From the NCBI GenBank assembly GCA_029933565.1, contig JAOZNY010000002.1, forward strand, positions 1 to 41,969: a stretch of 41,969 nucleotides of DNA, in the 5' to 3' direction. The notes below the pieces were generated by a model, which made no database searches, was not told where the DNA came from, and saw nothing but the letters and a program-made list of their open reading frames with translations. The first letter of the stretch is position 1. Every line of letters starts with the position of its first letter. Source of the stretch: Bacteroidales bacterium (lineage in GTDB: Bacteria; Bacteroidota; Bacteroidia; Bacteroidales; F082). Below, one piece after another: positions 1 to 41,969 of this stretch. The position numbers and the translations under genes were made by a program.

Positions 1-782
1 ATCCTACCTGGGTTCCTTTCTTGCGTGAACTTTGGTCCAGTGCCGAGCAACAGCAGAATTATTTAATGGGAGTACCCGAAGGTGCCGATCTTATGATCAC
101 ACCAATATCAGCCCCTGAAAATCATTTTTTTAGAATTAATGGTAAATCAGAGATCCTTGCCGATGGGACTTTAAAAGGTGAATTTTTACTTACCGCTGAA
201 GGACAATCCGATGCATCGATTAGAAGGATGTTTACCAGCAATTACAAAACAGAATGGAAAAAATCTGTTGAAAGAGAATTATTAAAAGTTTCGCCACAGG
301 CAGAAATTATTGAAATGGACTTTGGTAAACCTTATGAGTATCAGGCTGATTACATTCACATAACTGTTAAATATATTATTCCTGACTACGCCATAGTAAC
401 AGAGGAAGAAATCATTTTTACTCCTTTTGTTGCTGCTAATCTTTTTAAAAGAGGAATGTCGCATATGTATGCAAACACAGACTACAACGACAGGAAATAC
501 AGTTTTAGGGATAGATGTTCGAGATTGGTTGAACTTAACGAAACAATAAAACTTCCAAAAAAGGGGAAATTAATTGCATATGATTATGATAAAAGTGTGG
601 GCGATGATATTTCCTCCTTTGAGGGAAATATTGAACTTAATGGAAAGTCGTTGGTGATTGCTGAGAAGGTAAGACTTGCTAAACGAATTTACGAAGCAGA
701 AGACTGGGAAGCCTACAAAAAAGCAGTCAGCAATCAGAAGAAATTTGCAGAAACACCAATTATTATTGATCTTAAAAACTAA
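1..782 (+). CDS. C-terminal part of a DUF3857/DUF3858-type (transglutaminase-like superfamily) secreted protein; 5' end lies outside the window
   Basis: Frame 3 is open from base 3 to the TAA at 780-782, so the track start at 21 is only the first possible start codon. The C-terminal layout (..AEKVRLAKRIYEAEDWEAYKK....IIIDLKN) parallels the C-terminus of the next gene, suggesting a paralogue pair. Confidence 0.5.
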   Translation, partial: PTWVPFLRELWSSAEQQQNYLMGVPEGADLMITPISAPENHFFRINGKSEILADGTLKGEFLLTAEGQSDASIRRMFTSNYKTEWKKSVERELLKVSPQAEIIEMDFGKPYEYQADYIHITVKYIIPDYAIVTEEEIIFTPFVAANLFKRGMSHMYANTDYNDRKYSFRDRCSRLVELNETIKLPKKGKLIAYDYDKSVGDDISSFEGNIELNGKSLVIAEKVRLAKRIYEAEDWEAYKKAVSNQKKFAETPIIIDLKN

Positions 783-802
783 GCAATCAAAAAATTTAAA
801 AG

Positions 803-2629
803 ATGAAGAAATTAATTTTAGCAATATTTTGCATCTCAATAATAAACATCTCTTTTTCACAGAATGAAAAGGCCGATGCCGAGTATTTAAAAATACTTAA
901 AGAATACACTCTTAAGCCAGATGGAAGCATCGACTTTCATTATTCCAAAGAAGTAAAACTTCTGAGTCATTACTCCTTTCACAGACTTTATGGCGAAACA
1001 TTTATTGTTTACAATACTGATTTCCAGACCTTAAAAATTAATTCGGCCTACACAATCATGGCTGATGGAAAGAAGATAGTTACTCCTGACAATGCTTTTA
1101 ATAAGGTTCTGCCAAGGTTTTCAACTGATGCTCCAAGTTACAATAATATCATGGAAATGGTTGTAACGCATACAGGGCTGGAAGTTGGCACAACTATTTA
1201 TCTGGATTACACTATCACTACCAAAGCAGGATATTATCCTGAACTTATGGATAATTTTGTTTTGTACGAGACTTCTCCAGTTAAGGAACTCACTGTAAAA
1301 GTGAATGTACCAGAGAATAAATCTTTAAATTTTGAATTATTGAATATTGAAGGAGAGCACTTAGTTTTAACTGAAAAAGATAAGGTTGTTTATTCCTGGA
1401 AATTTTATTCGCTTCCGGCAAACTCAAAGGATTATTATCAGGAGAAGGATCATTTAAGTTCTCCTAGATTAATTTTTAGCACGGCCAAAGATTTGAAAAA
1501 GGCCTATGACTTTTTTGTTAATCAGCCGGCTTTTGAATTTACTACCAATGAAGAAATGGATAAAGTTGTTGCTGATGTTATGGCAAACAATACCGATCAG
1601 TTAGCAGTTGCTTTAGAGTTGCAGAAGTTAGTTTCTAGCGATTTGAAAACCTTAAATGTACCTTTGAAATACACTGGCTTTAAATGCCGAACTGCCATTG
1701 AAACCTGGAATTCCAATAAGGGAACTCATCTGGAAAAGGCAATACTCTTAAATACTCTATTGACTAAAGCAAACATTAAAACTGATGTTGTTGCAGTAAT
1801 TCCAAATGCCTATTACAATAAGGAAATTGGAAATATTTTAGGATTTAATAAGTTCCTCGTAAGGATGAATTTAGATGATTATGGCGAAGTCTATTTATCT
1901 GCAATTCATACAGATAAGCAGAATTTGATTTTCAGTATTGCTGACAAAACAGTTTTGTTGCTTGACAAAAATATTGAAAGTTTAAAGAAGTTTTCTGTTG
2001 AACCAAAAATGGCTAAAATATTTGCAATGGGTGAATTTGAATTTTATAATTCAGATAGTTTAAACGCTAAATTGCAGTTGGTTTTGGAGGCTAATGCCAA
2101 TCCATATTTTACGATTTATGATGACGATTCAAAAGTCAAGTCTGTGGTTAAGGGAGGCATATCTTCAAAGGATATCACTACCGTCAAAATTGATCAACTA
2201 ACCCAGAAAGTAAGTAGTTCTCATTTAGCAATAAGTAAAACTGAACCATTTAAAAATTTTAATACTTATTTGAGTTTTGAGATTCCTTACGTAAGTGGTG
2301 GAGTAAATGGCTGGCATATTAATCTCCTGACTTCTGAACGCTCAGCGGTGCTTGAAATTCCAGAGACAATTCATGAAAGATATGATTACACTTTGACTTT
2401 TCCTGATGATTTAAAACTAGTTACGACAGCAAAAAATATTGAGGTTAAAAATGATGCCGGATACGCACTAATTAGTTTTGAAAAATTGGAAAATGGAATT
2501 AAAATCACCAAGGAGATAAAGTTTGAGAAGAAGACAATTGATTTATCTAATTATGATGATTTCAAGGAAATTATGAATGTGTGGAATAATGATAATTACA
2601 ATAAGATAATTTTCAAGAAAAATTTATAA
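803..2629 (+). CDS. Secreted DUF3857 / transglutaminase-like / DUF3858 family protein
   Basis: ATG start and an N-terminal signal peptide (MKKLILAIFCISIINISFSQ). The size and layout are typical of Bacteroidota DUF3857-TGase-DUF3858 proteins. The central segment (KGTHLEKAILLNTLLTKANIKTDVVAV) resembles a TGase core but has no obvious Cys at the nucleophile position. Confidence 0.55.
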   Translation: MKKLILAIFCISIINISFSQNEKADAEYLKILKEYTLKPDGSIDFHYSKEVKLLSHYSFHRLYGETFIVYNTDFQTLKINSAYTIMADGKKIVTPDNAFNKVLPRFSTDAPSYNNIMEMVVTHTGLEVGTTIYLDYTITTKAGYYPELMDNFVLYETSPVKELTVKVNVPENKSLNFELLNIEGEHLVLTEKDKVVYSWKFYSLPANSKDYYQEKDHLSSPRLIFSTAKDLKKAYDFFVNQPAFEFTTNEEMDKVVADVMANNTDQLAVALELQKLVSSDLKTLNVPLKYTGFKCRTAIETWNSNKGTHLEKAILLNTLLTKANIKTDVVAVIPNAYYNKEIGNILGFNKFLVRMNLDDYGEVYLSAIHTDKQNLIFSIADKTVLLLDKNIESLKKFSVEPKMAKIFAMGEFEFYNSDSLNAKLQLVLEANANPYFTIYDDDSKVKSVVKGGISSKDITTVKIDQLTQKVSSSHLAISKTEPFKNFNTYLSFEIPYVSGGVNGWHINLLTSERSAVLEIPETIHERYDYTLTFPDDLKLVTTAKNIEVKNDAGYALISFEKLENGIKITKEIKFEKKTIDLSNYDDFKEIMNVWNNDNYNKIIFKKNL

Positions 2630-2653
2630 GGCTAAATATAGCCTATTATTTTT
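2629..2653. terminator. Short hairpin plus T-tract between convergent genes
   Basis: aggcta-aata-tagcct (6-bp stem, 2629-2644) followed by attattttt. It lies exactly between the stop codons at 2629 (+) and 2652 (-). Confidence 0.45.
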
Positions 2654-3203
2654 AATGAAGTGCAATAGTAGTAGACCTTTCGGGATGCTTGCCTCTTAGT
2701 CCTTTATAGAAGTTTGTTATTTCTGCCATGTCTTTTTCCATATTACCCGTTGGATAGAACATTTTAGCAACTCCTCCTTTTTTGTCTGTATAATCCATCC
2801 ACCCAAGTGCAATTGGGACATTTGCAATACGAGCAATATGGTAGAATCCTTTTTTCCATTCTTTTACACGGGTTCGTGTGCCTTCAGGGGTAATTACAAG
2901 AATTAATTCATCGTGTTCATCAAACATCTTCGCAATCGATTCAGTCATTCTCATATTTTTTTTCCGGTTAACCGGAATACCACCTATTTTTCTAAGTATA
3001 ACTCCCAATGGAAAAAAGAAAGCCTCTTTTTTTATTAAAATTTTAATGTCGTGATCCAAGTGCCAAAATGCCAACCTGCCAATTACAGTATCCCAGGTAC
3101 TTGTGTGTGGAGCGACAATAAGTACTGCTTTTTTTATATCGTCTGGTATGCGGCCTTTAATATCCCAACCCATCTTTTTTAGAATCCAGCTTGATTTTTT
3201 CAT
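2652..3203 (-). CDS. 1-acyl-sn-glycerol-3-phosphate (lysophospholipid) acyltransferase, PlsC family
   Basis: HX4D acyltransferase motif (APHTSTWD) and the downstream ITPEGTR motif. 183 aa, ATG start. Confidence 0.8.
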   Translation of the reverse strand: MKKSSWILKKMGWDIKGRIPDDIKKAVLIVAPHTSTWDTVIGRLAFWHLDHDIKILIKKEAFFFPLGVILRKIGGIPVNRKKNMRMTESIAKMFDEHDELILVITPEGTRTRVKEWKKGFYHIARIANVPIALGWMDYTDKKGGVAKMFYPTGNMEKDMAEITNFYKGLRGKHPERSTTIALH

Positions 3204-3208
3204 GGGGG

Positions 3209-3216
3209 CAAAAATA
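3209..3216 (-). promoter_or_regulatory. Candidate Bacteroidota -7 box (TATTTTTG) only 5 nt upstream of the acyltransferase ATG
   Basis: The minus strand reads TATTTTTG-ccccc-ATG. This matches the TAnnTTTG consensus and would imply a leaderless or near-leaderless mRNA. Confidence 0.3.
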
Positions 3217-3268
3217 ATTTAATTAGGGAAATATGACAAACCCATGAGTTTCTCCGTGGTTTTAATCT

Positions 3269-3321
3269 GGAGATAGGGAATAGGGGGAATAGGGAATGCT
3301 GCCCCTATGCCCTTATTTCCT
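3269..3321 (-). terminator. Imperfect hairpin built from TAGGG(GG)AA words, downstream of the M16 peptidase stop
   Basis: gggaataggg (3285-3294) pairs with ccctatgccc (3303-3312), 9/10 bp with an 8-nt loop. Pairing extends outwards with wobbles. The left arm is tagggaa / tagggggaa / tagggaa in tandem. There is no clear U-tract. Confidence 0.4.
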
Positions 3322-3331
3322 TATATCCATT

Positions 3332-6142
3332 TTATTCTTCCGGTCTCAGCACTACTTTTAAATAATGGTCTTTTGTAAAGTACTTAATGGCTGCCTTTTG
3401 AAGGTCTTCTTTTGAGATGGCATTAACCAATTCCGTTAATTTGTCCGCCGATTGCAATTCAGTGTTTAACCATTGACTATCTTTTAATTTGTTGAGCCAA
3501 TATTTGTTCTCTTCCTGATTGCTCTCCAAATCCCTTAAATATGTTTCAACAGCCTTCTCAAGGTTGGTGTCTCCCGGCCCATTTTCAATTAGGAAATCCA
3601 TTTCAGTGAAAACGGTATTTACAAGTGTGTCAACATTGTCGGGCGAGCATCCCCATAAAACATAAATATTATAGTCAGGTTTTGGATAGAGACTTGTATT
3701 TTGTTGTACTTGTACCCCATAAACACCACCCTGATCTTCGCGCATGTTTTCGCGTAAGCGGATGCTTAGTATTTTTACCAGCATTTGAATTTCTAGGCGA
3801 TTTTTAATGTTGTATTCAAAATCGTTGTTCATCATAAATCCAACCATGCTTTTTGGCTCGGTTCCTTTGTTAATAGTTTTATCAGTAATCCCTTCAGGGA
3901 ATGTAATATTACGGTCAACCCATTTTGTTGGTTCACCTTCAACAGGGAGGCTTCCCAAATACTTTTCAATCAATGGTTTTATCTCTTCTGTTTCAAAACT
4001 TCCAACAATAAAAAATTTGAAATTGGTTGCATTTCCAAAAGCATTTGAATAGAAGTTATATGATTTGTCAAGATCTATTCCGTTGATTTGCTCTTCTGTT
4101 GGCAGTACAACTATCCTTGGGCTATTCGAAACCGCCGACTCCCTGAATTCCTTAATGAAAACCATTTGTGGGTTCGACATCATAAATTTGAACTGGGTAT
4201 TCATTTGTGATTTGAAAGTCATAAATGCAGTGGTATCTTTTCTGGCTGCCGTGAAGTTCAGGTAAGTAAGTTGGAACATAGTTTCAAGGTCTTTTTTTAC
4301 AGTGTTTGCATTAATGCCTTGAGTTAACTCCCCAAAATATGGTGCAACGCTAACATTTTTACCTGTCATAAATTTCTGTAAGGCTACCTGATTAAAGTCG
4401 CCCAAACCACTCATACCCATAATTTGTGAGGTAAAAAATGCTGAAATAAAATCTTCATCTTCAACAACCGAAGTACCTCCGGGGGCAATGGCTGTCATCA
4501 ATATTTCATCATTTTTGAAATTGGTTTGCTTCAGTGTAACTTCAACGCCATTGCTCAGTTTCATGTGTGTAAAACCAAATTCTTCATTTTCTGTTGTTTC
4601 AATTACCAGTCCTCCCACAAGGTCTTCAGCAATTAGTTTGTTAGCAATTTCTTCTTCTTCGTAAGCAGTAAGGTCTATTGCTTTTGCAGCCGCAATTACT
4701 TCAATTATTTCTTTTTCTGTTGGAATATTTACTCCTTCTTTTTCAGGACCTGTAAGAAGTACGATCATATTATTGTCAGTAATGAGTTTTTCAGCAAGTG
4801 TATTTATTTCTTCAACAGTAATTTCAGGAATTAACGATCTTGAAAGTGTCACTTCGTATTCAATACCGGGGAAGGCTTCATTTTCAAGGAAATTGTTCAA
4901 ATATTCCTGAACAAATATCTTTGATTCGGTTTTGTCTTTTTCCTGAATTGCTTTCTCCAACTGACTTAACATTTGAGCCTTTTGCCTTTTAAGTTCTTCA
5001 GAAGTAAAACCAAACTGCTTTACCCTTTCATTCTCTTCTATCAAAAGAGTAACAGCTTCATTGGTCATATTTTCCTTTGGCAGTGCGAATAACGAATAAG
5101 TGTCGATGGATCTACCTATAAAACTACCAAAACTAACTCCACTGTACATTATTGGTGCTTCCGGTTTTTGTGTTATCTCAAACAATCTTGCATTCAGCAT
5201 TTCCACATATAAATTTATTAGCAGATTATTTCTGTAGTCGGCATTGGTTAGTGTTTCCTTTTTTTCGTGCTTAAAAAGTAACATTGCCATATTCATAGTT
5301 GCCTCAGGATCGGTAACAATGGCAACTAGTGGTTTCTCGTTGTCAGGTATTTTAAATTTAATACGTTCCCTTGGTTTCTTAGGGCCTTTTATTTTGTTAA
5401 AATGTTTTTTAATCTGTTCTTCCGCATAAGCGGGATCGATGTCGCCAACAACAATAACAGCCATTAAATCAGGCCTGTACCAATCGTTATAGAAGCGTTT
5501 TACAACATCGTAATGGGCTGTGTCGATAATATCCATTTTGCCAATTGGCAGTCTGTTTGCATATTGCGAACCATCAAAAAGTATAGGAATATAGGTTTTC
5601 ATCATCCTCTCCTGAGCCCCCAAACCCATTCGCCACTCTTCTTTTACCACACCTCTTTCCTTATCAATTTCCTCATTCTCGAAACTAACTTTATAAGCCC
5701 AGTTTTCGAGTACCATGAATCCCGAATCAATTAGTCCCTGCCTATCACTTGGCATTTGAAACATATAAACGGTTTCGTCGAAACTTGTATAAGCATTAAG
5801 GTCGGCACCAAAGTCAACACCGGTTTTTTCCAAATAACTTACAAGTTCATTTTTGTCAAAGTCTTCGCTGCCGTTAAAACACATATGCTCAATAAAATGT
5901 GCAAGGCCTTGCTGGTCTTCATCCTCTAAAATTGAGCCTGCATTTAAGGCAAGACGGAACTCAACACGCTTTTCAGGTTTTGCATTTTGACGTATATAAT
6001 ATTTAATACCGTTTTTTAGTTTTCCTGTAATTACAAAAGGATCTTGAGGTAATTTGTCAGTAGGTTTAAAGTCTTGAGAAAAACTAATTAAACTGCTGAA
6101 AATAAATGTTAAAACAAGAAAAAGTATAGTCTTTGTTTTCAT
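3332..6142 (-). CDS. M16 (pitrilysin/insulinase) family zinc peptidase, secreted, two-halves-fused type
   Basis: Inverted zinc motif HxxEH (HFIEHMCFNGS), an N-terminal signal peptide, and 936 aa covering both M16 active and inactive domain pairs. Confidence 0.9.
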   Translation of the reverse strand: MKTKTILFLVLTFIFSSLISFSQDFKPTDKLPQDPFVITGKLKNGIKYYIRQNAKPEKRVEFRLALNAGSILEDEDQQGLAHFIEHMCFNGSEDFDKNELVSYLEKTGVDFGADLNAYTSFDETVYMFQMPSDRQGLIDSGFMVLENWAYKVSFENEEIDKERGVVKEEWRMGLGAQERMMKTYIPILFDGSQYANRLPIGKMDIIDTAHYDVVKRFYNDWYRPDLMAVIVVGDIDPAYAEEQIKKHFNKIKGPKKPRERIKFKIPDNEKPLVAIVTDPEATMNMAMLLFKHEKKETLTNADYRNNLLINLYVEMLNARLFEITQKPEAPIMYSGVSFGSFIGRSIDTYSLFALPKENMTNEAVTLLIEENERVKQFGFTSEELKRQKAQMLSQLEKAIQEKDKTESKIFVQEYLNNFLENEAFPGIEYEVTLSRSLIPEITVEEINTLAEKLITDNNMIVLLTGPEKEGVNIPTEKEIIEVIAAAKAIDLTAYEEEEIANKLIAEDLVGGLVIETTENEEFGFTHMKLSNGVEVTLKQTNFKNDEILMTAIAPGGTSVVEDEDFISAFFTSQIMGMSGLGDFNQVALQKFMTGKNVSVAPYFGELTQGINANTVKKDLETMFQLTYLNFTAARKDTTAFMTFKSQMNTQFKFMMSNPQMVFIKEFRESAVSNSPRIVVLPTEEQINGIDLDKSYNFYSNAFGNATNFKFFIVGSFETEEIKPLIEKYLGSLPVEGEPTKWVDRNITFPEGITDKTINKGTEPKSMVGFMMNNDFEYNIKNRLEIQMLVKILSIRLRENMREDQGGVYGVQVQQNTSLYPKPDYNIYVLWGCSPDNVDTLVNTVFTEMDFLIENGPGDTNLEKAVETYLRDLESNQEENKYWLNKLKDSQWLNTELQSADKLTELVNAISKEDLQKAAIKYFTKDHYLKVVLRPEE

Positions 6143-6355
6143 GGTAAATTTTTTAAATATGATTTGAATGCTAATTTTATTAAAAAGGTAAAGATATTAA
6201 AAATGCATTAGTTCAGATCAAGTTTGTAGGCCTCCAATAACCATGTTTTTAGTTGTTTGTCCAGTTCATCAAAATGCTCGAGCCTAACAAAATTTGGATA
6301 CTTTGTTTTTGGAGACTTGAACTCAAAAACTAGTGCGAGATACTGAGGCGAAACC

Positions 6356-6444
6356 CGTAATTGCGAGGAGGGACGATGAAGCAATCTTCTGGATATCTGC
6401 GCATTTTAAGAGATTGCCGCACTCCTTTGTCACTGGTAATGACG
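6356..6444. repeat. GC-rich degenerate palindromic element (two inverted arms around a 23-nt spacer)
   Basis: Arm 1 is cgtaattgcgaggagggacgatgaagcaatct (6356-6387). Arm 2 is agattgccgcactcctttgtcactggtaatgacg (6411-6444). There is a perfect 7-bp core (gcaatct/agattgc) plus scattered further pairing. It is locally much more GC-rich than the surrounding spacer. Confidence 0.5.
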
Positions 6445-6490
6445 TGACAATTCTTAACTTAATGACATTGCCCGCGCAGCAGTAAAATTG

Positions 6491-6543
6491 GAAAGAAAAC
6501 AAAAATGGAGTGTTGGAAGGAATTTCCTTATTCAACACTCCAT
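6491..6543 (-). terminator. Intrinsic terminator of the M13 peptidase gene
   Basis: atggagtgttg...caacactccat forms an 11-bp perfect stem with an inner aggaa/ttcct extension (6505-6543). On the minus strand it is followed by ttttgttttcttt (6491-6504). It begins 23 nt after the stop at 6566. Confidence 0.75.
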
Positions 6544-6565
6544 AATTTCATTACTCAATTTCTTT

Positions 6566-8614
6566 TTACCAAATATACGCCCTGTCTTCTTCAGGAATAA
6601 AAAGTGCATCATTTGGCTTAATATCGAATGCCTTCAAAAATACATCCAAATTAAATGGTGCAATGTTTACCCTTGCATCGCCAGGACTGTGCACATCTTC
6701 TTTTAGGCGGCGCATCAATTCCTCATCGCGGATACTTTGGCGCCATAGTGAAGCATAGCCTAAAAAGAAACGTTGGTCGGAAGTAAAGCCATCAACTGGC
6801 TTAGGAGTATTTCCCTTATAGGCCATTTGCAGTGCGTTATAAGAAATATTCAAACCACCAAGATCGGCAATGTTTTCGCCCATGGTAAGTTTACCATCTA
6901 CATTCAATGTGTCGAGTTCTTTGTAATTATTGTATTGTGTTTCTAACTTTGCTATTTTTTTTGTAAATCTTTCGGCATCTTCTGCAGTCCACCAGTCGTT
7001 GAGGTTTCCATCTTTATCGTATTGGCGGCCCATGTCATCAAAACCGTGGGTCATTTCGTGACCAATAACCACACCAATAGCACCGTAATTTACTGCATCG
7101 TCGGCATCTTTGTTGAAGAAAGGTGGTTGTAAAATTCCAGCAGGGAAAACAATTTCGTTATTTGTTGGATTGTAGTAGGCATTAACAGTTTGAGGTGTCA
7201 TTCCCCATTCAGTTTTATCAACTGGTTTGCCAATTTTATTGAGATTGCGCTGGAACTCAAATTCTCTGGCATTACTAACATTTTTATAATAATTTCCGTC
7301 AGTTATCTCAAGTTTTGAATAATCTATCCATTTGTCAGGATAGCCAATTTTTACAGTAATTGTTTCCAGTTTTTCGTTGGCTTTTATTTTAGTTTCATCA
7401 CTCATCCAGTCAAGTTGCTCAATTCGCTGAGCGAAAGATTTTCTGAGGTTTTCAACCAAAACAAGCATTCTTTCCTTGCTTTCAGCAGGGAAATATTTTT
7501 CAACATAAAGTTGACCAATTGCCTCTCCTAATCCACCTGAGGTTGTCGATAAAACTCTTTTCCAACGTGGTTGCATTTCTTCTCTGCCCGATAGGGTTTT
7601 TCCAAAAAAGTCAAAATTCTGCTCCACAATATCGGAACTCAAATAATTAGCAGAGTTGTCCAATAAATTCCATGTTAGATATGCTTTCCATTGTTCAACC
7701 GAATAAGTGTCCATTATGCTACTTACTCCTGCAATAAAATCGGTTTGGCCAACATTCATTTCGCCGGGGTTTTCTAAGCCAAGATTAGTAAAATAAACAT
7801 CCCAGTTAAAGTTTGGTGACAAGTCCTTTAATTGCGATAAATCCATTTTATTGTAGTTGGCAACAGGATCGCGGAGTTCGAGACGTGTTTTGGAAACTTT
7901 TGCCAGATCGGTTTCAATATTTAAAACTGTGGCAGCATTCTTAGTTGCTAATTTTTCATTTTCACCTTTAAGCAAAAACATTTTCTTAAGATGAATGGTA
8001 TAAGCATCCCTAATACCAACAATTCTTTCGTTGTCACTTAGGTAATAATCCACATCGGGCATTCCCAATCCACCCTGATAAAAGTTGCCAATTTCCATAC
8101 TGCTGTTTTTCTGGTCGGCCTGTGCGAAGAAATAAAACAAAGGATAACTTCCACTGCGGTGCATAATTGCCACTTGCTTTTGAACATCTTCCTTAGTCTT
8201 TAAACTCTCAATCTTGTCCAATCGCTCAGCAATTGCGTTGATGCCAAGTTCTTCAATTTTTACAGTGTCCATTCCACTATTATAAAAGTCGCGGATCTTC
8301 TGGTTTACACTTCCTTTTTTTGTGCCTTTTTCAGCAGATACTTCTTCAACCAGACTACGAAGCTGTTTTTGGTTGTCTTCGTAAATAACTGTAAAAGCGC
8401 CGTACTGACTGTGTTCGGGTGGGATAGGATTGTTTTTTATCCATCCGCCATTGGCGTACTCAAATAAGTTGTCGCCAGGCTTTACACCGGCATTCATGTT
8501 CTCAAGGTCAATTGCTTTTGTCATAGCTTTGTCTTCTTTTTCTTCCTGACAGTCGCAGGCGTTAAAGCCCATTGCAATAGCAATAGCCAATAATAAATAA
8601 GTTACTCTTTTCAT
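6566..8614 (-). CDS. M13 family metallopeptidase (neprilysin/PepO-like), lipoprotein
   Basis: HExxH motif (VIGHEMTHGFD), downstream ENIADLGG, and a lipobox signal peptide (LLAIAIAMGFNAC). 682 aa. Confidence 0.9.
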   Translation of the reverse strand: MKRVTYLLLAIAIAMGFNACDCQEEKEDKAMTKAIDLENMNAGVKPGDNLFEYANGGWIKNNPIPPEHSQYGAFTVIYEDNQKQLRSLVEEVSAEKGTKKGSVNQKIRDFYNSGMDTVKIEELGINAIAERLDKIESLKTKEDVQKQVAIMHRSGSYPLFYFFAQADQKNSSMEIGNFYQGGLGMPDVDYYLSDNERIVGIRDAYTIHLKKMFLLKGENEKLATKNAATVLNIETDLAKVSKTRLELRDPVANYNKMDLSQLKDLSPNFNWDVYFTNLGLENPGEMNVGQTDFIAGVSSIMDTYSVEQWKAYLTWNLLDNSANYLSSDIVEQNFDFFGKTLSGREEMQPRWKRVLSTTSGGLGEAIGQLYVEKYFPAESKERMLVLVENLRKSFAQRIEQLDWMSDETKIKANEKLETITVKIGYPDKWIDYSKLEITDGNYYKNVSNAREFEFQRNLNKIGKPVDKTEWGMTPQTVNAYYNPTNNEIVFPAGILQPPFFNKDADDAVNYGAIGVVIGHEMTHGFDDMGRQYDKDGNLNDWWTAEDAERFTKKIAKLETQYNNYKELDTLNVDGKLTMGENIADLGGLNISYNALQMAYKGNTPKPVDGFTSDQRFFLGYASLWRQSIRDEELMRRLKEDVHSPGDARVNIAPFNLDVFLKAFDIKPNDALFIPEEDRAYIW

Positions 8615-8650
8615 TTTTTTTAAGATTTAGTTGCGATTCTAATATCGGGG

Positions 8651-8658
8651 CAAAGGTA
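8651..8658 (-). promoter_or_regulatory. Candidate -7 box (TACCTTTG) for the M13 peptidase
   Basis: Matches the TAnnTTTG consensus on the minus strand, 37 nt upstream of the ATG at 8614. Confidence 0.4.
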
Positions 8659-8670
8659 GGGAAATATATG

Positions 8671-8747
8671 GAGTCAAGAGACAGGAATCAGGAGACAAGA
8701 TAAAGGGAAAAAGAAATAAGATAAAAGGAAAAAGTTGTCAGGTTATC
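8671..8747. repeat. Degenerate heptamer array, 11 phased units (GAGTCAA GAGACAG GAATCAG GAGACAA GATAAAG GGAAAAA GAAATAA GATAAAA GGAAAAA GTTGTCA GGTTATC)
   Basis: A G occurs at every 7th base from 8671 to 8741 (11 consecutive units). The tract is strongly purine-rich on the + strand. Confidence 0.7.
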
Positions 8748-8806
8748 ATTTTGTCGTATAACCCGAACACAAAGATAACAATGACAACAATGACAACAAT
8801 GATAAT
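8734..8806 (-). terminator. Word-repeat hairpin downstream of the S9 peptidase stop
   Basis: gttgtca (8734-8740) pairs with tgacaac (8791-8797), and gttatcatt (8742-8750) pairs 8/9 with aatgacaac (8780-8788). The right arm is a tandem 9-mer tract (ataacaatg acaacaatg acaacaatg ataat). Confidence 0.45.
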
Positions 8807-8812
8807 CCCTTC

Positions 8813-11587
8813 CTACTCCTCAAATCCAAATTCCTTACCCTTTTCAATAGCGGGAACTCCAGTCTTCATCCATCTAGGTTCGGGAGCATCTTTAAGGTAA
8901 AAATCAAAAAACTGTTGCATCCTAACTGTAAGGTCTTTCATGTCGGCACGACGTTTAAGGTTGTGGGGCGCACCATTGTAAACCAACATCCAAACGGGTT
9001 TGTCAAGTCTGCGCATGGCATTAAACATTTCAATTCCCTGATACCATGGCACTGCACCATCCTTATCGTTGTGCATCATCAAGAGTGGGGTATTTATTTT
9101 AGGAACAAAAAATAGGGGTGAGTTCAAAATATACAAATCCTGTTTTTCCCATAAGGTACCTCCAATACGACTTTGCGTTTCTTCATACTGAAAAGCACGG
9201 CTGCGTCCTGATCCCCAGCGAATTCCTCCATAAGCAGAAGTCATATTGCTAACAGGTGCACCTGCCATGGCTGCCTTATAAATATCAGTTTGTGTAATAA
9301 TGTAGGCTGTTTGGTAGCCTCCCCAACTCTGTCCCTGTATTCCAATATTATCTTTGTCGATAAAATCAAACTGCTCAATCATTGCCTCTGTACCACTAAC
9401 AATGCAATTGTAGGCACTTGGCCCGGGATAACCTATTTCGTACTTAATGTCAGGTATAAAAATCAAGTATTCGTTGCTGGTGTAGTAAGTAAAGTTGATT
9501 ACTGAACGGATAGGTGCCGGTACATAATGACGGTGTAGCCTGTCGGAAGACCTTTCGTAGAAATAAACCAGCATTGGGTATTTTTTAGTGGGGTCAAAGT
9601 TTTCAGGTTTGTAAAATATTCCCTGCATCTTTTCGCCTTTATAGGTTTTCCAATTCACAAGTTCAGCAGTCCCCCAGTTGAAATCATTTTGTTGAGGATT
9701 GGTTTCTGTAATCTTTTCTATGTTTTTAAAAGTTGTGGTTGAAACATAGAGTTCAGGGAAGTTGGTAAACGATTGCTTTCTCCAGACCAAAATATCATCA
9801 TCCTTTGCCTTTTTTGGCGAAGTAAACATCATGTCTTCCCAAATTAATTGATGAGGTTTCTTCGTTTTTTCCAGAAAGAAATATCCAGATTTTTTGGTTT
9901 TATAGTCAAATGCCGAAAGCAATATATTTTCAGCAATAAATTCTTCTTCCGGATCTAGTTTTACATATCGGAATTTAATATTGTTCCTTCTGCCAAAGCC
10001 ATTTGTTAAATTAATAGGTTTCCTTTTCCCTCTGGGATCAAACATCCACAAATCGTATTTATCGCAAACCACAAGTTGTTCTGTTGAAGTCCAATATGTC
10101 ATCCCGTAAGGGGAGGCTTCGTTGGGAACATCATTTAATTCATTATAAAAATTTACTTTCAGTTGGGCAGAAACATTTTGACTACTTTCTTTTTCAATAT
10201 CATAAACATTCCAACTACTATCGGCAATATTATACCAGGCAACAAAATTTTGATAAGGTGAGAAACTAATGCTTGAAGCTGTTTTTTCAAGAATTAGTTT
10301 GCGTTCGCCATTTGTCCTGTCAATTAAGTAGTAATCGCTATACCAACTTCCATCCCAGGAAGTTTCCTTTTGATATTCTTTATGGCTGTACGCCAGACTA
10401 TAGTTGCTTGTGGCTTTTTTGTTGATTATAACATTTCGCAGATTGCTATCGGCCAGATTAATAACTTTTTTGGAATCAGGAAAATAAACTGAAAGATAAT
10501 TCCTCTTTTTCTCTTTTTTAAGTTCCTTAAGTTGCTGGGGCTGAAGAAGTGGATCTTTCCAGTTCCAAATATCAATGCTTACTTTTTCGTCAGCGGTGAG
10601 TGTGTCTTTTAATTCAGGTTTTGGCTTCTTTCTAATTCCAAAATAAAGTTCCGAACCCGATTCTTTAAAAAAGATCTTTCTATCAGTACTAACACTCATT
10701 CCCTTGGGTAAATTATTGAGAGTATCACCGGAGATATTATTAAGTCCACTTCTATTTATATTTTTGTAAAACAACCCATAGACTTTATTCTTTTTAGCAG
10801 TGTCAGATGAAAAAGTAAATGCAAACTGTTCGCCAAAATTATCAACTGCAATGTTCTCAGAGTGCCCCTCACTTGAGAATATTAGTTTGGTCTTTAGTAG
10901 TTGAGTATTGAATGTGTTTACAAAAACAGAATCGATGCTATCTTGTTTAATTTGGATAAAAGCAATGGCTTTGCCGTTTTCTGAGATGCTGTACTTTTTT
11001 ACACACTCATACCTATGAGAGTAGTTTGTTGCAGGGTTTAGTATTATTAAATTATCACCCTTGTTTTTTTCCTTTGCTTTTATTGTGTCTTGTCTTGCTG
11101 TTGAGTCTTTTTCCTTTTCGTATTCAAGTAGCAAGGCAATAAAATCAGAATTTTCTTTTGCTATCTTAAAACTTTTAAGTCTATTATACTTTGAAATCTC
11201 GCCCGTGTTTAAATTCAAAATACCAACAGAATCTTTTGGTAACTTGTCCTTTTTTACTTTTTTTAATTTTGCAGTTCTTAGAGTATCAAACTGAGGTTTT
11301 ATTTTAAAAACCAGAAAGTTAGAGTTGGGCAAAAACTTTGCCCCATAGCCTCTTTCTATTGAGTCTTTTATTTTGGTTTTGAGATTTTCAACATATAAAA
11401 ATCTATCGCCTTCCTGAGGTGAAATCACGTAACAAAGAAACTTGCCATTGTTAGAAATTTTATATTCTGTAATCGATTTCCATTTGGCGTAATCCTCATG
11501 TGTAAGAGGTTTCTTTCCATCAGCCAATGCTGTTTTAATTGTAATTATGGCAAACAGCATCAATAGGAAGTATTTTCCTTTTTCCAT
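8813..11587 (-). CDS. S9 family serine peptidase (prolyl oligopeptidase/acylaminoacyl-peptidase type) with a long N-terminal propeller region
   Basis: GxSxGG nucleophile elbow (GQSWGGY), C-terminal HNDKDGAV and GAPHNL consistent with the Asp and His of the triad, and a signal peptide. 924 aa. Confidence 0.85.
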   Translation of the reverse strand: MEKGKYFLLMLFAIITIKTALADGKKPLTHEDYAKWKSITEYKISNNGKFLCYVISPQEGDRFLYVENLKTKIKDSIERGYGAKFLPNSNFLVFKIKPQFDTLRTAKLKKVKKDKLPKDSVGILNLNTGEISKYNRLKSFKIAKENSDFIALLLEYEKEKDSTARQDTIKAKEKNKGDNLIILNPATNYSHRYECVKKYSISENGKAIAFIQIKQDSIDSVFVNTFNTQLLKTKLIFSSEGHSENIAVDNFGEQFAFTFSSDTAKKNKVYGLFYKNINRSGLNNISGDTLNNLPKGMSVSTDRKIFFKESGSELYFGIRKKPKPELKDTLTADEKVSIDIWNWKDPLLQPQQLKELKKEKKRNYLSVYFPDSKKVINLADSNLRNVIINKKATSNYSLAYSHKEYQKETSWDGSWYSDYYLIDRTNGERKLILEKTASSISFSPYQNFVAWYNIADSSWNVYDIEKESSQNVSAQLKVNFYNELNDVPNEASPYGMTYWTSTEQLVVCDKYDLWMFDPRGKRKPINLTNGFGRRNNIKFRYVKLDPEEEFIAENILLSAFDYKTKKSGYFFLEKTKKPHQLIWEDMMFTSPKKAKDDDILVWRKQSFTNFPELYVSTTTFKNIEKITETNPQQNDFNWGTAELVNWKTYKGEKMQGIFYKPENFDPTKKYPMLVYFYERSSDRLHRHYVPAPIRSVINFTYYTSNEYLIFIPDIKYEIGYPGPSAYNCIVSGTEAMIEQFDFIDKDNIGIQGQSWGGYQTAYIITQTDIYKAAMAGAPVSNMTSAYGGIRWGSGRSRAFQYEETQSRIGGTLWEKQDLYILNSPLFFVPKINTPLLMMHNDKDGAVPWYQGIEMFNAMRRLDKPVWMLVYNGAPHNLKRRADMKDLTVRMQQFFDFYLKDAPEPRWMKTGVPAIEKGKEFGFEE

Positions 11588-11625
11588 TATTGAATTAGTT
11601 AGGTGCTTATTGTTGTTATTTTTGT

Positions 11626-11633
11626 CAAAAGTA
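11626..11633 (-). promoter_or_regulatory. Candidate -7 box (TACTTTTG) for the S9 peptidase
   Basis: TAnnTTTG on the minus strand, 39 nt upstream of the ATG at 11587. Confidence 0.4.
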
Positions 11634-11807
11634 GTACATTTTCTTACAAAACTTGCTATAAAAAATTTATCTGTTATTGTTTAATTAAAATTTCCTCAAT
11701 CGTTATAGATAGAAGAATAGGCTCAGTAGGTTTGGCAAGGTATTCCAATTTGGATATTAAATTATCATTAATTTTTTTTGTTAAGCTGATTATCACTATT
11801 TTGCAGT

Positions 11808-11815
11808 TAGATTTG
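11808..11815 (+). promoter_or_regulatory. Candidate -7 box (TAGATTTG) for the glycogen debranching gene
   Basis: TAnnTTTG on the + strand, 45 nt upstream of the ATG at 11860, in a divergent intergenic region. Confidence 0.4.
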
Positions 11816-11859
11816 CAATTTAGTTCACCAGACTATTAATTTGACTTAACACACATAAA

Positions 11860-13806
11860 ATGAGTTATATAGACTTTGAGAAAAAGCAACTTATCAACCT
11901 AAAGTACTCTCTCGATAGAGAATTGTTGAGGACAAATAGGGTTGGAGGTTACGCAAGTTCCACAATAATTAATACTAATACGAGAAAATACCATGGGCTT
12001 TTGGTTGTGCCCCAACCTTTGATTGATGATTTAAACCACGTGCTTTTATCAACGGTTGACGAAACTTTAACTGTTAATGATTTCGATTTTCATTTGAGTA
12101 TGCGTATGTACCCCAATGGGAATTACGATCCCAAAGGCCATAAATATATTAGGGATTTCAAATCAGACCCAAATCCGAAATTAGTTTACAGGCTAGGACA
12201 AACTATATTTACAAGAGAATCTATTTTTGCAGAAAATGAAAACAGAATACTTATCAGGTACACACTTGAAGATAGTCTGGCTGAGAGTGTTACCCTAAAG
12301 TTAAAACCATTTTTGGCTTATCGTAATGTGCATTCCCTATCAAAGGCAAATACCTGGGTGGAGAGTAAATATACTTCAGTGGCCAATGGTGCAAGCTGGC
12401 AAATGTATCGGGGCTATTCAAAAGTGTTTATGCAATGTTCCAAAAATGCAAAATATACACATGTTCCCGATTGGTACTATAATATCGAGTATTTAAGGGA
12501 AGCCGAGAGAGGTTATGAATGCAAGGAGGACTTATTTGTACCGGGTGCTTTTGAGGTAAATATTAAAAAAGGCGAATCGGTTGTTATCTCGGTAGGGCTT
12601 GAAGAAAAAACACCTTCTACATTTAAAAGGCAGTTTACTGCTGAGATTAAAAAAAGGACTTCGCGCGATAATTTTGAAAATTGCCTTCTAAATGCTGCCG
12701 ATGAGTTTTTTGTTACTTTCAATAAGAATAAGGAAATAATAGCAGGCTATCCGTGGTTTGGGAGATGGGGTCGCGATACTTTCATTTCATTGCCGGGACT
12801 TGCACTTAGTCGTGGCGATGTTAAGTCTTTTAAGGCTGTAATGAAAACAATGTTGTCAGAACTAAAAGATGGTCTCTTTCCCAATGTTGGACATGGTAAA
12901 CAGTTAGCCTTTAATTCTGCCGATGCTTCACTTTGGTTTTTCTGGGCAATTCAAAATTATGCTGAAGGCCTGAAAAACAAAGCCCCGATTTGGAAAGAAT
13001 ATGGCAAAGCCATGAAGCAAATTCTAAGGAGCTATAAAAAAGGCACACTTTATAAGATTAAGATGCACGACAATGGTCTGGTTTGGCAAGGTGAGCAGGG
13101 TAAAGCCCTTACATGGATGGATGCAATTGTTCATGGCAAACCTGTTACACCACGAACCGGTTACGCCGTGGAAATAAATGCTCTTTGGTATAACGCAATT
13201 AAGTTTAGCCTCGAAATTGCAGATTTAGCTGGTGATAAAACTTTTGTTAAAGAGTGGGCAAAATGGCCTCAAATTATAGAAGATTCTTTTGTGAATATTT
13301 TCTGGGATTCGGATAAAAGGTATTTAGCCGATTTTGTAAATGGTGATTATAAAAACTGGGATGTCAGACCAAATATGATTTTTGCAGTTTCGTTGCCTTA
13401 CAGCCCAATAAGCGAAAATAAACAACATGGGGTTTTAGATGTAGTTCAGGCCGAATTACTTACGTCACGAGGATTAAGAACTTTGTCTCCAAAAAATGAT
13501 GCTTACAATGGTTCCTATTCAGGAGATCAAAGTAGTCGCGATCTGTCTTATCATCAAGGAGTTGTTTGGCCGTGGCTTTTGGGTGCTTTTGCTGATGCTT
13601 ACATAAAATTGCAGGGTGAGAGTGGTAAATCGTTGATAGAAAATCTTTATAAAGGATTTGAAAAAGAAATGAATAAAGATGGTATAGGCACAATTTCTGA
13701 AATTTACGAAGGTGATCCACCATTTCATGGTAAGGGTGGTATTTCGCAAGCGTGGAGTGTTGCAGAATTGCTCAGGATTAATAAAATGATAAAAGCAAAA
13801 AAATAG
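11860..13806 (+). CDS. Glycogen debranching enzyme, amylo-alpha-1,6-glucosidase family (GDE N-terminal plus GDE_C/GH133-like)
   Basis: The signature GYPWFGRWGRDTFISLPGL and a C-terminal (alpha/alpha)6-type region (..HQGVVWPWLLGAF..ISQAWSVAELLR). 648 aa. Confidence 0.85.
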   Translation: MSYIDFEKKQLINLKYSLDRELLRTNRVGGYASSTIINTNTRKYHGLLVVPQPLIDDLNHVLLSTVDETLTVNDFDFHLSMRMYPNGNYDPKGHKYIRDFKSDPNPKLVYRLGQTIFTRESIFAENENRILIRYTLEDSLAESVTLKLKPFLAYRNVHSLSKANTWVESKYTSVANGASWQMYRGYSKVFMQCSKNAKYTHVPDWYYNIEYLREAERGYECKEDLFVPGAFEVNIKKGESVVISVGLEEKTPSTFKRQFTAEIKKRTSRDNFENCLLNAADEFFVTFNKNKEIIAGYPWFGRWGRDTFISLPGLALSRGDVKSFKAVMKTMLSELKDGLFPNVGHGKQLAFNSADASLWFFWAIQNYAEGLKNKAPIWKEYGKAMKQILRSYKKGTLYKIKMHDNGLVWQGEQGKALTWMDAIVHGKPVTPRTGYAVEINALWYNAIKFSLEIADLAGDKTFVKEWAKWPQIIEDSFVNIFWDSDKRYLADFVNGDYKNWDVRPNMIFAVSLPYSPISENKQHGVLDVVQAELLTSRGLRTLSPKNDAYNGSYSGDQSSRDLSYHQGVVWPWLLGAFADAYIKLQGESGKSLIENLYKGFEKEMNKDGIGTISEIYEGDPPFHGKGGISQAWSVAELLRINKMIKAKK

Positions 13807-13813
13807 AGGGAAT

Positions 13814-15094
13814 ATGAGAATACTAATGTTCGGTTGGGAGTTTCCCCCACATATAACAGGTGGCCTTGGAACAGCATGTTTTGGGCTTACCAAAGGCCTT
13901 GCTAAGCACAATGTTGAAATGTTGTTTGTAGTACCTAAAGCATATGGCGATGAAGATGAACAAGCTGTAAGGATAGTCAATGCAAGCGATCTTACATTCG
14001 ATCTTAAGGATGAGGAATACAAAGAGTTTTGGTCGCGTGTAAAATATATGGAGATTGGTTCCAGCATAATTCCTTATGTCGATCCTGTAGAATTTACAAA
14101 GGTGATGGAAGATAAAAAGAAAACAGGAGAAGAATACACTAGCAATGTTTTTTCTAAGAACTATAAGTTTTCGGGAAAATACGGTACCAACCTCATGGAA
14201 GAAGTTGCTCGCTATGCATTAATTGGTTCCGGTATTGCTGCCAAAGAAGATCATGATCTTATTCACGCACACGATTGGCTGACTTATCCTGCCGGGATTG
14301 CTGCCAAAAAAGCATCGGGCAAACCGCTAGTGGTTCACATGCACGCAACAGAGTTTGATAGAACAGGAGGTAATGTAAACCAGGTTGTTTACGATATGGA
14401 ACGTGAAGGTATGGAAGCCGCCGACCGTGTGATAACTGTTAGCAACCTAACTCGCAAAATTGTAATTGAAAAATATGGCATTGATCCAGGTAAAGTTATA
14501 ACGGTTCATAATGCTGTTGACCAGGATGTGGTTGGTGAGATTGCAGAGATGAAAAAGAGAATGAAAGAAAAGGTAGTAACTTTTCTTGGTAGGGTTACCT
14601 TTCAAAAAGGTCCTGAATATTTCATTGAGGCAGCTTATAAAATTTTACAAAAAGATAATAATGTGCGTTTTGTTATGGCCGGATCAGGCGATATGCTTAA
14701 TAAAATGATCGAAAGGGTTGCTCATCTGCGAATAGCAGACAAATTTCACTTTACAGGATTTTTGAAAGGTGATGATGTTACAAATATGTTTGCTTTGAGC
14801 GATGTATTTGTAATGCCTTCAGTTTCGGAGCCATTTGGAATTGTTCCACTTGAAGCCATGAGGTCGAACGTGCCGGTGGTTATTTCTAAGCAATCTGGCG
14901 TAGCCGAAATATTGAATCATGCACTTAAAATTGATTTCTGGGATGTGGATGCCATGGCCGATTCAATTTATGGACTTTGCCATTATAAAGGTCTTTCAGA
15001 TATGTTTAAAACACATGGTAAAATTGAAGTTGAAAACCTAAAATGGGAAAATGCAGCTTTAAAAGTAAAACATGTTTATGAAAGCGTACTTTAA
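13814..15094 (+). CDS. GT4 (group 1) glycosyltransferase, probable glycogen/alpha-glucan synthase
   Basis: N-terminal GGLG motif (FPPHITGGLGTA), HAHDW, and a C-terminal E-x7-E-type region (PSVSEPFGIVPLEAM). It starts 7 nt after the debranching gene stop. Confidence 0.8.
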   Translation: MRILMFGWEFPPHITGGLGTACFGLTKGLAKHNVEMLFVVPKAYGDEDEQAVRIVNASDLTFDLKDEEYKEFWSRVKYMEIGSSIIPYVDPVEFTKVMEDKKKTGEEYTSNVFSKNYKFSGKYGTNLMEEVARYALIGSGIAAKEDHDLIHAHDWLTYPAGIAAKKASGKPLVVHMHATEFDRTGGNVNQVVYDMEREGMEAADRVITVSNLTRKIVIEKYGIDPGKVITVHNAVDQDVVGEIAEMKKRMKEKVVTFLGRVTFQKGPEYFIEAAYKILQKDNNVRFVMAGSGDMLNKMIERVAHLRIADKFHFTGFLKGDDVTNMFALSDVFVMPSVSEPFGIVPLEAMRSNVPVVISKQSGVAEILNHALKIDFWDVDAMADSIYGLCHYKGLSDMFKTHGKIEVENLKWENAALKVKHVYESVL

Positions 15095-15141
15095 AAAAAT
15101 TATCAGTTTATCGGGTTGTCAAGTTTCAAACTAATACAGTT

Positions 15142-15183
15142 AACAACGACAACAACGATAACAACGACAACAACGATAACAAT
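15142..15183. repeat. Perfect tandem 18-mer x2 (AACAACGACAACAACGAT) plus a partial unit, with an underlying 9-mer AACAACGAY
   Basis: 15142-15159 equals 15160-15177 exactly, followed by aacaat. The upstream segment 15101-15120 (tatcagtttatcgggttgtc) is partly complementary (gttgtc/gacaac, tatcg/cgata), giving a hairpin between the GT4 stop and the GH57 start. Confidence 0.85.
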
Positions 15184-15197
15184 ATAATACATAAAAT

Positions 15198-16775
15198 ATG
15201 AGGTCAATTTGTTTTTATTTTCAGGTACATCAGCCATATAGGTTGAGGAATTATAGATTTTTCGATATTGCTGACAAACACGATTATTTCGACGAATATA
15301 ATAACAGTTTTATTATGAGGAAGGTAGCAAGGAAAAGTTATCTTCCCATGAACCAATTACTATTGGAACTGATAAATGAGTATGGATCTGCTTTTAAGGT
15401 TAGTTTCTCTATTTCCGGAACTGCTCTCGATCAGTTTGAGCAGTACGCACCCGACGTACTTGAGAGTTTTAAGCGTTTGGCTGAAACGGGAAATGTTGAG
15501 TTTTTAGCAGAAACTCAGGCCCATTCTCTTGCTGCCTTGAAGAGCAAAACAGAGTTTCAGCGTCAGGTTAAAATGCATACAGATACCATTGAAAGACATT
15601 TTGGTAAGAAGCCTACAACATTTAGGAATACCGAGTTGATTTATTCGGATAGGATAGGTGAAATGGTTGCAGATATGGGTTATAAACTTATGCTAACCGA
15701 GGGTGCTAAGCATATTCTTGGCTGGAGAAGCCCTAACTTTATGTATGCTAATTCAATTCGTCCCGAATTAAAACTCTTGCTTAAGAATTATCGACTTAGC
15801 GATGATATTGCTTTCCGCTTTTCAAAGCAGGATTGGGAAGGCTTTCCGCTTACAACTGATAAGTTTGTTGACTGGTTAAATCAGGCTGATGCAAATGAAG
15901 AGGTGATAAACTTATTCATGGACTATGAAACTTTTGGAGAGCACCAGTGGGAAGAAACCGGAATATTTGATTTTATGCGCGCTTTGCCAGGAAGAGTATT
16001 CTCGCATTCCAACTTTGGTTTTGCTACTCCCAGTGAACTTGCTGAGAAGTTGCAGCCTGTTGCACCTATTCATGTGCCAACTGAAATTTCGTGGGCCGAT
16101 GAAGAACGCGACCTTACCGCCTGGCTTGGCAACGACCTTCAGGATGAGGCTTTCGACAAACTTTATGCATTGAAAGATAAAGTACAACAATGCGAAGATC
16201 CTCAGATTTGGAAAGACTGGCTCTATTTGCAGACTTCCGACCATTTTTATTATATGTGTACCAAGTGGTTTTCTGATGGTGATGTGCATAAATATTTTAA
16301 CCCCTACGGAACACCCTACGATGCTTTTATTAACTATATGAATGTTCTTTCCGATTTTATTATCCGAGTGGAGGAAAATACAAAACTTGGAAAAGGCGAT
16401 TTTGTAGAAATGAAAGATGCTGCTAGTGAATTGGCTGAAAAGGCTGAAAAAGTTGTAAAAAAGGCTGCCAGACAGGCTAGTAAAAAAGTAAAGAAATCTT
16501 TTGAAAAGGGTAAGGATATCAAATTTGATGATATTAAAGATATGTCGAATGCATCAGTCAAAAAACTTTTGAAAGATGTAGATGTTGAGCAGCTTACAAT
16601 TGCTTTAAAAGATGCAGAAAAAGAACTGACGGAAAAGGTTATCCCTAATCTGAGTGCTAAAGCCAAAAAGAAATTCGATGAGATGAATACCGAAATGAAG
16701 ATCAAAAAATCGGATATCAAAAAGTACCAGAAAAATATTGAGGATAAATTAAAAGATATTTTTGGAAAGAAATAA
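15198..16775 (+). CDS. GH57 family alpha-glucan-active enzyme (amylase/branching-type) with a C-terminal Lys-rich linker and a FliG-C-like domain
   Basis: GH57 region I signature FQVHQPYR near the N-terminus, later EFLAETQAHS and DYETFGEHQWE. The last ~85 aa match the FliG C-terminal domain pattern (see finding). Confidence 0.85.
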   Translation: MRSICFYFQVHQPYRLRNYRFFDIADKHDYFDEYNNSFIMRKVARKSYLPMNQLLLELINEYGSAFKVSFSISGTALDQFEQYAPDVLESFKRLAETGNVEFLAETQAHSLAALKSKTEFQRQVKMHTDTIERHFGKKPTTFRNTELIYSDRIGEMVADMGYKLMLTEGAKHILGWRSPNFMYANSIRPELKLLLKNYRLSDDIAFRFSKQDWEGFPLTTDKFVDWLNQADANEEVINLFMDYETFGEHQWEETGIFDFMRALPGRVFSHSNFGFATPSELAEKLQPVAPIHVPTEISWADEERDLTAWLGNDLQDEAFDKLYALKDKVQQCEDPQIWKDWLYLQTSDHFYYMCTKWFSDGDVHKYFNPYGTPYDAFINYMNVLSDFIIRVEENTKLGKGDFVEMKDAASELAEKAEKVVKKAARQASKKVKKSFEKGKDIKFDDIKDMSNASVKKLLKDVDVEQLTIALKDAEKELTEKVIPNLSAKAKKKFDEMNTEMKIKKSDIKKYQKNIEDKLKDIFGKK

Positions 16776-16820
16776 GATAGCTCTTCAAAAAGCATTTTTT
16801 TTGGGTTCACGCAACGACGC

Positions 16821-16858
16821 AAAGGCGCAACGAAAAATAATAAAATCGTTGCGCCTTT
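16821..16858 (+). terminator. GC-rich hairpin after the GH57 gene
   Basis: aaaggcgcaacg (16821-16832) pairs with cgttgcgccttt (16847-16858), a 12-bp perfect stem with a 14-nt A-rich loop. It is preceded by a direct repeat cgcaacga/cgcaacga. It starts 46 nt after the stop at 16775. Confidence 0.6.
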
Positions 16859-16887
16859 ACTTAAAGTTTTTCAAAACCAAAATATAG

Positions 16888-17391
16888 ATGTCAGCATCGA
16901 AGCAACCAAAAATAGCACTCAAACCTGAACTGACAGATAAACTGCTGGATTTTGTTTTACTCTTTTCGTTGGTAGTAATTGCAGTTGTTACTATTATTGG
17001 TTTTGTAATTCTTCCCATTGAAGTTCCGTTTAAATTTGATGGTAGCGGGAATGTAATTTCCTATGGGAGTAAGTTTGTTTTGCTGATAAATCCTGTTTTA
17101 GCCTTTATTCTGGCATTTACTTTAAGATGGTTGATTAACTATCCCCACATATTTAATTATTCCTACAAAATAACAAAACAAAATATAGAGGCTCAATATC
17201 GCCTGGCCCAAAGGCTGATAATGGCTATAAACATAGTTGAAACTTGGTTGTTTGCCTACCTTGCAATTGTCGGCTTGATTTCGGCTAAGCAACTACACTC
17301 TGTTTCCGATATGAAAATTGCTGCTGGGTTTGTTGTGTTGATTTTCGTGCTTATTGGTTTTTATTTTAAGAGGGCTAAGGCTTTGAGATAA
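16888..17391 (+). CDS. Small integral membrane protein (DUF1648-like, tentative)
   Basis: Four hydrophobic helices with a short soluble loop (FKFDGSGNVISYGSK) after the first helix, as in DUF1648/SdpI-type proteins. The family assignment is by recollection only. Confidence 0.55.
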   Translation: MSASKQPKIALKPELTDKLLDFVLLFSLVVIAVVTIIGFVILPIEVPFKFDGSGNVISYGSKFVLLINPVLAFILAFTLRWLINYPHIFNYSYKITKQNIEAQYRLAQRLIMAINIVETWLFAYLAIVGLISAKQLHSVSDMKIAAGFVVLIFVLIGFYFKRAKALR

Positions 17392-17408
17392 TATAAACTT
17401 TAATTACC

Positions 17409-17416
17409 TATATTTG
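17409..17416 (+). promoter_or_regulatory. Candidate -7 box (TATATTTG) for the antitoxin gene
   Basis: TAnnTTTG on the + strand, 62 nt upstream of the ATG at 17478. Confidence 0.35.
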
Positions 17417-17477
17417 TATTATTAAGAATACGTGATTTAAAAACATAGAAGGCATATTTATAATAAAACACAATATT

Positions 17478-17705
17478 ATGAACTTGCAATATTTACACGA
17501 TATATCGGGCAACACAACAGGTGTATTTATTCCAATAAAAGCATGGAACAAATTAAAAGAAAAATACCACGATATTGAAGACAGTACGGATTTGCATCAG
17601 TGGCAAAAAGAAATTGTTGATGAACGGTTAGAGATGATTGCCAAAGGTAATGAAAAATTTCAGGACTTTGAAACTGTTATTGATGAAATCGAAAAAGATT
17701 TATAA
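17478..17705 (+). CDS. Addiction-module antitoxin component (TIGR02574-like, partner of RelE/ParE toxins)
   Basis: 75 aa. The C-terminal half (QWQKEIVDERLEMIAKGNEKFQDFETVIDEIEKDL) fits the putative addiction module component pattern. It overlaps the following toxin-like frame by 23 nt. Confidence 0.65.
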   Translation: MNLQYLHDISGNTTGVFIPIKAWNKLKEKYHDIEDSTDLHQWQKEIVDERLEMIAKGNEKFQDFETVIDEIEKDL

Positions 17706-17997
17706 AGTAATTATTTCTGATTCTGCCACGGTAGATATTAAAGAAAATGCCTAGTGGTACAATAAACAACAAAAAGGACTTGGTAAGCAGTTTGTTGAAA
17801 GCATTAAAGAATGTGTTAGAATCATTAAACTACAACCCGAAAGTTTTCAATTAAGATACAAAAATAATCGAGTTGGTATTCCCGATAAATTCCCTTATCT
17901 CATAATTTACAATATTAACAAGGTCAATAAGACCATAAGTATTATTGCGGTTTTCCACTCTTCGCAAAATCCTGATAAATGGATGAATAAGGTTTAA
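17683..17997 (+). pseudogene. RelE/ParE family toxin gene interrupted by one in-frame amber codon
   Basis: From the ATG at 17683 the frame reads MKSKKIYKVIISDSATVDIKENA*WYNKQQKGLGKQFVESIKECVRIIKLQPESFQLRYKNNRVGIPDKFPYLIIYNINKVNKTISIIAVFHSSQNPDKWMNKV. The TAG is at 17752-17754 (codon 24) and the rest is intact to the TAA at 17995-17997. The ORF track missed it because both halves are short. Confidence 0.75.
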
Positions 17998-18187
17998 TAT
18001 GGTTTGCTTTTTTAGGTTTATAAAACAAATTATAATATTAAGCAAATAGATTTACAAATTCACAGAACACTCAAAACATCAATCGTTTTAAATCTCCAAA
18101 AACTTGAGACTTATGGGCATTTTTTATACTAAGCAAATACCTTTTGTCGAATTAACATTTAGTTCACATCCAAATCCATCAATTTGT

Positions 18188-18195
18188 TATTTTTG
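18188..18195 (+). promoter_or_regulatory. Candidate -7 box (TATTTTTG) for the GT3-GT35 fusion gene
   Basis: TAnnTTTG on the + strand, 61 nt upstream of the ATG at 18256. Confidence 0.35.
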
Positions 18196-18255
18196 CCCGC
18201 TTGTTTAAAATGTGGCCTTTGGAATTTCAAAAGGCATTAATCTGATATTATAAGA

Positions 18256-21200
18256 ATGACAAAAAATATAAAACCTGATTTTATTTTTGAAACCAGTTGG
18301 GAAATCTGTAATAAGATTGGTGGCATTTACACCGTTGTTTCCACCAAGGCAAAAAGCATAGTTGATCAATACAAAGAGAACTATGTTTTAATTGGTCCCG
18401 ACGTTTGGAAAAGTACCGAAGAGAACCCCGATTTTATTGAAGACAAAGAACTGTTTTCCGAATGGAAACCCACAGCAATTAAAAAGGGACTTAAAATTAG
18501 AGCCGGACGCTGGAATATCGAAAGCAGCCCAAAGGTTATTTTAATAGATTTTACAAATTTCTTCCCCAAAAAGGATGAAATTTTTACCAAACTATGGGAA
18601 GATTACAAACTCGATTCGCTACATGGCAGATGGGACTACATTGAACCTACAATATTTGGATATGCTGCCGGAATGGTGGTTGAAAGTTTCTCTGACTTTT
18701 ATTTAGATGATAAAACTGTTGTGGCTCATTTTCACGAATGGATGACAGGTAGTGGTGTTCTTTACCTTAAGGAAAATGCACCCCAAATTGGAACAGCATT
18801 TACAACCCATGCTACGGTTTTAGGAAGGTCGGTTGCAGGAAATGGATTACCCCTTTACGATAATCTTGAAACCTACGATGCCCAAACAATGGCCAATACT
18901 TTTCAGGTAAAAAGTAAACATTCGCTGGAAAGTCTTTCTGCAATTAATGCCGATGCATTTACAACTGTTAGTAGCATTACCGCAAAGGAATGTAAACAGT
19001 TTTTTGGTAAGCAACCCGATGTGATTACAATTAATGGTTTCGAAGAAAAGTTTGTGCCTCAGGGAAATGATTTTGAGAAGAAGAGAAAAATTGCTCGTAA
19101 AAAGGCAATAGAAATAGCCTCTAAACTGGCAGGAAGAAAAATTGGCACCAACGCACTTTTAGTATTAAACAGCGGGCGATATGAGTTTAGGAATAAAGGG
19201 ATAGATATATTTATCGATGCCCTTGAGAAATTGAATAGAGATGAAAATATTAATCGTGAAATAGTTGCTTTTATTACTGTTCCCACATCTCACCACGAAC
19301 CTTACAATCTGTTTAAAACCAAAGGCGCAGAGGTAGAAAACCGTTTCCTTACGCATCACATCCATCATCCTGAGCACGACCCTGTTCTAAATCATGCCTA
19401 CGCAAAACAAATAAACCGTGACGGCTCTAAAGTTACTTTAGTTTTTGTACCTGCATATCTTAATGGCAACGACAAAGTTGTGAACCTTGAATATTACGAT
19501 TTCCTTATAGGTTTCGATTTATCGGTTTTTCCATCTTACTACGAACCATGGGGTTACACACCTTTGGAAAGCATTGCCTTTAAGGTTCCAACAATAACAA
19601 CCAACTACGCAGGTTTTGGTGATTGGGCGAAAAGTAATTTTAAGTTAAAGGAAAAATCTGTTCTCGTTATCGAAAGAAAAGAGGATGGTGACCAGGATGC
19701 TGCTCATAAGATTTATGAGAGGATAAAGGGATTTGCCAAAGTTAAAGACAAGACGAAAGTAGTTGAAGAGGCAAAAACAGTTTGCCAGAAGGCATTGTGG
19801 AACGATTTATCAGAAAACTATTTTGAGGCTTGGGGGATGGCTGCTAAAAAAGCAGTAGCAAGAGTACCTAAAAAGCCCGGTATTAAAACAACAAAGAATT
19901 CAAAAGTGGAAGCAAAAATTACAAATAATACTCCGGAATGGAAAAAGATATTAGTTGAGCCGGCATTGCCAGAACAATTGGAGCCCTTAAAAGAAATGGC
20001 CTACAATCTTTGGTGGTCGTGGAACAGCAGAGCAAGCGATTTGTTTGCATCAATAAAACCAAAAATATGGAATGAGATTGAACAAAACTCTGTTTTGTTA
20101 ATTGAAATGCTTTCCATGGATGATGTTGATAAATTACTGAACGACATCAGATTTATGAAGGAGCTTAGTGAAGTTTATGCTGAGTTTAAAAAATATATGG
20201 CAAAAGCCGACGAAAGGACTAATGGTAAAATTGCCTACTTCAGTATGGAATATGGCCTGCACGTTAGTTTAAAAATCTACTCAGGCGGTTTGGGAATTCT
20301 AGCAGGTGATTATTTAAAGCAGGCCAGCGATTCGAATAAAAATTTATTTGCTGTAGGCCTACTTTATCGCTTTGGTTATTTCAAGCAAGTGCTTACACAT
20401 TTTGGAGAGCAGATTGCCGATTACAATGCACAAAAGTTTACACAATTACCAATTCTTCCCCTTAGGGATGAAAATGGCGATTGGGTTGTTGTGAAGGTTG
20501 CTCTGCCAGGCAGGACGGTTATGGCTAAGGCATGGCAGGTTAATGTTGGTAGGATTAAACTTTATTTACTCGATACCGACACTAAAGAGAACTCTTTTGA
20601 AGATCAGCATATTACTCACCAACTTTATGGTGGTGATAACGAAAATCGCCTCAAGCAAGAAATGATTTTGGGTTTGGGAGGTATTAGGCTGATTAACAGT
20701 TTGGGTTTAAAACCCAATATTTACCATAACAACGAAGGCCATGCAGCTTTTAGCGGACTCGAAAGACTTAGGAATTATATCGATGAACTGGGAATTGATT
20801 TTAGTCTTGCCAAAGAAATTGTGAGGTCGAGCACATTGTTTACAACTCACACTCCTGTGCCTGCCGGGCATGATTCATTTGAAGAACATTTGCTTAGAGC
20901 TTACCTGCCACACTTTAGTGATGCTCTTCAGCTTAGCTGGCATGATTTTATTGGCTTGGGTAGGTTTAACAATAACGACCAAAACGAGAAGTTTTCCATG
21001 AGTGTGCTTGCAACTAACCTATCGCAGGAAGTAAATGGTGTGAGCAAAATTCATGGTAGGGTTTCAAGGGAAATGTTCGCAAAATTATATCCTGGCTACT
21101 TTGCCGACGAACTTAACATTGGGCATGTTACTAATGGCGTTCATTATTATACCTGGACTGCTCCTGTTTGGCAGCAATTGTATCGTGATGTTTTTGGCGC

Positions 21201-22467
21201 TGATTTTGAGAATAATCAGCCCGATGCAAAAAGATGGCAAAAAATAATGAGTGTTCCGGATGATGTAATCTGGAATAAGCGCATTGAGTTGAAATCTCAA
21301 TTGATTAAAGAACTTAAAACTAAACTTAGAAAAGATCTGACTGCAAAAGCAGAAAATCCGAAATTGATTGCCAGTATGCTTTCTAAATTTGATGAGAAGG
21401 CATTGATTATTGGTTTTGCACGTAGGTTTGCAACCTATAAAAGGGCACATTTATTGTTTTCCAACCTCGAAAGACTTGAAGCTATTGTAAATCGCAAAAA
21501 GAAACCAATATTCTTTTTCTTTGCTGGAAAGGCACATCCTAACGATAAAGCAGGTCAGGATTTGATTAAGAGGATAATTGAAATATCGAAGATGCCTCAA
21601 TTTATTGGAAAGATAATTTTTATCGATAATTACGATATGACCATTGGTAAATTACTTACCAGCAGCGTTGATATTTGGTTAAATACGCCTACGCGTCCGT
21701 TGGAGGCTTCGGGCACTAGTGGCGAGAAAGCAGTGATGAATGGCGTGGTCAACTTTAGTGTGCTTGATGGTTGGTGGGCCGAAGGTTATACTCCAGGAGC
21801 CGGATGGGCTGTCGAAGAAACCCGTAGTTATGAGAATCAATATTTTCAGGATGAACTTGATGCTGAAACAATTTATTCTACCCTTGAGAATGATATTTCG
21901 AAAATTTATTATAAGCAAGATGAAAAAGGTGTTTCTGAAAAATGGGTTTCTCACATAAAAAATACAATTGCAAAAATAGCCCCGCATTTTACAATGCAAA
22001 GGATGGTGGAAGATTATTGCAGTAAGTTCTATGGAAAACTATTTGAAAGACAGAAATTAATCTCTCAGAATAATTTTGAGAAAGCACGCGAACTGGTTAA
22101 CTGGAAAAATACTGTTCTGCAAAGTTGGGATAACATTAGCGTAGTGTCGATGCATGTACCTGACGTAGAAAAAGGCCCCGTTGAGTTCGGTACAATGTTT
22201 AATGCCGAAATAGTATTAAACCTGGCTGGTTTAAATAGCGATGATATCGGTGTTGAGATACTTATGGGCAACAAAAAAGACGATGAAGTAAAGGAAGTTA
22301 CTTTTAAGCAGGAACTAGCAGTAATGGTTACTGATGAAGGACAAGCAAAGTATAGTTGTAATTTTTCATTGAAGAATGCAGGAGTTTATGATTATACTTT
22401 CAGGGTTTTTCCAAAGAATAGTTTACTGGCTTACAGAATGGACTTCCCACTTGTAAAATGGCTTTAA
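18256..22467 (+). CDS. Bifunctional fusion: eukaryote-type GT3 glycogen synthase (N-terminal ~545 aa) plus GT35 alpha-glucan phosphorylase (C-terminal ~840 aa)
   Basis: GT3 hallmarks: FETSWEICNKIGGIYTVV, HFHEWMTG, FPSYYEPWGYTPLE. Phosphorylase hallmarks: WWSWN N-terminal region, YFSMEYGL, SGGLGILAGDYLKQASD and the PLP-lysine motif EASGTSGEKAVMNG (Lys codon 21727-21729). It is one uninterrupted 1403-aa frame. Confidence 0.9.
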   Translation: MTKNIKPDFIFETSWEICNKIGGIYTVVSTKAKSIVDQYKENYVLIGPDVWKSTEENPDFIEDKELFSEWKPTAIKKGLKIRAGRWNIESSPKVILIDFTNFFPKKDEIFTKLWEDYKLDSLHGRWDYIEPTIFGYAAGMVVESFSDFYLDDKTVVAHFHEWMTGSGVLYLKENAPQIGTAFTTHATVLGRSVAGNGLPLYDNLETYDAQTMANTFQVKSKHSLESLSAINADAFTTVSSITAKECKQFFGKQPDVITINGFEEKFVPQGNDFEKKRKIARKKAIEIASKLAGRKIGTNALLVLNSGRYEFRNKGIDIFIDALEKLNRDENINREIVAFITVPTSHHEPYNLFKTKGAEVENRFLTHHIHHPEHDPVLNHAYAKQINRDGSKVTLVFVPAYLNGNDKVVNLEYYDFLIGFDLSVFPSYYEPWGYTPLESIAFKVPTITTNYAGFGDWAKSNFKLKEKSVLVIERKEDGDQDAAHKIYERIKGFAKVKDKTKVVEEAKTVCQKALWNDLSENYFEAWGMAAKKAVARVPKKPGIKTTKNSKVEAKITNNTPEWKKILVEPALPEQLEPLKEMAYNLWWSWNSRASDLFASIKPKIWNEIEQNSVLLIEMLSMDDVDKLLNDIRFMKELSEVYAEFKKYMAKADERTNGKIAYFSMEYGLHVSLKIYSGGLGILAGDYLKQASDSNKNLFAVGLLYRFGYFKQVLTHFGEQIADYNAQKFTQLPILPLRDENGDWVVVKVALPGRTVMAKAWQVNVGRIKLYLLDTDTKENSFEDQHITHQLYGGDNENRLKQEMILGLGGIRLINSLGLKPNIYHNNEGHAAFSGLERLRNYIDELGIDFSLAKEIVRSSTLFTTHTPVPAGHDSFEEHLLRAYLPHFSDALQLSWHDFIGLGRFNNNDQNEKFSMSVLATNLSQEVNGVSKIHGRVSREMFAKLYPGYFADELNIGHVTNGVHYYTWTAPVWQQLYRDVFGADFENNQPDAKRWQKIMSVPDDVIWNKRIELKSQLIKELKTKLRKDLTAKAENPKLIASMLSKFDEKALIIGFARRFATYKRAHLLFSNLERLEAIVNRKKKPIFFFFAGKAHPNDKAGQDLIKRIIEISKMPQFIGKIIFIDNYDMTIGKLLTSSVDIWLNTPTRPLEASGTSGEKAVMNGVVNFSVLDGWWAEGYTPGAGWAVEETRSYENQYFQDELDAETIYSTLENDISKIYYKQDEKGVSEKWVSHIKNTIAKIAPHFTMQRMVEDYCSKFYGKLFERQKLISQNNFEKARELVNWKNTVLQSWDNISVVSMHVPDVEKGPVEFGTMFNAEIVLNLAGLNSDDIGVEILMGNKKDDEVKEVTFKQELAVMVTDEGQAKYSCNFSLKNAGVYDYTFRVFPKNSLLAYRMDFPLVKWL

Positions 22468-22521
22468 GCAGACAAAAATTAAAATAAAAAGCACAATGTT
22501 TTTTTATATTAAAAAATGTTT

Positions 22522-22529
22522 TACTTTTG
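22522..22529 (+). promoter_or_regulatory. Candidate -7 box (TACTTTTG) for rpsT
   Basis: TAnnTTTG on the + strand, 40 nt upstream of the ATG at 22569. Confidence 0.45.
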
Positions 22530-22568
22530 CAGCCCGAAATTAAGGATATAAAATAACTAATAAGAATT

Positions 22569-22823
22569 ATGGCTAATCATAAATCAGCACTTAAAAGAAT
22601 AAGGCAGACAGAAGCAAGAAGAGTTCACAATCGTTATTATGCAAGAACAATGCGTAGTTCAGTGAGTAAATTCAGGACTTTAACTGCTAAGAAAGATGCA
22701 GAAGAGCAAATGCCTAAGGTTTTTGCAATAATTGATAAAATGGCTAAAAAGAATATTATCCATAAGAATAAAGCCGGTAATATTAAGTCGAGTATTGCAA
22801 AATTTGCAAACAGCCTTTCTTAA
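22569..22823 (+). CDS. rpsT: 30S ribosomal protein S20
   Basis: MANHKSALKRIRQTEARRVHNRYY... is the canonical S20 N-terminus. The protein is 84 aa and basic. Confidence 0.95.
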   Translation: MANHKSALKRIRQTEARRVHNRYYARTMRSSVSKFRTLTAKKDAEEQMPKVFAIIDKMAKKNIIHKNKAGNIKSSIAKFANSLS

Positions 22824-22850
22824 GTAAAACATAGGTTTAAAAAATATTAG

Positions 22851-22885
22851 AGCCTGTTCACCTTTTGGTGGACAGGCTTTTTCTG
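22851..22885 (+). terminator. Intrinsic terminator of rpsT
   Basis: agcctgttcacc-tttt-ggtggacaggct forms a 12-bp stem with one G-U pair, followed by tttttctgttt. Confidence 0.8.
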
Positions 22886-23032
22886 TTTATTAAAGCAAGC
22901 AATTTGTCTGGGTTTTAAATTCGAAACCTTACTAAGCCTTTTTTTTTGAATTGTCATCGAATCCGCAACACAAGCATATTCGTATTAAAAATAAATGTGA
23001 TGCGGTGAGAAATCTGCTTAGAACAACTGAAA

Positions 23033-23106
23033 TCTCGTCCTCGTTTTTAACGAGGATGTTGGTGTTTTCATCTTGCATAGCATCCTCGTCGCAGACGAGG
23101 ACGAGA
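23033..23106 (+). repeat. 74-nt GC-rich four-arm palindrome in the radC leader
   Basis: Arm A tctcgtcctcg (23033-43) pairs perfectly with A' cgaggacgaga (23096-106). Arm B cgaggatg (23051-58) pairs perfectly with B' catcctcg (23081-88). The internal loops are symmetric, 7 nt each. A/B and B'/A' can instead fold as two local hairpins. Confidence 0.6.
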
Positions 23107-23145
23107 CGTGTCCTATTCCTTCAAATAAATACTTATCTTAGCCCT

Positions 23146-23844
23146 ATGGAAAAAAACCCAACAAAAAGACCTATTAGCCAATGGGCCGAAGACGACCGTC
23201 CGCGCGAAAAGTTGGCTATTAAAGGTAAGTCAGTTTTGTCTGATGCTGAGTTAATTGCCATTTTGATTGGTTCTGGAAACACCGAACAATCGGCAGTTGA
23301 ACTTTCGCAACAGATACTCAAGGATGTTGACGATAATTTAATAGAACTTTCAAAACTCTCAATTACCGACCTTCAAAAATACAAAGGCATTGGTGAAGCA
23401 AAGGCAATAAGCATAGTTGCTGCTCTTGAACTGGGAAAACGCAGGCTTAGCAGTAAGGCTTTGTCGAAGAAAAAAGTAACTTCCAGCAGGGATGCCTACG
23501 ATCTGTTCCTGCCATTTTTAATGGATCGCTACGACGAGGAATTTAGGATGCTGTTGCTGGATCGTTCGAACAAAATAATTAAAAATCTCAGTGTTGGCGA
23601 AGGGGGTTTTGCAGGAACAGTTGCCGACCCCAAAAAGATATTCAAACTAGCCTTGCAGCATAATGCCTCTTCAATTATTCTCGGGCATAATCACCCATCT
23701 AATAATACTTCGCCCAGCGATACAGATATCAGTTTAACAAAAAAAATACGTAGAGCAGGTGAGTCCCTCGATATTTCTGTCCTCGACCACATTATAGTTG
23801 GCAACGACACCTACTATAGTTTTGCCGATGAAGGGGTGATATAA
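23146..23844 (+). CDS. radC: RadC-family JAB/MPN domain protein
   Basis: MEKNPTKRPISQWAEDDRPREKL is the typical RadC N-terminus. It has an HhH region (YKGIGEAKAISI) and a JAMM motif (HNHPSNNTSPSDTD). I chose the ATG at 23146. The track's longer ORF from 22951 (TTG) just reads through the palindrome. Confidence 0.9.
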   Translation: MEKNPTKRPISQWAEDDRPREKLAIKGKSVLSDAELIAILIGSGNTEQSAVELSQQILKDVDDNLIELSKLSITDLQKYKGIGEAKAISIVAALELGKRRLSSKALSKKKVTSSRDAYDLFLPFLMDRYDEEFRMLLLDRSNKIIKNLSVGEGGFAGTVADPKKIFKLALQHNASSIILGHNHPSNNTSPSDTDISLTKKIRRAGESLDISVLDHIIVGNDTYYSFADEGVI

Positions 23845-23962
23845 CTTTGAGGTGAGGAAAGGTTGTTAGATTAGGAAATTGGATTGATGGGATGTTGATG
23901 GGTTTTATTTCCAAAAAAGAAACAGTTTGTTATTGTGAACAACAAGAAAGAATCCACTAATT

Positions 23963-25183
23963 TTAATACAAAAAACCAAATAACCAAAGAGGTATTTTGT
24001 TAAAAATACCTACTTCAATATCGTCGATGGCAAGGAAAGTATTTTCCAACCCTTTTAGTTGAACATCAGATTTATTTTTCCCGCCTATTTCAACTACATG
24101 TTTATTGTTCAATAAAAAGTCACCAGAGGGTGGCGTAGTAATATTATTATTGCTTGCAACCTGACTAAAAAAGAATATTTCGCGTAGAGTACCCTTATTA
24201 ATATTGTATGGCTCAAGGGCATATGCAAGGTTAGTGTTTGCAATATAAAGTTTGTTAGGTTTCCGCATAATCTTGTCGCCAGTAACTTTTTTTGATAGGC
24301 TTCGGATTAGTTCTGCTTTCTCCAGATATGTCATATAATTTAGGAGTGTCCTTTGATCGGTAATACCAATTTTTTTGCCTATGGTCGTTAAGTTTGGGGT
24401 GTATGGAACCGATGTTGCAATTACTGCCAACAACTTCTTCATCTTTTGTACGCTTAAATATGGTATATCAACAACTGCAGGGATGTCAGATTCCATTATC
24501 ACCGTTATTACGTTTTTTAAGCGTTCATAGTATTTGTCCTTATCTTCATCGTAGAATGCAAAATATCCCCATTTAAGATATTCTTGAAATTTTGCAAGTA
24601 TCACTGTCTTTGAACTAATGTCTCTGGCGAGTACAGTATGTTTTTTTAGCAGTTCATGCAGGCTTATTGCCTGATGATCAATTATGTTATTCATTACAAG
24701 GTATTCCCTAAATGACAATCCTGGCAAAAAATATGGGCTTACTCGGCGACTAAGGTCTCCAATACCTTTAATGAGTTGGATGGTTGAAGAACCTGAATAA
24801 ACTATACGGAGTTTTGGGTAACGGTCGTATGAAGCTTTAATTTCCCCCGACCAATCTGCCCTGTCATTTTTAGGCAGATATTTATGTACCTCATCAATAA
24901 ATATATGTCGCCCACCGTATTTTACAAATTTGTCAATTGTGTCAATTAAACTATTAGTATAAAAATATGGGTCGTCAGCAGAAAAGTAGAGTACAGAAGT
25001 ATCACCAGCATCGTAGTTCAATTTTATGTATTGCAGCATTAGTGTTGTTTTACCAACACCTCTGGCCCCTGTAATTTCAATCAGACGTGGTTTCCAATTA
25101 ATTTTGTGATACAATGATCTTTTAAATTCAATTGGTGTTTCGTCCAGTAGTCTGTTGTTTATTTCGTAAAGTACATCCATCAT
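23963..25183 (-). CDS. AAA+ ATPase of the COG1373 type (AAA_14 plus DUF4143)
   Basis: Walker A GARGVGKTT and Walker B HIFIDEVH. The C-terminal region has the winged-helix-like and DUF4143-like layout. The ATG at 25183 (MMDVLYE..) is preferred over the TTG at 25204 because a -7 box sits at 25202-25209. Confidence 0.8.
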   Translation of the reverse strand: MMDVLYEINNRLLDETPIEFKRSLYHKINWKPRLIEITGARGVGKTTLMLQYIKLNYDAGDTSVLYFSADDPYFYTNSLIDTIDKFVKYGGRHIFIDEVHKYLPKNDRADWSGEIKASYDRYPKLRIVYSGSSTIQLIKGIGDLSRRVSPYFLPGLSFREYLVMNNIIDHQAISLHELLKKHTVLARDISSKTVILAKFQEYLKWGYFAFYDEDKDKYYERLKNVITVIMESDIPAVVDIPYLSVQKMKKLLAVIATSVPYTPNLTTIGKKIGITDQRTLLNYMTYLEKAELIRSLSKKVTGDKIMRKPNKLYIANTNLAYALEPYNINKGTLREIFFFSQVASNNNITTPPSGDFLLNNKHVVEIGGKNKSDVQLKGLENTFLAIDDIEVGIFNKIPLWLFGFLY

Positions 25184-25201
25184 TATTTTATTAATGCATT
25201 G

Positions 25202-25209
25202 CAAAGATA
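25202..25209 (-). promoter_or_regulatory. Candidate -7 box (TATCTTTG) for the AAA ATPase
   Basis: TAnnTTTG on the minus strand, 19 nt upstream of the ATG at 25183. Confidence 0.4.
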
Positions 25210-25217
25210 ATTTAAAT

Positions 25218-25295
25218 TGTAATGAGATACAAGAAAAAGCGAATTAAAGTGTAATGCAGTACATATAAAATAATGTTAACACGTAATGAATTACA
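25218..25295. promoter_or_regulatory. Three direct repeats (T/C)GTAATGnnnTACA with exact 32-bp phasing (operator/iteron-like)
   Basis: GTAATG starts at 25219, 25251 and 25283. Each is followed by 3 variable nt and TACA, and flanked by TTAA(A/C) upstream and an A-rich tail. Each box is itself a TGTA-N6-TACA half-palindrome. Confidence 0.6.
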
Positions 25296-25372
25296 ATAAA
25301 TGGAGGCTAGATAATAAACTAAATTGCCAAATAGGGAGGCGAATCACAATATTTCAATTGAATCTCTAGGAA

Positions 25373-28300
25373 CTAAAATGTCTCAAGTTTTATTAATACA
25401 AATAGTTTATTGGAGGTGTTTTTTGCCTGTCCAATTTCTTCAAAACTTAGGTTGTGAATTTTTGCTATTTCCCTAATATTACTTTCTGAAATAAATTCGA
25501 GTTTGTGTTCTGCTTTATTGAAACCAAATTTAGTGGAGAAGAATTCCGTAAGTTTTGTTGCCTTATGTTCTTTTTGTTGCTCTTTGTCACCATCGCGGAT
25601 AATTAGCATTCCTTGTTTATTCAGTTTGTTAATGCACTTTTCCAGCAAGTTGCGTTGTTCCTTGCCAGGAAGGTAGTGCAAAGTGTCTTTTATAATTATT
25701 ACATCTGATTGTTCAATTTCAAAATTAGTAATATCGGCAGTAACAAAATTTACATTTTTATTTTTAATGGCGCAGTTTGCAGCAACGGCAATCTTTTGCT
25801 CATCGTAGTCAACGGCAGTTATCTGGCGCTTTGCCGAAACAAGATTGAGTAAATAATCTAGATAGCCATAACCGCAACCCAAATCAGTTATTTTGCATTC
25901 CCTTGGTATCAATTCATTAAAAATATTGTAATTGTCCTCAATCTTCAGTTTTATTAAAGTGTACCACTCAAGAACCGGCCCTTTATAAAGGTAGTTTTTA
26001 CGAATGTAATCGGCAAAAAATTCAGGGTTTTCAAACTCTTCTCTTACTAGGGCATACTCATCCCTGAAATATTCCTGTACACCAATTGTCTGTTCTTTTA
26101 TGGTTTTACCAAATTTTCCTTCATTTAGGTAAATCTTTGGCAGGAACTTAGTGCGTATGGAACCTCTTTTTAGGAAGAACTCACTTTTCTTCAGTAATTG
26201 GTTTTGCCCATGAATTATTATTGGTTGAATAGGGATATTTAGTTTCTCGGCGAGATAGAAGGCTCCCTTGTGGAAACGTTTTATGAAGCCATTATCGTTA
26301 CGATGTCCTTCGGGGTAAATTACCAGCGAATAGCCTTTCTTAATCAATGGCTCTACTTTTTCCAAAACACTTTCATAGCCCTCGTCCGAGGGAATAAAAT
26401 TGGCATATTTCAACGCTTTGCCATAAACAGGGTTGTTGTAATTTTTGTTGTTGGTAAGTACCAGAACTTTTGGGTTTAGCAACATCATCAGCATCAAATC
26501 GATATGCGATTGGTGGTTAGCAATAATAATTGACGGCTCCGAATAATCTTCCCCCAAGGGATTGATAATTGTTTTTTTTGAAAGTACGTTCATGTAAATA
26601 AGAAACCATGTCATTTTGCTGAAAACAACGTGGAAGATGTATTTCTGTTTGTCTTCATTTAGAGGTATAAGTTTGAAAATAATCGACAGTAAGGTCATAA
26701 AAACAGCACCAAACATAAATGTAAATAGTGAGGCTATTGAAAAAATGAAATCAAGTAAAGTTACAGGCCGGTTTCTTAGACCCATTTTATAACTTACCAG
26801 CCATTTAAAAATAGAAGGTAAAAGAATAAAATTTACGATAACAACACTAAATATCCCAATTATCGACATTAGTGCAATTGACTGAAGCGCTGGGTGTTTG
26901 GCAAAAATTAACACGCCAATTCCAGCCAAAGTAGTAATCATTGAGAGTAGTACCGATACTTTGTAAGATGTAATATCTTTAGTCCCGTATTTGTATCCCT
27001 GCAGCAAACCTCTCATTACAAAAATGCTGTAGTCTATTCCAAGTCCGAAAACAAAACTTAGAATTATAATATTGAATATGTTGAAAGAAATGCCAAACAA
27101 ACCCATTATGCCAACTGTCCAAATCCATGAAATTAAAACAGGCAGCATAGTAATGAGGGTTAGTTCAATTCTTCCGTATGCAATTAAAAGAATTAGGAAT
27201 ACAAGGCCAATAGAAATAAAAATGAGTTTGTTGAAATTGTCATTTAAAATGTTCATAAACTCACTTGTAACCAGTCGTTTGTCAACTATCCAAATATCTT
27301 CTTTTCCTTTAAATGCTTGGTAAACTTTCAAAATATCTTCATTGTTACTGCTTACTTTTAGAATATTGATAACAGCGTCGAGAGTATCGGTTTCAATTAG
27401 GTAATTGCCAATAATTTGATTTAAAGTGGGGTTGCTACTGTTTGCTGAAATAGGGGAATAGTTTTTTTCAACCATTTGCGAAAAGCCTTTAACCGCACTT
27501 GGTTTAAAACCTTTTTGTATTGCCTCATTTTTTAACAGACTGTCAGTTTTTATAAATCTACTACTCCAGAAATCTTTCCATCCTGCAATAAGTTGATGTT
27601 GTTCTTTTTTAGGTTTGAGGATGCTGTTGACTGAAGTTGAACTTTTTATTAAACCCAATGATTTGAGACTGTCAATAATTGAAAGTGCCCGATGATTGTT
27701 CATCATTGCTTCGTCAACACTCTTGCCCGGGCTAACAATGTAAATAGTTTTTCTTGAAACCGAACTAATGCTGTTAAGATCCTTTTCAGCCTGTTGAAGT
27801 TTTGGGCTTAAATAGTTATTCTTCATCATGTCGGCATCGAAGGAAACCTGCTTAGAAGTAAACCAAAAAACTATTGTAAGAGCAATAACAGCAACTTTTA
27901 GCAGTGGTATTTTGTGCAGTTGCCAATTTGCAAGTTTGTCGATTATATTTGGTTTAATTTGTTTTTTTTCTTCAATCTTCTTTCCCAGAAAATGTGGCAA
28001 GACAAGCAAAGAAAATCCTGCGGCTGCCAATACGCTCACAGCAGCAAAAACGCCAAGATCGTTGAGTGCTTTTGAGTTGATGAAAAGCAGGCTTAAAAAT
28101 GCTAATGCTGTTGTAATACTGCTCATTGCAATGGGGGTTGAAACATCTCTGAAAAGAGATTTTACATCAGCGTTCTGCCTAAAATGAGACAAAATATGAA
28201 TGGCATAGTCAATAGAAACCCCTAGTAACACAGAGCCAATTCCCAATGCAATTGCCGAAACCTCATGCACAAATGCTCCCAAAAATCCCAAAGCAACAAT

Positions 28301-29218
28301 TGCTCCCATTGCAGCAGGAATAAACACCAGAACTAAACTTCTTTTTTTTCTAAAGAACAGGCTAATAAAGATTAGTAAAAAGGCAAATGCCAGTGAAACC
28401 GTAAGAATAATATCCTTTTTAATTCTCACAGCATTCCCCATCGAAACAGCCGCATTTCCAAAATAACTTACTTCAATATTTTTCGATTTTGTAAGTTCAG
28501 CAATTAATAAGTCAACTCCATCAAAAAGTTCTTTATTAAGTTGGCTATTGCTGTTGCTTACCGCTGTGGCCAGTATTAAAATATTTTTTCCATCCTTAGA
28601 AATAATAAAACCATTCTTAAGTTCAAAGCCATCGCTAATGTTGAATTTCTGTAATTTTTTTAGGGCAATATTTGTTAGGTGGAGAGGATCTGCTAATATT
28701 GTTTTCTTAGTCGCAAAACCAACAGGGCTTGCTAGTAATTTGTAGTTTGCATCAATAGTTTTTTTTATTTGTTCATTAGTAATTAAGGAATCAATTTGCC
28801 GGTAATCTTCCTCCTGCAGAAAAACCGGAAGATTGTTGTTGAAGAAAACAAGAAGGTCCTGCATTTCTTTATTTCCGGGAGCCTTGTCAATCGATTTGAG
28901 GTGCGATGGGATAAAATTGTTTTCAAGTGAATCAGTAAAAATACGGGCAAACTCAATTAAACCAGAGTTCTCAGATTTTATAGTGCTATCTGAAAAGTGA
29001 ATATTGAAAACAAGTTTGTCGAGGAGTTTTGCATTTTCAAAAACAAAACTCATTTTTCCTATTTTTTCATTTTTTGGTAATACCTTGGAAATATCTTCGG
29101 TGAAATTTAGTTTTAAACCATAGAAAACGGAAATTGCTAAAATCAATAACAGAAGGAAAATTGAGATAATTCTGTTGCGAGAACTGAACTTATATAAAAA
29201 CATGAATAAAGTGCTCAT
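25373..29218 (-). CDS. Trifunctional fusion: MMPL/RND-like predicted exporter plus PlsC-type lysophospholipid acyltransferase plus class I SAM-dependent methyltransferase
   Basis: aa 1-~810: two hydrophobic helix bundles, each preceded by a large soluble loop, as in the COG4258/MMPL layout. aa ~880-1050: HX4D (IIANHQSHIDLML) and VIYPEGHR motifs. aa ~1090-1281: methyltransferase motif I (ITDLGCGYGYL) and the post-I acidic residue (AVDYD). It is a single 1281-aa frame. Confidence 0.85.
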   Translation of the reverse strand: MSTLFMFLYKFSSRNRIISIFLLLLILAISVFYGLKLNFTEDISKVLPKNEKIGKMSFVFENAKLLDKLVFNIHFSDSTIKSENSGLIEFARIFTDSLENNFIPSHLKSIDKAPGNKEMQDLLVFFNNNLPVFLQEEDYRQIDSLITNEQIKKTIDANYKLLASPVGFATKKTILADPLHLTNIALKKLQKFNISDGFELKNGFIISKDGKNILILATAVSNSNSQLNKELFDGVDLLIAELTKSKNIEVSYFGNAAVSMGNAVRIKKDIILTVSLAFAFLLIFISLFFRKKRSLVLVFIPAAMGAIVALGFLGAFVHEVSAIALGIGSVLLGVSIDYAIHILSHFRQNADVKSLFRDVSTPIAMSSITTALAFLSLLFINSKALNDLGVFAAVSVLAAAGFSLLVLPHFLGKKIEEKKQIKPNIIDKLANWQLHKIPLLKVAVIALTIVFWFTSKQVSFDADMMKNNYLSPKLQQAEKDLNSISSVSRKTIYIVSPGKSVDEAMMNNHRALSIIDSLKSLGLIKSSTSVNSILKPKKEQHQLIAGWKDFWSSRFIKTDSLLKNEAIQKGFKPSAVKGFSQMVEKNYSPISANSSNPTLNQIIGNYLIETDTLDAVINILKVSSNNEDILKVYQAFKGKEDIWIVDKRLVTSEFMNILNDNFNKLIFISIGLVFLILLIAYGRIELTLITMLPVLISWIWTVGIMGLFGISFNIFNIIILSFVFGLGIDYSIFVMRGLLQGYKYGTKDITSYKVSVLLSMITTLAGIGVLIFAKHPALQSIALMSIIGIFSVVIVNFILLPSIFKWLVSYKMGLRNRPVTLLDFIFSIASLFTFMFGAVFMTLLSIIFKLIPLNEDKQKYIFHVVFSKMTWFLIYMNVLSKKTIINPLGEDYSEPSIIIANHQSHIDLMLMMLLNPKVLVLTNNKNYNNPVYGKALKYANFIPSDEGYESVLEKVEPLIKKGYSLVIYPEGHRNDNGFIKRFHKGAFYLAEKLNIPIQPIIIHGQNQLLKKSEFFLKRGSIRTKFLPKIYLNEGKFGKTIKEQTIGVQEYFRDEYALVREEFENPEFFADYIRKNYLYKGPVLEWYTLIKLKIEDNYNIFNELIPRECKITDLGCGYGYLDYLLNLVSAKRQITAVDYDEQKIAVAANCAIKNKNVNFVTADITNFEIEQSDVIIIKDTLHYLPGKEQRNLLEKCINKLNKQGMLIIRDGDKEQQKEHKATKLTEFFSTKFGFNKAEHKLEFISESNIREIAKIHNLSFEEIGQAKNTSNKLFVLIKLETF

Positions 29219-30435
29219 GATTTTTGTTCGGTTTTTTTAGAATTGAAAATCCTTATCAAGATATAGGCAATAAATGAGACCCCAATTCCGGCAAACAGCC
29301 CAAGAACCAGACTGCCTGTAACATATTGCAGAATACTATAACCAAACTCATTTAGTGTTTTATAGAAATGTCCATCAAGTACCTGCTGCTTTAACTGACG
29401 TAGAGTCTCAGAGTTGAATTCAACACTATTGTTGAAGAAAAGTCCACCTGTTTTATAACTAAAATAAATTATAAATGGTATTGCAGGCGGTATGCTAACA
29501 TTAGAAAAGGCAAGTACCAGGAACTTATTTAGCCGTAATGCATGAGCCAGAAAAACGGCAATTAGCATTTGAAAGCCCCAAATTGGTGTAAAACCCATAA
29601 AAACCCCAAAGCCCATGGCGGCTGAAATTTTTAAGGGGTTTTCATTGTGGAGCATTATTTGTTCCTTGATCACAGTGGTAAACCTGTTGTTCATCAGGTA
29701 TTTGAATGCCTTTAGGGGAATAATGTATAAATATGTAATTAGAACAAGAAAAGTGTTAAGTATGCTGATCCTTGTGAAATCTTTGAGTGGTTTAAAATGA
29801 CTTACCCTTTCGTCTTCGGGAGGGTAGTAAACTTTAATTGGTATAGGTATTGTTTTTATTTCACTCCAGTTTGATCTTACTAAAACCTCAATTTCAAATT
29901 CGTATTTTGTTGTAAACCACCTAGTCTTTTTATATTTATGTATCGGGTAAAGCCTCATTCCTGATTGTGTATCCGGCAATTTCTGACCAGTTTCTGCCCA
30001 ATACCAAAAGTTTGAAAATTTGTTGGCAAATGTGTTCTTTCCTGGCATTCCTTCGGCTTCAATATTTCGACTGCCAATTAGCAATGCTTCGGGCTGCTCC
30101 TGATGTTTCTTTAATAAAACTTCAATGTCTTCAGTGTAATGCTGCCCGTCAGAGTCGATGGTGATGGCATAGTCAAAGCCACTGCTTAATGCAGCATCAA
30201 ATCCTTTTCTAATTGCGTAGCCTTTGCCTTTATTTTGAGTGTAACTTATTGTTTTAATGCCATTAATGCCTTTTAAAACTTCTAATGTTTCGTCGGTTGA
30301 ACCATCGTTTATAACAAAAACATTTTTGCATATTTGTAGTGTTCCACTAACAACTTCACCAATTGTTTTGGCATTGTTGTAGGTGGGGATAATTACACAA
30401 ACCTTATTGTTGTTTTTGCTTAAACTTTCTGTCAT
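29215..30435 (-). CDS. GT2 glycosyltransferase (polyprenyl-phosphate/DPM1-GtrB-like) fused to a DUF2062 membrane domain
   Basis: VCVIIPTYNNAKTI, NDGSTDET and the DxD-type TIDSDGQH are GT2-A fold motifs. The C-terminal AAMGFGVFMGFTPIWGFQMLIAVFLAHALRLNK...SNVSIPP matches the DUF2062 pattern. Its stop overlaps the next gene's start (ATGA at 29215-29218). Confidence 0.85.
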   Translation of the reverse strand: MTESLSKNNNKVCVIIPTYNNAKTIGEVVSGTLQICKNVFVINDGSTDETLEVLKGINGIKTISYTQNKGKGYAIRKGFDAALSSGFDYAITIDSDGQHYTEDIEVLLKKHQEQPEALLIGSRNIEAEGMPGKNTFANKFSNFWYWAETGQKLPDTQSGMRLYPIHKYKKTRWFTTKYEFEIEVLVRSNWSEIKTIPIPIKVYYPPEDERVSHFKPLKDFTRISILNTFLVLITYLYIIPLKAFKYLMNNRFTTVIKEQIMLHNENPLKISAAMGFGVFMGFTPIWGFQMLIAVFLAHALRLNKFLVLAFSNVSIPPAIPFIIYFSYKTGGLFFNNSVEFNSETLRQLKQQVLDGHFYKTLNEFGYSILQYVTGSLVLGLFAGIGVSFIAYILIRIFNSKKTEQKS

Positions 30436-30465
30436 TAGAGTGTTTTGAACAACTGCAAATCTAAG

Positions 30466-30473
30466 AAAGAAAT
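30466..30473 (-). promoter_or_regulatory. Candidate -7 box (TAGATTTG) for the GT2/MMPL operon
   Basis: TAnnTTTG on the minus strand, 31 nt upstream of the ATG at 30435. Confidence 0.45.
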
Positions 30474-30505
30474 AGAATAAAAAAGCCCTGTTATTTTGTT
30501 TCTAT

Positions 30506-31267
30506 TTATTGCAGAATATCGGGCAAAGCCCATGTATTAATCAACTTTGAATACCGTGATTTTGTGAGTTGGATTAATATTGGTTTTTTAGTTTGATCAA
30601 GCCAAAATGCAGTTTTTACCATATTTTCAGGTGACATAGCCGTACAGCCTGCTGTTGTGCCATTAGGTTTTGCCCAGTTGTGAATAAAGATACAAGAGCC
30701 TGCGCCATTTTTGACTGGGTTGGTATTGTGGTCAACCGTAACGCCCAATTCATAGTAAATGCCCATGGAGGCCATCTTTTCCGACGATTCCCAATCAATC
30801 TTTAATGTGTCATTGGATACTAAGGTGTTGTAGTGTATTGATTTAGCATCGTCAATACACTCAACCATTTCGTTAAGTTGGAGGTAAGGCATTTTTAGTT
30901 CACCAATTTCAATGGCTGTTTTATATCCAAAAATCGAACTCAAGGCAAACACACCTGCAGGGCTTTTTCCGTCCCCTTCTTTTTTTATGGGAAAACCTTT
31001 CGGGTTGTTATCTGAGTGCAGACCACTTCCCCAGCCTAGTCCATTTCTGCCAATGGCGATGGGGATTGCTTCCATTTCAGTTTTCCATTCAGATGATGAA
31101 TCATTACGTTCAAAATAATACATGGTTCCCGTATTGGATTCGGCAGATGCCGTTAAAACCAAGATCGCCTGTTGGCAGGAAGCAGGGATTGGACTATTTA
31201 TTTGAGAGTAAGCAAAAAGGCTTGAAAATATTATGATTACTGTAAGTAGGAGATATTGTTTTTTCAT
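30506..31267 (-). CDS. Secreted L,D-transpeptidase (YkuD) catalytic-domain family protein
   Basis: The H...GC active-site arrangement (GSCIFIHNWAKPNGTTAGCTAM). The ATG at 31267 gives a clean signal peptide (MKKQYLLLTVIIIFSSLFAYSQ). The track start at 31294 is a GTG extension. Confidence 0.7.
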   Translation of the reverse strand: MKKQYLLLTVIIIFSSLFAYSQINSPIPASCQQAILVLTASAESNTGTMYYFERNDSSSEWKTEMEAIPIAIGRNGLGWGSGLHSDNNPKGFPIKKEGDGKSPAGVFALSSIFGYKTAIEIGELKMPYLQLNEMVECIDDAKSIHYNTLVSNDTLKIDWESSEKMASMGIYYELGVTVDHNTNPVKNGAGSCIFIHNWAKPNGTTAGCTAMSPENMVKTAFWLDQTKKPILIQLTKSRYSKLINTWALPDILQ

Positions 31268-31403
31268 GAGTATTTGTTTTTTAATGGATGACACTGTGCC
31301 ATGGTCGCTTTAATTATTTTCAATAATTATACTTATGAGTAATTAAAGTAAAATAACCTCTATGCTTTGAATAAATTGCGTAGTGTATAAATTCGTATAA
31401 GCA

Positions 31404-31823
31404 TTAAGCATGGATTAACTTCACAAAACTTTCTGGAGTTAATACCCCAATCTCACTTTTCTTATAATCTTTAACATTTCGGGTAATAATTACTTCTATT
31501 TCTCCATAGTTTATTGCGGCGAAGTTTTGTAAAGCATCTTCAAAGTCTTTAAATTCTGAATTAAGTGCTTTTTCTATCACTAGTCTGTCTATTTGCAGAA
31601 CATGTGTTATTGTCAATAATTGCTTTATTTTTTCAATAACTTTTTCATGTTTTGCAGTCCTACGCAATAAATAGTAAGTATTGCTAATTATTACTGGTGT
31701 AATAAATCCGTCCAGTAGTCCTCGTTCACAAAGACTTAGTATTATTGATGAATTGTCTGAATGAGGTTTTCTATCGAAGAAAAAGTCAAGTATTACATCT
31801 GTGTCAATCAATACTTTTTTCAT
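31404..31823 (-). CDS. PIN-domain toxin (VapC-like)
   Basis: The N-terminal MKKVLIDTDVILDF is typical of PIN domains, with later acidic residues (DFEDALQ) and 139 aa. There is an ATGA overlap with the upstream antitoxin gene. Confidence 0.85.
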   Translation of the reverse strand: MKKVLIDTDVILDFFFDRKPHSDNSSIILSLCERGLLDGFITPVIISNTYYLLRRTAKHEKVIEKIKQLLTITHVLQIDRLVIEKALNSEFKDFEDALQNFAAINYGEIEVIITRNVKDYKKSEIGVLTPESFVKLIHA

Positions 31824-32068
31824 ACCATGTATTTTTCAGATAGTCCTTTTGATAATTCTTTTTTATAATCAAAAGATTCAGGTGATTTGAAACTTCCACG
31901 TAATGAATTTACAAGAGGTGAAATATCTTCAACAATTCTCTTTTCCGTTGTAATGGCTTTAAGATAATTTTCTATTATATCTGATAAACTACGTCCTTTC
32001 TCTTTCGCATATGATTTTGCTTTTTCGATAACGGACTGTTCGATTGTCAATGTTAATTTTGTATTCAT
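31820..32068 (-). CDS. Antitoxin of the PIN toxin (DUF6364/RHH-like, tentative)
   Basis: 82 aa. The N-terminal TKLTLTIEQSVIEKAKSYAKEKGRSLSDIIENYLK is a ribbon-helix-helix-like pattern. It overlaps the toxin start by 4 nt. Confidence 0.65.
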   Translation of the reverse strand: MNTKLTLTIEQSVIEKAKSYAKEKGRSLSDIIENYLKAITTEKRIVEDISPLVNSLRGSFKSPESFDYKKELSKGLSEKYMV

Positions 32069-32093
32069 GAGTCAATATTTTATATTATACGTG

Positions 32094-32101
32094 CAAAGAT
32101 A
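32094..32101 (-). promoter_or_regulatory. Candidate -7 box (TATCTTTG) for the PIN toxin-antitoxin operon
   Basis: TAnnTTTG on the minus strand, 26 nt upstream of the ATG at 32068. It is embedded in repeated CGTGCAAA words (32090-32097 and 32118-32125). Confidence 0.4.
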
Positions 32102-32296
32102 ATATAAATAACACGTCCGTGCAAATTTAATTTAGTTTACACGTGTTTCTTATGCTCAGCGTTAAGGGTTGACACTATTACCAGTTGGCCTTCTCCAGAA
32201 GTATGTTTTTTGTATGTTCAAATTTACAATTCATTTTCTTCAATAACAGTTATTTGATTTTCTTGTTAACCTTTTTACTTTTTCTACGGCAAAATT

Positions 32297-32329
32297 AAGG
32301 GCAGCCCGACCAATGCCGGACTGCCCTTT
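32297..32329 (-). terminator. GC-rich hairpin downstream of the phosphate transporter gene
   Basis: aagggcag...ctgccctt is an 8-bp perfect outer stem with inner cc(c)g/cgg pairing. On the minus strand it is followed by taattttgcc. It lies about 24 nt after the stop at 32353. Confidence 0.6.
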
Positions 32330-32352
32330 GAAATAATTTCTATTTTCAAAAC

Positions 32353-34650
32353 TTATTTTGAATTTGATTGATAGTCAGAAAAATCTCGATACGATTTATA
32401 AAGGTTAACTAAATTCAAACTCATATTTCTCCACTCATCAATAAGGTGCAAGTAAAGCACACTATTCTTAGTACCCGCTTTTGCAGCTTTTAGTCTACGG
32501 AACTGAGTCTTCGTATTCTTTTTAATGGCATCCATAAGTTTAGTCTGAGAATTCAGAATAGCCTCTTCATCCGCCTGTGCCGGATTTTTAATACTAAGTA
32601 CAATTCTTGATGATAAATCAGCTGATAAAGTACAGAGATCTTTCAACTCATCAATTTGTTCCTTTAAAAGAGGCTTGTGATTATTGTCGACATGCTCAAT
32701 TACAGGTTTGATTATGAAAGTGGCATTATGCATAATTTCACGTAAATAGTCAAGTACCTGTACAAAGTAAAAATCTGTATCGGTGTCGTCTCTAAGTTTG
32801 TTAATTATAACGCCTAAATTATCCTTTAAATATTTAGTGCGGCTTGTAACTGAGGCTATTTCTTTCTTAGAGGCCTTTAGTCCTTTAAGATCTTCTTTTT
32901 CCATGTTCTTGATAACAGCCTTTAATTGCTTAACAACAACCTCCAGATTTTTGGTAATTGTTTTAGCAGACTTCTCAACAATGGTGTTATCCGAAACATC
33001 TTCAATCTCATTATCTTCAATTTTATTATTTTTATTCTTGTGATGAATATGAGTTCGGTAAGCAACATAAATTACTACTCCAACCATTGCTATAATTGCA
33101 TAAAAGCCACCTGCATTTAAGATTAAAACGATTATAAATGCTGCAATAAATGCTGTAAGTGCTGTAAGAAACCAGCCACCTACCACTGCAATTACACCGG
33201 CAACTCTATAAACAGCACTTTCCCTTCCCCATGCATTATCGGCCAACGAGGTGCCCATGGCCACCATAAATGTTACATAAGTTGTTGATAGGGGTAATTT
33301 TAAAGAAGTTCCAAATGCTATTAGAATACTTGCAACCACCAGGTTGACAGATGCCCTGATGAGGTCAAAGGCCGGTATCTCATCTTGTTTTTTAACATCT
33401 ACTTTCAAGGGCTCAAATTGTTTATTCGCCCAGTTAATTAAAGAATCAGGCAGCACTTTTGATATTCCATTGTTAATATTGATGCCTGTCCTTACCATTG
33501 ATCTGGAAATTACTGTAGGCTGAAATCTCTCATCTCCCATTCCCTGACGGCTAAGATCCAGTGATGTTTTAACTACAGATTTAGCCTTTTTGGAGAAGAA
33601 AAGAGTTAATACCATTATCAGTCCAGCTAAAATTAGGAATAAAACAGGCGTTGCCACCTTACCACTCATAGAAACCATTAACAAATCATCGGGATTAACT
33701 GATGGGTCGGCCATCCAGGCCATAAATGATGAATATCCTGCCAAAGGAACACCAATAAAGTTTACAAGGTCGTTTCCTGCAAAAGCCATAGCCAATGAGA
33801 AAGTACCAACAAGAACCACTAGTTTAAGAATATTCAGTTTAAAAAACCACTGGAATATTTGTAGGAATATTGTCCAACCAATAAAACTGATTGCCATAAT
33901 TTGCCATGTGTTAGCAACAAACCAATCTTTAAGTTCTGGGGTCATAAATGAAGCTCCTTTGGCACCTTTGATAAAAATAAAAAAGGTAATTATTGAGAAT
34001 GCCAATCCACCCCAAATAGCACCAAACCACTTAATTCTTACTTTATAATTGAATGAAAACACAAGTCGGGTGAAATACTGAATTATGGCTCCAACAGAAA
34101 AGGCTACAATAACCGAAAGAAAAATCCCGGAAATAATAGCCAGTGCCTTGGAAGTATTTATAAAGTCGGCCACATTTATTTCGCTAGTAATATCCCGTAA
34201 CATATTATTATCGACCATAAATTGTTTTATGGGTAATAAAGATTCGGGTGAACCCCACATAAGTTTTACGGTAGCCATACCTACAGCAGCACCTAAAAGT
34301 TCAAAAACAATTGATACGGTTGTGGATGTTGGCATGCCCAATGTATTAAAGCCATCCAGTAGGATTACATCAGTAATCATTACTGCTAAAAATATGAGCA
34401 TTATCTCCGAAAAATAAAACATTGAAGGATTAAATATCCCTTTACGGGCTACTTCCATCATTCCCTGAGAAAAAACAGCTCCAAACAAAACACCAAAAGC
34501 AGCAATAATCATTATTGTCCTGAATGAGGCAACCTTTGATCCAATTGCTGAGTTTAAAAAATTCACAGCATCGTTGCTAACTCCAACAATAAGGTCGGAA
34601 ATAGCAAGTAGTACAAGAATAATTACAAGTACTAAGTAAATGGTTTCCAT
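32353..34650 (-). CDS. PiT (PHO4) family inorganic phosphate transporter with a long C-terminal helical (PhoU-like) cytoplasmic domain
   Basis: Duplicated PiT signature (GVSNDAVNFLNSAIGS near the N-terminus, AGNDLVNFIGVPLAG mid-protein). About 540 aa are membrane-embedded, followed by ~220 aa of charged helical sequence. Confidence 0.85.
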   Translation of the reverse strand: METIYLVLVIILVLLAISDLIVGVSNDAVNFLNSAIGSKVASFRTIMIIAAFGVLFGAVFSQGMMEVARKGIFNPSMFYFSEIMLIFLAVMITDVILLDGFNTLGMPTSTTVSIVFELLGAAVGMATVKLMWGSPESLLPIKQFMVDNNMLRDITSEINVADFINTSKALAIISGIFLSVIVAFSVGAIIQYFTRLVFSFNYKVRIKWFGAIWGGLAFSIITFFIFIKGAKGASFMTPELKDWFVANTWQIMAISFIGWTIFLQIFQWFFKLNILKLVVLVGTFSLAMAFAGNDLVNFIGVPLAGYSSFMAWMADPSVNPDDLLMVSMSGKVATPVLFLILAGLIMVLTLFFSKKAKSVVKTSLDLSRQGMGDERFQPTVISRSMVRTGININNGISKVLPDSLINWANKQFEPLKVDVKKQDEIPAFDLIRASVNLVVASILIAFGTSLKLPLSTTYVTFMVAMGTSLADNAWGRESAVYRVAGVIAVVGGWFLTALTAFIAAFIIVLILNAGGFYAIIAMVGVVIYVAYRTHIHHKNKNNKIEDNEIEDVSDNTIVEKSAKTITKNLEVVVKQLKAVIKNMEKEDLKGLKASKKEIASVTSRTKYLKDNLGVIINKLRDDTDTDFYFVQVLDYLREIMHNATFIIKPVIEHVDNNHKPLLKEQIDELKDLCTLSADLSSRIVLSIKNPAQADEEAILNSQTKLMDAIKKNTKTQFRRLKAAKAGTKNSVLYLHLIDEWRNMSLNLVNLYKSYRDFSDYQSNSK

Positions 34651-34731
34651 ATTAATTTGATTAATTTTTTATATTTTGCAAAAGAACTTTTTTTGATTGT
34701 CATATACATTAAGAAATTGTTAAGAAATTCA

Positions 34732-36864
34732 TTACTTATTAAAAATAGGTTTCATACCTAAATTATACATTATAAAACTGTACATGTCGGCAGCCTCCTC
34801 AATCTGTTTCTCGGTAGGTTTGCCCGCACCATGGCCTGCTTTTGTCTCAACTCTAATTAACACTGGATTTTTACCACCGTCATTTTCTTGAAGCATAGCC
34901 ATAAATTTAAATGTGTGAGCAGGAACAACCCGGTCGTCGTGGTCAGCAGTAATTGCAAGTGTTGCCGGATAGTTAACATCCTTTTTAATATTGTGAAGAG
35001 GAGAATATCCCAAGAGATATTTGAACATCTCTTCACTGTCGTCGCTGCGGCCATAATCGGCAGCCCAGGCCCAGCCAATTGTAAAATTATGGTAACGAAG
35101 CATATCCATTACTCCTACAATAGGAATGGCAACTTTAAATAATTCAGGTTGTTGTGTCATGCAAGCACCAACTAAAAGACCACCGTTAGAGCCACCAATA
35201 ATTGCAAGTTTTTCACTTGAAGTATATTTATTGGCAATCAGATATTTAGCCGCATAAATAAAATCGTCGAATACATTTTGTTTATCCTGCAATATTCCAC
35301 CTTCATGCCATTCTTCGCCATATTCGCCACCACCCCTAAGGTTTGCCATAACATAAATACCACCTTGCTCCAAAAATGCAGCCCGGCTTATACTAAAACT
35401 AGGGCTAAGACTAATATTAAATCCACCATAACCATAAAGTATTGTTGGATTGTTGCCGTCCATTTTAAGGTCTTTTTTATGAACTATGAACATTGGCACT
35501 TTTGTTCCATCCTTACTTTCGTAAAAAATTTGTTCAGTTTTATAAATTTCTGGCTCAAAGTCAACTTCAGATGATTTGTAAAGTTCAGATGTGTTGGTAG
35601 TTAAATCGTATTTATAAACACTTGAAGGATAGGTGAAAGATGTGAATCCGTAGAATGCAGTTGTTTCATCTTTTTCGCCATTGAATCCATTTAAACTACC
35701 AATTGCCGGAAGTTTAAGTTCGTTGAGCAGGTTGCCCACAAGATCGTAGAAATATGCAACATTGCTTGCATCTTTTAAGTACTGAGCAAGAAGTTTACCA
35801 CCAACTATTGATGCATTTTCAAGCACATCTTCTTTTTCTCCTATTATTGTTTTCCAGTTTTCAGTTTCAGGATTTTCAAAATCGGAAAGTATGAGTTTGC
35901 CTTTGGGTGCCTGATGGTTTGTTTTAATAAGCAATTGATTATCAATGTTGTCGACAACGCTATAATCATATTCAAAGCCTTCAGCAATTACTTTAAAATT
36001 AATATCATCGAGGTCTGTAATCTTTGCTGCATAAAGCGAATTGCCGCTAGTGCTCTCCGATTCACTAATCATTAAAAATGATTTATCTTCAGTTAAGTAG
36101 GCATAAAAATTTCTTAAGGGGTGATTTTCATCGTTAAATATTAAAACATCTTCTGATTGTTTTGTTCCCAATTTATGGTAATAAACTTTGTGAAATTGGT
36201 TTTGTCCCGAAAGTTCATCGCCTTCCTTAGGTTCATCGTAGGAAGAATAGAAGAAGCCATCTTTCCACCATGAGATGCCTGAAAATTTAACCCACTTAAT
36301 TCGTTCACCCAATATTTTACGGCTTTTTATTTCCATAACAAAAATCTCATTCCAGTCGGAGCCGCCACTTGCTGTTGAATAAGCCAGGTATTTTCCATCT
36401 TTTGAAATGCTAAGACCGGCAAGGGCAACCGTGCCATCTTCGGCCAAAAGATTTGGATTAAGCAAAACCATTGCCTGTTTTTCCAGGTCATCGGTAATGT
36501 ATAAAACACTTTGATTTTGGATACCATTATTTTTGAAAAAGAAATAGTTATCACCTTTTTTAAATGGGACACCATTTTTAGGGTAATTCCATATTTCCGT
36601 CAGTCTTTTTTCTAGATCTTCCCTAAAGGGGATTTTTGATAAATAATCGTGAGTTACATTATTTTCGGCCTTAACCCACTCTGCTGTTTCGTCTGAGTTA
36701 TCGTCTTCAAGCCAGCGATAAGGGTCACTTACTTCGTGACCAAAATAAGTATCTACACTGTCAACTGTTTTTGCCTTCGGATAATTAAGATGCTTTATTT
36801 TGCTTTCACAACTTGCCATAAAAATAAGTATTGAAACGATAATTGAAAATTGTAATGTTTTCAT
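34732..36864 (-). CDS. Prolyl endopeptidase (S9A prolyl oligopeptidase), lipoprotein
   Basis: N-terminal DPYRWLED signature, nucleophile motif GGSNGGLL, C-terminal DHDDRV and GHGAGKP. Lipobox IFMASC. 710 aa. Confidence 0.9.
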   Translation of the reverse strand: MKTLQFSIIVSILIFMASCESKIKHLNYPKAKTVDSVDTYFGHEVSDPYRWLEDDNSDETAEWVKAENNVTHDYLSKIPFREDLEKRLTEIWNYPKNGVPFKKGDNYFFFKNNGIQNQSVLYITDDLEKQAMVLLNPNLLAEDGTVALAGLSISKDGKYLAYSTASGGSDWNEIFVMEIKSRKILGERIKWVKFSGISWWKDGFFYSSYDEPKEGDELSGQNQFHKVYYHKLGTKQSEDVLIFNDENHPLRNFYAYLTEDKSFLMISESESTSGNSLYAAKITDLDDINFKVIAEGFEYDYSVVDNIDNQLLIKTNHQAPKGKLILSDFENPETENWKTIIGEKEDVLENASIVGGKLLAQYLKDASNVAYFYDLVGNLLNELKLPAIGSLNGFNGEKDETTAFYGFTSFTYPSSVYKYDLTTNTSELYKSSEVDFEPEIYKTEQIFYESKDGTKVPMFIVHKKDLKMDGNNPTILYGYGGFNISLSPSFSISRAAFLEQGGIYVMANLRGGGEYGEEWHEGGILQDKQNVFDDFIYAAKYLIANKYTSSEKLAIIGGSNGGLLVGACMTQQPELFKVAIPIVGVMDMLRYHNFTIGWAWAADYGRSDDSEEMFKYLLGYSPLHNIKKDVNYPATLAITADHDDRVVPAHTFKFMAMLQENDGGKNPVLIRVETKAGHGAGKPTEKQIEEAADMYSFIMYNLGMKPIFNK

Positions 36865-36961
36865 GGTTTATATTTTAAAATTGATTTGGTTGATTTATAT
36901 TTCAAAAAACTAAATGCATAAAATTACTATGTTATTTCAAATAAATGTCAATTTTATTTAG

Positions 36962-38296
36962 TTAATGCTTTACAACCGCCTTACTTTTCCATCTTCCCGA
37001 TTTATAGTAGAAGAATGATGTAGTAATGCCGACAAACCATGCAATTGGTATGCCCCACCAAATACCAATGTACCCATATTCCAGCGATAAGAAATAGGAT
37101 ATTGGAATTCTAACAATCCAAAGTGCTAATATTGTAATTAGCATTGGAATTAATGTGTCGCCGGCACCACGCAAGACACCTGTAAGAACAAACATGGTAG
37201 AAACAATTACGTAAAAACCACTTACCACATAAAGATATTCTGCTCCAATTTTAATAACTTCAGCATCGTTTGTAAAAAGCCCCATCAACTGATTGGCAAA
37301 AGTTAGAGTGAAAACACTAATTATTATTGCGATTATACTCATCATGAAAAGGGTGGACTTAAGTCCTTTTTCAATCCTATCAAATTTATTAGCACCTATG
37401 TTTTGTCCTACGAATGTAGAAATAGCTGCTGAGAAATTCATGGCGGGTAAAATTGCAAACATGTCGATGCGCATTGCAATGCTATAAGCTGCAATGGTTG
37501 ATGTGCCAAATTGGTTTACAATTTTGTATAAAGCCAGAAAGCCCACAGAAACAAATGTTTGCTGAAAACCTGATGGTAAACCAATTTTTAGGCTTTTTGC
37601 AAATATTGCTCTATCAAATTTCATTTTTAATGGTGAGAAATCCAGGAATTCGTGATATCTGTTAAGATACCATACAATGGTAAAAAATGCTCCTGCCTGT
37701 GCAATTACTGTTGCCGCTGCAACGCCTTTAATTCCAAAGTCAATGTAAACAACAAAAACAATGTCAAGAATAATATTAACAATGGTTGAAATAATTAGAA
37801 AGTAGAGAGGAGTTTTTGAATCTCCCAAACCACGTAGAATTGCGCTTGTTCCTTGAAACCCAAAGAAGAAAACAAATCCAAGAGCGTAAACATTGAAATA
37901 TTCAACAGCGGGGATTATAACTTCTTCGGGCAAACTAATCAGTTGAAAAATATAATCGCTGGCAAAAATACCAATGGTAGTAATTATAAGTGAGGCGAAA
38001 AACATAAAAATGTACAATGTGTCGATGGCTTTTTTAACATTGTCCATTTGTTTTGCTCCAAAATATTGTGAAATTATTACGGTGGAGCCAATTGCTATGC
38101 CTACAACAAAAGATATTAATGCAAATATTAATGGAAAATTGGCACCAACAGCAGCAAGGGCTTCTTTACCCAAAACCCTTCCAATAACAATGCTGTCGAC
38201 AACATTATACAATTGTTGGAATACATTTCCCATGAGCATAGGAAGTGCAAACTTAAAGATTAGTTTTCCTTCTTTTCCTTCGGTGAAATCTTTCAA
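36962..38296 (-). CDS. MATE family efflux transporter
   Basis: 12-helix profile with the typical N-terminal LPMLMGNVFQQLYNVVDSIVIGR motif. It appears to use a TTG start at 38296: there is no in-frame ATG upstream before a stop. Confidence 0.9.
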   Translation of the reverse strand: MKDFTEGKEGKLIFKFALPMLMGNVFQQLYNVVDSIVIGRVLGKEALAAVGANFPLIFALISFVVGIAIGSTVIISQYFGAKQMDNVKKAIDTLYIFMFFASLIITTIGIFASDYIFQLISLPEEVIIPAVEYFNVYALGFVFFFGFQGTSAILRGLGDSKTPLYFLIISTIVNIILDIVFVVYIDFGIKGVAAATVIAQAGAFFTIVWYLNRYHEFLDFSPLKMKFDRAIFAKSLKIGLPSGFQQTFVSVGFLALYKIVNQFGTSTIAAYSIAMRIDMFAILPAMNFSAAISTFVGQNIGANKFDRIEKGLKSTLFMMSIIAIIISVFTLTFANQLMGLFTNDAEVIKIGAEYLYVVSGFYVIVSTMFVLTGVLRGAGDTLIPMLITILALWIVRIPISYFLSLEYGYIGIWWGIPIAWFVGITTSFFYYKSGRWKSKAVVKH

Positions 38297-38344
38297 GCGA
38301 TAGTTTATTTGCTTTACAGATTAAAATAATCTGCACTTAGCATT

Positions 38345-38617
38345 TTATTTCTTTTTCGACTTTAGTGGATTCTCAATGTCAATCATTTTTTTTGGGTTCA
38401 TCTTTTCTACATCTTTTTTTAAATCTCCCATTTCCGATGCCACATCCTTTATGTCTTTTGCAATATCGCTATCTTCTGTTGCATTTTTAAATTCGCGGAT
38501 TCCTTTGCCGAGTCCTCTTGCTAACTCAGGTATTTTTTTGCCACCAAAAAGCAGCAATACTACCACAAGGATTACAATAATTTCGGGTCCTCCAAGCCAT
38601 CCTGCATATTGTACCAT
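38345..38617 (-). CDS. tatA: Twin-arginine translocase subunit TatA/E
   Basis: One TM helix followed by the conserved FGGKKIPELARGLGKGIREFK amphipathic region. 90 aa. Confidence 0.9.
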   Translation of the reverse strand: MVQYAGWLGGPEIIVILVVVLLLFGGKKIPELARGLGKGIREFKNATEDSDIAKDIKDVASEMGDLKKDVEKMNPKKMIDIENPLKSKKK

Positions 38618-38653
38618 ATCTTTTCTGTTTTAAACAAGTCGATTAATTAGTGA

Positions 38654-38661
38654 CAAAGATA
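38654..38661 (-). promoter_or_regulatory. Candidate -7 box (TATCTTTG) for tatA
   Basis: TAnnTTTG on the minus strand, 37 nt upstream of the ATG at 38617. Confidence 0.4.
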
Positions 38662-38663
38662 AA

Positions 38664-39374
38664 CTAAACAATCTGAATTTCTTCTTCTTTTAGAAGGTTC
38701 ATTCCCAGATACTTTCGCAATAAGTGCACAATTGTAATTACATCTTTCTGGCAATATTTAACAATGCGCTCCAAATCTTTTTCCTGCCAATATACGTTAC
38801 CAACCATACTGCCATCGATGTCATCTTTTGGAGTGGGGATGTTAAAAATAGCTGCAAGAAGTTCGAGCGACGTATAATGTTTGTAATCGCCAAACTTCCA
38901 TAATTCCATGGTGTCGATATGGCGAACTTCCCATGGTTTTTTGCCTGCAAGGTTAATAATATCAGGCAACTCAATCATATTAACAAGCATTCTTCTGGCG
39001 ATGTATGGGAAGTCGAATTCCTTCCCATTATGGGCACAAAGCAAATGGTATTTTTCGTTGAAATGATTATCGAGCAATTGTTTGAATTCGTTTAGGAATA
39101 TTTTTTCGTCATCACCATAAAACGATTTTAACCTAAATTCTTTACCATTGGCAAAACCACAACTGATGCAAACAATTTTCCCAAATTCGGCATAAATTCC
39201 AGCCATTGAATACAATTTGTCAGCAGTTTGTTCGGGGTCGTTTCGGCGGAGTTGTTCAGCCTTTTTCTCCCACAGTTTCTGCATTATTTTAGGTGCACTC
39301 TCAAAATCAGGATAAGCAGGCACAGTTTCAATATCCAGAAATAAAACATTGTTGAGTTCAAGATCTTTTAGCAT
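38664..39374 (-). CDS. 3'-5' exonuclease, RNase H-like fold (COG3298, PolB-exonuclease-related)
   Basis: Exo I-like LFLDIETVP, later CAHNGKEFDFPYI and YCQKDV motifs. I chose the ATG at 39374 (MLKDLELNNVLFLDIET). The 29 aa upstream in the track ORF look non-coding. Confidence 0.75.
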   Translation of the reverse strand: MLKDLELNNVLFLDIETVPAYPDFESAPKIMQKLWEKKAEQLRRNDPEQTADKLYSMAGIYAEFGKIVCISCGFANGKEFRLKSFYGDDEKIFLNEFKQLLDNHFNEKYHLLCAHNGKEFDFPYIARRMLVNMIELPDIINLAGKKPWEVRHIDTMELWKFGDYKHYTSLELLAAIFNIPTPKDDIDGSMVGNVYWQEKDLERIVKYCQKDVITIVHLLRKYLGMNLLKEEEIQIV

Positions 39375-39403
39375 AACATAAATTTTAGTGCTTAAAGATA
39401 GTT

Positions 39404-39411
39404 TATTTTTG
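39404..39411 (+). promoter_or_regulatory. Candidate -7 box (TATTTTTG) for the MnmC-like gene
   Basis: TAnnTTTG on the + strand, 25 nt upstream of the ATG at 39436. Confidence 0.4.
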
Positions 39412-39435
39412 TGAATCAATTTGCTTAACAGAATT

Positions 39436-40092
39436 ATGGATATTGTTTTAACTTCCGACAATTCGCATACATTTTTTAACGAAAATATTGGCGAGCATTA
39501 CCACTCAACTTTTGGTGCTATTCAAGAATCGGAACATATTTTTATTGGGGCAGGCCTGAAATATTTAGCGGAAAGAATAAGTAGTATTAGTATTTTGGAA
39601 ATGGGTTTTGGCACCGGACTGAATGCACTTCTCAGCCTTAAGTTTGCTCTTGAAAATAATTTGACTATTGATTATTTTGGAATTGAAGCCTTTCCAATAC
39701 AAATGGAAGATGCTGAGAAATTGAATTATCCCACTGTTTTAGAAATGGAGAAAGAGGTTTTTCTGAAGTTGCATAAATTTGATGAGGGTTTTATTGAAAT
39801 GGGCAATAACTTTAGGTTGCAGAAAGTATTAGGCAAGTTGAAGGAAACGGAATTGTCTCAGGGAAAATTTGATCTTGTTTTTTTTGATGCTTTTTCGCCT
39901 GAGGTTCAACCAGAACTTTGGACAGAGGAAGTGTTTGCAAAGATTTTCAATTCCATGAAAAGTGGGGGTGTTTTGACAACTTATTCCTGTAAGGGGATAG
40001 TAAAAAGAGCGCTCAGGTCGGCAGGTTTTAAAATTAAGAGACTGCCTGGTCCTCCGGGGAAAAGGGAATTTTTAAGAGCGGAGAAATTATAA
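39436..40092 (+). CDS. tRNA (mnm5s2U34) methyltransferase, stand-alone MnmC methyltransferase-domain (DUF752) protein
   Basis: HYHSTFGAIQESEHIF, MGFGTGLN, FFDAFSPEVQPELWT and TTYSCKGIVKRALRSAGF match the MnmC N-terminal domain pattern. There is no FAD oxidase domain. I chose the ATG at 39436. Confidence 0.8.
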   Translation: MDIVLTSDNSHTFFNENIGEHYHSTFGAIQESEHIFIGAGLKYLAERISSISILEMGFGTGLNALLSLKFALENNLTIDYFGIEAFPIQMEDAEKLNYPTVLEMEKEVFLKLHKFDEGFIEMGNNFRLQKVLGKLKETELSQGKFDLVFFDAFSPEVQPELWTEEVFAKIFNSMKSGGVLTTYSCKGIVKRALRSAGFKIKRLPGPPGKREFLRAEKL

Positions 40093-40099
40093 AAACTAA

Positions 40100-40134
40100 G
40101 AAGCAAGAACCAAGAGTCAAGAGTCAAGACTCGT
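40100..40134. repeat. Heptamer array GAAGCAA GAACCAA GAGTCAA GAGTCAA GACTCGT between convergent genes
   Basis: Five phased units with consensus GAnnCAA. The GAGTCAA unit is identical to the first unit of the 8671 array. gagtc/gactc can also pair as a small hairpin. Confidence 0.8.
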
Positions 40135-40160
40135 TGCGTGAAAAGAAGTGAAGGGAAAAA

Positions 40161-40430
40161 TTATTTAATGGCAAAACCGGAGTGCCCTAAGATATTCGAG
40201 AATTGTTTCTCAAGTTTGTCAACCCTTGCCCATTCCGGGCCAAAATTGCACCAATCAACAAATTCATCAACATCCTTAGAGTTTCCCTCGGCTTCAATGT
40301 AAACTGTGCCGTTAGGCTTGTTTCTAACAAAGCCCTTCAGGTTTAATTCAAGTGCTTTTTTTTGAGTGTAAAATCTAAATCCAACTCCCTGAACACGTCC
40401 AAAAACCGTAATTATTACTGACTTTTCCAT
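40161..40430 (-). CDS. acyP: Acylphosphatase
   Basis: GRVQGVGFRFYTQKKA...GFVRN..NGTVYIEAEG is the canonical acylphosphatase signature. 89 aa. Confidence 0.9.
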   Translation of the reverse strand: MEKSVIITVFGRVQGVGFRFYTQKKALELNLKGFVRNKPNGTVYIEAEGNSKDVDEFVDWCNFGPEWARVDKLEKQFSNILGHSGFAIK

Positions 40431-40999
40431 TACATCCCAAGTCTTTTATTAACTACAGAATTTATTTCTCCAAACAACTGATCAGGCAGAAAACTGCGCC
40501 AGTTAAAATCGTCAAACTCACCTTTAAATGCTATGTAATAGTCAATGTTTTCTGAGCAAAATTCGTCAACAACATGTTGCCGAAAGTTAAGTCCTACAAT
40601 CCAGCCATCGCCAATATTGTCAAACCATTCTTCATAATAATCTGAGCCACCGGAATGAAAATTGAGAACATTTTCGCCTATTAGGATAAAATGTGTAATA
40701 TCGTGAAGCATAAATTCCTCAATAACATTACGGTATAAATGCATAACATCATTATAAATAGCATCGTTCCACTCACCAATAAATTCGATTATTGCGTAGT
40801 TTGCATCATAACTAACAAATAGCACTTTTAGGTAAAGGGTGGCAGAGCCAAACTCATCCCATTGTGGGTGAATATAATAGTTGTAAACTGTATTCGACAA
40901 ATACATTTCGCTGTACTCCCTCCCAAAAAATGGAGATGCCTCATCTTCAGCAGCAACGTAGAGTTCACGCCATTTATAATATGGTTCTAGTTCGTGCAT
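40430..40999 (-). CDS. Conserved-looking hypothetical protein, acidic and aromatic-rich, no family recognised
   Basis: Clean 189-aa ORF with an ATG start. Its stop overlaps the acyP start by 1 nt (TAATG). It has no TM segment or signal peptide. Confidence 0.6.
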   Translation of the reverse strand: MHELEPYYKWRELYVAAEDEASPFFGREYSEMYLSNTVYNYYIHPQWDEFGSATLYLKVLFVSYDANYAIIEFIGEWNDAIYNDVMHLYRNVIEEFMLHDITHFILIGENVLNFHSGGSDYYEEWFDNIGDGWIVGLNFRQHVVDEFCSENIDYYIAFKGEFDDFNWRSFLPDQLFGEINSVVNKRLGM

Positions 41000-41007
41000 T
41001 TTTTTTA

Positions 41008-41116
41008 GTCATTGGTTGTTGGTCATTAGTTATTTGTGGTCATTAGTCATTAGTAGTCATTAATAGTCATTGGTCATTGGTTGTTATTGGTCATTTGTTG
41101 TATGGTTGTTGGTTGC
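41008..41116. repeat. GTCATT-word array (8 copies of GTCATT in ~90 bp, heptamers GTCATTG/GTCATTA/GTTGTTG with occasional 3-nt inserts)
   Basis: GTCATT starts at 41008, 41022, 41039, 41046, 41056, 41066, 41073 and 41090. The inverted partner aaccaatgacaaatgact at 41160-41177 is complementary (17/18) to 41065-41082. Confidence 0.8.
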
Positions 41117-41182
41117 GAAAGTTTTTGTTTTTAATTAACCAATCCCCAATTATCTAATTAACCAATGACAAATGACTAAATT

Positions 41183-41554
41183 TCAGCATCTACAAGAATA
41201 AAAACCGGCAAATGCAAATCCTATTCCCAGTATGTTTGATGCAAATAAATAGAAAAACATTTGTTTAATCTCCCCATCTTTTGTCATGCTAAGAATATCG
41301 AATGCAAAAGTTGAAAATGTTGTAAAACTCCCCAGAATACCTATAAAAATAAATGTTCGCATGGCAGGTGAAACATAAAATTTATCGAATAATCCCCATA
41401 AGAATCCTATTAAAAATGCCCCGAGTAAATTTACCAGCAATGTAGCCCAGGGGAACATACCATTGTACACTCTGTCGACAAAAAGATAGATTAAATACCT
41501 ACCAACAGCACCAATACTGCCGCCCAAAGCAATAGCCATAATTTTATAGATCAT
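41183..41554 (-). CDS. crcB: Fluoride ion channel CrcB/FluC
   Basis: GGSIGAVGRY near the N-terminus, four TM helices, GILGSFTTFSTF motif. 123 aa. Confidence 0.9.
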   Translation of the reverse strand: MIYKIMAIALGGSIGAVGRYLIYLFVDRVYNGMFPWATLLVNLLGAFLIGFLWGLFDKFYVSPAMRTFIFIGILGSFTTFSTFAFDILSMTKDGEIKQMFFYLFASNILGIGFAFAGFYSCRC

Positions 41555-41865
41555 AAGGCAAACTTTAAGCCTTTAACTGTCTTTAAGTCAGCGTATAGTT
41601 TTTGCATAACTTCCTTGCTCACAATAGTTATTTCGTAAGTAAAACTAGCATAAGTTCCTTTGCTTGAAATCTTTTTATCCTTATACGAATAATTAATATC
41701 ATGTTTTTTGAATACTTCAACAAGACCTTCATTATTTTCATCGTTGTTGATGGTGGCATCCATCATTGCCTTAAGGCCAAATGTAATGGGATAATTTATT
41801 TCCTCTTTATTGAAGTCGGTAGCAGGCTTTATGTTGCCATTTGTACTAATTTTATTTTTATCCAT
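41551..41865 (-). CDS. DUF493 (YbeD-like) family protein
   Basis: YPITFGLKAMMDA ... ISSKGTYASFTYEITIVSKEVMQKLYADLKTVKGLKFAL aligns by eye with E. coli YbeD (FPTPFTYKVMG ... SSKGNYHSVSITINA...LYEEL...VRMVL). There is an ATGA overlap with crcB. Confidence 0.75.
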   Translation of the reverse strand: MDKNKISTNGNIKPATDFNKEEINYPITFGLKAMMDATINNDENNEGLVEVFKKHDINYSYKDKKISSKGTYASFTYEITIVSKEVMQKLYADLKTVKGLKFAL

Positions 41866-41922
41866 ATTATCTATTTTTCTTTCTCTCTGTCTTGAAGTTA
41901 AATGTTACTAATTCTTAAAATG

Positions 41923-41930
41923 CAAAAATA
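41923..41930 (-). promoter_or_regulatory. Candidate -7 box (TATTTTTG) for the DUF493-crcB operon
   Basis: TAnnTTTG on the minus strand, 58 nt upstream of the ATG at 41865. Confidence 0.35.
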
Positions 41931-41969
41931 GCAAACACTTATTAATTTGTTCCTTAAAAACCAATTACC

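Follow-up and report, generated by a model that had tools for sequence, protein, structure and literature searches.

Two adjacent genes in the window (the whole stretch of 41,969 bp that was analysed, from an uncultured Bacteroidales bacterium sampled by metagenomics) bring together glycosyl, acyl and methyl transfer with an MMPL-type exporter. The question raised by this locus is whether the two genes form a self-contained module for a membrane lipid, as the earlier note suggested, or belong to a larger pathway. The pair is already catalogued as flxT-flxU and is not a new stand-alone module. Judging by architecture, gene order and published annotation, on which the identification rests, the two genes are probably flxT and flxU of the flexirubin-type (aryl-polyene) pigment pathway, detached from its polyketide core.

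The locus is summarized in Table 1. The two minus-strand ORFs described in the earlier note are both present, and the flxT stop codon overlaps the flxU start codon in an ATGA at 29215-29218. Pfam supports each of the four domain assignments that had been made by eye for the two proteins. The motifs NHQSHID, YPEGHR and DLGCGYG are likewise present, at aa 901, 968 and 1112 of the flxU-like protein. The pair is flanked by the YkuD-like gene and by an AAA_14/DUF4143 ATPase gene (Pfam).

Table 1. Features of the flxT-flxU-like locus, in window coordinates
Feature	Position	Strand	Basis
flxU-like gene (1281 aa), trifunctional fusion	25373..29218	-	ORF + Pfam
Class I SAM methyltransferase domain (aa 1107-1222)	25553..25900	-	Pfam
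PlsC/lysophospholipid acyltransferase domain (aa 893-1002)	26213..26542	-	Pfam, motifs
Two long hydrophobic helices (about aa 816-880)	26579..26773	-	Equivalent to the PlsC N-terminal two-helix membrane anchor
MMPL/RND transporter module (aa 1-810)	26789..29218	-	Pfam MMPL, NCBIfam, PDB, ApeM
flxT-like gene (406 aa)	29215..30435	-	ORF + Pfam
-7 promoter element TAGATTTG, Bacteroidota-type	30456..30463	-	20 nt upstream of the flxT ATG
YkuD-like periplasmic protein gene	30506..31294	-	Pfam YkuD 1.8e-7; probable start ATG at 31267

The flxT-like protein starts with a Glycos_transf_2 domain (aa 13-163, 1.2e-22, window 29947-30399) carrying the DSD motif at aa 94. It is followed by one TM helix near aa 221-239 and by a DUF2062 membrane domain (aa 256-401, 2.8e-24, window 29233-29670). 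The DPM1/GtrB/ArnC/PpgS-type enzymes, which transfer a sugar to a lipid phosphate, combine a GT-A fold and a DxD motif with membrane helices behind them, a layout that the flxT-like protein may share. The best NCBIfam matches are the lipid-phosphate glycosyltransferases of the AglJ, PpgS and ArnC types, all scoring well below the family cut-offs. Among PDB sequences the best match is chondroitin synthase (2.9e-8), and DPMS 5mlz, ArnC and GtrB are also found.

The flxU-like protein is more complex, as three modules follow each other in a single polypeptide. The first is detected by Pfam MMPL in two stretches (4.9e-20; 72 bits against a cut-off of 20.5). By NCBIfam and PDB its closest RND relatives are the HpnN/HAE3-type lipid transporters and MmpL: the best NCBIfam matches are HAE3 (TIGR00921) and HpnN (TIGR03480), and the PDB match is HpnN (5khn/6wu0). 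HAE3, HpnN and BstA all fall far short of their cut-offs (HAE3: 122 bits, cut-off 352). Hydropathy predicts several TM helices and two large periplasmic loops, consistent with a 12-TM RND layout. An Asp-Tyr pair in the TM8-12 bundle (D729-Y730) is invariant in 113 full-length homologues. Transporters of the HpnN/HAE3 and MmpL types transfer lipids from the inner membrane to the outer. To our knowledge, HpnN and MmpL proteins lack C-terminal domains of the PlsC and methyltransferase kinds.

The second module is an acyltransferase (PF01553, 2.8e-21) with the motifs H902-x4-D907 and E970-G-x-R973, both invariant in the 113 full-length homologues. PlsC of Thermotoga maritima, a 1-acyl-sn-glycerol-3-phosphate acyltransferase (PDB 5kym), aligns to aa 816-1042 and has the same HX4D and EGxR motifs, fold and two-helix monotopic anchor; only the flxU-like domain is fused behind an RND transporter. 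The AF2 model of aa 640-1281 (pLDDT 86, pTM 0.82) predicts five TM helices followed by the two anchor helices, and in Foldseek this model superimposes on 5kym with a TM-score of 0.82 on the target, the predicted membrane anchor included. The third module is a class I methyltransferase (1.5e-14) with the residues D1112-x-G-C-G-x-G1118 and D1137, preceded by a conserved helical cap (aa 1040-1103).

The pair is strongly conserved. More than 800 homologues of the fusion were found, which remain full-length down to 40% identity. The 113 full-length homologues share the same domain architecture, and NHQSHID, YPEGHR, DLGCGYG and the GT2 DSD are invariant among them. A GT2-DUF2062 gene lies directly upstream of the fusion in all 27 genome loci with upstream DNA. 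Pairwise dN/dS of the flxU-like gene against its relatives is 0.04-0.09 in all comparisons with an estimable dS; by region, it is 0.06-0.12 for the MMPL, PlsC, methyltransferase and C-terminal parts, and in the anchor and inter-domain regions the synonymous sites are saturated. To judge from its sequence, the window copy is functional and under strong purifying selection (dN/dS about 0.05-0.1). Because of the saturation, however, the selection measured on flxU mostly predates the detachment of the pair.

The pair also appears to have its own promoter. The -7 box TAGATTTG named in the earlier note is real, but it had been placed at 30466-30473 and is found at the position in Table 1. By itself, the pattern TAnnTTTG does not exceed the chance expectation for the window (76 occurrences against 65 +/- 7). 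In 29 of 33 orthologous loci, however, it precedes the flxT start by 15-31 nt, also at loci with lolB2 directly upstream, and it is therefore a conserved promoter element. It is proposed that flxT-flxU is its own transcription unit.

The flexirubin clusters of Chitinophaga pinensis and Flavobacterium johnsoniae contain the counterparts of both genes, where FlxT is the DUF2062 protein and FlxU the trifunctional fusion (PMC12968099 Table 3; PMC3992019). Both architectures, the gene order and the tight coupling in flxT-flxU of C. pinensis and in Fjoh_1079/Fjoh_1078 of F. johnsoniae are as in the window. The link to aryl-polyene and flexirubin tailoring and export genes had thus been drawn correctly in the earlier note. 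The four activities had been thought to be separate genes in flexirubin clusters; instead, the same two proteins are the norm there (PMC12968099, PMC3992019). Orthologues of the pair occur within loci that also encode TAL, KS, ACP, LolA2, LolB2 and FlxV/W/Y, and are placed there between lolA2/lolB2 and flxV-W-Y. The order T-U-V (desaturase-like)-W (Ntn hydrolase)-Y (CoA ligase) is found in L031, L033 and 10 other loci; it matches the published flexirubin cluster and supports the orthology. More distant orthologues lie inside full flexirubin/APE clusters. In the closest relatives of the window's locus, a 220-aa gene adjoining flxT scores above the cut-off for the NCBIfam family 'flexirubin biosynthesis protein LolB2' (NF053540, cf. 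PMC11885536). What FlxT and FlxU do is merely guessed in the literature searchable here ('export by yet unknown mechanisms'), in line with the earlier remark that such fusions lack experimental characterization.

The window differs from the C. pinensis and F. johnsoniae clusters in that its pair and the YkuD-like gene stand apart from all other cluster genes within 42 kb. As had been noted, scaffold-synthesis genes are absent from the window: across the 41,969 bp, Pfam assigned none of the remaining ORFs to KS, ACP, KR, dehydratase, LolA or any further member of the cluster, and phmmer with 36 reference cluster proteins gave zero matches to any ORF. The same holds on a smaller scale for L041 and L028, which, like the window, have no recognizable cluster gene within about 10 kb.

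From this absence it could be argued that YkuD-flxT-flxU makes and exports a methylated glycophospholipid from an ordinary or non-aryl-polyene lipid, without a polyketide core. In favour of this, the block is preceded by a conserved promoter of its own, and purifying selection on it is strong. It was separated from the core on at least two occasions and came to lie beside different genes upstream in the window and in L041. In principle, its PlsC, GT2 and RND activities could work on common precursors of phospholipids. (The window and L041 fall on different branches of the NJ tree, and L028 is a third detached case.) The genomic context of the relatives makes this reading rather unlikely. In the closest syntenic relatives (L035/36, L037, L042 and L046, fusion 71-75% identical), the pair lies directly downstream of a TAL-KR-KS-ACP-LpxL-like-methyltransferase-deacetylase-LolA2-LolB2 core; in L046 the core is the same and the contig ends inside flxU. 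The fusion thus stands beside a KS/ACP core in these related genomes, which largely corresponds to the finding, a fusion always next to such a core, that the earlier note had given as undoing its own proposal. Downstream, the window and these relatives share AAA_14, RadC, S20, a 1403-aa glycogen enzyme, GH57 and GT4, carried by L035/36 and L037, partly by L039/40, and by L042 as far as RadC, the only one visible there. Every orthologue with visible wider context occurs in a genome or locus with flexirubin/APE genes, the genes have been reported solely in flexirubin loci (PMC3992019, PMC12968099), and the measured selection mostly predates the detachment.

The detachment itself is uninformative, since split clusters exist. 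In the complete 4.62-Mb chromosome OZ223471.1 of a related genome, the pair is located at 1.10 Mb (L020) and TAL-KR-KS-ACP-LpxL-like-MT at 3.38-3.40 Mb, about 2.3 Mb apart. A self-contained module is therefore not supported, given the adjacent cores of the relatives, the orthologues in full clusters and this split core. CLF, dehydratase and CoA ligase are missing from the surroundings of even the 'intact' loci in the window's lineage. Most likely flxT-flxU works with a pigment core located at another site of the window's genome, where the presence of this core is assumed. It is proposed that the detachment arose in a repeated fragmentation of the cluster in a Bacteroidales/Marinilabiliales-like lineage.

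The YkuD-like gene, listed in the earlier note as an L,D-transpeptidase-like neighbour, is also linked to the cluster. Its product shares 62% identity with the C-terminal half of a LolB2::YkuD fusion that is encoded between lolA2 and flxT in the sister genomes L039 and L040, and 68% with the product of a stand-alone gene upstream of flxT in L041. The gene belongs to the cluster as a lineage-specific accessory and was kept with flxT-flxU; its dN/dS is 0.14.

The locus could also be a recently orphaned remnant, in which the core upstream of the YkuD-like gene was lost by deletion or rearrangement and the three genes are intact for lack of time. Rearrangements concentrate upstream of flxT, where toxin-antitoxin pairs mark the junction, and the relatives are truncated stepwise, from L035 (full) via L039 (without TAL-KR-KS) to L041 and the window (without everything). 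At the junction, the window has PIN_3/DUF6364 and L037 has ParE. Such recent loss is nevertheless quite improbable: flxT-flxU of the window contains no frameshifts or stops, all catalytic residues are intact, and the protein divergence between the window copy and P0002, the nearest relative, amounts to 18%, with a dN/dS of 0.09. L041 is likewise detached and intact at 73% identity, which suggests long-term retention if these arrangements are old.

Finally, a chimeric metagenome join upstream of flxT might hide the core. Between 23.75 and 34.6 kb of the window, identity to L034, an independent contig, is 99-100%; it then drops abruptly to about 77%, which points to strain mixing or recombination in the sample; the gene order of L034 remains that of the window despite this drop. 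The YkuD-flxT junction lies well inside the identical segment, though, and is reproduced in both assemblies. The independent sample L041 has the same YkuD-flxT-flxU-AAA_14-RadC order, and an assembly artefact is thus very improbable.

The proteins of the pair can be compared to the Ape set of E. coli CFT073 and Xenorhabdus doucetiae. ApeM matches the MMPL module of flxU (phmmer 4e-19, in two stretches covering both TM bundles), ApeD its PlsC domain (2e-10 over aa 896-1016), and the N-terminal GT2 half of E. coli ApeJ the GT2 domain of the flxT-like protein (7e-35). The Ape proteins are separate polypeptides, whereas the flxU-like protein is a fusion. ApeJ carries an LpxL-like acyltransferase half where FlxT has DUF2062; in the Bacteroidota relatives this acyltransferase is a separate core gene (6e-22 to the ApeJ half). 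The remaining genes of the core in Bacteroidota correspond to ApeB, ApeQ, ApeR/O, ApeE/F, ApeK and ApeL.

Genetics tied ApeD and ApeJ to lipid anchoring: the apeD and apeJ mutants accumulate unattached intermediates, the APE lipids are APE-GalNAc-1-phosphate-diacylglycerol, and ApeM was proposed as the exporter (PMC8253772; bioRxiv 10.1101/2020.12.19.423268). From homology to this system and from solved structures, we infer a mechanism, including its substrates and the order of its steps. On the cytoplasmic side of the inner membrane, the PlsC domain of FlxU would acylate a lysophospholipid-type acceptor, with the two-helix motif directly after TM12 as its inner-leaflet anchor. The DPM1/ArnC/GtrB-like GT2 of FlxT would use a nucleotide sugar to attach a hexosamine to the lipid phosphate, generating a sugar-1-phosphate-glycerol linkage as in the Xenorhabdus aryl-polyene lipids. 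The polyene acyl chain would be built on ACP by core genes elsewhere in the genome and esterified to the lipid anchor by the separate LpxL-like acyltransferase. Subsequently, the HpnN-like RND module of FlxU would take the completed lipid out of the inner membrane and pass it to periplasmic LolA2/LolB2 for transfer to the outer membrane. As chemically described, flexirubin is a polyene-dialkylresorcinol ester without sugar or phospholipid, and the proposed glycophospholipid anchor in Bacteroidota is therefore an extrapolation from Proteobacteria.

The fused methyltransferase would add a methyl group at a position other than the aryl ring. It is without a counterpart in the Ape set, a point that, like the DUF2062 domain of FlxT, counts against the proposed pathway. 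Its profile retrieves just generic small-molecule methyltransferases from the PDB, the best being phosphoethanolamine N-methyltransferases (1.6e-10), and Foldseek with the predicted structure agrees. An equivalence to ApeB, the aryl-ring methyltransferase, could be ruled out. No phmmer match to ApeB was found at E<=10, and the ApeB orthologue is the separate Methyltransf_2 gene in the core of the relatives (1.9e-115).

Both genes of the pair were recovered as the earlier note had read them from the sequence: the two reading frames and their ATGA stop/start overlap are there, Pfam returned every domain assigned to either protein (see the table), and the FlxU motifs that had been quoted lie at residues 901, 968 and 1112. 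The GT2 domain of FlxT contains DSD at residue 94. In NCBIfam, where all matches fell below the family cut-offs, this domain was nearest to the lipid-phosphate glycosyltransferases AglJ, PpgS and ArnC, and the transporter of FlxU was nearest to RND lipid transporters of the HAE3/HpnN type. The closest relatives of this GT2 domain include enzymes of the DPM1/ArnC/GtrB type, which make the sugar-1-phosphate-lipid bond. More than 800 homologues of the FlxU fusion were found, and those with as little as 40% identity still have its full length (1276-1295 aa). They come from Bacteroidales, Marinilabiliales, Lentimicrobiaceae, Chlorobiota-labelled MAGs and Ferruginibacter; their source names are 'MMPL family transporter' or '1-acyl-sn-glycerol-3-phosphate acyltransferase'. 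The residues H902/D907, E970-G-x-R973, D1112-x-G-C-G-x-G1118 and D1137, as well as the RND pair D729-Y730, are unvaried in 113 homologues and present in the window protein.

Coordinates of the genes and segments discussed, in the window and in the loci (L) compared with it
Feature	Sequence	Position	Strand	Composition or context
flxT	window	29215..30435	-	406 aa; GT2 aa 13-163, DUF2062 aa 256-401 (Pfam)
flxU	window	25373..29218	-	1281 aa; MMPL (two stretches), PlsC-type acyltransferase aa 893-1002, class I methyltransferase aa 1107-1222 (Pfam)
YkuD-like gene	window	30506-31294	-	stand-alone
YkuD gene	L039	7337-8686		LolB2::YkuD fusion
YkuD gene	L040	2634-3983		LolB2::YkuD fusion
YkuD gene	L041	7706-8464		stand-alone
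Toxin-antitoxin pair	window	31404-32068		PIN_3 + DUF6364
ParE + small ORF	L037	8051-8574		between lolB2 and flxT
Segment 99-100% identical to L034	window	~23,750-34,650		RadC/AAA_14 through PHO4
AAA_14/DUF4143 ATPase	window	23963-25204		between flxU and radC
1403-aa single ORF	window	18256-22467		glycogen synthase (Glycogen_syn/GT5) + DUF3417 + alpha-glucan phosphorylase domain
GH57 glycoside hydrolase	window	15198-16775		C-terminal FliG_C domain (1.9e-11)
PlsC-family acyltransferase	window	2652-3203		183 aa, separate gene
Flanks of the pair	L018	6250-8588, 17765-22811		include an unannotated 393-aa protein
Methyltransf_32 gene + CorA gene	L020	16003-17175		between flxU and deacetylase-lolA2-lolB2

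The identity of the pair follows from the genomic context of its relatives. In L031 (Ferruginibacter) and L032 (a 4.6-Mb Bacteroidota chromosome) it lies inside a complete aryl-polyene/flexirubin-type cluster with an ABC-2 permease, thioesterase, KS, ACP, KS, chain-length factor, deacetylase, LolA and ApeI-like dehydratase. The pair is followed by an amine-oxidase/desaturase-like gene and an Ntn-hydrolase (AAT), and after these, in L031 only, by genes for a 4'-phosphopantetheinyl transferase, a CoA ligase and a tyrosine ammonia-lyase. In 11 other loci, too, the genes run T-U-desaturase-Ntn hydrolase-CoA ligase. This order agrees with that of the published flexirubin clusters, where FlxT (Fjoh_1079) is listed as 'DUF2062 domain-containing protein', FlxU (Fjoh_1078) is the trifunctional fusion, and the next genes are given as FlxV, the desaturase, FlxW, the Ntn hydrolase, and FlxY, the CoA ligase (PMC12968099 Table 3, after Schöner et al. 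2014, PMC3992019). The pair is thus identified as a known, named component of flexirubin-type clusters, its role being assigned by homology; a literature search found no experimental study of FlxT or FlxU.

The window itself contains no scaffold-synthesis genes, as the earlier note had stated. This was confirmed by protein search and Pfam: 36 reference cluster proteins gave zero matches at E <= 1e-6 against every window ORF of at least 60 aa, and the remaining ORFs encode peptidases, glycogen-metabolism genes, RadC, S20, PHO4, MatE and similar. The same note took this as the mark of a self-contained module for tailoring and exporting a lipid, a reading that the comparison with relatives does not support. 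The downstream flank of the window (AAA_14 ATPase, RadC, S20, the glycogen synthase/phosphorylase, GH57, GT4) is shared by its closest relatives, namely L035/L036 (fusion 71% identical), L037 (75%) and L042, which shows RadC before the locus ends. Directly upstream of flxT, these loci encode TAL-KR-KS-ACP-LpxL-like acyltransferase-Methyltransf_2 methyltransferase-polysaccharide deacetylase-LolA-220-aa protein, and L046, whose contig stops inside flxU, has a core identical in kind. The 220-aa protein matches NCBIfam NF053540 'flexirubin biosynthesis protein LolB2' above cut-off; lolA2 and lolB2 are reported from flexirubin loci only (PMC11885536). At the corresponding place the window has the YkuD-like gene, a PIN_3/DUF6364 toxin-antitoxin pair, PHO4 and a prolyl oligopeptidase.

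In the neighbour-joining tree, the window and P0002, its nearest relative, are sister to L039/40 and L041, and among the members of this small clade the cluster is shortened step by step. The L039 locus is without TAL-KR-KS; in L041 the YkuD-like gene is preceded by cbb3 oxidase genes and a short-chain dehydrogenase, and the upstream flank of the window is different again. A third, unrelated detached case is L028, with no cluster gene within reach of the locus. The cluster is breaking up in this lineage, and the window instance is one detached copy. Even those loci of the lineage that count as 'intact', which have regulators upstream of TAL, encode one KS only and lack a chain-length factor, dehydratase and CoA ligase, so that the pathway is multi-locus there in any case.

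What detachment means can be seen on the complete chromosome OZ223471.1 (4,622,690 bp). There flxT-flxU lies at ~1.10 Mb (L020), with deacetylase-lolA2-lolB2 3-5 kb downstream; the tailoring half is itself interrupted. The TAL-KR-KS-ACP-LpxL-like-methyltransferase block is found at 3.38-3.40 Mb (L047), ~2.3 Mb from the pair. The 4.84-Mb chromosome with L023 also has a cluster-type KS, detected with the KS of L007. The KS of L035 used as query gave mostly close relatives among its best 120 matches and none from the chromosomes sought with a detached pair. It is probable that the core is encoded elsewhere in the genome of the window organism. That the pair works as an autonomous module is unlikely: a detached pair need not be an autonomous one, as OZ223471.1 illustrates, and the pathway of the lineage is spread over several loci even where the cluster looks intact. 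Lone GT2-DUF2062 and 'trifunctional MMPL' genes should be read as the anchoring/export unit of a possibly split flexirubin/aryl-polyene pathway, and contiguity-dependent BGC callers will miss or truncate such split clusters.

Three further loci, L003, L004 and L018, were considered as isolated pairs and dropped after Pfam analysis of the L018 neighbours. On either side of the L018 pair lie genes for a KASIII-like (darB-like) protein, BtrH_N/DUF4872, an ACP, a sulfotransferase and a B12-radical-SAM enzyme. Since L003 and L004 have the downstream ORF layout of L018 and an ACP match, all three were treated as part of a lipid/pigment locus. This locus, from a Chlorobiota/Bacteroidales-labelled clade, may be a variant pigment/lipid cluster, perhaps a sulfated one.

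The pair itself is held together closely. In all 27 genome loci with upstream DNA, the GT2-DUF2062 gene (58-67% identity) is directly upstream of the fusion. The -7 box TAGATTTG reported upstream of flxT exists, at 30456-30463, ~10 nt away from where it had been placed. A TAnnTTTG element is found 15-31 nt upstream of the flxT start in 29 of 33 loci, with or without a preceding cluster gene. In the AT-rich window the motif alone is not above chance (76 found, 65 +/- 7 expected), and it is considered a promoter element because of its conservation across loci, not its frequency. Taken together, the invariable pairing and the upstream element define the pair as a conserved transcription unit. A scan for terminators and sigma-70 promoters around the operon gave nothing above shuffled expectation.

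Nothing in the window copy points to decay. Against relatives with estimable dS, dN/dS of flxU is 0.04-0.09; by region it is 0.06-0.12 for MMPL, PlsC, methyltransferase and C-terminus, the anchor and inter-domain regions being saturated. The YkuD-like gene gave 0.14, and dS of flxT is saturated. As synonymous sites are saturated overall, the selection measured dates mostly from before detachment. A recent orphan, a pair that has lost its core, is quite improbable given the intact catalytic residues and the low dN/dS.

The YkuD-like gene, listed in the earlier note as an L,D-transpeptidase-like neighbour, is more than a chance neighbour. In L039/L040 a 449-aa LolB2::YkuD fusion lies between lolA2 and flxT, its C-terminal half 62% identical to the window protein, and flxT of L041 follows a stand-alone YkuD that is 68% identical. 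The stand-alone form has a signal peptide in the window and in L041, and the HxnGC catalytic motif looks intact. In one small clade, then, the genes for flexirubin export are associated with a protein of the L,D-transpeptidase fold.

Toxin-antitoxin genes occur at the breakpoint upstream of flxT in the window and between lolB2 and flxT in L037, which suggests that this junction is prone to insertion or rearrangement. L034 (an independent ENA contig, ERZ27227324 k141_1734460), from the same sample as L037, is 99-100% identical to the flxT-flxU part of the window; an assembly artefact as the source of the arrangement is hardly credible. The near-identical segment covers flxU, flxT, YkuD and the toxin-antitoxin pair. 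At ~34.65 kb identity falls abruptly to ~77%, the order S9 peptidase, MatE, TatA, RNase H-like being kept. Either an 11-kb segment was recently exchanged by recombination between two co-occurring populations, or the assembly is chimeric. Two KS proteins from this sample were examined, P0140 (L037 contig) and P0144 (L046); both contigs carry their own flxT-flxU, and neither gave a core contig assignable to the window organism.

In the confident AF2 model of FlxU aa 640-1281 (pLDDT 86, pTM 0.82), five TM helices are followed by two long helices, the PlsC domain, a helical cap and a Rossmann methyltransferase in that order. Superposition of the modelled PlsC domain on T. maritima PlsC gave a TM-score of 0.82 and took in the two-helix monotopic anchor (sequence alignment aa 816-1042). 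The model supports a location of both enzymes on the cytoplasmic face beside the second TM bundle of the transporter, a predicted position from which the product could be passed to the RND module. For the fused methyltransferase, profile and fold searches gave only generic small-molecule class I methyltransferases.

The E. coli CFT073 APE cluster proteins were compared by phmmer. The MMPL module of FlxU matches ApeM (4e-19), its PlsC module ApeD (2e-10), and FlxT GT2 (aa 10-231) the N-terminal half of ApeJ (7e-35); the separate Bacteroidota core genes match ApeJ (LpxL-like, 6e-22) and ApeB (Methyltransf_2, 1.9e-115). The same catalytic modules are therefore allotted differently among polypeptides in the two phyla. 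ApeJ joins GT2 to an LpxL-like domain, whereas FlxT joins GT2 to DUF2062 and the LpxL-like enzyme is separate; ApeM and ApeD are separate, whereas their equivalents are fused in FlxU. The fused methyltransferase was ruled out as the ApeB equivalent, as it gave no phmmer match to ApeB and the separate core gene did. It would be an additional activity for which the Ape pathway, as characterised, has no equivalent.

The Xenorhabdus pathway ends in APE lipids, in which the polyene is esterified to GalNAc O-6 and the anomeric carbon of the sugar is linked to diacylglycerol phosphate. ApeD is proposed to acylate a lysophospholipid, ApeJ to attach first the sugar, then the polyene, and ApeM with LolA/LolB-like proteins to export the product (bioRxiv 10.1101/2020.12.19.423268). 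Late unattached intermediates build up in E. coli apeD and apeJ mutants (PMC8253772). Given the lipid-phosphate-type glycosyltransferase and PlsC domain in flexirubin clusters, the true Bacteroidota end product may be a lipid conjugate that is larger than the flexirubin ester of the textbooks. That YkuD-flxT-flxU autonomously makes and exports a methylated hexosamine-phospholipid anchor even without an aryl-polyene core is doubtful; 'flexirubin' tailoring genes would then form an independent outer-membrane lipid-remodelling system. It is more likely that Bacteroidota 'flexirubin' clusters make APE-lipid-like glycophospholipid conjugates, with the FlxU methyltransferase acting on the head group.

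Other window genes deserve brief mention. The AAA_14/DUF4143 ATPase occupies the same site in L035/36 and L041 and is missing there in L037, L038, L039 and L001; from this patchiness it is taken as an insertion present in some loci only and without relation to the pigment genes. The separate PlsC-family gene, with weak likeness (35% over 111 aa) to Syntrophaceae locus L030, is probably a housekeeping gene unrelated to flxU. The glycogen ORF is kept in relatives at 77-82% identity, and the odd pairing of GH57 with FliG_C is conserved in L035-L037 and L040.
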